Source: a virus
Taxonomy: Duplodnaviria; Caudoviricetes
DNA length: 49,738 nt
Virus record (IMG/VR): IMGVR_UViG_3300023170_004110
Span: 1-49,738 of that record
Reading direction: 5' to 3' (one strand)
Position numbers and translations under genes: made by a program. This document shows positions 1 to 49,738 of this stretch, piece after piece; positions within the stretch are counted from its first letter, which is position 1, and every line of letters begins with the position of its first letter. The notes under the pieces were generated by a model, which saw only the letters and a list, made by a program, of their open reading frames with translations, searched no databases and was not told the DNA's origin.

Positions 1-441
1 ATTCTTAGGATGACCGCAATTCCATAATACACAACTACTCCAATTTTTCCTCGGATATATACTTTGTCGTCTATGATCCATCTTTATTTTTTTCTTAGGT
101 TTGTAATCATGTTTTGCACATAATACGGCATAGTTATCTGCATTAATTGTATACTTAAATAATTCTTGTACATCATGTAAGAACAAAAAATCACAATCAA
201 TGAATAATGCCCATCCTTCAAATCCTGAAAGATATGGAACTAAAAATCTACTAAAAGTAAATTCAGTTGATCCTAACTGATCAACTCTTCTATAATAATG
301 ACCTTCTTTTCTTAATTCTTTTAAGTTTAAAGGTATTATTTCTATATCAAATTTTGCCTTTGTAGTTTCTATTATACTGTCTTCGCACACTTTGTATGCA
401 ATATCTTCTCTAGAATCATATCCGATAAAAATTTTATACAT
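1..441 (-). CDS. GT-A fold glycosyltransferase (GT8-like), partial, runs off the left edge
   Basis: Manual translation from ATG 441: MYKIFIGYDSREDIAY...STEFTFSRFLVPYL...ALFIDCDFLF (DxD)...YPRKNWSS; not in the ORF track because it is truncated. Confidence 0.8.
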   Translation of the reverse strand, partial: MYKIFIGYDSREDIAYKVCEDSIIETTKAKFDIEIIPLNLKELRKEGHYYRRVDQLGSTEFTFSRFLVPYLSGFEGWALFIDCDFLFLHDVQELFKYTINADNYAVLCAKHDYKPKKKIKMDHRRQSIYPRKNWSSCVLWNCGHPKN

Positions 442-455
442 GCTAGTATATTCTC

Positions 456-872
456 CTAATGTAAATTGGCATTATTCACGATAATTTTTTTGATAAACGA
501 TTTTGTTCCGTGTGTAAATTTTATGCTTACACAATCTCCGGTTTTTAATTTTAAGATATTTCTTAATTTTTCTGTATGTCCAATTTCAACCCAATTAGGA
601 CGCTTTTTGTAATTAAAATCAGGAGGTTTTATAATTATTGCAGGTATATCATTTATGCAACAATTTCCAATTTTAATTTTTTTACCTTGTAAATTTCCAT
701 CAGTAATAGTGTATTCAGAATGCCATTGGATGTCAGGTCTATGGGTATCTAATAATACATTTAAAGTGCCTGGATACAAAGAAGGCATATAATTCTTCAT
801 CCAAATATTTGAACCTCCTAAACCTTCTATTATTATTCCTTTAAGTGTTAAAATATTTATTTCTGACACCAA
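456..872 (-). CDS. CTP-dependent riboflavin kinase-like protein (DUF120 type)
   Basis: Motifs GxIxxGLG, YPGTLNV, VEI...LRxxLxLKxGDxVxI of the archaeal-type CTP-dependent riboflavin kinase fold. Confidence 0.7.
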   Translation of the reverse strand: MVSEINILTLKGIIIEGLGGSNIWMKNYMPSLYPGTLNVLLDTHRPDIQWHSEYTITDGNLQGKKIKIGNCCINDIPAIIIKPPDFNYKKRPNWVEIGHTEKLRNILKLKTGDCVSIKFTHGTKSFIKKIIVNNANLH

Positions 873-1486
873 AGGGTAGACCTTTTCTTTTGTTTTGGAT
901 CATCGTCGCTTGTTTCGCGTATTATGTCAACTTTTTTATAAAAACTTTTTAAAACTTCTATTTGTTTTATTTGTTCTGCTGATTTTCCATTTGTCTCAAA
1001 TAAACAGTAATTACTATTTTGATATACCCAAGCAATTAAATTTTCCCAATTTTTTATCCACATACACACTGATAAAAGAAAAATTACATCTATTGGGTTG
1101 TTTAAAAAATTTATAATAAGGTTAAGATCTTCATTATCTAAATCAAAAGTATAAAAACTTAAATTATTGTAATTATGACTATTTGAAATCCGTGTAGCAA
1201 CATTAATTAATTTAGGATTATAATCTATTCCAACACCTTCTTTTATTTTATTTTGTAGTTCAAAAAGCATTCCGCCTTGATTACAACCTATATCTAAAAT
1301 TATTTTTTCTTGAAAATTGTAATTAAGATTTTCTAATCTATATAAAGGTTTCCGTTGTCCTAAAATTGTTTTTCCATGTATGTTTAAAGTGTGATAACCT
1401 GCATCATAATTTCGACCATTGTAAGTTTTATCACTGAGTGTGGTATAAGTTAATAAATTTTTTATCTTTGTAAAATTATCATCCAT
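857..1486 (-). CDS. class I SAM-dependent methyltransferase
   Basis: Motif I ILDIGCNQG, GVGIDYN, DVIFLLSV. Confidence 0.85.
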   Translation of the reverse strand: MDDNFTKIKNLLTYTTLSDKTYNGRNYDAGYHTLNIHGKTILGQRKPLYRLENLNYNFQEKIILDIGCNQGGMLFELQNKIKEGVGIDYNPKLINVATRISNSHNYNNLSFYTFDLDNEDLNLIINFLNNPIDVIFLLSVCMWIKNWENLIAWVYQNSNYCLFETNGKSAEQIKQIEVLKSFYKKVDIIRETSDDDPKQKKRSTLWCQK

Positions 1487-2196
1487 TAATTAAATGTCCT
1501 ATCGTTTGTTGTATGTGAATATTTAGTTCTTTCAAATAATGACGTAGGATTTAACATTACTATACTTGGTACAGAATAATGTATTTTACAATACAGTAAG
1601 TTAGGTTGAATATCTGCTGGTAAGATGCCATATTTTTTTGTCGCTTCTATTAATAATCTTGCACCTGCAGGCTTAATAATATAACCGAATGCACCTCTAA
1701 TATTATTATTGTTAATGTACTTGAAAGGTCTAGTAAGTTTTGCTTTTTCTTTCTTTTCTTTTAATTCTTGTATAGAAAATGGTCTATGATCTTTTTCTAC
1801 TTCTGTCAAGTAATTGTAATCGGGATGGTCTAGATATATATGCCTATTGTAGTCTAAATGAAGATAGTGACTAAATTTTGTGGTTACAAAATTTGGAAGG
1901 GGTTTTCTAAAAATTGCGTCATATTCTAAAATACCAATAGGAATCCTTTTCCTTAGGCATTTGTGCCATAAAAAATAATGTGAAAGGAAACAGCCTAAAA
2001 CACCATTATGTTTTATTTTATATTTTCCTAATGGATTTATAAATAACTGTTCGTTTTTTATTATGTTGTCTATATTAGAATATATACCTGGATACGGTTG
2101 TGCAAGAATATTAAATTTTTTTGCAGATTGTAATGCTTCTTGTAAATAAATTTCAGATCTCTCGTCTCCTTGTTTGTATATACAATGAAATATCAT
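1486..2196 (-). CDS. glycosyltransferase family 25-like
   Basis: GVLGCFLSHYFLW, ILEYDA, GAFGYIIKPAGARLLI..PAD motifs. Confidence 0.8.
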   Translation of the reverse strand: MIFHCIYKQGDERSEIYLQEALQSAKKFNILAQPYPGIYSNIDNIIKNEQLFINPLGKYKIKHNGVLGCFLSHYFLWHKCLRKRIPIGILEYDAIFRKPLPNFVTTKFSHYLHLDYNRHIYLDHPDYNYLTEVEKDHRPFSIQELKEKKEKAKLTRPFKYINNNNIRGAFGYIIKPAGARLLIEATKKYGILPADIQPNLLYCKIHYSVPSIVMLNPTSLFERTKYSHTTNDRTFN

Positions 2197-2648
2197 AAAG
2201 AAGCATCTTCCATACCAGCTACACGCAATTTAACAATATTTGTTATTTGCCATTGTTTTTGGTCAAGCCCTTTAAGGATTCCTAACCATTTATTCCTTAA
2301 TAAGGCAAACTCATTTACTATTTTTTCAAAATCAACTACATCTAGTTCTCCGTCTACATATTTTTCAACATCGCGACTAGACAATGCTCGTTGATAATTT
2401 TCTAAATACTTTTTGAAAAAAGAGCTTCGTAATTTCCTTAGTTCAATATTCAAATAATTTAATATAGCTTCTATTTCTTGCAATTGATTGAAACGATGTT
2501 CTACAATTCCCGGAAGCTCTGCAGCAAGTTTTTCAACATTTCCTTTAACCTTACATTCAAGTTTTGCATCTCTTAATTCAGTTTCAAAATGCAATATAGC
2601 ATCCGGAATTTTTCCAATGTCTCTTGCTACTTCGCTATACCAGCCCAT
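2193..2648 (-). CDS. uvsY: UvsY recombination mediator
   Basis: 151-aa helical protein ending QITNIVKLRVAG; downstream of uvsX. Confidence 0.8.
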   Translation of the reverse strand: MGWYSEVARDIGKIPDAILHFETELRDAKLECKVKGNVEKLAAELPGIVEHRFNQLQEIEAILNYLNIELRKLRSSFFKKYLENYQRALSSRDVEKYVDGELDVVDFEKIVNEFALLRNKWLGILKGLDQKQWQITNIVKLRVAGMEDASL

Positions 2649-2656
2649 TTATCCTT

Positions 2657-2866
2657 TCAATATTCTTCATCCTCGTCTATGTCTAGATAATAGGAAATTG
2701 CAATATCAAGTGTGTTACAATTTCCTAATGAATTTTTCATTGCATCATCTGTTGTTCCAAAGTCTGCAAGTAGTTCTACAAAATGTTCTGCTGCAACTGT
2801 TAACTGTTTCTTATCACAGTGTTCTCGGAATAAACTCCAAATTTCAACTATCTGCTGTTCCGTCAT
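2657..2866 (-). CDS. small acidic hypothetical protein
   Basis: 69-aa ORF between uvsX and uvsY on the same strand. Confidence 0.6.
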   Translation of the reverse strand: MTEQQIVEIWSLFREHCDKKQLTVAAEHFVELLADFGTTDDAMKNSLGNCNTLDIAISYYLDIDEDEEY

Positions 2867-3920
2867 CCTCTATAATCTCCTCTTCCATAGATGGAGTATT
2901 TATATCTTTACGTTTATTTGGGTAGTCTTGCATCACCATATCTAATAGTTCGCCAGTCCAATTTTTTCTGTATTCTTTGTGTTCATTTCCTTCACTGTCA
3001 ATATATCGTAACCTATTTCCGTCTTTAACAAGGTGTCCTTGCTTTTCAAAAAGGTCAACAAGACCACTGTAAGGATTCATACCGGTTTCATAAGGAATCT
3101 TAACCTGTACACCTTCAAACGGTTTTGCATAACGTGTTTTCATTACCTTACAAGCTGCACGGATACCTTGCACTTCTGAAGTTTTGTTACCGTCTTCGTC
3201 TTCTTTTAGTTTGAGTTTTTTCATTGCAACTACAATACTACTTGCATAGATAAAACCTTGTCCACCTGAAATCTTATCATCTGGATCAAACATGTCTTGA
3301 CTAGCATATGTATGATTTGTTGCTACAAGTCCTACGTTATGACTGCCGAACATATTAACACAATTCCTTACAAGTGCAGTAAGTGCTTTAGGTTTCCTGC
3401 CCATATCACCTTTAAGATCGCCCTTACCAAATTGATCAACATCAGTTGGTGTTAGTAACATGCCTAAGCTGTCGATAACAAATAGTACTTTAGGTTTGTC
3501 TTCTCCTTCTAAATTTTTGTAGTCGTCAATAAAAACTGAGATAGTTTTAGCTACATCATCAATCATACTCATGTTTAATTTAAGTAGCTTTTTTTCGCTT
3601 GTGTCAACGTTTAAATTCCTAAGCCAGTCTTCATCAAGTGCATTCTCACTGTCGATAAGCACAACAAAAATGTCTTGGTCTTGTGCTGCTTTTACAATGT
3701 TACCTGCACAAATATAACTCTTACCTGCACCAGATTCGCCTGCAAATACACTTACTTTACCTAATGGAATGCCTTTGTGAAAATCGCCTGAAATAAGATA
3801 GTTTAGTGCATAGTTGCCAGTTGAAATCCAATCAGTTGGATCATTAAAACCAGCACTCATGCCTGTAATAGATTTTGTTAATTGTGTTCTAAATTTACTT
3901 GGATCAAATGCTTTTGCCAT
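2844..3920 (-). CDS. uvsX: UvsX/RecA-like recombinase
   Basis: Walker A GESGAGKS, IDSENA, VIDSLGML, TNHTY, SGGQGFIYASS. Confidence 0.95.
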   Translation of the reverse strand: MAKAFDPSKFRTQLTKSITGMSAGFNDPTDWISTGNYALNYLISGDFHKGIPLGKVSVFAGESGAGKSYICAGNIVKAAQDQDIFVVLIDSENALDEDWLRNLNVDTSEKKLLKLNMSMIDDVAKTISVFIDDYKNLEGEDKPKVLFVIDSLGMLLTPTDVDQFGKGDLKGDMGRKPKALTALVRNCVNMFGSHNVGLVATNHTYASQDMFDPDDKISGGQGFIYASSIVVAMKKLKLKEDEDGNKTSEVQGIRAACKVMKTRYAKPFEGVQVKIPYETGMNPYSGLVDLFEKQGHLVKDGNRLRYIDSEGNEHKEYRKNWTGELLDMVMQDYPNKRKDINTPSMEEEIIEDDGTADS

Positions 3921-3944
3921 AATTATGCCTTAAAAAGTCAGAAT

Positions 3945-3967
3945 GCAAGGAACAAATTGTTCCTTGC
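3945..3967 (-). terminator. stem-loop between gp32 and uvsX, possible intrinsic terminator or processing site
   Basis: GCAAGGAACA-AAT-TGTTCCTTGC 10-bp stem; followed on the minus strand by ATTCTGACTTTTT. Confidence 0.55.
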
Positions 3968-3976
3968 TAATATGTG

Positions 3977-4936
3977 TTAGTCTGCTTGTCTTGCTCGGAT
4001 CATTGCAAGGATGTCTTTTGCGTTATCTCCGCCACTAGAAGTTTCTGCTACTACAGGTTCGCTTATTGTTACAGTTTCTTCTTTTGTTTCAACTACAGTA
4101 GTTGTAGTAGGAGTAGAACTTACACTAGTATTAGGATCTCCAGTCATTGCAGACATTCCTGCTGGGCGGAAGTATTGACCCCACTGATCACTATCATAGG
4201 CTTCTCCGTCAACACTTGCTTCAAACATCTGTTGCATGATTTTAATCTCAACATCAGTTGGCTTCTTTGGAAGGAAATCATTTAGGCTGAACAAACCAAA
4301 TGAATTAATTGCATGCATTTCTTTGTCGTTTAGTGGACGCTCTCTACGTGCCCAATTACTTGTTGAGTAATCAGCAAAGCCTCCTTTAGACGTTTTATTA
4401 AGCCGGAAGTCAATACCACTTGTATAATCAGTTGGCAATTCTTCCATGTCTGGATCCATTAGTGCTTGCTTGATAATTTGGAAGATTTGAGGCCCAATGA
4501 TAAATCTACGGATAGGATTTTCTGGAACACTTTCTTCTTTTAGTGGATCATCATTTACAAATCCTTGGAAAAGATATGAACGCTTTTTCCAATATCGACG
4601 ACCCATTTCTTCTAGGTTAGGATCTTTAAACCAGCCACGTACCTCATTAAGGATGGCACAGCTCTCGCCATACATTTCCATACAAGGGATTTGTACCTGT
4701 ACTGGCTTACTATCGGTTTCTCCTTTTACACCTGCAAAAGGAAGTTTGATCATTAGTCGCTCTCGCCAGAAAAAAGTATTGTTGTTGTCACCGTCTGGAA
4801 GGAACCTAAGAGATGCAGTAGTACCCTCTGCCATATTCCAAAAGGGATAGATACCGTTATCACCACCGGATGTGTTTCCACCTTGTCTTGATTCTTGTTC
4901 TTTGAGTTTTGCTCGAATTTCTGCTAAAGTTGCCAT
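3977..4936 (-). CDS. 32: single-stranded DNA-binding protein (T4 gp32-like)
   Basis: LRFLPD, CMEMYGESC, YWKKRSY, FxLxKTSKGGFADY, low-complexity C-terminal tail; next to uvsX. Confidence 0.9.
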   Translation of the reverse strand: MATLAEIRAKLKEQESRQGGNTSGGDNGIYPFWNMAEGTTASLRFLPDGDNNNTFFWRERLMIKLPFAGVKGETDSKPVQVQIPCMEMYGESCAILNEVRGWFKDPNLEEMGRRYWKKRSYLFQGFVNDDPLKEESVPENPIRRFIIGPQIFQIIKQALMDPDMEELPTDYTSGIDFRLNKTSKGGFADYSTSNWARRERPLNDKEMHAINSFGLFSLNDFLPKKPTDVEIKIMQQMFEASVDGEAYDSDQWGQYFRPAGMSAMTGDPNTSVSSTPTTTTVVETKEETVTISEPVVAETSSGGDNAKDILAMIRARQAD

Positions 4937-5003
4937 AATATGCCTTTCTATAAATTGTTAAATGTGCCTTAGCTGTTGCCTTAAATGTGTAGCACAAACA
5001 TAT

Positions 5004-5032
5004 ATGCTACACGAGTATTTACCAAATGTCAA
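5004..5032 (-). promoter_or_regulatory. sigma70-like promoter with a nested late-promoter motif upstream of gp32
   Basis: Minus strand TTGACA (5032-5027), 17 nt, TAGCAT (5009-5004); GGTAAATA lies within the spacer. Confidence 0.6.
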
Positions 5033-5056
5033 TAATTAAATTACTGATTTGATAGA

Positions 5057-5242
5057 TTATTTGTGTTCATCTGTGCAGTGTGTGTGCCAGTATGAACTTC
5101 CGTGTTGATCGTCATGATCATGATGTTGCCATGAATTGCAATGATCGTGCGCATGCATTCGTGACATATGGTGTTCTCTGTGTGGTGTAGTACAAGCTGC
5201 GAGTAAAATAGTTGCAGCCGCTACAGTAAAAAATAATTTCAT
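5057..5242 (-). CDS. small His-rich lipoprotein
   Basis: Signal peptide with lipobox LAAC; 13 His in the 45-residue mature chain; AAGGA RBS. Confidence 0.75.
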   Translation of the reverse strand: MKLFFTVAAATILLAACTTPHREHHMSRMHAHDHCNSWQHHDHDDQHGSSYWHTHCTDEHK

Positions 5243-5251
5243 AATTTCCTT

Positions 5252-6997
5252 TTATGCTATTCCAGCAAGCTTCAAAATATCTTGTGCTTCTGTACTGTAC
5301 TTATCTTTAATTCTACCAAGCTCTTCTTGATTGGCGCCATCTCTTCCTGCTTGAGCAAGTGCAGCCATGCCATCTTTACCATATTTCTTTTTACCAATAT
5401 GATATTGTAAACCGGATTCGTCTACATCGTTTTCGTAGGTCTTTGTGAATTGCGGATCAACTTCGTGTATTTTATTGCCATACATCATTTTTAATTTATG
5501 GAACGCAGAATTAGGCAATACCATGACTTCTGAATTTTCATCAGCAACTTCTATGTAACCGGCAAATCTTCTGTCATTCTGTATGTCATAATAATCTTCC
5601 ATGTTAGGAACTACAAAATATCGTCTATCACTTTTTGGTTTCGGATCAATTAAGTCTTCTTCAAAATCATCATCCATCAAAACACCATCGTCATCAGCGT
5701 TATAACCGTGGTATTCTTGGAACTTTTGATTGATAGCTTCGATAAATTGTTTGGCTGGATTGATTAGATTTTCGCCATAATCCTTTTCCACAGCAGTTAA
5801 AACAGCAGTTTCTCCCTTAGGAAACTGGCCTGTTTCTCTATCATACATGCTTAGAATAAATTCTGTAACTGGTACTCTTTGTTTAGGCTTAAGATCATCT
5901 TCTGAAAGAGCATTATCTATCATCTCGTCTGCCCATTCTGCAAATTCATTGAATGTATCTTCATCTTTCTCAGCTTCTTCTATATCTTCTTCACTGTCTA
6001 CTTCATCAATAATATTGTCAGCAGTAATTTTCGTAGCTTGTTTTTCGCTAATTAATTTGTAAATATAAGGAAACACTTCTTGTAATTCTTCGTTGAATTG
6101 CTTGATAGTTAATTGATCAATCCAATTTTCTGCAACATCTTGTGGAACTTCTTGTAGATCTTCATTACTGAAATTTTCTACCATTTCTCGATATCTATTT
6201 TCTTTTTGGATGCTTTCGATAGTTTTCTTTACAGTTGTAATACGGTCATTTACAATGTCTGCATATTCAGATAAGCCTTCTGCCATAACACTTGACCGAC
6301 TTACATAGTTTTTAAACTTTTTTAGTTTACCTAATTCTTCGCTCAGACCTACAATGTGCTTGCCAAAATCATCATGCATTGTGCCGCCTTCGGAGACGTG
6401 TCTTGCCATTGCTCGTGCGCCATTCAAATGCTTGATTGGATATTTAAAACGTTCGCCTTCCGCATTTTCTACATATATATTTTCAATGTACTGCGTCCTT
6501 CCGCTTTGTAAAGCATGATTGACTGGTTGTGAATGCTTAATACTTATTCTTGCAGATCCGATATCTTGATAACTAGTTTTACTAGTTCCGTATAATTTTG
6601 ATTCTGTCATTTTTCCTTCTCCAACAGTTTGGGCTAAAAATTGATAATCTCTTTTATTAAGATTACTTTTAGTAATATCTTGTATATCAAAGTTCAAAAG
6701 TCTTTTCATACTAAAATGTCGTAATTCTCTTAAAAAATTGTACCAATTTTTCTTTGTAATTTTATCTTGATTTTCAACAAAATTTTGTGCAAACATTACA
6801 TTTAAACTTGTTTCGTCTAAGCTAATACTTACTTTTCCTAATGAGGTACTGCTTTCATTATAGTCGAAATCAAAAAATCTCGCTTCTTGAGGATTATTTG
6901 TTACGTTACCGTCTTTGTCCCCAAGTGTAATACGAGGACATCTTCCTCGTATTTTGTTAAACAACTCTTCACCTATAAAATTTATATTCTTTTCCAT
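5252..6997 (-). CDS. hypothetical acidic protein, probably head-associated (start revised to ATG 6997)
   Basis: Long ORF; GATAAATA 5 nt before ATG 6997; ends DILKLAGIA. Confidence 0.65.
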   Translation of the reverse strand: MEKNINFIGEELFNKIRGRCPRITLGDKDGNVTNNPQEARFFDFDYNESSTSLGKVSISLDETSLNVMFAQNFVENQDKITKKNWYNFLRELRHFSMKRLLNFDIQDITKSNLNKRDYQFLAQTVGEGKMTESKLYGTSKTSYQDIGSARISIKHSQPVNHALQSGRTQYIENIYVENAEGERFKYPIKHLNGARAMARHVSEGGTMHDDFGKHIVGLSEELGKLKKFKNYVSRSSVMAEGLSEYADIVNDRITTVKKTIESIQKENRYREMVENFSNEDLQEVPQDVAENWIDQLTIKQFNEELQEVFPYIYKLISEKQATKITADNIIDEVDSEEDIEEAEKDEDTFNEFAEWADEMIDNALSEDDLKPKQRVPVTEFILSMYDRETGQFPKGETAVLTAVEKDYGENLINPAKQFIEAINQKFQEYHGYNADDDGVLMDDDFEEDLIDPKPKSDRRYFVVPNMEDYYDIQNDRRFAGYIEVADENSEVMVLPNSAFHKLKMMYGNKIHEVDPQFTKTYENDVDESGLQYHIGKKKYGKDGMAALAQAGRDGANQEELGRIKDKYSTEAQDILKLAGIA

Positions 6998-7002
6998 AAA
7001 AG

Positions 7003-7010
7003 TATTTATC
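7003..7010 (-). promoter_or_regulatory. T4-type late promoter GATAAATA
   Basis: TAAATA core recurs before many structural genes in this window. Confidence 0.6.
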
Positions 7011-8589
7011 AATAATTCGTACTGACAAAGATAGGCATTGGTGCTTGGTAATCTTCTTCTTCTTCCATGCTTTTAAAACTATTGTATATTCTAGGATCCC
7101 AATCTCTTAAAACAGTAATAATTCTAAGACATAATAATAATGCACTTATCAGATCGTCGCTTTCGCCAAGCTTTGCTTTGTATGTAGACCCTGTTGCTAC
7201 AAAATTTTTAAGTTCGCTTATCAAAGGACCACTAGCTATTTCCATCTTATTAGATTCTATCATTATTTTAAGTTTACTACAAGATGTTATTTTTGAACCA
7301 TGCGTTGTATTAAACCCTTTTCTAAATTTCCTTACGTGACCTTTTCTTATTGGCTCACTTATAAATAACCCAGGAATATTTTCCTCACCAAAATCGTTTA
7401 TTACTAGTAGAGCTGCTTCTCCTATCGCGTTATTTTCTACACTCCAATATATTCCATTCTTATTATCTAACTTTGATTCAATATAATCACAAATATCTTT
7501 TAATACCCTAACCTGTCCGGGTATTGCTGTAGTGTTATGACGCCATTCACCTATTTGCTTATAAGTAGGTAATTCTATTATTTGTATAGCAGCAAAATCT
7601 CCGCCTGTTCCCATACTAGGGTCTAGTCCAACTACATAAGTTGCATCTGCTTTTATTTTTTCATACCAACGGGTTTGACCCATATTAACAATTACATCTT
7701 TTGGCTCCATATTTGCCAAAGTAATGCTGTTAATTAAGGTTTCGTCATAAACTAAAAATTCACAACCATATTCACGACGAAACCGTTCCTCACCAATCCT
7801 ACCCATTTCAGCTTCACGCCATTTATCGTCTCTATCAGGGTGCTCATCCCAATGTACCGTAAAACTATGGAATCCGTTTATGCCTAACTCTTGTTCATTT
7901 CCGTGATCATCAAATTTTTGTTCTGCTTGCTTCCATATAGTTGCAAATGTATCTTCATCTGAATTAGGAGTGCTGGTGATTATAGCACGACCACCTGTTG
8001 CAAGAGTTGGAGAAATAGATGTCCAAAATTCTTCTGCAATATTAGGTGCTACAAATGCAAACTCGTCACAATAAAGTAAAGAAATACTCATACCTCTACC
8101 TGTATTATCAGTTGTAGTTGCACTTACGATACGAGAACCGTTTTCAAATTCTATACTGCCTTTGTTATAACTTGTAACTCCTGCTCTTATATAATCCGGA
8201 CACATTTCATAAACATATCTAACCCTTTGCATAATTTCTTGTGCGCCTGTGTATTTGTGAGCTGCAATCAAAATAGTTTGATCAGGATTGAACATTGCAA
8301 ACCAAGTTAGATAGATTGCTGCACAAGTAGTTTTACCAGTTTGTCTTGGCAACATGTTAATATTGAATCTATAACTATGATATGTATTAAATAACCTTAC
8401 TTGGTATTCAAATGGATCAAATTTTAATTTGCCTTTTACAGGATGTTGAATATATGCAAAATTTTTAGAGAAGTATAAGTATCCATCTTGAGGATCCATG
8501 CATTTCATAAGATCCTCAATCTGTTCATTTGTGTAAGTTTCTGTTTGATTTGCTTTTTTAGTTATTACACCATCAAGTGATTTACTCAT
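7009..8589 (-). CDS. terL: terminase large subunit (T4 gp17-like)
   Basis: Walker A PRQTGKTT, Walker B LLYCDEFAF, TSTPN, FRREYGCEF, nuclease VGLDPSMG and DDLI motifs. Confidence 0.97.
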   Translation of the reverse strand: MSKSLDGVITKKANQTETYTNEQIEDLMKCMDPQDGYLYFSKNFAYIQHPVKGKLKFDPFEYQVRLFNTYHSYRFNINMLPRQTGKTTCAAIYLTWFAMFNPDQTILIAAHKYTGAQEIMQRVRYVYEMCPDYIRAGVTSYNKGSIEFENGSRIVSATTTDNTGRGMSISLLYCDEFAFVAPNIAEEFWTSISPTLATGGRAIITSTPNSDEDTFATIWKQAEQKFDDHGNEQELGINGFHSFTVHWDEHPDRDDKWREAEMGRIGEERFRREYGCEFLVYDETLINSITLANMEPKDVIVNMGQTRWYEKIKADATYVVGLDPSMGTGGDFAAIQIIELPTYKQIGEWRHNTTAIPGQVRVLKDICDYIESKLDNKNGIYWSVENNAIGEAALLVINDFGEENIPGLFISEPIRKGHVRKFRKGFNTTHGSKITSCSKLKIMIESNKMEIASGPLISELKNFVATGSTYKAKLGESDDLISALLLCLRIITVLRDWDPRIYNSFKSMEEEEDYQAPMPIFVSTNY

Positions 8590-8595
8590 TGTTTT

Positions 8596-11500
8596 TTATA
8601 GTTTGCCGGTTTTTTTCCTTAAGAAGGACATTGCATTACCTGTTTTTTGTTGTAACAAATCATACATTGCTTTAGCTCTTTCTGGTGCATACTGTTTTGG
8701 AAAGACACTTTTTAACATAGCATGTACGTCAGGACTTAGTGTTGGTTTAGGTGCTGACGCAGATGTTGGTACAGCTACTGCTTTTGGTGCTGCTGCCTTT
8801 CCTGGTCCTTGAGCTAATTTACCTGCAATACTGTTTGCTCCAGGTGCTGTTGTAGGTCTTATTTTACTTGGGGGGTTATTTGCAAATTGTTTGTTTTGAG
8901 AGTGTTGTTTGCCACCCATGCCTGTGCCTGTTGCTCTTTTCATTCGCATCATCAACTCATTTGGTGTTGCTTCGCCCATTTCTTTTGCTTTATTTTTTTT
9001 CAGCATTTTTAATCTAGCTAGTTTTTCTTGACGTTCTAAATCACCTTCCATGTCATCACTAGCTATTGCTTTATCTAATTCAGCAAATGGATCGTTTTCT
9101 GCAAGTCGTTTGTACATTTCTTCTAAATTAGATTTTAATTCATTTTTTAATTTTGATTCGTATGCAATTGCAGGATCTTTTACTCGAATTGCTTGTTTTT
9201 CTTTTTTCCTATTTATTCCGCCTGACAGATCTTGTAACATATAATCTTCGTCTTGATATTCTTCATTAGGTGCATTATCCCATTCTTCATCTACTGATTC
9301 TCCACAAGGAGTATCTATGCCGTGCATTGCGCCGCACCCACAAGGTTTTTCTGTTGGGTCAGGCATACTTACTGCCATAGGTTGGCTAATATCTAAGTCG
9401 GTTACAGGTTTTGAATCTGGTAATCCAGCATTCCTTAAAAGTGCCATAAGTTCTTGAACTTCTTGGCTTGTGTTTCCATTCATTGAGATATTCATACTTG
9501 CTTCATTCATTACTTTATCCTCGTTATCTTTTTTATATGATTTAGTGCTTTCTTTTGGTGGTTCAATCTTTGGATTTTCCATAGGTATGGTTGTTTTCCA
9601 ATTTTTCTCATAATCAGTAGCTCGCATTTGACCAATATATATTTTTTTCAATATAGCGTTTCCTTTAGCATCTTTTGCTCTAGGATCCCTTGCCCAAATT
9701 AAAATGTAGGCTGGATTTTGATCGCTTGTCTTTGCATAAAACTTAGGATGTATTGTACCTAATCGTCTTTTTGCAGTTTGGATCCAATCTTGTGGTACAC
9801 TTTTTACAGGAACATCTGCTTGTTTGTTACCAGTTTGAGCAGGTTGATTTGCGTATGTCTTAGCCGCTTGCTGAAATAATTCATTTATTTTTGCAAAAAG
9901 CTTTGCAACGATTATACTACGTTCTTTGTTGTCTCCCGGATCTGGATAATATTCTTTAACTTTTTGCGTTATCCATTTATCTGCTTTTATTAAATCTTCT
10001 CTAGTTGCCCAACGCCTAAATTCGTAATCTAGACCATTTTTTGCAATTGCTAGATAAAACGCCTTAGGGTCTAATCCTGTGAAATCAAAAAATTTCACAG
10101 TGTTTGAACGCATTGCTTTTATTTTGGATTGAATTTCTTTTTCAGCTCCATAATTAGGATCAGTTGATGCAGTTGATATTGCTCCGTGAGGCCATGAATC
10201 TAATACGAGTTTCATAAATTCTGCTGCAATAGAATTTACAATTTTTTCATCTGTTTCTTTAGGTTGATAAAATTCTACAAGTTCTGGACTAAGCAATCCT
10301 TTATAATTTTGCTGGGTAGCAATCTTACTATCTTCTCTTGTTAGCTCTCTATTTTTGTAAATAAATTTACCTTTATATAAACTTGCATTATGCCACTCAG
10401 TTGGATCTGATAATCCATTAGCTGGCACAGATGGAGGTAAACTTATTTTTATCCTGCCTTCTTCTTGAAATTCAATTGGATGAATTATGCCAGGTAGTTC
10501 CATATGATAAGCAATGATTGAGAAGAACCAATTTTGTTTTTCCCTGCCTCCTACTTGGAACCATTTATCAAAATCTACATTCGCTACTGCCTTGCCTTCT
10601 TTTACTAAATTTTCTAGTGTAGGATTAGTCAAAAATCGTCTTACAAATGGTGTGAAAGCTCCGTAAGAGCTTTTTTCTGGCAAGGTATATTTAATAGTGT
10701 TGTAATCGTGCTCAAGTTGTGAAACTTTACTTTCAAGATTTGCTAATTGCTCATTAGATAATGAAGGAGTTCCTCCTGGTTTTGTTTTGAAAAAATCTTT
10801 GAATGCGTTAATTATCTTAGGAGCATTTTCTAACTCTAACTCTTTATTAATTAAGTTTTGAGATTTTTTAGCTACAGATTTTTCTGGAGTTGGATTTGCT
10901 GAATTTCTTGCACCTCTCATCTTTGTTAAAAGTTCTTCTGGCGGTGCTTCAAGCAATGAAATAGTATCAATTAGGCTTCTAAAAGTATTTTCTGTTTTAG
11001 TCTTTCTATGATGGGTTATGATTTGTTCTAATTGGTTTAACCAGTATTGCCAATTGCTTGTATTAATTGCAATAACAGTATTCCCTTGCCTGTATTTTTC
11101 AGAATTTTTATCGTGGGCTGTTGGAATAGTAAATGAATCTGAACTACTACGTTTATCGTGAAGTATTCCTAATACTTTATCTTCTAATGCTTTTTTAGTT
11201 GTATCTTTTATACCAAGACCAGATTTGTATTGTATTACCTCATTATCTGATAAGTTTTGAAATTCTTCTTTATCAATTAATTGTTGTAACTTTTTTGCTT
11301 CGTACTCTATATCATTTTGTTTTGGTTTAGGATTAACTTGACTCCTAATTTTTTTATAGCGCAGATATTGGTTGTAGACTTGATTGCCAATTGGTATTTT
11401 GGATTCTGGATCTGGTTTGATATCTCGGATTTGCCCAGCTCTATCGTTTGCAGATTGCTTTTGAGAAATGTTCTGTTCTACGTATCCAACTGCTTTATCA

Positions 11501-13293
11501 ATATTATTTGTTAATTTAACAACTGCTTCTGCTTTTTGTCTAAATAACCTTTTTAATTTTTTTTGTGAATTTTTTAAAATACCTTGTAGTTGAGCACCAA
11601 TTTTTTTCAATTCTCTAACATCTTCTCGAGATGGAATTTCTTTTGCCGTTTTTACAGTATCTTTTTCTTTAGGAACCTTATCGTCAAACCCATACTCTTT
11701 TATGAAAGTTTTTGATTCATTGAATAATGCAGAGTAATATTTTTCTATTGGATCATAATAATTCGTATCTATTTTAAATGCATCTTTTAATTTTGGATAT
11801 TTGTTTACAATGTCAACAAACTGGCTAATTAACTCTTCGGGAGTAGATAATTTTTTTAAATCTGATTCATCTCTTTCAGGATGTTTACTGTAAAGCATTT
11901 TTTTAATGGCTGCAACTTTTCCTTTTCGCAAATTTAATAATGTTGCAAGTTCTTTCCTAATCTTAACTTCTCTTGGATCAGTTAATTCGTATTTTTTCTT
12001 CTCATCATGAGATTTTACTAAATTCTTATATGCAAATGCAAGGTTTTGGTTTGTTGTGTCAAAAGACTTTTTTAAGCTATCCCATAACCTAACAGTGTCT
12101 TTTTCTTTATCGAATTTTTCTATATCTTTTGCTATACCATTAAAATTTTTAATATAAGAATTAAATGTTTCAACTCTTGACTCTGGATTTTGCAATAAGT
12201 CTCTATCTTTATCTACAGTAGCTGTTTTTTTGATTGCTACAAATTTATCAAATTGTTTTTTAAATTTATCTTGTACATCTGTAGGTAATACTTCAAACGA
12301 TGCTTGTACAATTATCTTATAATTTTCCCACTTATCTTGCAGTGAAGCAAATGCATCTTTAAAATTATATTGATTAACTTCAACAATATTTTCGTTTTTT
12401 TGATTTTCTATTCTTGATTTTATAAACTCTAAATTTTTTAATAGTGTTTCTCCACGCTTTAACCATTCTTCATAATTAGTTTCATTTGGTGCTGTAACAG
12501 TTTTTCCACGCCATTTTACTTTCCTATAACCTAATCTATACTTGTACCAAATTTTTCGTTGATCTGTTGTAGTTGCTTGCGGTGGAGGATCTAATTCGCT
12601 TACTTTAATTTCTGGGTTTTTTGCTTTTTGTTTTGCTACATAGTCTTGCATTACCCGTAAAAATTTAGGATCTAATTTTCCAATAGCACCTGGATCTGAA
12701 TATTTCTCTTGTGATTTTTTCCAATCTTGATCTGGTTTTAGATTTTCAGGTTGGTCGTTCATTTCAGGAGGTTGCGCTTTGGGATTGTTTACTTGTGGTA
12801 ATTTAAATTCTTTAGATTTAGGATCGTTCCATTTTTTAATTGTAGTATCGTATTCTTTTTCCCAAGCTTTCTTATCTAACAAACCTAATTCGTTTTGCTT
12901 CCGTGCAGCAGTTTGATCTTCATATTTGTAAGGCTTAAATATACCACGATCGTCTTTAGTAGCTGAAACATGTACACCGTCAGGAGTTAGCCATGATTCT
13001 AACCCTAGTGAAATTGCAAGCTCTCCATAGTATTGATTTTTAATATAATCGCTATTTACTTTATTTGTGAGTTGAGATACATTATCTGTGCCAAATGCAT
13101 ATATATTTGTAAAATTTTTAATATCTTTAGATATTTTTTCTTGGCTAATGTTTTTTTCGCCTTTCTTTACCAGCTTTGCAACCCAATCTCTAATATGTTG
13201 ATCAATTTTAGACCTATCCTCTGATCCAACTGCAAATTTAAAGTAAGATTTTTTTTCGTTTATTTGATTTATAATGTTTAAAAATTCTCGCAT
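8596..13293 (-). CDS. 1565-aa hypothetical multidomain protein, probable internal head protein
   Basis: Long K/E-rich ORF, late promoter upstream, segmental [ILV]xE motifs, internal ELMALLRNAGL. Confidence 0.6.
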   Translation of the reverse strand: MREFLNIINQINEKKSYFKFAVGSEDRSKIDQHIRDWVAKLVKKGEKNISQEKISKDIKNFTNIYAFGTDNVSQLTNKVNSDYIKNQYYGELAISLGLESWLTPDGVHVSATKDDRGIFKPYKYEDQTAARKQNELGLLDKKAWEKEYDTTIKKWNDPKSKEFKLPQVNNPKAQPPEMNDQPENLKPDQDWKKSQEKYSDPGAIGKLDPKFLRVMQDYVAKQKAKNPEIKVSELDPPPQATTTDQRKIWYKYRLGYRKVKWRGKTVTAPNETNYEEWLKRGETLLKNLEFIKSRIENQKNENIVEVNQYNFKDAFASLQDKWENYKIIVQASFEVLPTDVQDKFKKQFDKFVAIKKTATVDKDRDLLQNPESRVETFNSYIKNFNGIAKDIEKFDKEKDTVRLWDSLKKSFDTTNQNLAFAYKNLVKSHDEKKKYELTDPREVKIRKELATLLNLRKGKVAAIKKMLYSKHPERDESDLKKLSTPEELISQFVDIVNKYPKLKDAFKIDTNYYDPIEKYYSALFNESKTFIKEYGFDDKVPKEKDTVKTAKEIPSREDVRELKKIGAQLQGILKNSQKKLKRLFRQKAEAVVKLTNNIDKAVGYVEQNISQKQSANDRAGQIRDIKPDPESKIPIGNQVYNQYLRYKKIRSQVNPKPKQNDIEYEAKKLQQLIDKEEFQNLSDNEVIQYKSGLGIKDTTKKALEDKVLGILHDKRSSSDSFTIPTAHDKNSEKYRQGNTVIAINTSNWQYWLNQLEQIITHHRKTKTENTFRSLIDTISLLEAPPEELLTKMRGARNSANPTPEKSVAKKSQNLINKELELENAPKIINAFKDFFKTKPGGTPSLSNEQLANLESKVSQLEHDYNTIKYTLPEKSSYGAFTPFVRRFLTNPTLENLVKEGKAVANVDFDKWFQVGGREKQNWFFSIIAYHMELPGIIHPIEFQEEGRIKISLPPSVPANGLSDPTEWHNASLYKGKFIYKNRELTREDSKIATQQNYKGLLSPELVEFYQPKETDEKIVNSIAAEFMKLVLDSWPHGAISTASTDPNYGAEKEIQSKIKAMRSNTVKFFDFTGLDPKAFYLAIAKNGLDYEFRRWATREDLIKADKWITQKVKEYYPDPGDNKERSIIVAKLFAKINELFQQAAKTYANQPAQTGNKQADVPVKSVPQDWIQTAKRRLGTIHPKFYAKTSDQNPAYILIWARDPRAKDAKGNAILKKIYIGQMRATDYEKNWKTTIPMENPKIEPPKESTKSYKKDNEDKVMNEASMNISMNGNTSQEVQELMALLRNAGLPDSKPVTDLDISQPMAVSMPDPTEKPCGCGAMHGIDTPCGESVDEEWDNAPNEEYQDEDYMLQDLSGGINRKKEKQAIRVKDPAIAYESKLKNELKSNLEEMYKRLAENDPFAELDKAIASDDMEGDLERQEKLARLKMLKKNKAKEMGEATPNELMMRMKRATGTGMGGKQHSQNKQFANNPPSKIRPTTAPGANSIAGKLAQGPGKAAAPKAVAVPTSASAPKPTLSPDVHAMLKSVFPKQYAPERAKAMYDLLQQKTGNAMSFLRKKTGKL

Positions 13294-13308
13294 AATACAC
13301 CTATATGA

Positions 13309-13316
13309 TATTTATC
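13309..13316 (-). promoter_or_regulatory. late promoter GATAAATA inside the palindrome ATATGATA-TT-TATCATAT (13303-13320)
   Basis: Seen directly upstream of the 1565-aa ORF. Confidence 0.6.
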
Positions 13317-15678
13317 ATATGCCTGCTAGCATTCGCAGTCTAGATATCTTACTGTTTTCTGTCAATTTTTCAAGTTGGATAAGCAACTTGTCAACGTATT
13401 GTTTTGTTCCTTTGTTATCTTTTGCATAATAACCATTAGCATCTTTTTTCAACTCGTTAGGTCCTCCGTTATACATGATAAAAGAATATATTTCTGCAGC
13501 AGTGTAACCAGTAGGAACGTCTACAGTTTTTGTAATTTCACCTTCGCTGTCTTTCCAAATTACTTGTGTGGTGTCTGAACTTATACGGTTTTTAGCCGCT
13601 TTTAATAGGTATGAATAATACCACGTACCAATTTGAAGTAAAGTTTTTTGATTAGTCAATATATCATTTAAATCTTTTTCTGTGTAGTTTGATGATGCTT
13701 TAATAAAGTCAATCACTGCCCATTTTTGATTTACATGCATTCCGCCATGAGATTTACCATTATCTCCTTTTAATATTGTACCTTTTAAACTTTCATGATT
13801 ATATATACCTTTGAAAAGAGCTGATTTTATTCCTAATGCACTGGCTCTATCTTCTAAGTATCGGTAAGCAACATTATTATTCAAAGTCCCATCTCCGTTG
13901 TCTAAACCACTGTAAGGATCATCAAGTAAATCATCTGGGTCTACAGGCTTTGTCTCATCTGATCCATCTTGATTTTTAGGTTCATTTGACGAACCATTAT
14001 TAGATCCTGCAGGTAATTCAGTACTACACTTTTCGATTGCTTCATTATCAGGAGTGTAGTTAGGAGGAAAATTACTTCCATCTGGTTTGGCTATACTAGC
14101 CCATTTTTCACAATCAGTTGCTAATAAATAATCACTAATTAGAGCAGCCATTTTTTCGCCAGCTTTTATTTGTTTTTTAAATGTTGCAACTGGATCTATT
14201 TTACCTGTCTCTATTATCACCCAATTATTATTTTTTGTTTGGCGAATTGAATATGGGTGTTTGGTGTCGAACCAAATAACCCATGGTTTATCTGAAAAAT
14301 TTGTAGGCTCTTGTTCTTGGTCAGGATCTGTTAGGTTTGTATTTTCTTCCGATCCATTATCTGTTTGGATAGTTAAATTATCTAAGGCAGAGGTTGCCCA
14401 TGCATGTAGGGCATTTAAATCTTCTTTTCTAGCAGCAAGGTTTCTTCTTTCGATTTCTGAAGGACTAGATGCTCTGTCTAATTCTTTTCTTTTTTTTGCA
14501 AGTACACTGAGAATAGAGTTTAATGCAGGCCGCATTGTATTAAGTGTATCTTGTAATTGTGATTGAGATAGTAAATAATCTGGTACTGCTTCAGGCTCAA
14601 GTTGTGTATCCGGTGTTGGCGGCTCTTCTTGGTACGATAAAGGACGCATATCCGCCAATTGGTTATCTATTTCACTTGCTTGTTTTAATAACGCTTGCCG
14701 AGCTTCTTCTTGTTTTTTTAAAATCCAAGATTTATATTTTTGTAAACTTTCATTCTCAGCTTGACGGAAAAGTTTAAGAGCTTGTCTCTTAGACTTTTCA
14801 ATAGCGTCTGCATGATATTGTGCTAGTCGTAAATTATCTTCTAAAGTTCCATACGGAGACGGATAGTATGGCATAGGTTGATTATTAGCTAATATATCTG
14901 AGATACTTTTTTGTTGTCTCATTTTCTCGCGTTCCTGAGATAATTTTTCTAATGTTTGCCATTGTCGTTGAAGCATTAACATTTCTCGGTTATCTCTAGA
15001 TTTGCGAGCATCAGCTATTTGTTTTTGAAATTGTTCTCTAGCTTTTCTTTCTGCTGCTAATTGTTCTCTATATTTTTCTAAGTCTTTTTGTTGTTTATGT
15101 GATAGCTCATAGTCAGGAGCAGGATCATTAGTTAACCTTTCAATCTGTTGTTCATCATCATTGATGATTCCTAAATCTTCTCGATTTTGTTGATCCAAGC
15201 CTGCCGTTCCTCCACCATTGCTATTGCTAGGTTTAGAGTTTGAACTGCTTCCACTGCTTGTTCCATTGTCGCTCTTTCCCGTGCCTCCGTCACCAGTTCC
15301 TCCGTCACCAGTTCCTCCATTACCAGTTCCTCCATTACCAGTTCCTCCATTACCAATAGTTGGACTTCCAGTTCCACTTATTGAACATACATTTTTTCCA
15401 AACGCAATATTTCTGCTTTTTAAAAATTTTACGATTGCGGCATACATTTCAGGATGCAAAATAAAATTTACATCAGTTTTACTGCCTGGCCAACTATATT
15501 TAGAGCGATCAGTTGAAAAATTAAATCTTCTTCCTCCTCGTTGGCAAGTATCTATAAAAATTGTATTATTTGCAGCAACTTGCTGTATGCCTATGTGCAT
15601 CTGATTTACTAAATGCTTCGGCATTTCGACATATCTACTAGTTTGCTCAGTGATTAGATTATACTTCGTCTTACTCAT
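13315..15678 (-). CDS. 787-aa protein with C-terminal lytic transglycosylase (SLT/lysozyme-like) domain
   Basis: IYNHES (catalytic Glu), SHGGMHV, IGTWYYSYL, MYNGGP, TKQYVDK; Gly-rich repeat and coiled coil toward the N-terminus. Confidence 0.7.
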   Translation of the reverse strand: MSKTKYNLITEQTSRYVEMPKHLVNQMHIGIQQVAANNTIFIDTCQRGGRRFNFSTDRSKYSWPGSKTDVNFILHPEMYAAIVKFLKSRNIAFGKNVCSISGTGSPTIGNGGTGNGGTGNGGTGDGGTGDGGTGKSDNGTSSGSSSNSKPSNSNGGGTAGLDQQNREDLGIINDDEQQIERLTNDPAPDYELSHKQQKDLEKYREQLAAERKAREQFQKQIADARKSRDNREMLMLQRQWQTLEKLSQEREKMRQQKSISDILANNQPMPYYPSPYGTLEDNLRLAQYHADAIEKSKRQALKLFRQAENESLQKYKSWILKKQEEARQALLKQASEIDNQLADMRPLSYQEEPPTPDTQLEPEAVPDYLLSQSQLQDTLNTMRPALNSILSVLAKKRKELDRASSPSEIERRNLAARKEDLNALHAWATSALDNLTIQTDNGSEENTNLTDPDQEQEPTNFSDKPWVIWFDTKHPYSIRQTKNNNWVIIETGKIDPVATFKKQIKAGEKMAALISDYLLATDCEKWASIAKPDGSNFPPNYTPDNEAIEKCSTELPAGSNNGSSNEPKNQDGSDETKPVDPDDLLDDPYSGLDNGDGTLNNNVAYRYLEDRASALGIKSALFKGIYNHESLKGTILKGDNGKSHGGMHVNQKWAVIDFIKASSNYTEKDLNDILTNQKTLLQIGTWYYSYLLKAAKNRISSDTTQVIWKDSEGEITKTVDVPTGYTAAEIYSFIMYNGGPNELKKDANGYYAKDNKGTKQYVDKLLIQLEKLTENSKISRLRMLAGI
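15284..15355 (-). repeat. 15-bp tandem repeat (about 5 copies) encoding G[ND]GGT
   Basis: cctcc(g/a)t(c/t)accagtt units at 15284, 15299, 15314, 15329, 15344. Confidence 0.95.
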
Positions 15679-15701
15679 TTTAATTTGGTATGTAAATTAC
15701 T

Positions 15702-16205
15702 TTACTTTGCTTGAGGTGTGTAATCTACATTTCTTTCTTTTTTAGCAGTTTCTAATTCTTTAAGCAAATCCATGACTCTTGTTTGACCTACATGCTGCTG
15801 AGCCGATTCGCCTCCCATATCCTCTGTTGCTAGTAGACTTGTGTAAGGTTTATTATCTTCTTTATTTTCTTGTTGTAATTCTAAAGAATCATTTTCATTC
15901 CTGACAATAATATGAGATGCAGGATGATTCATTTCTAATTGTATATAGCTTTCTAATACATTAGGACTAGTTGGATAATTAACTTCTACATCAAAGCTGG
16001 TAACTTCACAATTAGTTAATTGTGGAAAATCTAATGGTCTTTCTGTAATAGGAGCAGTTTTTCCTCTGCTAAAATTTACAACATCGTACTTTCCTAATGC
16101 ATTTTCTAAACGTGTATCAAAATTTTCAGGTAATTCGCCTGCTACTCGAATTTTAAATGTATAAGTTTTTTTTGTTTCATTAATAAAATCAGTTAATTGC
16201 TTCAT
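15702..16205 (-). CDS. hypothetical protein with capsid-targeting-like N-terminus
   Basis: Starts MKQLTDFINE; GAGGA RBS; GATAAATA at 16226-16233. Confidence 0.65.
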   Translation of the reverse strand: MKQLTDFINETKKTYTFKIRVAGELPENFDTRLENALGKYDVVNFSRGKTAPITERPLDFPQLTNCEVTSFDVEVNYPTSPNVLESYIQLEMNHPASHIIVRNENDSLELQQENKEDNKPYTSLLATEDMGGESAQQHVGQTRVMDLLKELETAKKERNVDYTPQAK

Positions 16206-16224
16206 AGTAATTCCTCAGTTTATC

Positions 16225-16713
16225 CTATTTATCCATATTTTTAAGTTTTTCTAAAAGACTATTTCGATCTGTAACAAGATATCCTTCGCCTTCTACAATG
16301 TTAGCTTCTTTTGTATTTTCTTTTTCTAACTTTTCTTTCTTAAGTTGCAGTTCTACCATTTTCAATTTTTTATCTAATTTTGCAACTTTACTATCTAAAT
16401 TAGTTTTTAGCATTTGACCTGCAACTTCAAAAATCCTGCCACTAAATCTTGCCTCAACATTCATTCCCAAGTCCATCAAGTCTTCATACGCAGCCATAGA
16501 TTTTTCTGCAACTTGGTCTAATTCAGCATCGCCTATATCTCCCAAGCCTTTTACATGAGGTAAAGCTGCAGCAATTTTGTCATACTCTTCTATTTGTTTT
16601 AATGTTTCTGTTGGTATATGCGTTTTTTTGCTTTTTTTGGTTTTTTCGTTTTCTTGATTGATTATTTCTTTTGATTCTGGAAGGTTTAATAATTCTTCTA
16701 ATTTTTTTGTCAT
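16225..16713 (-). CDS. putative terminase small subunit (gp16-like)
   Basis: Helical 162-aa protein, RIFEVAGQMLK, C-terminal DRNSLLEKLK; head-gene context. Confidence 0.55.
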   Translation of the reverse strand: MTKKLEELLNLPESKEIINQENEKTKKSKKTHIPTETLKQIEEYDKIAAALPHVKGLGDIGDAELDQVAEKSMAAYEDLMDLGMNVEARFSGRIFEVAGQMLKTNLDSKVAKLDKKLKMVELQLKKEKLEKENTKEANIVEGEGYLVTDRNSLLEKLKNMDK

Positions 16714-16767
16714 GACTACCTATTAAAAAATATTATTTAAATATTTATTTAATAAAAGATTAAGGAT

Positions 16768-17205
16768 TTATTTTTTCCTACCTCTATGGAACATGTCATT
16801 TTCAGTAACTATTCTAAAATGTATTCTATTTTGTTTACACCATTTTGCAGCCGCTTGCCATTTTGCTTGATTAAGTACATAGCTTGCTTGATTGTACTTG
16901 CTTCTCCCTACGTTTTCTCTTAAAGCTTGACTTGCAGGTTTAACTTCGATAAGCTCACTTTTTTGCTTACCTGTTTTGTCAACGTAAACAATGAAAAAAT
17001 CTGGAATATAAATTGTGTTTTTTCCAGTTAATGGGTTTTTATATGGTATTTTTATAGATTCTGATGCCCAGTTTATAATGTTAGGGTGAGAATCACAAAA
17101 ATTCATAAATGTAAATTCCCAGCTACTCCGATAGATTGGATCTTTATTTCCAATATATTTTTTTGCATTTTTTATTCTGAAAATACCTTTAGCAAAATTA
17201 GCCAT
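16768..17205 (-). CDS. head completion nuclease (T4 gp4-like, TnsA-type PD-(D/E)xK)
   Basis: YRSSWE, WASE, YIPDF, IEVKP, NQAKW motifs. Confidence 0.9.
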   Translation of the reverse strand: MANFAKGIFRIKNAKKYIGNKDPIYRSSWEFTFMNFCDSHPNIINWASESIKIPYKNPLTGKNTIYIPDFFIVYVDKTGKQKSELIEVKPASQALRENVGRSKYNQASYVLNQAKWQAAAKWCKQNRIHFRIVTENDMFHRGRKK

Positions 17206-17567
17206 TATATAACTAAGTTTCTTTTGATTTCTGGATTAGATATCCTGTCTGATTCAAATCCTAATTTAGAGGTTTTACCACTAGTTGCATTTAATATTTT
17301 TGCAACAATAAAACTAATTCTATCTCTTGAATATGAATTCATTGTATCTAAAATTTTAAAAATATTAGTTGAATCTTTTTTTGCTTGATTTAATAAAATT
17401 TGAGTAATACTTTTTGCAGCTACGTCATCAAACCCTTTTTTCTTAAACCAACTAAAAACAGTATCAAATTCATTCGCAGAAACTGTTAAGTTCTCTGAAA
17501 AATAATTATTAAAAAACTCTACAGTTTTTGATTCTGATAAATTTTTATTATTAGAATAAGTGCTCAT
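17205..17567 (-). CDS. hypothetical protein
   Basis: 120-aa ORF with AAGGA RBS; stop overlaps the next start. Confidence 0.65.
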   Translation of the reverse strand: MSTYSNNKNLSESKTVEFFNNYFSENLTVSANEFDTVFSWFKKKGFDDVAAKSITQILLNQAKKDSTNIFKILDTMNSYSRDRISFIVAKILNATSGKTSKLGFESDRISNPEIKRNLVI

Positions 17568-17576
17568 AGTATTCCT

Positions 17577-18776
17577 TTATGGTATCAATAACCCGCCTAA
17601 TCCACCTAATCCACCTGTACCTAGTTCGTCAACAATATTACCTATTACTTCTGCTGCGATTTGGTCACCACGAGGAAGATCATTTAATTGTCCTAAAAGA
17701 TTAATTCCTGCTATGGCGGCTGCAGCAGGACTACTAAATCCGCTTCCCGCTGCACTAAAATCAAATAAATCTGGTTCTCCTGGTAAAATTAAATCGGTTA
17801 TGAAGCCAGCTATATCAATAGGTCCTCCACCTTGTAATGTCATAGGACTAGGAGCAGTGTCATAATGTTCAGATCGACCAAATCCAATTGGATCTTTATC
17901 TTCGTCAGCACGAGCAGACCTGTTTACAACTCCTCTATTTACAAAAACAGATTCGTATGAAACTGTAATACTGTTTTCAGTTGTTTCTCCTCCTGCACTA
18001 TAATCTAAATTAGAATAAGACCAGTCAGTTATAACTGGATTTACAATAGTAAATGTTGTATACGTATGTTTGGCTAATTGACTGATTTGAATATTACGGA
18101 AAAAGGGTTCTATAGAATTATTATCTAAACCGTACCTATAAAGCGGTTTAGTTCCGTCATACGTGTCTTCCATCATGTAATTTAGGGGTTTTTGATTATC
18201 CGCCATACTTGCTCCTGGAAGATCAAAATTAAATGAAGGAAGGGCGTCTGTTACTGCACCTATTGCAGTATCCAACAAACTTTCAGATGCATTTGGACTA
18301 ATAGCAGGTGCTGGATGTCTATGTGCCTTTTGGTATGCTGCTGGAGAAATTAAGTGGTTACCATCATTGAAGTAATATCGATAATATGCTTCTAGTAAAA
18401 AACCAGTCAGACCTAAATTATCATCATAAAAAGTCATAGAGATAGGTTCATAGCTTATGCCAGTTTGAACATGTTTAATTCTATTGTATTTTTTACGAGT
18501 TTCAACATTTGCACTAAATTTTGGCAAGTCACATCTTTTAACAAGCATTCCCGCTTCAAATTTATGTCTATCTTTTTGCCATTGAGCGTTTGTTTTAGTG
18601 ACAACATCATCATTAATGTCAAAGTATACATGATAATTAAACTTTGTTTTTGGAGCAAGTCGAAAAGGATTTCTCGATGATCCTGCTCCAAATGCATATT
18701 CTGCGTGTCGCCAATCTCCTAAATTACCTTTAGGATTAGTTAAGCCTTGGAAAAGATTATCAAAATTACTTAACAT
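17577..18776 (-). CDS. tail tube-like / baseplate tube initiator protein (gp19/gp54 fold)
   Basis: LVKRCDLPKF, YEPISMTFYDD, LDYS..ITVSYE; follows the tail tube gene. Confidence 0.65.
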   Translation of the reverse strand: MLSNFDNLFQGLTNPKGNLGDWRHAEYAFGAGSSRNPFRLAPKTKFNYHVYFDINDDVVTKTNAQWQKDRHKFEAGMLVKRCDLPKFSANVETRKKYNRIKHVQTGISYEPISMTFYDDNLGLTGFLLEAYYRYYFNDGNHLISPAAYQKAHRHPAPAISPNASESLLDTAIGAVTDALPSFNFDLPGASMADNQKPLNYMMEDTYDGTKPLYRYGLDNNSIEPFFRNIQISQLAKHTYTTFTIVNPVITDWSYSNLDYSAGGETTENSITVSYESVFVNRGVVNRSARADEDKDPIGFGRSEHYDTAPSPMTLQGGGPIDIAGFITDLILPGEPDLFDFSAAGSGFSSPAAAAIAGINLLGQLNDLPRGDQIAAEVIGNIVDELGTGGLGGLGGLLIP

Positions 18777-18790
18777 ATTTTAAGCTATTT

Positions 18791-19420
18791 TTATGATCCA
18801 ATACCAGAGGCTAAGCCTGCGCCAATATCTCTTGCAATACCGCCAACACCTATACCATCCGTTCTCTGCTCTCCTGATGTTTGTAAAGCATTGTCGTATC
18901 TAATTGTTAATGATATTGTCACTGCATCAGATGTTGCGTAATTTAAAGAATTATAATTCACACTTTCCAAATAACAACCATATAATTCAAATGTTTCTAT
19001 AGTCGCCGGTGCTAATGTTCCGTTACCTCCATCTAAAATTTCAATCACTGACTTGAATTTATAATTTTGGCCATATGATGCACTTGCTTGTTCGAAAAAA
19101 TCAAATTGCTTTGTAAGCTGTCTTCCTACTGCTTTTTGAACATGTGATGATACATCATCTCGTAAATTTAATGTAATTGGTTCCCAAGTATGTTTTCCTG
19201 CTAAATTAACTTTACTATTATACACATCTAAAGTCATTTGTTCAAACGATAAATTAGGTCTGCTTACATCTATTACCTGACTGGTAAGTTCTTGTGATTG
19301 ACTATTACCCCCAAAATTTTCCAGTGTTACCCTGAACCTATATTGCAATTTAGGCATAAGGATAATTGAGCTGCTTTCACCTACCGGAATGCTCATATTT
19401 TTTAAACTTGCAGATGGCAT
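18791..19420 (-). CDS. 19: tail tube protein (gp19-like)
   Basis: PKLQYRFRV, AGKHTWEPITLNLRDD, FELYGC, LTIRYD; directly after the sheath gene. Confidence 0.9.
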   Translation of the reverse strand: MPSASLKNMSIPVGESSSIILMPKLQYRFRVTLENFGGNSQSQELTSQVIDVSRPNLSFEQMTLDVYNSKVNLAGKHTWEPITLNLRDDVSSHVQKAVGRQLTKQFDFFEQASASYGQNYKFKSVIEILDGGNGTLAPATIETFELYGCYLESVNYNSLNYATSDAVTISLTIRYDNALQTSGEQRTDGIGVGGIARDIGAGLASGIGS

Positions 19421-19443
19421 TTTAACATATCTCCTTTTTGTTA

Positions 19444-21156
19444 TTATAGTCCAGCAATTTCGCCTGTATTTTTCAATCTCATTGGAATGTAAATAAATTC
19501 TATTGCTTTTACTGGTTCAACTGCTACATCTATATATAGCTCGCTTCTATCGATTCTAGCAGGTGTATTGTTACTTGAATCACATACTACTATAAAATCA
19601 TAAATTGCTCTTAGCGTAACTAATTCTTGTAACAATGTTTCACATGCATTTTGAATTTCTGCTCTTGTAAATCTATCGTTTGCTTCAAAGATATAAGGTT
19701 TTGCTAGCCTATTTAATTGACTTCTTAAATAAATTACAAGTCTTGCAACATTTATCCTATCCAAACTACTTGTACCTAATTGTCTTGTTTTTTGACCAAA
19801 GTTTACTAATCCTGCTCCTGTAATAAATGTAATTGGATTAATATTGTTTGAATAAAGTGTATCTCTAATTCCGTCATTTAAAACAACAGGTTGAAATTCA
19901 TTTTCAGCATTTAAAAATCCTACTGAAGAAGCATTTGTAATATTTCCTCTTCTTGTACCTGCAGGAGAAAACCATGGATAAGCAACTTGGTCACTTAATG
20001 CGATTGTTCGTAACATCATATGACTGGCAGGTACCATTACATTATTTCCAAAATTATCGCTTGTAAATCCACTTGGATAAAACATTGCTACATACGGATC
20101 TGAAGTTGTAACACCTTTATCATTATCTTCTGTAGCTAAATTAACATTATTTGCCCAATTGTTTAATTTTGTTCCGTTAGCTTCTAATCTAAATGGTGTG
20201 TCTCCAACAATAAATGAGCTTACATCTCTATCATAATTTAATGATACCATTTCTCCAATAAGTTCCGGATAACCTGGGCAAGCCATTAGGTTAAATCTTC
20301 TACTTTCTTTTTCTCGAATGTCTTGATTACTATTAACCATAGCTTGCAAAGCTTGAACAACTACTTTTCTCTGAGCTTTATATCCAAAAGATCCACTTCC
20401 GTCTTCTTGATTTCCTGACTCAGTTACCCATCTATCTGTATGATATACGCCAATTGTATCATCATTCATTTTTTGGTCGTTGTATCTTGTGTTTACTTCA
20501 GCTAAATTTATATAATTTTTAACATATTTTTTAACATTAAATCCACTTCTCCTAAGATTAAACAGCATCATACCTTTAGGATAAATTGCAGGGTCTGGAG
20601 AGTCAGGATCTACATAATCTGAAGCTATTAAATCAGACATCAATCCAGGTTCGTCACTTGAAGCACCTGTTGTATTATATCTTGCATCTGCAAATACTAT
20701 TCCATCTTCAGTTGTTTGATCACCTGTATCTACAAGTTCCCATCTTTGATCTAATGGTAAGTCTGTTCTAGCTGCATTAAATTTATATAATTTAGGATAA
20801 TTATCTAAATCGCTAGTGTCTAACCAAACATCTCCAGTTACTAGAGGTGTATCATCTGATTGTGTTTCTGGTAAACTTGCTGCAACAATGACTCCATTTG
20901 GATCTGTCATTAAAGTTTCATCTACATTATAATATGGACTTGCAGCCATTTGACCGCTACCATCATACCTAAAGCCTACAAACGCACTTCCATTGTGGAC
21001 TAATATGTCTACATCATCTACAACTGCATTATACCAAAGTACACCATTTCTATAACTATTAATAATAGGTGAATCACTTGCATCATATGTTAATGGTCGC
21101 CATAAACTTGCCCTCAATTGTGTATCGTTTGAATTTTCTACAAGAAAGGTTGCCTT
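19444..21156 (-). CDS. 18: tail sheath protein, C-terminal part (frame open from 21156)
   Basis: YPWFSPAGTRRG, LYSNNINPI, GQKT, LDRINVARL, FEAND, EPVKAIEFIYI. Confidence 0.9.
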   Translation of the reverse strand, partial: KATFLVENSNDTQLRASLWRPLTYDASDSPIINSYRNGVLWYNAVVDDVDILVHNGSAFVGFRYDGSGQMAASPYYNVDETLMTDPNGVIVAASLPETQSDDTPLVTGDVWLDTSDLDNYPKLYKFNAARTDLPLDQRWELVDTGDQTTEDGIVFADARYNTTGASSDEPGLMSDLIASDYVDPDSPDPAIYPKGMMLFNLRRSGFNVKKYVKNYINLAEVNTRYNDQKMNDDTIGVYHTDRWVTESGNQEDGSGSFGYKAQRKVVVQALQAMVNSNQDIREKESRRFNLMACPGYPELIGEMVSLNYDRDVSSFIVGDTPFRLEANGTKLNNWANNVNLATEDNDKGVTTSDPYVAMFYPSGFTSDNFGNNVMVPASHMMLRTIALSDQVAYPWFSPAGTRRGNITNASSVGFLNAENEFQPVVLNDGIRDTLYSNNINPITFITGAGLVNFGQKTRQLGTSSLDRINVARLVIYLRSQLNRLAKPYIFEANDRFTRAEIQNACETLLQELVTLRAIYDFIVVCDSSNNTPARIDRSELYIDVAVEPVKAIEFIYIPMRLKNTGEIAGL

Positions 21157-22726
21157 CTAAAGCAGGAGTTAGGCCAAGTAATGTTAATAAAGATCCAGTT
21201 GTATCTTCTAGTTGCATCTCGCCACCTAGTTGATGTTTAATTACAACTTTGTTATTTGCGTCTACTGAAGCTTCTACGTTAGGTATAGCAGAGTTATTAA
21301 TAGCTTCCGCAACAAGTAAAGAATCTCCTGCATCTCCTTGAGTTGTTACATTGACAGGTATAGCTGCTGTCATATTGATATTTGCGGCTTGGCTTGACAT
21401 TATAGTAAAAGTATATAATTGAGCAGGCAATGTTCCTGCTGTTACTGCCTTAGATGTAATCGTAGTTTGACCAATATTCCATCTTCTATAAATCTTAAAA
21501 TTTGCTAATGCAGGATCATCATAACCTGTATTTGAATGAACAAATAATTCGCCAGTTAGTAGATTAGATCCTCCGCCTGCTTTATCCATGTAATATAATG
21601 CTGCTACGAATGAACTGTAAACATTTGGATTTGTTGTTTCCCAACTACCAAGATCATCTAACCATTTATTTACAACAAATTTTGCTCCTGAATTTGGTGT
21701 AGATGTTTTTAACCATATCGATCCAGTTGGTCTTGGATTAATATCTGATTGTTTAAACGTTGGTATTGAAGTATGTGGTCCTACATGAACAGTAGGAGGA
21801 TAATAACTATCTGCATCAATTGCATAAGCTGTTAATATTGCTGCATCTCCTGTAATTACAATAGGACTTGTTCCATTTGTATAAATGTTCAATCTACCAT
21901 TAGCTGTGTCTGCTGATAGGTAAGCTAAATTTAATCCATTTATTCCATCTCTTAATGAAGCAAGTGTATCGCCATTTTGTAATTGTATAGCGGCTCCATC
22001 TATGACAAATTGTCCTGCTTCTGTTAAAGGTACATTGACATTTCCCGAAGTAATTGTTGGCCAACTTTTTCTCCACGCTTCGCTTCCTACTTGATGCCAT
22101 CCTGCTGCTGATCTATAATATACTTTAATTAAAGTTGTTGTATTAACTACAGCATAAGAACCAACTGATCCTATCGCATTTTTCGGATTGTTGTCAGAAT
22201 CAACATCATTAGGATCAGTAATTATTGTTGGAACTTTATTTGTAAATACTTGTCCTCCTGCAATAATTGCATCACTATTCCATTCTTGTATTCCGTAAAC
22301 TGTTTTGCTTGAATCTAACCAATATGATCCATCTGTTGGGTCTTCTCCTGGTGCAGAAATTTTAGGCTCGAGCTGATTTAAATCAATGTTTGCTCTAGTC
22401 ACAAATGCTCGATTAGAAACTCCTAAAAATGAATAAGCAGCCTGTAGTCCATACTCATTTAATTCACTTCCATGGATAGGTGTGTTATTGTTGTCTACCT
22501 TAAATATCGGATCGCCAAATGTATCTACTAAATCTCTTTGAGATGTAATAAGATATGGCACTCCGGCATTTGCAGATAGTGTACCCTCGGCAGTACCTGA
22601 ACCTGCCCCATTTAATTTATTTTCAGCTGTAGCAATGAAAATCATAGGAAGTGTACCTGGCTCTGCTGGTACATAAAAACTTTCATCTACAACGCTTACT
22701 TGAACTCCTGGTGATAATAAAGCCAT
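21083..22726 (-). CDS. 18: tail sheath protein, N-terminal part
   Basis: MALLSPGVQVSVVDES, ITSQRDLVDTFGDP sheath N-terminal motifs; out of frame with the C-terminal part. Confidence 0.85.
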   Translation of the reverse strand: MALLSPGVQVSVVDESFYVPAEPGTLPMIFIATAENKLNGAGSGTAEGTLSANAGVPYLITSQRDLVDTFGDPIFKVDNNNTPIHGSELNEYGLQAAYSFLGVSNRAFVTRANIDLNQLEPKISAPGEDPTDGSYWLDSSKTVYGIQEWNSDAIIAGGQVFTNKVPTIITDPNDVDSDNNPKNAIGSVGSYAVVNTTTLIKVYYRSAAGWHQVGSEAWRKSWPTITSGNVNVPLTEAGQFVIDGAAIQLQNGDTLASLRDGINGLNLAYLSADTANGRLNIYTNGTSPIVITGDAAILTAYAIDADSYYPPTVHVGPHTSIPTFKQSDINPRPTGSIWLKTSTPNSGAKFVVNKWLDDLGSWETTNPNVYSSFVAALYYMDKAGGGSNLLTGELFVHSNTGYDDPALANFKIYRRWNIGQTTITSKAVTAGTLPAQLYTFTIMSSQAANINMTAAIPVNVTTQGDAGDSLLVAEAINNSAIPNVEASVDANNKVVIKHQLGGEMQLEDTTGSLLTLLGLTPALEGNLSCRKFKRYTIEGKFMATINI

Positions 22727-22766
22727 TTCAAGAACTCCTCATGTTAATATATGTCTTTTCTACAAG

Positions 22767-22838
22767 TATTTATGTATTTTGTTGAAAAAAATATTGTTAG
22801 AACTGCATGAAAAAGGGGCGTAAAAGGTGACATAAATA
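22767..22838. promoter_or_regulatory. divergent late promoters: CATAAATA (minus, 22767-22774) for the sheath; CATAAATA (plus, 22831-22838) for the HNH gene
   Basis: Both motifs seen in the intergenic gap. Confidence 0.6.
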
Positions 22839-22843
22839 AATTT

Positions 22844-23182
22844 ATGAGACCATTGTGCATTTGCCGTCAGCGACCTGCGGCTGTAAATTATAAAAAAAAT
22901 GGTAAAATTTACTATAGGAAAAAATGTGAAATTTGTTTGAAATATAATCAAACAGGTGTAGGAATTCCAAAATGGAAATTAGCCGGTTATGAAAAGAAAA
23001 AATTCTGCGAAAAATGTAGATTTCAGAGTACATATGCAGAGCAATTTAATGTTTATCACATTGATGGTAATTTAGATAATTGTAGAATTACAAATTTAAA
23101 AACAATTTGTGCAAATTGTCAACGTATACTGCAACGCGAAGGAGTTAAATGGAAGCAAGGTGATTTATTACCTGATTTTTGA
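22844..23182 (+). CDS. Zn-finger / HNH-like protein
   Basis: CxC, CEIC, CEKC, VYHIDGNLDN..NLKTICANC. Confidence 0.75.
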   Translation: MRPLCICRQRPAAVNYKKNGKIYYRKKCEICLKYNQTGVGIPKWKLAGYEKKKFCEKCRFQSTYAEQFNVYHIDGNLDNCRITNLKTICANCQRILQREGVKWKQGDLLPDF

Positions 23183-23184
23183 AT

Positions 23185-23943
23185 TTATCCAATAATAAAA
23201 CCGTATCCTGAACCTCCAGGAATAGCAGTTGCAATTTCTTGCTCTAATTTTTCCATTTCTTGTTGTGCTTCATTTTTAAGAGTATCTCCGTTTAATTGTC
23301 CTCCACCTTGTGGACCAGCTATTGTTGCAAACTTAGATCTAGCTTCGCCTAGCATCATTTTACACAAAGCTAATGAATAATCTCTAATCCAATTTTTTGC
23401 CATATAATCGTCGAGTAATTGTTCATCTGGTCTATAATTGTAACATTCTAAAAGTAATGTTTCTTCTGCTTGCGGTCTTTGTAGAATTGTTATAGTGTGT
23501 GTTGTTCTACTCCAATTAAATTCTATGAAGGATCCAAACATTCTACCTACTAACTCTTGATACTGCGAAAACATATCATAAGTTGCAAGACCACCTAAAT
23601 TAGAACTAGCTAACAAATATGTATTTGTATAAGCTAAATTGAAAGGTTCGTATAAACTTCCACCATCACCGCCACCAGTTCGTGAACCTATACTTCTTCT
23701 AAAAATTTTTTTCACTTCCACAATTTCTGGAGGTAGTACATATGCGTTTTGATCAATTATTGTTGGCATAAAAAAATATCCTTTTTCGATACTATTTTCA
23801 GATCTTTGCCTAAATCGTGATAATGCTTTAGATAAAGCCGTTTCGTAATGTTGAGGATCTAACTCAACATCTATCATTCCACCGCCTAACATTGTATGAA
23901 TGTAAGTAAAAACATCTTGTTTTTTTGTTGTATTTCCTGCCAT
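23185..23943 (-). CDS. 13: neck protein (gp13-like)
   Basis: LGGGMIDVELD, WIRDYSLALCKMMLGEARSKF, GGQLNG, FIIG C-terminus. Confidence 0.88.
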   Translation of the reverse strand: MAGNTTKKQDVFTYIHTMLGGGMIDVELDPQHYETALSKALSRFRQRSENSIEKGYFFMPTIIDQNAYVLPPEIVEVKKIFRRSIGSRTGGGDGGSLYEPFNLAYTNTYLLASSNLGGLATYDMFSQYQELVGRMFGSFIEFNWSRTTHTITILQRPQAEETLLLECYNYRPDEQLLDDYMAKNWIRDYSLALCKMMLGEARSKFATIAGPQGGGQLNGDTLKNEAQQEMEKLEQEIATAIPGGSGYGFIIG

Positions 23944-23960
23944 TATAATATCTCCTTTAA

Positions 23961-23980
23961 TATTTATCTTTAACTAAATA
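23961..23980. promoter_or_regulatory. back-to-back late promoters for gp13 (GATAAATA, minus) and gp14 (CTAAATA, plus)
   Basis: tatttatc at 23961-23968; ctaaata at 23974-23980. Confidence 0.6.
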
Positions 23981-23985
23981 TACAT

Positions 23986-25158
23986 ATGCCAAGACTTTCT
24001 TTATATAAACCTGAAAAAGGTAAAGACTTTGAATTTATAGATGCAAGAATATTTGAAATGTTTACTATTGGTGGAACTGATATAAATGTACACAAATATT
24101 TAGGACCTAAAACGCCTGAAGGAGATGCTGTAACACCGGCAACACCTGGAGGTGCAGATATTTTTGATCCTGCAAGTGTAAGTATACAAGATTTATTATT
24201 TTTAGAAAATAGAGATAAAAAATACGAACCAGACATCTATACGTTTAGAGGTATTTATAATGTACAGGATATTGATTTTAATCTAACTCAATTTGGACTT
24301 TTTTTAAATAATGATACTATTTTTATTACAATCCATATTAGAAGCACAGTAAAAACTATTGGAAGAAAGCTGATTGCTGGTGATGTATTAGAATTACCTC
24401 ACCTAAGAGACGAATATGCGCTGAATGATTTAAATACTGCTTTGAAAAAGTATTACGTTGTTGAAGAAGTTAGTAGAGCGTCAGAAGGATATAGTCCAAC
24501 ATGGTATCCACATTTATACAGATTAAAATGTAGACAAATATTTGATAGTCAAGAATACAATGATATTTTTACTTTACCTGTAGACGAAGATGTTCCTGCA
24601 GAAGGTTCTTTACGCGACTTAATGTCTAATTACGAAAAAGAAATAGCAGTAAATGATGCAATTATTGCCCAAGCAGAATACGATGCACATAAAAGTGGAT
24701 TCGAAACACGGCATTTTTGGTCTATTCAAAGAGATGCGTTAGGTAATGTAGAGATAGTTACTGTGGATAGTACTACACTTGATGCAAGTTCGGGAGAACT
24801 AGCTGATAGAATTATGCAAACACCTGAAAGAACAGGTTATGTAGGTTATCTATTAGGAGATGGGATACCCCCAAATGGTGAAATTTTTGGGTTCGGAGAT
24901 GCATTTCCAGAACTTAATGAAGCTGGAGATTATTTTTTACGAACTGATTTTATTCCAAACAGATTGTTTAGATTTGATGGAACACGATGGCGTAAAATAG
25001 AGGATGCGGTTAGACATACTCTAACTAACACCGATGAAAGAAATACCCTAGTAACTTCATTTATAAATAACAAAAACCAAACAGTTATTGATGGCGAGAT
25101 TATTGAAGAACGCCAAGGAATAAATGAAGCATTACGGCCTAAAGTAGATAATCCTTGA
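23986..25158 (+). CDS. 14: neck / head-closure protein (gp14-like)
   Basis: LTQFGL, AGDVLELPH, YRLKC; lies between gp13 and gp15. Confidence 0.7.
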   Translation: MPRLSLYKPEKGKDFEFIDARIFEMFTIGGTDINVHKYLGPKTPEGDAVTPATPGGADIFDPASVSIQDLLFLENRDKKYEPDIYTFRGIYNVQDIDFNLTQFGLFLNNDTIFITIHIRSTVKTIGRKLIAGDVLELPHLRDEYALNDLNTALKKYYVVEEVSRASEGYSPTWYPHLYRLKCRQIFDSQEYNDIFTLPVDEDVPAEGSLRDLMSNYEKEIAVNDAIIAQAEYDAHKSGFETRHFWSIQRDALGNVEIVTVDSTTLDASSGELADRIMQTPERTGYVGYLLGDGIPPNGEIFGFGDAFPELNEAGDYFLRTDFIPNRLFRFDGTRWRKIEDAVRHTLTNTDERNTLVTSFINNKNQTVIDGEIIEERQGINEALRPKVDNP

Positions 25159-25167
25159 GAATAAATT

Positions 25168-26622
25168 ATGCAATATTTTTATGATGGGCAAGTTAGAAAA
25201 TACGTAACCCAAGCTATAAGACTTTTTAGTAATTTTAATATCAGAGATGTAGACGGAGAATTAAGACGAATTCCAGTATTGTATGGAAATCTTTCAAAAG
25301 AAGTTGCGTCTATTTTAAATGACAATTCTGAAAATAAATTTCCAAGTGCTCCGAGAATGTCGGTTTATATAACTGGACTTGAACAAGATAGATCTAGAAC
25401 TTCTGATTACAGTTTTGTAAGTAAAATCAATGTTACTGAGCGACAATTTGATCCTGTAAAGAACGAATACTTAGCAACAAGAGGAAAAAATTATACTGTT
25501 GAAAGACTGATGCCTACTCCATATATATTACGGATTAATTTAGATATATGGACAACGAATACCGATCAAAAGTTACAAGTTTTAGAACAATTGTTGGTTT
25601 TGTTTAATCCGACTTTAGAAATACAAAAAAGTGATAATTTTATAGATTGGACCAGTTTAACAATTGTGAATTTAGATAGCATTAGCTATTCAAATCAAGT
25701 TACTGGATCATCTACAGGAGATGATATTGATATCGCCTCATTGTCTTTTTCTATTCCAATATGGATTACTGCTCCTGTAAAAGTAAAAACATTAGGTATA
25801 ATTACTTCTATAATTACAAGTATATATAATGAACAAGCTGGTAATGTTGAATTTGATATGACGGTACCTCAAATGCAAGCCTATATTACAAATATTGTAT
25901 CAGCAGATATTAGGAATAAAATTAAATTAGACGAAGATGGCAATGTTGTAAGAATTAAGCAAGAATCATCAACTATGTTTAAAAAGGATGTAGATAGTGT
26001 ACAAGTTACTACCTATCACAATTATGATTTGTATGTTTATCAAGATAAAATAGAACTATATCAATTTGGTAAAACTACAGGAACTTTTTGGTATGATATT
26101 TTTACAGCTTCTAAAGAAGAATTTGAAGATGGTATTAGTGAAGTAAGATTGCAAAGAAAAGATAATGATTATGAAATAATTGGAAAAATGTCGTTAGACA
26201 CGCAAGATCCAACTATAATGAATGTAGTATGGGATATAGATACACTACCTAGTGATACTATTCTAGCAGGAGCAACATCTATAAATTACATAATAGATCC
26301 TGTTAAAACAAATCCAACAGATATTAAAACACCTGGTTTAAGATTGTTATTATTAAATGAAGGAATTGGCTCAGCAGACAATATAGATGGAGCAGATGCA
26401 TGGAAAAATAATGACAATACAGATTTTGTAGCAAATGCTAATGATATTATAGAATGGAACGGAACAAACTGGGTTGTAATTTTTGATTCTAAAAACAGTA
26501 CTGATAGCATAATTTACACAACAAATTTAAATACTGGTGTCCAGTATAAATGGGAAAAGGGTGATTGGTTACTAGCATACGAAGGTGAGTATCCAATAGG
26601 AACATGGAGAATTGTTTTCTAG
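25168..26622 (+). CDS. 15: tail terminator / sheath stabilizer (gp15-like) with C-terminal extension
   Basis: YFYDGQVRKY, IPVLYG, PRMS, MPTPY, QVLEQLLVLFNP. Confidence 0.85.
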   Translation: MQYFYDGQVRKYVTQAIRLFSNFNIRDVDGELRRIPVLYGNLSKEVASILNDNSENKFPSAPRMSVYITGLEQDRSRTSDYSFVSKINVTERQFDPVKNEYLATRGKNYTVERLMPTPYILRINLDIWTTNTDQKLQVLEQLLVLFNPTLEIQKSDNFIDWTSLTIVNLDSISYSNQVTGSSTGDDIDIASLSFSIPIWITAPVKVKTLGIITSIITSIYNEQAGNVEFDMTVPQMQAYITNIVSADIRNKIKLDEDGNVVRIKQESSTMFKKDVDSVQVTTYHNYDLYVYQDKIELYQFGKTTGTFWYDIFTASKEEFEDGISEVRLQRKDNDYEIIGKMSLDTQDPTIMNVVWDIDTLPSDTILAGATSINYIIDPVKTNPTDIKTPGLRLLLLNEGIGSADNIDGADAWKNNDNTDFVANANDIIEWNGTNWVVIFDSKNSTDSIIYTTNLNTGVQYKWEKGDWLLAYEGEYPIGTWRIVF

Positions 26623-26635
26623 CATAATTAATTTT

Positions 26636-27064
26636 ATGAAAGAAATAATTTGTAGTGGAGCACTGATTTACAGTCTAATCTCAAAAAGATTTTTATTTTT
26701 ATATAGAGAAAAAAGCAAGCAGCATCATCTTTGGGGTCTAGTAGGCGGTATGAATGAAGAAACTGAAACTCCTTGGACTGCTCTACAAAGAGAAATTGTA
26801 GAAGAAATTGGTGCTACTGAGATACTTAAATCAATTCCACTTGAAACATTTATTAGTAACGATGAAAAATTTCTATTTCATACTTACTTATGTGTTGTAG
26901 AAAATGAATTTATTCCTAAATTAAACGAAGAACATAGTGGTTATGCATGGGTTGAATTTGGAAAATGGCCTCTTCCTTTGCATAATGGCTTAAAAAATAC
27001 TCTTTCAAACAAAATCAATAAGCATAAGCTTAAAACAATTATTCAAGTTATGCATTTAATATAA
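26636..27064 (+). CDS. NUDIX hydrolase (start revised to ATG 26636)
   Basis: Nudix box GGMNEETETPWTALQREIVEEIG; LNEEHSGYAW. Confidence 0.9.
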   Translation: MKEIICSGALIYSLISKRFLFLYREKSKQHHLWGLVGGMNEETETPWTALQREIVEEIGATEILKSIPLETFISNDEKFLFHTYLCVVENEFIPKLNEEHSGYAWVEFGKWPLPLHNGLKNTLSNKINKHKLKTIIQVMHLI

Positions 27065-27073
27065 AAAATAATT

Positions 27074-27460
27074 ATGACAGATGATAAAGTTACTCAATAT
27101 AGCTGGGGATATGAAATACACTGGGCTAGGAAAGAACAATTCTCCGGAAAAATTTTAGTTTTTACACGATCTAATTGTGCTACAGACATGATAATGCACA
27201 AAGAAAAAACAAAAAGCTTTTTTGTTAACAATGGTAAATTTAAAGTGCGGTGGATTAATATAACAAACGGTGAAATCTTTGAGGCAGAAATAAAAGAAGG
27301 TGCGGTTTTCGATGTAGATAGCATGATGCCATATCAACTCGTTAGTCTAGAAGATAATGGTTCGTTATCTGAAGTTTCGTCAGGAGATCCTAATAATCAA
27401 GATAATTTTATTATCGTAAAATCAGGAAATAATAATGCTACCAGCTCTATACCAAAGTAA
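27074..27460 (+). CDS. cupin-fold protein (sugar isomerase-like)
   Basis: WGYEIHW, GKILVF, HKEKTKSF, EVSS motifs; some metal ligands look degenerate. Confidence 0.7.
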   Translation: MTDDKVTQYSWGYEIHWARKEQFSGKILVFTRSNCATDMIMHKEKTKSFFVNNGKFKVRWINITNGEIFEAEIKEGAVFDVDSMMPYQLVSLEDNGSLSEVSSGDPNNQDNFIIVKSGNNNATSSIPK

Positions 27461-27698
27461 AAAAGTTCAAAGAGATTTTCAATTTATCCAAACTAAAATA
27501 AACCTAGTTTCTAATAAAGAAATTAAAAATAAATGCAATATTTTGCTAAAAGAATTAAAAAAAGAAGTAGCAAATTTAGAGAATAATCATAAACTTGGAT
27601 TGTATGATATTTTTAATAGTACAATGCTTAACTCTTCTAGAGAAAAAATTTTTTCTCTAAGAAAAAAATTAAAAATTTTATTAAAAGAAAATATTTAA
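27435..27698 (+). CDS. hypothetical basic helical protein
   Basis: 87-aa ORF overlapping the end of the cupin gene. Confidence 0.55.
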   Translation: MLPALYQSKKVQRDFQFIQTKINLVSNKEIKNKCNILLKELKKEVANLENNHKLGLYDIFNSTMLNSSREKIFSLRKKLKILLKENI

Positions 27699-29158
27699 TC
27701 TCTACCAACTACAATTTCAATTAAACCAGCAGAGCTATTAATTTTATTGTCTAAAGATTTGCCTATCACTGAACCTACAGGAGGTTTATTATTTACTATG
27801 CAGTATCCGTTTTGAGCTGCTGATACTAATAGATCTCCTTTTTGCACAACTCCAACTACTTTTACAAATACTCTACCTTGTAATGCTATTGGAACTATGT
27901 TGTCTCCTTTACAATTAGAATTCATTAAATAAGCAGGGTCGGCAGATACAACACCTGCTACTCTTGTATCATTTTTGATATTAGTTGTAGTTACTTCTTT
28001 AGCACCTCCAAAAATAACAACAGTTCCGGCTTCATAACACTCATCTGCTATATAATTTTCTGCTAAGTCGGCATATTGTGCATTTAGAGCAGTACCATTA
28101 AAAACAGATGCATATATTGTATTCCAAACATCAGTAGAATTACCTATTGTGTTGTTTAATCCAGATGGTATAATATTTCCATAAACAGTAATATTATTAC
28201 TGAAAAGGTTGTTCCAAACCTTTTCAGTGGATCCTATATCATATGTGTTAGTAATATCTGGAAGAATTGATTGTGCAGTAACATCTTCTATAGTAATACT
28301 CTCTGCGGATAAATTTGTTGCAGTAACATCTTCTATAGTAATACTCTCTGCGGATAAATTTGTTGCAGTAACATCTTCTATAGTAATACTCTCTGCGGAT
28401 AAATTTGTTGCAGTAATGTTAGTACTTGTGATGTTGTTAATGTACAATTCATTCCAGCTGTTATCTACTCTACCTAAATTATTTGTTGATACTAAAGGAA
28501 TAATGTCACCATTAGCTGCCCTTTCAAAAGCATCATTAATGTTATCAACATTTAAATAATTGCCCATATTTAAGGTATTGTATGAGTAATAATATAATTC
28601 AGCAGGAAATGTATTCTTAACTATAACTTGTACATGCCTGTAACTAGCAGCTCCAAATTTTCTTGCGTATTCATCTGGACCGCTTACTTGATCATTATTG
28701 ATTACATAAATAATTTCTTCAAACATTGTACCTTCACCTAAATGTCCATTTGCGTCATCTGCTGAAATAATTAATGGATGAATATTAGGTTCTTGTCCCT
28801 CTAAATTAGGAAAATATTCGTTTGAAGGATCATTTTGATCAAAAATATAGGTAAAACCTTTTAACAAACGTAATACAGGTTGCTTTTCGCCATCCACATT
28901 AAAAATAAGATTTTCATTGCTATCATATTCTACAGTGACAATATGTCTAATTGCGGCTATTTCTGCTAGTCCAGCAGACTTTGCAATTGTACTTTCGGTT
29001 ACAACTTCGTGCCCACCTTTTTTCCTTCCATCATAAGCTCTTATAGTCGCAGTATCCATACTGTAATATAATTCTCCGCTGGATCCGACATTTATATTTA
29101 AAAAATCGTTATCTCGTGGAATGATGCGTATTCTATTTACGATAGGTGATGATGACAT
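27695..29158 (-). CDS. tail fibre-like protein with C-terminal intramolecular chaperone/autocleavage-like domain
   Basis: YDIGS..WNNLF fibre repeats; AQYADLAENY..GTVV..GVVS..PAYLMN..ALQGRV..KGDLLV..IGKSL. Confidence 0.7.
   Translation of the reverse strand: MSSSPIVNRIRIIPRDNDFLNINVGSSGELYYSMDTATIRAYDGRKKGGHEVVTESTIAKSAGLAEIAAIRHIVTVEYDSNENLIFNVDGEKQPVLRLLKGFTYIFDQNDPSNEYFPNLEGQEPNIHPLIISADDANGHLGEGTMFEEIIYVINNDQVSGPDEYARKFGAASYRHVQVIVKNTFPAELYYYSYNTLNMGNYLNVDNINDAFERAANGDIIPLVSTNNLGRVDNSWNELYINNITSTNITATNLSAESITIEDVTATNLSAESITIEDVTATNLSAESITIEDVTAQSILPDITNTYDIGSTEKVWNNLFSNNITVYGNIIPSGLNNTIGNSTDVWNTIYASVFNGTALNAQYADLAENYIADECYEAGTVVIFGGAKEVTTTNIKNDTRVAGVVSADPAYLMNSNCKGDNIVPIALQGRVFVKVVGVVQKGDLLVSAAQNGYCIVNNKPPVGSVIGKSLDNKINSSAGLIEIVVGRD
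28274..28416 (-). repeat. perfect 45-bp tandem repeat x3 (15 aa, TATNLSAESITIEDV)
   Basis: tgcagtaacatcttctatagtaatactctctgcggataaatttgt at 28274, 28319, 28364, plus a partial copy at 28409. Confidence 0.97.
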
Positions 29159-29177
29159 GTCTTACTTTCCTAATATT

Positions 29178-29327
29178 TTATTTACTTTCGTGTTTAATTC
29201 TAAATTTGCAATCTGACGAATGGTTTTGTATTTGATTATCAATTTCTTTTTCTGATTTACCACAAAATAAACAAACTAAATTTGTATTGTGATCATCAGT
29301 TGGTAATCTTTTTTTTGGGTAATCCAT
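29178..29327 (-). CDS. 49-aa zinc-finger microprotein (not in the ORF track)
   Basis: MDYPKKRLPTDDHNTNLVCLFCGKSEKEIDNQIQNHSSDCKFRIKHESK; TAGGAG RBS; TATAAATA at 29359-29366 on the minus strand. Confidence 0.7.
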   Translation of the reverse strand: MDYPKKRLPTDDHNTNLVCLFCGKSEKEIDNQIQNHSSDCKFRIKHESK

Positions 29328-29365
29328 AAATAAACTCCTAATTAAAATAACTATTAAATATTTAT

Positions 29366-30847
29366 ATGAATACTATAGAAAAAATTATTATTTTAGGTGG
29401 CGGTACAAGTGGTTTTATATCAGCCTTTATCTTAAGGAAAAAACATCCTAATTTAAAAATACAAATTATCAAATCAGAAAAAATTGATACAATAGGCGTA
29501 GGAGAAGGAAGCACTGAAAATTTTACAAAATTCCTTGAATATGTCGATATTGAGTATAAAGATATATTAAAAAATTGTGGTGCAACATTAAAATCCGGTA
29601 TTATGTTTAAGGGCTGGAGCGATAACGATTTTTTACAAAGTATTAGTGACGGTTGGAATATGCAAACAGATTTTTATCCTATTGCATTTGGTAATTTGAT
29701 TGTAAATAAGTCTACAAATGATCTTTTTGTAAGTGAGCATGCTTTGAACAATAAGGTGAATGCGTGGTTTTTGCAAGATAAAAATATTTGTCCTACAGCG
29801 CAATTTCATTTTGATAATTTTAAATTAAATTCTTATTTTGAAAAACTAGCAAGTAAGAGAAATATTAATGTCATTTATACAGAAATAAAAAAAATAAATT
29901 TATCTGCTAATGGTAACATACAAAATTTACAAAGCGAAGATTCTGTATATACAGCTGATTTCTTTATTGATGCATCAGGATTTAGAAAATTTTTAATAAA
30001 GAAGCTAGATGCAAAGTGGAAAAGTTGGAAAAAATATTTTTTCCTAAATTCTGCAATTACATTTCAAACAAAATCTAGTGAAAATATTGATATGTGGACC
30101 ACAGCACAAACCATGGAAAACGGTTGGTTGTTTAAAATTCCTTTAACTGACAGGAACGGAAATGGTTATATTTACGATGATAGATATTGCACAAACACGC
30201 AAGCTGAACAAGAAGTTAGAGAATTTTTAAATCTTGATATTACTGTTGCAAAAGAAATTAAATTTGAACCTGGATATGTCATAAATCCTTGGATTAAGAA
30301 TTGTTGTGCTATAGGTTTGAGTTCTAGTTTTGTAGAACCTTTAGAAGCATCTTCAATTGGTGTAACAATTGAACAATCATTTTTACTTTCTAAATTATTA
30401 GTTAATTATAATGATTATACAATAAAAAAATATAATACAATTAATGAAAAAATCCTTGAAAATGTGAGAGATTTTATTTCCTTGCATTATATAACAAAAA
30501 AAAATAATAGCCAATTTTGGAAGGATATTCAACACAATTTAATTATTTCTGATAAACTTGCTCATTTACTTGAAATTTGGAAAAATAATTTACCAAACAG
30601 ATTTGATTTTTTTGATTATTCGCCCAGTTGCTTATTTAGCGAATTGCATTTTATCCTAATTCTTAACGGATTAAAATTATTTAATGCTGAAAGTATAACT
30701 AGAGAGTATAAGTCAATTGTATCTGCTGTTGATGAAAGGATTGTTTTAGATACATTGGACTTTCAAAAAAATTTACGATGCGACACAATACCACATAGAT
30801 TGTTTTTAGAATTTTTAAAGAATATAAAAAAAGAAAATTATGAATAG
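29366..30847 (+). CDS. flavin-dependent tryptophan halogenase-like protein
   Basis: GGGTSG, IGVGEGS, ATLKSGI (catalytic Lys position), FHFD, FIDASGF, GWLFKIP, FVEPLEASSI. Confidence 0.9.
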   Translation: MNTIEKIIILGGGTSGFISAFILRKKHPNLKIQIIKSEKIDTIGVGEGSTENFTKFLEYVDIEYKDILKNCGATLKSGIMFKGWSDNDFLQSISDGWNMQTDFYPIAFGNLIVNKSTNDLFVSEHALNNKVNAWFLQDKNICPTAQFHFDNFKLNSYFEKLASKRNINVIYTEIKKINLSANGNIQNLQSEDSVYTADFFIDASGFRKFLIKKLDAKWKSWKKYFFLNSAITFQTKSSENIDMWTTAQTMENGWLFKIPLTDRNGNGYIYDDRYCTNTQAEQEVREFLNLDITVAKEIKFEPGYVINPWIKNCCAIGLSSSFVEPLEASSIGVTIEQSFLLSKLLVNYNDYTIKKYNTINEKILENVRDFISLHYITKKNNSQFWKDIQHNLIISDKLAHLLEIWKNNLPNRFDFFDYSPSCLFSELHFILILNGLKLFNAESITREYKSIVSAVDERIVLDTLDFQKNLRCDTIPHRLFLEFLKNIKKENYE

Positions 30848-31733
30848 ACTGTTTACATTTGGCTGTAGTTTCACATTATATAATTGGCCGACTTGGGCAG
30901 ATTTATTTGGGTTAGAATTTCCACAAGCCTACAATTGGGGTTGTCCAGGAATAGGTAATAGAGGTATTCTAGAAAGGCTTTTCGAATGTGATGCTTGTAT
31001 GAATTTTGCTCCTACAGATACAGTTATAATACAATGGACTAGTTATTTACGGCATGATTACATGCGAACAAATACTAACGATAAAGAAAAAAACTCTTCA
31101 TGGAAAAGGATATCTTCATGGAAAACTTGTGGCAGTATTTTTGCCAAAAATAATCAAAATATTTTCGACCGTAATTGGATTAATAAATTTTGGGAAGAAC
31201 GTGCTTATTTTATACATACCCTTAATGCAATTGTAGGAGCAATAGGATTTTTAGACGGTAAAGGTTGTAAGTGGGCAATGACGTCTATGAATGATTTATG
31301 TGCTGTAGGAAATAATATTGAAGATAAAACTTTTGGCGGAGAATATCAAAATTCAAAAAATTTACCAAAATTTTGGGATTTAGATAAAAATTTAGATTTT
31401 TATAGAACAAAAATTTGGGAAGATAATAAGGACAAATGGATATCGCCAATAATAAATGTAAAAGAAGAATGTCCTGAATATAATGCGATATTTAATTTTG
31501 AAAAAAGGACGGAAGGCGCATGGGAAGAAGCTCATCCCTCAGTGATGCAACACGCTATTTGGTTATTAAGTTTAAAAGATTATCTACAATTAGATGTTAA
31601 TTTAACCAAAGAACAAGCTAAAATGGTTAATGAAATAACTAATTTTCAAAATACTGCAAAAGATTATAAAGATTTTGAAGGAAAAATTAATAACACGCTC
31701 TGGGGTAAAACAATAAGAGTTGCAGGTTTATAG
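30840..31733 (+). CDS. SGNH/GDSL-like hypothetical protein
   Basis: FGCSFT, GIGN, IIQWT..R, C-terminal HPS. Confidence 0.55.
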   Translation: MNRLFTFGCSFTLYNWPTWADLFGLEFPQAYNWGCPGIGNRGILERLFECDACMNFAPTDTVIIQWTSYLRHDYMRTNTNDKEKNSSWKRISSWKTCGSIFAKNNQNIFDRNWINKFWEERAYFIHTLNAIVGAIGFLDGKGCKWAMTSMNDLCAVGNNIEDKTFGGEYQNSKNLPKFWDLDKNLDFYRTKIWEDNKDKWISPIINVKEECPEYNAIFNFEKRTEGAWEEAHPSVMQHAIWLLSLKDYLQLDVNLTKEQAKMVNEITNFQNTAKDYKDFEGKINNTLWGKTIRVAGL

Positions 31734-31762
31734 CTTTCTTAATCTGCTTCCTGGGGGACCCA

Positions 31763-32326
31763 TTATGTATTCCATGGCAAAGCATTAGCAAAATCATATA
31801 AGTTATTAACAATTGTTGTTTTATTTTTTATTTGCCTAAAATTGCTTTTTGATAGCATTTTTTCAGTCTCTAATCCTTTACCTGTTTTTACCAAAACTGG
31901 TAGGGCACCTACACGCAGAGCTGCTTTTAAATCACTAATACGATCTCCTACGAATGCACCTCCTTTAAATTTTAAACCACATTCTTGTTCAGCTCTTTGA
32001 AACATACCGATATTGGGCTTCGCATATATATCTTTCTTGAATGATGTAGTGCTGTAATATATTCCGCTTATATTTGTGCATCCAACAGCGCCTAGTTTTT
32101 CTAACAAAATTTGGTGAACATTCTGCACATCTGGTATTGATATTTCATTCGTATGAATACCCGGTTGGTTTGACAAAATTACAACGTTGTAATTTTTATC
32201 TCTAAGCATTTTAATTGCTTCTAAGCTCCCTTCTATAGGATTAACTTCATTAACAAATTTTATAGGCTTGCCAATATCATGTAAGATAGTGCCATCTCTA
32301 TCTAGTCCAATTGTAATATTATTCAT
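31763..32326 (-). CDS. HAD-IIIA phosphatase, GmhB (heptose bisphosphate phosphatase)-like
   Basis: LDRDGT, SNQPG, KPNIGM, VGDRISD, VKTGKG; lacks the CxH/CxC Zn motif. Confidence 0.85.
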   Translation of the reverse strand: MNNITIGLDRDGTILHDIGKPIKFVNEVNPIEGSLEAIKMLRDKNYNVVILSNQPGIHTNEISIPDVQNVHQILLEKLGAVGCTNISGIYYSTTSFKKDIYAKPNIGMFQRAEQECGLKFKGGAFVGDRISDLKAALRVGALPVLVKTGKGLETEKMLSKSNFRQIKNKTTIVNNLYDFANALPWNT

Positions 32327-32910
32327 ATTGCGTCAATATTAAACGATATGGAAATTCTTTCATGTTCTACTTCTTGTTGTTCTACTTTGTGTAACAAATA
32401 ACTAGGAAATATTAAAAGCATTCCAGATGTAGGTTGAATAATGAAATCTGTTGTGTTAAATTCTGTAGGAAATTTTTTTCTGCAATTATACGGCCAACTA
32501 CTTTCTAATACAGTTTTATTTTGAAATATTATTTTTGCATCATTGTTTTTGCAATTTAAGTAATAAACACCACTGTATAGATGGGGTATATGCTGATGTG
32601 GTTCGTGATAACTGTAAATTCTATTAATGTTAAACCAGGATGATGTAATAGATAAATTATCTTGTAACCCAATATCATTATGTAAAGTTGTAGTTTGATC
32701 TAAAATAAATTTTTTGAAATCAATAAAAAGTATTTCTTCTAGTAAGTTTGACCCTCCAAAACTTGTATAACTTCCAACAGGATAGTAATTTGTAAAATTT
32801 TTGTTTTGTTTTTCGTAATCTTTGCAATAATCTATTACTTTTTTTTTATTAATAAAATCAAAGTTGCTCCGCCACGCAGGCGCACCGAATATAGTAAAAA
32901 AATTTAGCAT
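32323..32910 (-). CDS. Fe(II)/2OG oxygenase (TIGR02466-like)
   Basis: SWFN, HxH, SGVYY, IFPSYLLHKV, RISISFN. Confidence 0.85.
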   Translation of the reverse strand: MLNFFTIFGAPAWRSNFDFINKKKVIDYCKDYEKQNKNFTNYYPVGSYTSFGGSNLLEEILFIDFKKFILDQTTTLHNDIGLQDNLSITSSWFNINRIYSYHEPHQHIPHLYSGVYYLNCKNNDAKIIFQNKTVLESSWPYNCRKKFPTEFNTTDFIIQPTSGMLLIFPSYLLHKVEQQEVEHERISISFNIDAI

Positions 32911-33008
32911 TATAACAATCTTCTTTTTGTTAAAAATTTTGATGGCATTATTATACGTTCGTGATATTCTAAAAAATTTTCAAATTGCGTTTTACTATAT
33001 TCTTGCAT
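32910..33008 (-). CDS. 32-aa hypothetical microprotein
   Basis: MQEYSKTQFENFLEYHERIIMPSKFLTKRRLL fills the gap; TAATG overlap with the next start. Confidence 0.4.
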   Translation of the reverse strand: MQEYSKTQFENFLEYHERIIMPSKFLTKRRLL

Positions 33009-33019
33009 TTGATTTTCTT

Positions 33020-33751
33020 TTAAATAAAAAATTGTTGATTTATTCTGTAAATATTTTTTGTAAACATAGTTTCATCTATATAAGCACTATGAAATACATT
33101 TTGTTGATAAATTATCATTCTATTATATTTCATTTCAACAAGGTGAATTTTTTTCCAGTCACCTTGATCATCAATTAGAAATTTAGTTGGTTTAATTTTA
33201 TTTTTTTCATCTACATAATTTATATTTTTATCAGAGATCATTTTGCCTTGAAAAGAATAAAATGCAGTTCCACCTGCACATTCCTCTGCTTTATTTAAAT
33301 AAATTGTAGAAGCAAACGCTCTATAATCAGAGTTATCAATATGCGGAACTCTAGGTGGAAGATTTTCAGATGTCATAACATTTATCATAAATGTTGCCCG
33401 CTGAAAACTAGTTATAATTTGATCATTTTGATTAGCTTTTTCAAATTCAGGAAAGACTACTTCTGGAAATATTTTTTGGATAATTTTGTTATATACTGGT
33501 CCTAATGAATCTAAAATATAAAAAGCATTTATACGTCCGCTATTCTTTCCTGTTGGTAGATCAGAAGTAATTCGGTCGTTTACTGTGGGCGGAATAGTAA
33601 ATGCAAGTTCTCTAACTGCATCAGGATCAACATAAAAATCATCAACAATTCCTATTTTAACAAGTTCGCACGGTGTTTTAATTTCTATTATTTGAATTTT
33701 TAAATCTTGATTAGTTAAAAATATTTTTTTTTCATCAATAAATTTAATCAT
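33020..33751 (-). CDS. Fe(II)/2OG oxygenase-like protein (DUF6445-like)
   Basis: VDDFYVDPD, PHID, IYLN, GGTAFY, YNR, FHS, RINQ. Confidence 0.75.
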   Translation of the reverse strand: MIKFIDEKKIFLTNQDLKIQIIEIKTPCELVKIGIVDDFYVDPDAVRELAFTIPPTVNDRITSDLPTGKNSGRINAFYILDSLGPVYNKIIQKIFPEVVFPEFEKANQNDQIITSFQRATFMINVMTSENLPPRVPHIDNSDYRAFASTIYLNKAEECAGGTAFYSFQGKMISDKNINYVDEKNKIKPTKFLIDDQGDWKKIHLVEMKYNRMIIYQQNVFHSAYIDETMFTKNIYRINQQFFI

Positions 33752-35555
33752 TTTTTATGCAAATTATTTTTTTAAACTCAGGCAAAAATAAGTATTCAAT
33801 ATCACTAGAAAATAAAGTTTCCAGTGCATCTTCTAAAGTTTCTACCAATGGTTCGCCGCCTAAATTAAAACTTGTATTAAATAATATAGGTATATTAGTT
33901 TTTTGATAAAATTCCTTAATTAAGGAATAATATAAGGGGTTTTGTTTTTCTGTAACAGTTTGAATTCTACAAGTGCCGTCAATATGAACTATTGATGGTA
34001 TTTTTTCTATATGTGTATCCTTACATTTAACTGCATACATCATATGAGGACTTTCTTTTAAAGTTCTCATATCAAACCAATCATGAGCATGCTCTGCGAG
34101 CACAGATCCTGCAAATGGTCTAAAATACTCTCTATTCTTTACTAAGTTTACATAGTCCTTGCCATCTTTAAATGTAGGATCAAATAGTATACTTCTATTG
34201 CCTAATGCTCTCGGACCATTTTCTGATCTACCTTGAAATATACTTACGATATTTTTTTCCGTAAGTAAATTTACTACATCTTTATTATCTGCATCAATAA
34301 TAATACCATTAAATTTATCTACAAGATTTGTAATATAATCTAAATTATATTCATATTTGGGACCTAAATATATAGATTCAGCATATGGCCTAATTTTACT
34401 ATCTTGGGTTAATTTATGGTAACAAAGTAGTGCAGCTCCCATAGCTGTTCCTGCATCATTACTTACTGGTTCAACATAAAATTCAATATTATGTTTTTTT
34501 AATTCATCTAAATAAAAATAATTAGCTACACAATTTAATCCGTATCCTCCACTAAAAACAACTTTTTTTATGTTACTTTTTTCAACAGCTTGTAAAATTA
34601 GATTTAGGCAAGCTTGTTGGCTTTCTGTTTGAACTGCATATGCTAAATCTCGCCTATTTTGTAAGTCTGTTACATCTATATTAGGCACAGATTCGTTATA
34701 AAAATCAGGATTATTTAATTCTGCATATCTTCCAATATTAACATCTGCTCCATTTGGATATGTTGGTATGATCAAATTCCTATCCGAAGTAATCCAAGAG
34801 CCATTACCACCATCTGAATAAATTGCTGGAAAATTATTATTCGGGTTGCCATAAGGAAATAATCCCATAGTTTTTCCAGCTTCAATAGGTGCAAATCCAC
34901 AGTATTGTGTTACTGCTTCATATGCTTTTACAATTCCTGCCGAATCGTCAAGAATTAATTCAAATGGATCGTCTTGATTCATATAGTCAGCAACAAAATT
35001 TGGCATCCGAACCCCGCCCCATGGGCCTCTGCCGCCTTGATGTTTGTATATTGTCTTAAAATTATTAGGATATTTACATGTAAAAAAAGTTTCTAATTCC
35101 CAAGTCATTTCCGTTGTACTTCCTATTTGTAACGGAATGTAAGTTCCTGCACCGTCGACAATTACAGCAACTGCTTCATCAAATCCAGATCTATAGAATG
35201 CACAAGCTGCATGCAATTGGTGATGCATATAGCTATAATCTAAAACTTGAGGATGGTTATCATGCCTTTCCTTGTGGCTGATTAGTTTTAACTTCCTAGC
35301 TAAGCCAGTATAAATATCGTCACCACTAAAGTCTATTTTGCCCGCTGTTTCTTTTAGTGGTTGAGTGTGAGCGATAACAAGGTAATCTAATTTATCAGTA
35401 AAATCTAGTATTTTTTTCATAGCAGCAAAAGGACCGCCGTCGTATTTTTGCCGTGATAGCCTTTCTTCTTCAATTGAAAAAATTATTTCGCCATCTCTTA
35501 ATAAGCAAACACCAGCATTATGTCCTCTAGTGATTCCTGCTATCCATCTTGTCAT
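33744..35555 (-). CDS. O-carbamoyltransferase (NodU/CmcH/TobZ family)
   Basis: EEERLSRQK, HHQLHA, DGAG, GKTMGL, SGGYGLNC, DAGTAMGAA, GPRALGNRSI, REYFRPFA, HIDGTCRIQTV, NTSFN. Confidence 0.95.
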   Translation of the reverse strand: MTRWIAGITRGHNAGVCLLRDGEIIFSIEEERLSRQKYDGGPFAAMKKILDFTDKLDYLVIAHTQPLKETAGKIDFSGDDIYTGLARKLKLISHKERHDNHPQVLDYSYMHHQLHAACAFYRSGFDEAVAVIVDGAGTYIPLQIGSTTEMTWELETFFTCKYPNNFKTIYKHQGGRGPWGGVRMPNFVADYMNQDDPFELILDDSAGIVKAYEAVTQYCGFAPIEAGKTMGLFPYGNPNNNFPAIYSDGGNGSWITSDRNLIIPTYPNGADVNIGRYAELNNPDFYNESVPNIDVTDLQNRRDLAYAVQTESQQACLNLILQAVEKSNIKKVVFSGGYGLNCVANYFYLDELKKHNIEFYVEPVSNDAGTAMGAALLCYHKLTQDSKIRPYAESIYLGPKYEYNLDYITNLVDKFNGIIIDADNKDVVNLLTEKNIVSIFQGRSENGPRALGNRSILFDPTFKDGKDYVNLVKNREYFRPFAGSVLAEHAHDWFDMRTLKESPHMMYAVKCKDTHIEKIPSIVHIDGTCRIQTVTEKQNPLYYSLIKEFYQKTNIPILFNTSFNLGGEPLVETLEDALETLFSSDIEYLFLPEFKKIICIKND

Positions 35556-35563
35556 AATTTTTT

Positions 35564-36571
35564 TTATCCTTTTAACGATGTTAAACTACCATTACTAATT
35601 TCAAATTTTTCTTTTTTGGGTATTTTTGTTAGAGTTTTACTAACCCCTATTGTAGCTTCGATCTTATCAATAATTTTCTTTATAATTTCTTTGCTCATTT
35701 CCATACAATTGTCATTTAATCTTTCTATATGTTCTTCTAAAGATATTCTAATTGGACTATATCGCCTAGTTTTTTCACCTATATCAATTATTTGAAATTT
35801 ATCAAAATCAGGATAAGAAACGTTAATAGGAAATGTAGATCCAAACACAATTGACGATGGCTTAGAAAAAGATCTTGCAATATGTTGTCCAACACTATCA
35901 CAGCCTACAAAATAATCAGAAATCTCTATTATACCTGCCCAAATTCTTATATCTGGAATTTCTGGCATAGCTACTGGATATTGTTGATTATTATTTTCTT
36001 CTAAAACTATAGGAAATTCTGACATTAAAATAACGGCGTATTTTTGTTTTAGTTGATTTATAAGATTTACTGCATCATTTAAATGCATACTTCTAGAACT
36101 GTAATCAGATACAAACTCGGCATCATTTATTACACCTCTGCCAAATGGTTGTACTACAACAACTTTTTCTTTTCCAGTTTTTTCTTGAACTTCCTTAATA
36201 ACCTTAAAAGCTTCTGTAACTTCGTATTTATTAAGATATATATTCGGAGGAGTAAGTGGTCTAATACCTTCGTTATTGATTGCAATATCAAATGCTTGTG
36301 ATAAACTGCATTTTTGATTGTAATATTCCCAAATTCTATAAGGTTCTGGAGATATTATATCTTTATCTTTGATATAATCCTCAAATAAATTTTTATGCCA
36401 ATGGTCGAATACTTTTTCATGTAAAGTAGGATGTCCTTTAAAAAAATCAGTACCACCTTCACAAACGATTATAAAATCTTGTGATTTTTCTAGTAAGTTT
36501 TCAAATGCTGGTATAGAACAAATTGTTCTGCCAGCACCTCCATTGATAAAATATGCCTTTGGTCTATTCAT
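35564..36571 (-). CDS. GT-B glycosyltransferase, GT9/heptosyltransferase-like (start revised to ATG 36571)
   Basis: GGAGRTIC, VVQPFG, FVGCDSVGQHIARSFSKPSSIVFGST. Confidence 0.7.
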   Translation of the reverse strand: MNRPKAYFINGGAGRTICSIPAFENLLEKSQDFIIVCEGGTDFFKGHPTLHEKVFDHWHKNLFEDYIKDKDIISPEPYRIWEYYNQKCSLSQAFDIAINNEGIRPLTPPNIYLNKYEVTEAFKVIKEVQEKTGKEKVVVVQPFGRGVINDAEFVSDYSSRSMHLNDAVNLINQLKQKYAVILMSEFPIVLEENNNQQYPVAMPEIPDIRIWAGIIEISDYFVGCDSVGQHIARSFSKPSSIVFGSTFPINVSYPDFDKFQIIDIGEKTRRYSPIRISLEEHIERLNDNCMEMSKEIIKKIIDKIEATIGVSKTLTKIPKKEKFEISNGSLTSLKG

Positions 36572-36608
36572 AAATATAGTTCTTTTAAAAAAAATATTTA
36601 TGAATAGA
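36563..36608 (-). promoter_or_regulatory. 15-bp perfect inverted repeat covering a late promoter and the start codon of the GT9-like gene
   Basis: tctattcataaatat (36563-36577) / atatttatgaataga (36594-36608), 16-nt loop. Confidence 0.75.
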
Positions 36609-36611
36609 TTC

Positions 36612-37304
36612 TTAAGGTTCTTGTATTCCTGGCTTAAATCCTGGAACAGGAGGAAACATTTGTGCTGCAAATATAGGAGGTATATCAGCTAATGCAGTTG
36701 GCATGTCTCTTAGCAGTTGTCTATAAGTTAATATTTCTTGTTTCAATGCTGCTGGCATATCTTCAGCTAGCATACCGTCCGAATCGTATAAATATTTGTC
36801 TCGTGTACTTTTGATATTGTCCCATGTAACATTTTCCATTACGTCTGACGTCCAGCTTTTGATTGGAATTTGCCATTCTTGAGTTTCAAAATCGTAAGTA
36901 ATATTGAATTCGTCATAAATATCTCTCGGGACCATAATCGTTGGCTTTTGAACTGGCATATATCCTTCTACATTATATATATCAACCCATTCTCTTGTGA
37001 ACTGTAAATGAAGTTGATCTGGATTTCCACAGTCATTACCAATTTCTGCTAGCAGTGCCATGTCATCTGATTCTGTTGCATCTATAGTAATCCGTACACT
37101 GTCTAGAGCAACTGGACGTTCTAATTCTTCTGCGGTTGTTAGGCACCAACCATTTTCTCTTCCGTCTTCTAGATTTACTTCAAATGTAAGAAATCTTGGT
37201 CCACGGTACGTCCATGTATCTGTTTTACCTAAGGTAAAACTTGTGCTCCTCCAGTCATCTGGAACTTTGTATGTAAACGTTTGCTCTATTCTTGGATTGT
37301 CCAT
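36612..37304 (-). CDS. tail fibre assembly chaperone-like protein
   Basis: C-terminal WDNIKSTRDKYLYDSD..YRQLLRDMP..FP motif; follows the fibre-like genes. Confidence 0.7.
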   Translation of the reverse strand: MDNPRIEQTFTYKVPDDWRSTSFTLGKTDTWTYRGPRFLTFEVNLEDGRENGWCLTTAEELERPVALDSVRITIDATESDDMALLAEIGNDCGNPDQLHLQFTREWVDIYNVEGYMPVQKPTIMVPRDIYDEFNITYDFETQEWQIPIKSWTSDVMENVTWDNIKSTRDKYLYDSDGMLAEDMPAALKQEILTYRQLLRDMPTALADIPPIFAAQMFPPVPGFKPGIQEP

Positions 37305-37329
37305 AAAATTTTTTCCTCAATAATTGAAC

Positions 37330-38178
37330 TTATAAAAAAGTAATTTTTACTATACCTGAGCCACCTTGCCCAGATCCACCAGCACAAGCTTTTGCCCAGT
37401 TATTACAATAGTTAGATACACCAGACATACCTCCACCCGAAGGCCAATTAACATAACAACCACAAGAACACCAAGCATCACTTGCACTAGTACCTTGCCA
37501 TAAACCTATAACAGGCGGTTGTCCAGTAAAACTGGTAGTCCTATAGCAATGACACGCACCGTGACCAAGTTTAGCACCAACTGTGCCCATTATACCTAAA
37601 TCTGCACCAAATGATCCACAAATATTACAATTTGCACAGCCACTTGTATGATGCCTAGGACCCCATGCATCTCCATTACACATCCATCCGCCACAACCAC
37701 CTACTACACAAAAATTAGATAAATTGTGACCTGTAACAAAAGATCTACAACCCATACCTGCACTACAAGTATGGCTTTTTGCACATGGCCAACTGCCTCC
37801 TGCACAAATAGTGTACTGGCATCCAGGTGCAGTTGCTATTGTTTTGATTGCATAGTTGCCTCCTGCACCTCCAATACTGAAGCTACAGCAATTATAACAG
37901 GTGTGTCCTGCTCCACCACCTCCACCTGACCAAATCTCAAAAGTAACTTGTGAAACTTTATCAGGTACAGTCCACAAACAACATTTTCCATTTGCTTGTT
38001 CGCAGCAACTGCTGCGATTTGCACAGTTTCTACAATCATGTGCTCTTGCGTTAAATATCCATTGAACACCATATCCGTTACCTGCTCCTGCGGCTATGTG
38101 GTCGCACGTTACAATACTACAGGTCGATGCGTCTATATTTTCTTCTGTAATTCTTTTGTAATTCGCATAATTTGCCAT
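37330..38178 (-). CDS. Cys/Gly-rich fibre-like protein, paralogue 1
   Basis: WTVP..VTFEIWSGGGGG, GGSGIVKITF; 29 Cys in 282 aa. Confidence 0.8.
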   Translation of the reverse strand: MANYANYKRITEENIDASTCSIVTCDHIAAGAGNGYGVQWIFNARAHDCRNCANRSSCCEQANGKCCLWTVPDKVSQVTFEIWSGGGGGAGHTCYNCCSFSIGGAGGNYAIKTIATAPGCQYTICAGGSWPCAKSHTCSAGMGCRSFVTGHNLSNFCVVGGCGGWMCNGDAWGPRHHTSGCANCNICGSFGADLGIMGTVGAKLGHGACHCYRTTSFTGQPPVIGLWQGTSASDAWCSCGCYVNWPSGGGMSGVSNYCNNWAKACAGGSGQGGSGIVKITFL

Positions 38179-39665
38179 TAAATTAACCTATTAATTAAAA
38201 GTAACTTTTACTATACCTGAGCCACCTTGCCCAGATCCACCAGCACAAGCTTTTGCCCAGTTATTACAATAGCTAGATACACCAGACATACCTCCACCCG
38301 AAGGCCAATTAACATAACAACCACAAGAACACCATGCTTCAGTTGCATTTATTGCTTGTACATTTCCTATAAAAGGAGCTGTTCCTGACCAGGTTCCGTC
38401 AGCACCGCTACAATGACAACCCAAATGACCTATTTTCATTCCCATAGATCCACTAATACCAAAATCTGCACCGAACGAACTGCATATGTTACAATTTGCA
38501 CAGCCACTTGTATGATGCCTAGGACCCCATGCATCTCCATTACACATCCATCCGCCACAACCACCCACTACACAAAAATTAGATAAATTGTATCCAGTCA
38601 CATATGACCTACATCCCATACCTGCACCACAAGTATGGCTTTTTGCACATGGCCAACTGCCTCCTGCACAAATAGTGTACTGGCATCCAGGTGCAGTTGA
38701 TATAGTTTTTGTTGCATAATTACCACCTGCACCTCCAATACTGAAGCTACAGCAATTATAACAGGTGTGTCCTGCTCCACCACCTCCACCTGACCAAATC
38801 TCAAAAGTTACCTTAGAAACTTTATCAGGTACAGTCCACAAACAACATTTTCCATTTGCTTGTTCGCAGCAACTGCTGCGATTTGCACAATTTCTACAAA
38901 TAAATCCTCTGGTATTATAGATAAAAAAACTACTTAGTTTCGGTCTTGCGCCATTTGCAATAGCTTGTTGAGATATTATGTTATCATTTAAGTTTTCTGC
39001 GCTAATTTTTTTATAGCTACTGTAGGTTGCCATTGATTTCCTTAATAATATGTAACTTTTACTATACCTGAGCCACCCTGACCAGATCCACCAGCACAAG
39101 CTTTTGCCCAGGTACAACAGTAACTAGATACACCAGATACACCTCCACCTGCAGGCCAATTAACATAACAACCACAAGAACACCATGCTTCAGTAGCTGA
39201 TGCTGATTGCATGAGTCCTATATATGGTGCTGATCCTGTAAAACTCGTACTTCCATTACACCTACACATTGATTGTCCTGTTTTAAAACCAGTAGTGCCA
39301 CTAATACCAAAATCTGCACCGAACGAACTGCATATGTTACAATTAGCACAACCGTTATTAAAATGCCGACCATTGCAACAAAGCCATGCCTCTCCATTAC
39401 ACATCCATCCGCCACAACCACCTGTGGTACAGAAATTAGATAAATTGTATCCAGTCACATATGACCTACATCCCATACCTGCACTACAAGTATGGCTTTT
39501 TGCACATGGCCAACTGCCTCCTGCACAAATAGTGTACTGGCATCCAGGACAAGTCCTTATAGTTTTTATTGCATAATTACCACCTGCACCTCCAATACTG
39601 AAGCTACAGCAATTATAACAGGTGTGTCCTGCTCCACCACCTCCACCTGACCAAATCTCAAAAGT
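37862..39665. repeat. dispersed identical 83-bp block in three paralogues (37862-37944, 38726-38808, 39583-39665), plus other shared blocks
   Basis: Base-by-base comparison of cctgcacctccaatactg...caaatctcaaaagt. Confidence 0.95.
38191..39033 (-). CDS. Cys/Gly-rich fibre-like protein, paralogue 2 (start revised, MATYSSYKK)
   Basis: TAAGGA RBS before ATG 39033; N-terminus aligns with the paralogues. Confidence 0.8.
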   Translation of the reverse strand: MATYSSYKKISAENLNDNIISQQAIANGARPKLSSFFIYNTRGFICRNCANRSSCCEQANGKCCLWTVPDKVSKVTFEIWSGGGGGAGHTCYNCCSFSIGGAGGNYATKTISTAPGCQYTICAGGSWPCAKSHTCGAGMGCRSYVTGYNLSNFCVVGGCGGWMCNGDAWGPRHHTSGCANCNICSSFGADFGISGSMGMKIGHLGCHCSGADGTWSGTAPFIGNVQAINATEAWCSCGCYVNWPSGGGMSGVSSYCNNWAKACAGGSGQGGSGIVKVTFN

Positions 39666-39890
39666 AACACAAGATGTATATTCTGGTACCGTCCACAAAC
39701 AACATTTTCCATTTGCTTGTTCGCAGCAACTGCCCCGATTTGCACAATGATGACATGCATGCGCCCTAGCGTTATAAATCCAAAGAACAGCAGAATTTTT
39801 TCCTGCTCCTAATTCTATTTTATCACTAGTAATTGAGTTATCTAAAAATTGATCAGATAATATTTTTTTATAACTACCGTAATTTGCCAT
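39042..39890 (-). CDS. Cys/Gly-rich fibre-like protein, paralogue 3 (start revised, MANYGSYKK)
   Basis: TAATG overlap with the upstream gene; aligns with the paralogues. Confidence 0.8.
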   Translation of the reverse strand: MANYGSYKKILSDQFLDNSITSDKIELGAGKNSAVLWIYNARAHACHHCANRGSCCEQANGKCCLWTVPEYTSCVTFEIWSGGGGGAGHTCYNCCSFSIGGAGGNYAIKTIRTCPGCQYTICAGGSWPCAKSHTCSAGMGCRSYVTGYNLSNFCTTGGCGGWMCNGEAWLCCNGRHFNNGCANCNICSSFGADFGISGTTGFKTGQSMCRCNGSTSFTGSAPYIGLMQSASATEAWCSCGCYVNWPAGGGVSGVSSYCCTWAKACAGGSGQGGSGIVKVTYY

Positions 39891-40525
39891 TAGACTGTAA
39901 TTATCCTCCAACCGTAAGTAGTATTACTAAAAACTAATTCAAAAGCTGCATTTACAGTTGTAACTGTCATATCTGCTGCATCGCCCATTATTAGGCCTCC
40001 ATTCCTTGCAATTGTTAATGCTGCTGTATCAAAATTTCCAGCAACATCAAAAAATCTAATTGTATCTCCTAATGCAGGCGAACTTGGAAGTGTAGCAATT
40101 ATTGGGGCAGTAGTAGTATCTATAAAATAAGCTTTCCATAGTTCTGCATTAAAGCTTGCAATTTCGATAGAGTAAGTGTATGCATGGTATTGCCATGATA
40201 AAGTTCCTGCTGCATCAGTTGTCAAAGCTTGTCCTGCTCTAGCACCATCACTAGATGGTAAAGTGTACGTTACACTCGTATCTACACTAGCAGGAGCTTT
40301 AAATCCTTGATATGCGCCTGCTGCATCAGCAAATCTTAATTCATTATTATCTGTAAATTCAGTTGTTGTTAGAACTGCAATATTACCTGCAGGATCACCT
40401 ATTTCAAGACCGTTGTCGTAAAAAGATAGATTTGCTGGACTTGATTGAGTAGTAATATTTCTTTCATGGAATGTTAATCCTCCTAAACCGGTAGGAAAAG
40501 TTCCACTTGTAATATATCTTGCCAT
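39890..40525 (-). CDS. virion structural / fibre-associated protein
   Basis: YTLPSSDG..GQALTTDAAGTLSW and YFIDTT..TLPSSPALGD..GWRI fibre modules. Confidence 0.65.
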   Translation of the reverse strand: MARYITSGTFPTGLGGLTFHERNITTQSSPANLSFYDNGLEIGDPAGNIAVLTTTEFTDNNELRFADAAGAYQGFKAPASVDTSVTYTLPSSDGARAGQALTTDAAGTLSWQYHAYTYSIEIASFNAELWKAYFIDTTTAPIIATLPSSPALGDTIRFFDVAGNFDTAALTIARNGGLIMGDAADMTVTTVNAAFELVFSNTTYGWRIITV

Positions 40526-40540
40526 TAGTATTCCTTTAAA

Positions 40541-40861
40541 TTACAGAGTAGATGTTTCAATTCCATACACCATAGCTGTAACGCTTGCAGCATCTGATCG
40601 CACTACTACATATCTTGCTTCTTCTAAAACCACACCTGCTCTCTCCATAGCACCGTTTTGTAAAAGTTCTGTTTGATATTCGATGTACTCATCGCCTGCT
40701 GGTGATGTACTAGCTGATAGAGCAATATTAACACGACATGGTGCTATTCCTCTATTAACTATGTTTACCGCTACAACTGAAAATGTACTTTCAGGCACTT
40801 GATAAATTGCTGTATCGGTGTTAGCGCCTAAATCTGCGCTACCTAAAACTCCTGTTGCCAT
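40541..40861 (-). CDS. small beta-sandwich-like virion protein
   Basis: 106 aa; AGGAG RBS; GATAAATA at 40879-40886. Confidence 0.6.
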   Translation of the reverse strand: MATGVLGSADLGANTDTAIYQVPESTFSVVAVNIVNRGIAPCRVNIALSASTSPAGDEYIEYQTELLQNGAMERAGVVLEEARYVVVRSDAASVTAMVYGIETSTL

Positions 40862-40881
40862 TATAAATTCTCCTAATATAT

Positions 40882-43800
40882 TTATCTAAAAAACAAACTA
40901 TATGCAAGCGGATAACCTAATACACCGCCTCTAAATTCTGTCACTGCATTAATGTTTATTGTTGTACCTGTTACACTAGTTATGACATTAGTACCAATAA
41001 AGACATCACCTGCTGTTATTGTATTTACATTTAAGGAGCCACCACCACCACCAATTTGTGCTTCTATATATGCTTTTACTGCTCTTTGTGTAGGTACAAC
41101 TGTATCTGAGTTTGCACTCATAAATGGATCTGTAGAAAATTCATTAATACTTGCCGAATTTCCTCCTAGCGTAACCTCTCCAAGTGTTAGTTCTTGCAAT
41201 CCTGCAATATTGAATGCATCTGCATTTAAAGTTGCAATACCAGTTGATTGTTCTACACTAAATAAACCACCTACTCTAAAATTTCCGTCTTGATCAGTTG
41301 CAGTATAAAATACCCTACCGCCATTTGATTCAACTGTTTCGTGTGTTTGATCTGGATCAACTAATGGTAAACCTGGATAATTTGTTGATTCAAAACCTCC
41401 TGTACCGATATCTAAGAAATCATGTCCTGTTAATCTAACCTGTGAATATTTTATTCGCATTGTTACTAGTGTATCATTTTCAGGTGATTCACTTACTTCT
41501 AATGAAGGAGATAAGTTTAAAAATCCTGAATAGCTACCATCAGTATCTCCTAATAAAGATACAGTATTAACAAGTTTATAAACAGCATTTGGTAAATGAT
41601 CAAATACTATATTAGATCCAGGAACTGGTAAAGTGCTTAATCTCCTGACTGCAACATAATTTCCATTTTGATAAAAGTCAGCATAGCCGTCTGAAAAATT
41701 AGGTGCAACATCTGCAGAAGCAGATAAGTAATTATTACCTCCATCTATTATTGTTGGATTTGCAAGGGCACCATTGCCTGTTCTTACTGCTACTTCAACA
41801 TCATAGACATTATTTGGATCTACGATAGTTATAGTAGGCGCACCATCTATATAACCACTTCCAGGTTCTACTAATCTAATTTCATATATTTTTTCAGATG
41901 CTACACTTGCTCTACCAAATGCTTGCGTTCCTGCATATATTTTTGAAATTAAAGTTGTACTTCCACTTCCTTTTGCGATCCAATAATGAGATTGATCAGG
42001 ATTACCAAAGCCAATAGATTCAAATCCATGGCTATCTATCGCAGGATTACTATCCACTCCTTGGACTGTCCAATTAACAGCATCTTCTGTAATAAGAATA
42101 GCATTAATTTCTGTAGATGTTGCTACATTTTCACTTGCAACAGCTACAAATAAACCTTGACTATATTTAACTTGTGTTATGTCTGCAACTGTTGACCCGT
42201 CAATCGATGGTATGTCTGATTCTACCCACGTCTCTCCCCTATCTAAACTGAATGCAGCTTTGTTTGATCCGGAAGACACAGCTAAAAATCTATTTTTACC
42301 AAAACACATACTACTCCAAGTATAAGTTCCAGGTAATACAGTTGTATACCATAAACCAGGATTTTGGTATTCAGCATAAACAGCATCAGTAGATCCAGGA
42401 AGAATTGCAGCAAGTCTTTCTGCACCAAAAGTTAGTCCAATGAATCCTGTGCTTGGTAGAACAGTAGCATACTGTATCCAGTTAGCTCCTCCATCGTTAG
42501 ATGCAAATACATGTCGAGAATTTTCAAAAATTAAAAAGAAATTGTTTAATCCATATACTAAGGATGGTTTACTATTGTATGGTCCTCCTGGTAAAGATGT
42601 TACATTCCATGTAATATTATCATTAGAATAATATACTTGATTAGTTGCTGAACTTTGGGTAACAATGACTGTAGAACTTTGTTTTAGTGTAGTAGATCCG
42701 TCACTTATAAAACCATTTGCTATTGCTACTGGACCAGTTGATGTACCACCAAGAGCTGTTGTTGTCCATGTTTCTCCGTCTAAACTTTCTAAAATACTTG
42801 TACTAGCATTTTGTGTCATTATCCAACTGCCACTCAATCCTAATCCTGATTGATCAAAATGCGTAATTGCTCCGGTAGTGGAATTTACACTTGTAATAGT
42901 AAGTGTTAAATCATTTTTAGGAGATGCTCCTCCTAGTGTTGTTCCTAAAATTTGGATAGTATCGTTTTTAGAAAAATTTGTTCCTCCGTCTGCAATAGAA
43001 ACTGTATATTTGCTACCATTCCTTGTAACATCAAATGTACATCCAAGTCCTGCTTTGCTCGTTATCGTTCCAGTTACACTATTATAAATTAAAGCTGTTT
43101 TACAAAACTGTATATCTGAACTTGTAACTGCTACATTTGTTTCATGCGAGTATGAATAAAAAGGCGGAGCAGAAAATGTTACATGTGGTTCTATTTGATA
43201 AACTGATGTAGCATTAGTAGCTACAATAGGTGTTCCTGGCACCAAATGCTCATAGCCAGGTGTTCCGTCATTTTTTTCTACTGCAGCAAGTTTAGCACCG
43301 GAATTGTAAGATGTAATTGTAGCATATTGCCCTACGCCTACGCCTCCTATAATAACAATTCTCATTCCAGGATAAGCACTATCTGGATTACCATCTGTTG
43401 CAGCAAGAGTTATACTTGTTAATGTTCCTGTTTGAGCAGTATTTGATTCTAGAGTATATTTTGTACCACCTAGTTCGCTACCTTCTACAGTAGGATCTAA
43501 AATTCTAACTCTATTTACAGCAGCATCTCTAAATTCGTCAACTTCTACAACAGCACCCGATCCTGATCCAAATACATCAATTTGTGCTTCTGTATAATCA
43601 TTACCTGCATGATTGAATTCTAAGTTTATAATTTTATCACCATCTACAGGAACTTCGCCTATTGCTGCATTAAATTGTAAAATATTATCAACTATAGCAG
43701 TTACAGGAGTTTCAGTTATATCTACACCTTCAGCAACAGATCCAAACTCACCGTACGAATTGTTACCATTTGTTGCCCTTATTTTTCCGCCACCTTCTGC

Positions 43801-46800
43801 TAAGTAACCAATATGGGCATAGTACGTAAATACTGAAACCAGTTCAGCTCTACCATTGTTTGTGATCCAGGCACCGATTCCGTCACTAATAACTTGTGTA
43901 AAATCGTTAGAAACTATTGAATCGTTTCCTCCGTTGTGTAAAGCACCATCTATCTTTTGACCAACAGCTCCTCTACCAAATGTTGTAACCCCTTGAACAT
44001 AAGGAGATCTTTCAGTAATCCACACTCGTTCGTCATCTGGTCCCCAACCAGGATCTAATGATGCATAGGCACCAGCAGTAGGTCTACTGGTTCCATATTC
44101 ATTTACTGGAGATAGGTCTCCATTTAACCCCTTAACTGTTTGCAATCTTAAGCCTGTACCATTCCTTAAATAATACATATCTTCTTCTTGCGACCCTATG
44201 ACAGCATTAAGATAATATCTAGCGGCTAATTTTGTTTTGTAATTTGCAGCTTGCTCAAAACTGAAACTGTAAGTTAATAACAAAGTATCTAAAGAATAAG
44301 ATCTTCTATATTGTTTAGGATATTGGAGATCCCATTTCATAGCATCGACAATTGTTCTTATATCTCTTCTACAAAGTGTGCTATTAAATATGTATTCTTT
44401 TTCTATATTAATATTGTCTGCAACAATTACATCAGGCAAACTTGCTGCAGTTGCTCCTATTGTTGAGCTTACTGTAAAGGTTGTACTACTTAAAATTTCT
44501 TTTACGTAGACAGTTTGGTTTAATCCTATTGTTGTAAGGTCTGTTGTTTCGCTTGTAAAAATTATTGGCATATTTAAGCTTAGCCAATTTGTATTTGTTA
44601 CAGATAATATGCTACTTGTTATAGTTATGTTCGTATCTTTAAAATAATTATTTACATATGCTACTGCTTCTTCTACAATTAATTCTTTGTTTAATTCTAA
44701 TAATTTAATAGCTCCGTAAGTATCTGGATTATCTACTGAAGCATTTTTAGCTTCGTTAGTAGCTGCAAATAATATGTCGTTTACAAGTTCAAAAGTATTA
44801 TCAAGTTGTAAAACTGAACTTGCATTTGATACAAATGTTTTTGCTAAATTTCTCGCATAATAATTTGCTGCTATTGTAGCATCTTTTTGGTTTCCATAAA
44901 CTTTTGCAGACGGTTGACGTAAATAGCTATAAGCTGTAATTATACTCATACCATTTGAGCCTGTGCACCAATCATAGCTTGCTGCTTTCATTATCATCTC
45001 TAAATCTCTAGAGCATTTTTCGTGATCAAAGTCAAAGCCACTGTATGTTGTAGTTATAAATTGTAGAGTATCATTTGTAATTGTAGTTGATTCCGTTACA
45101 ATAGATGCGGCAAGAGTTTGCGTCTCTGCACTTGTCCAAGTAATATCAGGCGTAACTTCTGCTGCAAGTGTAGTAATATCATTTGCTGTTAGCACATCAG
45201 TTAAAATGACTGCTAAATCATCCATTTTATCGCCTTCGACACTTGTGCCCGGAGAACCTGTAGTAGATTGTCCGCCAAATGTTTCTAAGATTACACTCTG
45301 ACAAACATTACCTAAGTATGTGTACATAGATACACCGATACTTCTTTGATTAGCATCTGTATAAACACAAGCTCCTGATATATTATTAAATAATGCTCTT
45401 GCTACATTTCTTGTTGCTATGTTGCATCCGTCGCCTCCAACTGATGTATCATAATTTACATCATAAGTGAATGCGTCTAAAGCTCTACCTATATCATCTT
45501 GACATTTAGTTTGTTGAGCAGGCGTTAATCCGTTCCAGAATGTTGAATAAGTTGTTTCTATATAAGTTCTTACTGCGCTAATTATAAATGCACGATTTAA
45601 AATTAATAAATTTTTAGCGTTTGCTCGTGCAGCAATAACACCAGGCTCCGATAAAGATATTGCATCTGCTGAAGTATCACCATTTATGAATATGTCTAAT
45701 AATTCGTTGTAACTTGCATTTGCTAAATTAAGTAAAGTTGTATTAGATGCTAAGATTACTGCAATTTTATCTCTTATAAACTCTATAGAGCCTATTTCTG
45801 CCGACGATTGTTCAGTTTTTACTCTTGATGCTTGTGCTCTATTATAAGCTAAGCCACCTTGAATACCCCAAAAATTAGATCCTAGAACTGCATCATATCT
45901 TCCACCTTCGATTAAATATCCAATGTCTCTGCGACAATAGTTTCCTTTATATGTAAAATCTCCAAAATGGGTTATAATAAAATCAATAGTTTTTTCTTGT
46001 ATACCAGTTATTTCTGCATCTAAATCTGTAACATCAGATTGTAATTGTGCTGCTGCACCTGTAATTGTTGGATAGGCTAATATCGGTGTGTTATCTACAT
46101 TATCTATTATTGTTGTAATATCATTCATAAGGTTTAGAATTACATTAGATGTTGTAGAATTACCGGAATTCGGACCTAATAACTGTTGCTGGTCGGTGCC
46201 AGTATAATATGCAGGAGAAACTGTATTGTTTGTAGATAAAGTTTGTAAAATATTGCTTAAATAATTATAAGCATCAATTGTTGCAGTTTTTTCTAAGGTA
46301 TTTATTGTGAAGTTACCTGTTCTACCTGCATAATATGCTAATCCAGCAGTTATAGATGCCCAATTGCCTTCATATGTTAAGTCAAATGCAATCGCATCTA
46401 ATATGTAACCAATATCTTGTTTACATTTAGTTCGAGAATAGCGTAAATTTGGAAATTCGGTGTTTATGTAAGCAGAAATTTCTTCTTTTATCCAATCTTT
46501 ATTCAGTAGTATATTATCTCGTGCATATCCAAACTGAGGTGTTGTTAGATCATATGCAGGTGTATATATAGTTTCTAATTTTGTACCAAGCCCATGATCG
46601 ACTAATCTTTTTGTAATTCGGGCAAGTTGAGTTGCTGTAGCAGCTTCAGATAAACCGCCAGTAGGCCATTCTGTGTATTGCGATTCGTTATTACCTGCAG
46701 TTTTACTAATTAATTGTCCTGTTACAATGTTTCCTATAACATCTTGTAATCTAGCATAAGCTTCGTACGTATATTTTACATCTCTTTTTGGTATTAACTT

Positions 46801-48891
46801 TGCTTTATCTGTCCTTGGAGAAACTGTTACAGATCTTAATTCGTCTCCCATTACACAACATCTAGCAGGCACGATTATAGGTAAAACTTCTTCGTAGCTT
46901 CCAGTTGATATTCTAATGAGGGTATTTGGCTCAATTCTTGTAGGTATTGTGTTTTCTGTGCCATCTGTTATAGCATCTGTAAGCTGCTTCATTAGATTTG
47001 TTATAGTAGATATAACATTTTCAGCTTCAATTGCTGAATTAAAATATTGATCTACAATTGCTGTCGAATTATCGCTGTCAAGATCTTGATAAGTAAATAT
47101 TGCATTCTGATTTAGAATGTCTTCCATCATTTCTAATGCATAATTTAAGCTTGCTACTGTCTCTGCTGGTTGCTCGTATAGAAAAGTATTTGTTGCTCTT
47201 TCTAAATAACTTAAAGCAGCTTCTCTAATTTTCACATTTCCGCCATGTGTTAGATCATAAATTATTGCATCTACAATGTATCCAATATCTCTTTCACAGT
47301 AGCCTCTATCATAATCAAATGATGTAGTAAATGGTGCAATATTATTAGCAATTTGATAATCTGTCCATTCTACTGTTTCTCGTTGAATAAAGACTCTGTT
47401 TAATTCTAATAATATTCTAGCATTTGGGTTTTTTGCTCCTTTTTCTACTTGCTCGCATGCATATCTAATACTTGCCCATGTTGATTCTATTGAACCACCT
47501 CTTACTGGATATGGTAAATCAATGCCTGTAGACGACACGTAGTAAACATCAGGTGCATTGCCTACAAATGTCCATTCTGGTATACCTGCTGGACTCACAC
47601 TTAAAACTTGCCCATCTGTTCCAATTGGTAATCTAGTAGGTCCAGCTCCACCATAATAAACAATATCACCTTTAGTTGTAAGTACATCGGTTTCTGTACC
47701 TACAACTAAAATATTCCAATAAACTCCTGTAATATCTTGATCTGGTCGTGAACTACCTGCACCACCTCCAGGATCTACAAGAGTTTCTGTTGAAAAATCA
47801 TCTCCTTCTGAGATATGTGAATTAATACAAACGTATGACGAGCTGCCGTACCTTACTACATCTCCTTCTACATAATATCTATCATCTTCCCAAACTCCTC
47901 GCCATTCGAATCCTGGTGATAATAAAGTCCAATAATCTTCCCAATTTACTGTTCTTCCAGGTTCATATCCTAAATTGTCAACTGTTGCAATGTAGTTATA
48001 TCCTCCTACAGATGCAATTTCTCCCACTAAATATTCTTGATTAGAGGAATCTTCTCCCCATTCTCCTTTAAATACTAGGCCTTTTGAAAAAATTTGCCAA
48101 TCTAATATAGATGCAGTTGGTTTTACATTAGAGTTTTGTCTTACTGCAATATATTGATATCCACCCCAAATTACAATGTCTCCTGGTTGGTATAGTGTGG
48201 TATAAACCCATTCATCCTCAAATTTTATACCTTCTACAAAACTATCCCAATTTAAAATATCTACATCAAATGTAGATGACGTGTGGAATGCAGTACAAAT
48301 ATAAAGTCCTGCACCATATTTCACAATATCATTTACTTTATATCTAAATGATGTAATCCAATCATTTTTATATTCTAATCCTTGTGCGAATAATTGCCAT
48401 TTATTAGCGTCTAATTCTAAACCATTAATTAAACTATCTGAAGAAGTATGTGCTGTTATACAAATATATGTATTACCACCATATTTTACTAAATCATTAG
48501 CAAAATAATCTGTAGAAATAGTCCATGTATTTTTCCATGTTAAGCCTGTTGCAAATAAATCCCATTTTGCTGCATCGTCTGTAAAATTTACTGCAGATGT
48601 ATGTTCTGAAGTTGCTATATACAAATTAGATTGATATTTAACAATATCGTTTAACTTATATCCTGTTGCAGTTTGCCAATCTCCTTTCCAAGATTGACCA
48701 TCACTCATTACATTCCATTTAGCCGGAGATATGTTAAAATCTGTAGCAAAATTAGATGCACTTACATGTCCTTGAACACATATGTAAATGCGATTGCCAT
48801 CTTGTACAACATCATCTTTATAATATTGTGTATTTTGTGTCCAGCTGTTTTTCCAAACAAATTTAATTCTTCCTAGTTTAAATTCTGCCAT
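40882..48891 (-). CDS. 2669-aa multidomain tail/baseplate appendage protein
   Basis: N-terminal W..Y..DIV.Y..Y.C..H repeats, split beta-helix, six C-x-x-D helical repeats, Asp-box repeats, C-terminal GHDFLDIGTG..DQDGNFR domain; GGAG RBS and AATAAATA upstream. Confidence 0.8.
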   Translation of the reverse strand: MAEFKLGRIKFVWKNSWTQNTQYYKDDVVQDGNRIYICVQGHVSASNFATDFNISPAKWNVMSDGQSWKGDWQTATGYKLNDIVKYQSNLYIATSEHTSAVNFTDDAAKWDLFATGLTWKNTWTISTDYFANDLVKYGGNTYICITAHTSSDSLINGLELDANKWQLFAQGLEYKNDWITSFRYKVNDIVKYGAGLYICTAFHTSSTFDVDILNWDSFVEGIKFEDEWVYTTLYQPGDIVIWGGYQYIAVRQNSNVKPTASILDWQIFSKGLVFKGEWGEDSSNQEYLVGEIASVGGYNYIATVDNLGYEPGRTVNWEDYWTLLSPGFEWRGVWEDDRYYVEGDVVRYGSSSYVCINSHISEGDDFSTETLVDPGGGAGSSRPDQDITGVYWNILVVGTETDVLTTKGDIVYYGGAGPTRLPIGTDGQVLSVSPAGIPEWTFVGNAPDVYYVSSTGIDLPYPVRGGSIESTWASIRYACEQVEKGAKNPNARILLELNRVFIQRETVEWTDYQIANNIAPFTTSFDYDRGYCERDIGYIVDAIIYDLTHGGNVKIREAALSYLERATNTFLYEQPAETVASLNYALEMMEDILNQNAIFTYQDLDSDNSTAIVDQYFNSAIEAENVISTITNLMKQLTDAITDGTENTIPTRIEPNTLIRISTGSYEEVLPIIVPARCCVMGDELRSVTVSPRTDKAKLIPKRDVKYTYEAYARLQDVIGNIVTGQLISKTAGNNESQYTEWPTGGLSEAATATQLARITKRLVDHGLGTKLETIYTPAYDLTTPQFGYARDNILLNKDWIKEEISAYINTEFPNLRYSRTKCKQDIGYILDAIAFDLTYEGNWASITAGLAYYAGRTGNFTINTLEKTATIDAYNYLSNILQTLSTNNTVSPAYYTGTDQQQLLGPNSGNSTTSNVILNLMNDITTIIDNVDNTPILAYPTITGAAAQLQSDVTDLDAEITGIQEKTIDFIITHFGDFTYKGNYCRRDIGYLIEGGRYDAVLGSNFWGIQGGLAYNRAQASRVKTEQSSAEIGSIEFIRDKIAVILASNTTLLNLANASYNELLDIFINGDTSADAISLSEPGVIAARANAKNLLILNRAFIISAVRTYIETTYSTFWNGLTPAQQTKCQDDIGRALDAFTYDVNYDTSVGGDGCNIATRNVARALFNNISGACVYTDANQRSIGVSMYTYLGNVCQSVILETFGGQSTTGSPGTSVEGDKMDDLAVILTDVLTANDITTLAAEVTPDITWTSAETQTLAASIVTESTTITNDTLQFITTTYSGFDFDHEKCSRDLEMIMKAASYDWCTGSNGMSIITAYSYLRQPSAKVYGNQKDATIAANYYARNLAKTFVSNASSVLQLDNTFELVNDILFAATNEAKNASVDNPDTYGAIKLLELNKELIVEEAVAYVNNYFKDTNITITSSILSVTNTNWLSLNMPIIFTSETTDLTTIGLNQTVYVKEILSSTTFTVSSTIGATAASLPDVIVADNINIEKEYIFNSTLCRRDIRTIVDAMKWDLQYPKQYRRSYSLDTLLLTYSFSFEQAANYKTKLAARYYLNAVIGSQEEDMYYLRNGTGLRLQTVKGLNGDLSPVNEYGTSRPTAGAYASLDPGWGPDDERVWITERSPYVQGVTTFGRGAVGQKIDGALHNGGNDSIVSNDFTQVISDGIGAWITNNGRAELVSVFTYYAHIGYLAEGGGKIRATNGNNSYGEFGSVAEGVDITETPVTAIVDNILQFNAAIGEVPVDGDKIINLEFNHAGNDYTEAQIDVFGSGSGAVVEVDEFRDAAVNRVRILDPTVEGSELGGTKYTLESNTAQTGTLTSITLAATDGNPDSAYPGMRIVIIGGVGVGQYATITSYNSGAKLAAVEKNDGTPGYEHLVPGTPIVATNATSVYQIEPHVTFSAPPFYSYSHETNVAVTSSDIQFCKTALIYNSVTGTITSKAGLGCTFDVTRNGSKYTVSIADGGTNFSKNDTIQILGTTLGGASPKNDLTLTITSVNSTTGAITHFDQSGLGLSGSWIMTQNASTSILESLDGETWTTTALGGTSTGPVAIANGFISDGSTTLKQSSTVIVTQSSATNQVYYSNDNITWNVTSLPGGPYNSKPSLVYGLNNFFLIFENSRHVFASNDGGANWIQYATVLPSTGFIGLTFGAERLAAILPGSTDAVYAEYQNPGLWYTTVLPGTYTWSSMCFGKNRFLAVSSGSNKAAFSLDRGETWVESDIPSIDGSTVADITQVKYSQGLFVAVASENVATSTEINAILITEDAVNWTVQGVDSNPAIDSHGFESIGFGNPDQSHYWIAKGSGSTTLISKIYAGTQAFGRASVASEKIYEIRLVEPGSGYIDGAPTITIVDPNNVYDVEVAVRTGNGALANPTIIDGGNNYLSASADVAPNFSDGYADFYQNGNYVAVRRLSTLPVPGSNIVFDHLPNAVYKLVNTVSLLGDTDGSYSGFLNLSPSLEVSESPENDTLVTMRIKYSQVRLTGHDFLDIGTGGFESTNYPGLPLVDPDQTHETVESNGGRVFYTATDQDGNFRVGGLFSVEQSTGIATLNADAFNIAGLQELTLGEVTLGGNSASINEFSTDPFMSANSDTVVPTQRAVKAYIEAQIGGGGGSLNVNTITAGDVFIGTNVITSVTGTTININAVTEFRGGVLGYPLAYSLFFR

Positions 48892-48940
48892 GTATTTTTA
48901 CTCCAACCTTTGTTATTATGTATTTATTGACTAAAAGGTA

Positions 48941-49738
48941 TTATCCAATTGTTGAATCAATTGTGCGAAGGAAATATGCTTGAGCAAGCATATGTCCAGC
49001 TATTCCTGTGTTAATATTTCCTGCGAAATTAACTTTTTTAGGAAATAATATTTTGAAGCCTACAGCAGTATGTGCAATAATATTGTTTTCTGTACCAACT
49101 TTAATCAATCCTGCAGTTATATCATTCGTTTCTATCTCAGATCCACCTTCGGTTAATCTGTTAGCTAAAAATGTTGTAATTGCCCTTTGTGTTGGAATAA
49201 TATTATTTGAGTCTTCAGTAAATATAGGGTCTCTTGAAAATTCTCTAACAACTGTTCCTGTTCCGCCTAATCTTACTCCTCCTAAGCGTAATTCTGATAA
49301 TCCATCTAAATTAAAGAAATCGGCGCTTATAGTTACAACTCCTGTTGCTTGCTCTACTGAAAATAGTTCTCCACCTCTAAAATTTCCATCCTGGTCTGTT
49401 GATGTATAAAAAACTCTTCCTCCGTTAGTTTCAAATACTTCGTTCGCAGGGATAATTTCAAAAAATTCGCCATCTGAATATAAATTTGGATAATTTGTAT
49501 CTACAAAATTACCTGTTCCTATGTCTAAGAAATCGTGTCCTGTTATCCTGCATTGACTGTACTTTTCTCTAATTACTACATCAGTTCCGTGTTGCAAATT
49601 ATCTGTGTTTTGTATAAATGGCGATGTCCTAAATAATGCACGGAATTTACCATTACCGTCACTTCCTAAAGCTTGAACTGTTACAAGAATATATATTTTT
49701 TGGACGTCTTCTCCTAGCTCTTCGTCATAAATTCCATC
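48941..49738 (-). CDS. C-terminus of a paralogous large virion protein (partial, begins beyond the right edge)
   Basis: Frame open to 49738; KYSQCRITGHDFLDIGTG, GGRVFYTSTDQDGNFR, PTQRA motifs shared with the 2669-aa protein. Confidence 0.85.
   Translation of the reverse strand, partial: DGIYDEELGEDVQKIYILVTVQALGSDGNGKFRALFRTSPFIQNTDNLQHGTDVVIREKYSQCRITGHDFLDIGTGNFVDTNYPNLYSDGEFFEIIPANEVFETNGGRVFYTSTDQDGNFRGGELFSVEQATGVVTISADFFNLDGLSELRLGGVRLGGTGTVVREFSRDPIFTEDSNNIIPTQRAITTFLANRLTEGGSEIETNDITAGLIKVGTENNIIAHTAVGFKILFPKKVNFAGNINTGIAGHMLAQAYFLRTIDSTIG

Follow-up and report, generated by a model that had tools for sequence, protein, structure and literature searches.

The window analysed here is an entire virus record of 49,738 bases, and it encodes a giant protein of 2669 aa carrying six repeats of predicted phycobiliprotein-type globin fold, each with a Cys-x-x-Asp motif. 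On the strength of sequence and structural models, each repeat probably binds a bilin covalently at its conserved Cys, which would give a pigmented phage particle. This reading results from the combination of a bilin-globin fold, an invariant attachment Cys accompanied by its helper residues, and bilin enzymes in a lineage that is unlikely to obtain bilins from its host. The repeats are real and the fold predicted for them is a known one; unreported is their setting in a phage fibre, as no account of phycobiliprotein-like domains in phage was found in the literature searched (subscription papers lay outside its coverage). Also new are a lyase-free hemO-reductase link in a non-cyanophage clade (no CpeT/CpeS found), an apparently permuted sixth domain, a split first domain and a set of counter-examples.

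The 2669-aa protein is likely a tail fibre or virion protein, as judged from its PHROGs annotation and its gene context. It matches phrog_9851 (tail fibre) at E 5.6e-191, and genes for a terminase, sheath, tube and neck proteins form a T4-like structural module in the window. Six Cys-x-x-Asp repeats were found in it, at exactly the Cys residues and codons given in a preliminary description of this DNA (Table 1). The spacing of 163, 144 and 163 aa that this description gave for repeats 2-5 was recovered, as was the absence of the Arg from two repeats: CxRD is complete in 4 of the 6, and repeats 2 and 4 read CxQD and CxDD, respectively. An A..[LI]..N+..I helix had been placed before four repeats; it was found directly before repeats 1, 2 and 4, while that of repeat 6 lies ~85 aa further upstream, beyond a beta insertion. 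According to the profile and the predicted secondary structure, repeat 6 is arranged as entry helices, an 80-aa beta insertion and then CRRD. The pattern C..D.{10}D, picked post hoc once the motifs had been seen, occurs 6 times in the protein; among 2000 shuffles, 1849 contained none, 149 contained one and 2 contained two. A profile built from the six repeats scores those six at 38-128 bits. Repeat 4 has three additional Cys (1156, 1175 and 1197).

Table 1. Features of the window (positions in the 49,738-base record; residues refer to the 2669-aa protein)
Feature	Residues (aa)	Motif	Cys (codon)	Position	Strand	Basis or remark
Giant tail-fibre-type protein P0001	2669 in total			40882..48891	(-)	ORF; PHROGs phrog_9851, 4527, 5342 tail fibre
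N-terminal region with CBM5/12-like repeats	1-445			47557..48891	(-)	Pfam PF02839, 4 stretches
Repeat 1	~482-643	CERD	532 (47296-47298)	46963..47448	(-)	profile, model
Two helices matching the repeat's C-terminal half	~704-768			46588..46782	(-)	profile positions 88-125; helices in model
Repeat 2	778-932	CKQD	823 (46423-46425)	46096..46560	(-)	domain folded alone
Repeat 3	941-1078	CRRD	986 (45934-45936)	45658..46071	(-)	
Repeat 4	1082-1240	CQDD	1130 (45502-45504)	45172..45648	(-)	
Repeat 5	1248-1387	CSRD	1293 (45013-45015)	44731..45150	(-)	
Repeat 6, front half	~1388-1565	CRRD	1507 (44371-44373)	44197..44730	(-)	profile positions 7-39, 39-96
Scaffold domain, conserved	1570-1760; other pieces ~446-480, 655-700			43612..44184	(-)	
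Terminase large subunit				7009..8589	(-)	used for phage placement

A phycobiliprotein-type globin fold had been proposed for the repeats and, as a prediction, it is borne out by structure comparison and by PF00502 homology in relatives. The model of repeat 2, obtained with an alignment of 112 repeats, consists of six helices (pLDDT 93.7, pTM 0.88), and all 32 matches listed by Foldseek in the PDB were either phycobiliproteins or a fluorescent protein derived from them (TM 0.56-0.68, prob 1.00, E 0.014 or worse). Upon realignment with VIA, Z ranged from 14.0 to 15.9 among the 50 matches listed, with rmsd of 2.1-3.4 over 121-140 aligned residues; helical folds may reach Z 13 by chance, so that the evidence from sequence matters. 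Identity to phycobiliprotein chains in the structural alignments of repeat 2 is 9-17%. The VIA alignments cover about residues 27-177 of beta chains and, in all but one of the 50 matches listed, begin at chain residue 19-33; the N-terminal X/Y helices are thus missing from the repeats. When repeat profiles were run against 177,635 PDB sequences, phycocyanin alpha came first (20 of 21 and 15 of 17 matches, best E 6.5e-4), and the repeat Cys falls on the CARD Cys of phycocyanin alpha in the profile alignments. The window's own protein has no PF00502 match in Pfam at E<=0.01. The PF00502 label is carried by 20 of the 120 homologues listed, and the PF00502 cut-off was passed, on summed repeat scores, by 13 of 14 rescanned homologues, 12 of which had been chosen for that label. 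Taken singly, 12 of 112 repeats match PF00502 at E<=1, window repeat 1 included. A single-sequence search of PDB sequences with repeats 2-3 gave no match, and the ESM Atlas returned only two unnamed clusters, at 0.76.

The repeats are carried by a scaffold that also exists without them. The fibre of pelagiphage Mosig, Mosig_00063 (1245 aa), has the same N-terminal repeats, scaffold pieces and C-terminus as the window fibre, at 28-50% identity (32% by BLAST over the N-terminal region, 45% in the scaffold domain), but no globin repeats, and other inserts are found at the same places. As the N-terminus, the three scaffold pieces and the C-terminus are all present in a repeat-free fibre, the repeats represent insertions into a scaffold that is itself conserved. 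Modelling of aa 446-1640 (1195 aa) gave pLDDT 87.9 and pTM 0.82; short strands in this model make a beta-helix-like scaffold likely, and a Foldseek search with it returned only low-probability helical noise and did not confirm the beta-helix. The two helices located upstream of repeat 2 match the repeat profile at E 3e-5, compared to 0.08 and 1.2 for controls, and have an equivalent at E<0.01 in 37 of 59 aligned relatives. They probably represent the G/H helices that repeat 6 lacks: since they match the second half of the profile and repeat 6 matches only the first half, domain 6 appears to be circularly permuted, closing a loop that holds repeats 2-5. The first domain is affected in another way. 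Among 73 relative loci, the gene is fused in 51 and shows a clean split immediately ahead of the last helix of repeat 1 in 21 (one more locus flagged as split is an N gap, and 7 incomplete loci were excluded).

With the profile built from these six, 1504 repeats were detected across 121 proteins. A full scan (E up to 0.001; clustering at 50% identity) gave a family of 1410 clusters, in which a single protein has as many as 37 matched stretches; a word-limited search for stand-alone forms (75-301 aa) yielded none among its 7716 candidates. To describe the CxRD site, 1477 repeats spanning the Cys column were reduced at 60% identity to 571, of which 543 have the Cys (95%), 91% the Arg, 97% the Asp and 517 the full CxRD, all these figures being biased upward by a profile that had been built on Cys-bearing repeats. 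Mean column identity of the family alignment is ~22%. The next commonest Cys column is occupied in 37 of the 571 repeats, and a disulphide role for the Cys was rejected given that there is no second conserved Cys column; the Cys described earlier as invariant is conserved in homologues and has no partner. Asp at +9, where CpcA has Arg, is found in 82% of repeats.

Two further columns, Asp at +14 (99%) and Tyr at +30 (97%), are conserved as well as the Cys. This would suit an alternative in which the repeats descend from bilin-binding globins and are now only rigid helical blocks of the fibre, CxRD serving as a helix-capping or packing motif. The same can be said of the copy number, which varies from a few to 37, of the nested, permuted and split forms, which point to modular use, of the rigidity of the 1195-aa model, and of the Cys-less repeat copies that occur in the upstream gene of one locus (L001). 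We nevertheless consider a purely structural role unlikely, because packing alone would hardly account for a partnerless Cys kept in 95% of highly diverged repeats and standing in register with Arg and Asp. Moreover, the Cys is kept although this extracellular protein is Cys-poor, with 20 Cys in total, and the non-cyanophage clade to which the phage belongs retains its own bilin pathway.

Matches to the repeats were found in 38 of 50,697 phage records, and 37 of these 38 are cyanophages. The window phage itself appears to be a PA5oct/Atu_ph07-like jumbo phage and not a cyanophage, as its terminase is closest among isolates to those of a PA5oct-like phage (54%) and of Phosso and Atu_ph07 (both 49%), all jumbo phages; from these affinities we infer a non-cyanobacterial, probably proteobacterial host. 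Neither repeats, bilin reductase nor CpeT were found in four related jumbo isolates. A scan of 185,579 prokaryote genomes for the scaffold domain located it at 4 loci, spread over 2 MAGs; these appear to be phage contigs that were binned wrongly and were given no weight in assigning a host. A search with P0013 found no viral contig. An 83.7 kb metagenome contig (L182) is identical to the window's gene.

This placement bears on the role of the repeats with respect to the host. In phycobiliproteins (CpcA, CpcB, CpeB, Apc; PF00502), as in the repeats, a globin-type fold carries CxRD at alpha84/beta82, and CpcA gives the best sequence match. The repeats differ in being arranged in tandem inside a phage fibre, in having neither X/Y helices nor a second conserved Cys, in the Asp that replaces Arg at +9 and the Asp at +14, and in belonging to a clade in which no CpeT/CpeS lyase gene was found in 5 contigs. 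The X/Y helices and the +9 Arg help to build the phycobiliprotein alpha-beta interface, and phycobilisomes are intracellular. With no X/Y helices and no antenna context, the repeats do not qualify as light-harvesting subunits and belong to a phage structural module instead. Many cyanophages have the repeats in their fibre and baseplate proteins, which would be in keeping with modules for receptor binding or mimicry, in contact with phycobilisome-like or other proteins of the host surface and pigmented or not. That explanation seems to us highly improbable given the lack of X/Y helices, the Asp at +9 and a terminase that groups the phage with proteobacterial jumbo phages. Host mimicry of the phycobilisome, as put forward in the preliminary description, is likewise a poor fit for a phage that is not of cyanophage lineage.

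An association of the repeats with bilin genes had been anticipated; it was found for heme oxygenase and reductase in the window's clade, and not for a lyase nor in the window itself. No bilin gene is present in the 49.7 kb of the window or in 35 (32 + 3) partial contigs of close relatives that are 11-53% complete. The lack in these partial relatives is accounted for by distance: in the contig G037 the hemO-reductase pair lies ~240 kb (contig coordinates) from the orthologous fibre gene. G037 is 357,559 bases long and rated complete, its terminase and scaffold are 78% and 67% identical to those of the window, and it encodes hemO and a bilin reductase, with 9 repeat matches spread over 3 proteins. 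A second contig, G038, likewise has the pair and repeat fibres, and a phage-like contig in MAG G036 carries clpS-hemO-reductase. The G036 reductase retrieved 80 viral loci, and repeats were found on 20 of the 37 reductase-bearing contigs of at least 40 kb that were searched. The clade reductase is PcyA/PcyX-like and 55% identical to that of Mosig. Pair and repeats occur in one genome in G037, G038 and 18 further contigs, yet are not adjacent, and the window's own genome is not among these; where a repeat protein does lie near the pair, it is in most cases a fibre paralogue with 43-46% identity in the scaffold.

A neighbouring membrane gene was used as a neutral marker. The pair was present in 33 of 48 evaluable clade loci and absent in 15, in a sample made of the best 80 of 557 loci and hence biased to G037's kin. 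On marker contigs of at least 60 kb, repeats were found in 10 of 10 with the pair and in 0 of 2 without it; the two pair-less contigs also lack the fibre scaffold, so that missing DNA may explain the missing repeats, and the split is only suggestive of linkage. All these co-occurrence counts are confounded by kinship.

No CpeT/CpeS lyase was found in 5 clade contigs, the complete one included (CpcE/F-type lyases being outside this search). This observation would also be expected if the pocket served another tetrapyrrole or metal purpose, be it non-covalent binding of biliverdin or heme, iron handling, redox buffering or use of the Cys as a cross-linking thiol. There are precedents for such uses, as BBAG-2 globins bind biliverdin only (PMC10151467) and iron supply is discussed as a role of phage heme oxygenase (PMC11480375). 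However, the site equals the covalent bilin motif residue for residue, and heme oxygenase is almost always followed by a reductase in the clade, which makes these uses very unlikely. For covalent bilin binding, the clade offers a candidate phage-encoded acceptor in the same genomes as hemO and reductase. In its available text, PMC11480375 describes as enigmatic what hemO/pcyX are for in phages of non-cyanobacterial hosts and considers that BBAG-like partners might exist, no phage one being named there (its supplements may include clade contigs). That purpose becomes testable with the present candidate.

The closest known systems outside the phycobilisome are the BBAGs and photoglobins (Rockwell et al. 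2023, PMC10151467), bilin-type globins that are tied to heme oxygenase and reductase genes. CXRD is a bilin attachment motif in this group: BBAG-1 and BBAG-3, which have it, bind bilins lyase-free, photoglobins carry CXQD, and the BBAGs tested were photoinactive and weakly fluorescent (PMC10151467). The photoglobin motif resembles the CKQD of window repeat 2. BBAGs are bacterial globins whose genes cluster with those of V4R, Fe-S or B12-binding proteins (PMC10151467), whereas the phage domains are repeated in a structural protein and lie far from the enzyme genes; BBAGs were compared by description only. By analogy with the CXRD-bearing BBAGs, the phage domains would load bilin without a lyase. 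During infection, the phage hemO would convert host heme to biliverdin and the phage reductase would convert biliverdin to phycocyanobilin or phycoerythrobilin; the Arg and Asp of CxRD would hold the pigment, and the loaded domains would be grouped rigidly at the side of the fibre scaffold. If the repeats bind bilin, their 1410 clusters add an extensive new branch to the bilin-binding globins and provide small biliproteins that load themselves. A virion that is pigmented and senses light would, if true, be a new kind of thing.

The preliminary description had further suggested that the repeats would supply a phage-encoded acceptor for phage-made bilins. As a general rule this is not supported. 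Firstly, Mosig carries hemO and reductase ~6 kb from its fibre gene, and the orthologous fibre has no repeats at the cut-off; a weak match at the start of Mosig_00091 (E 0.003) was treated as chance. Secondly, none of 80 pelagiphage-type reductase loci (678 kb) has repeats, though the fibre is present in 20. Thirdly, among 17 cyanophages taken from the match lists of these searches, repeats are found in 11, of which 4 belong to the 8 reductase-bearing phages and 7 to the 9 that have no reductase. P-SSM2, S-SSM7, S-PRM1 and P-SSM4 encode a bilin reductase, and no repeat reached the cut-off in them. Mosig and these four cyanophages, with a reductase and no such repeat, exclude a role for the repeats as acceptor of phage bilins in general.

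As to what pigmented fibres would do, we give first place, though only tentatively overall, to an attachment apparatus that responds to light, with adsorption favoured in the light; shielding the particle against light-driven oxidation, which suits the high copy numbers, comes next. The adsorption of cyanophages is known to depend on light in some cases. P-HM2 shows no adsorption in the dark whereas P-SSM2 adsorbs in the dark, and a photosynthesis-independent, light-dependent adsorption is cited for S-PM2 (PMC6628666). The same source ascribes the effect to unknown light-sensitive receptors or tail fibres and, as far as its available text goes, does not report it for phages of heterotrophs. 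In our searches the light-dependent adsorbers P-HM2 and S-PM2 have 4 and 10 repeat matches and the dark adsorber P-SSM2 has none, a comparison of three phages only; the photoinactivity of the BBAGs speaks against a light response. The repeats are thus a concrete candidate for light-dependent cyanophage adsorption, and cultured phages with and without them exist. A wider proposal would have a widespread group of aquatic jumbo phages of non-cyanobacterial hosts make bilin with hemO and PcyA/PcyX, load their fibre arrays, sense light with the pigmented virion and attach in a light-gated manner, which would also explain the light-dependent adsorption of S-PM2 and P-HM2; taken together, these steps form a rather doubtful chain.

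Among cultured cyanophages, S-PM2 p091, the S-CAM4 short tail fibre and P-HM2 gp7 belong to the same repeat family as the window fibre, and databases label the cyanophage repeat proteins merely as tail or structural proteins. Cyanophages infect bilin-making hosts and often carry cpeT, in contrast to the window's clade with its hemO, PcyA/PcyX-like reductase and no CpeT/CpeS found. A link between repeats and cpeT in cyanophages was considered and was too weak to call (repeats in 6 of 7 with cpeT compared to 5 of 10 without). In S-CAM4, cpeT is located 290 bases upstream of the repeat fibre gene.

At 21 loci of the fibre gene in relatives (L013, L014 and 19 more), the single gene is replaced by two coupled genes and the break falls inside repeat 1, the first globin-type repeat. 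A Gly-rich tail closes the first gene, and the last helix of the repeat 1 domain stands at the start of the second. As this helix is encoded by the second gene, a single globin domain would be assembled from two chains at these loci. A paralogue is located upstream of the fibre gene; at locus L001 it is a frame of 1838 aa with a single, degenerate repeat from which the Cys is missing, and the end of the paralogue is likely present in the window.

Bilin-related genes were found in several neighbourhoods. In the complete relative G037, the conserved order is guaC-like, hsp20-like, clpS, hemO and bilin reductase, followed by genes that, from the appearance of their sequences, we take to resemble CsgF/CsgG (curli assembly) and FecR. 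Repeat fibres and the hemO-reductase pair are also carried by several jumbo-phage-like contigs of the bacterial MAG G036 (C50, C124, C126, C237, C300, C480, C493 and C532), which are probably mis-binned. Cyanophage S-CAM4 has cpeT 290 bases upstream of the fibre gene that bears the repeats, and two tRNA genes separate them. In pelagiphage Mosig, hemO and the reductase are located within the structural gene region, adjoining neck genes, yet the fibre has no repeats.

Both tail sheath ORFs of the window match phrog_10581, in consecutive parts; this arrangement suggests one frameshift near 21150, which may be an assembly error. Separately, a cluster of enzyme genes lies amid the structural genes, accompanied by three phrog_4205 paralogues.

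Positions of the features in the window and in related loci
Sequence	Feature	Coordinates	Strand	Remark
Window	Tail sheath gene	19444-22726	(-)	Two overlapping ORFs, 21083-22726 and 19444-21117
Window	Enzyme-gene cluster	27074-35555		Tryptophan halogenase-like, 2OG-Fe(II) oxygenases, carbamoyltransferase, cysteine dioxygenase-like, HAD genes
Window	phrog_4205 paralogues	37330-39911
Window	Likely end of upstream paralogue	48941-49597
L013	Fibre gene break	7118-7121
L014	Fibre gene break	7172
L413 (G037)	Conserved gene run with hemO and bilin reductase	7469-10696
L007 (S-CAM4)	cpeT upstream of fibre gene	11466-12280
L095 (Mosig)	hemO and reductase	19723-20959
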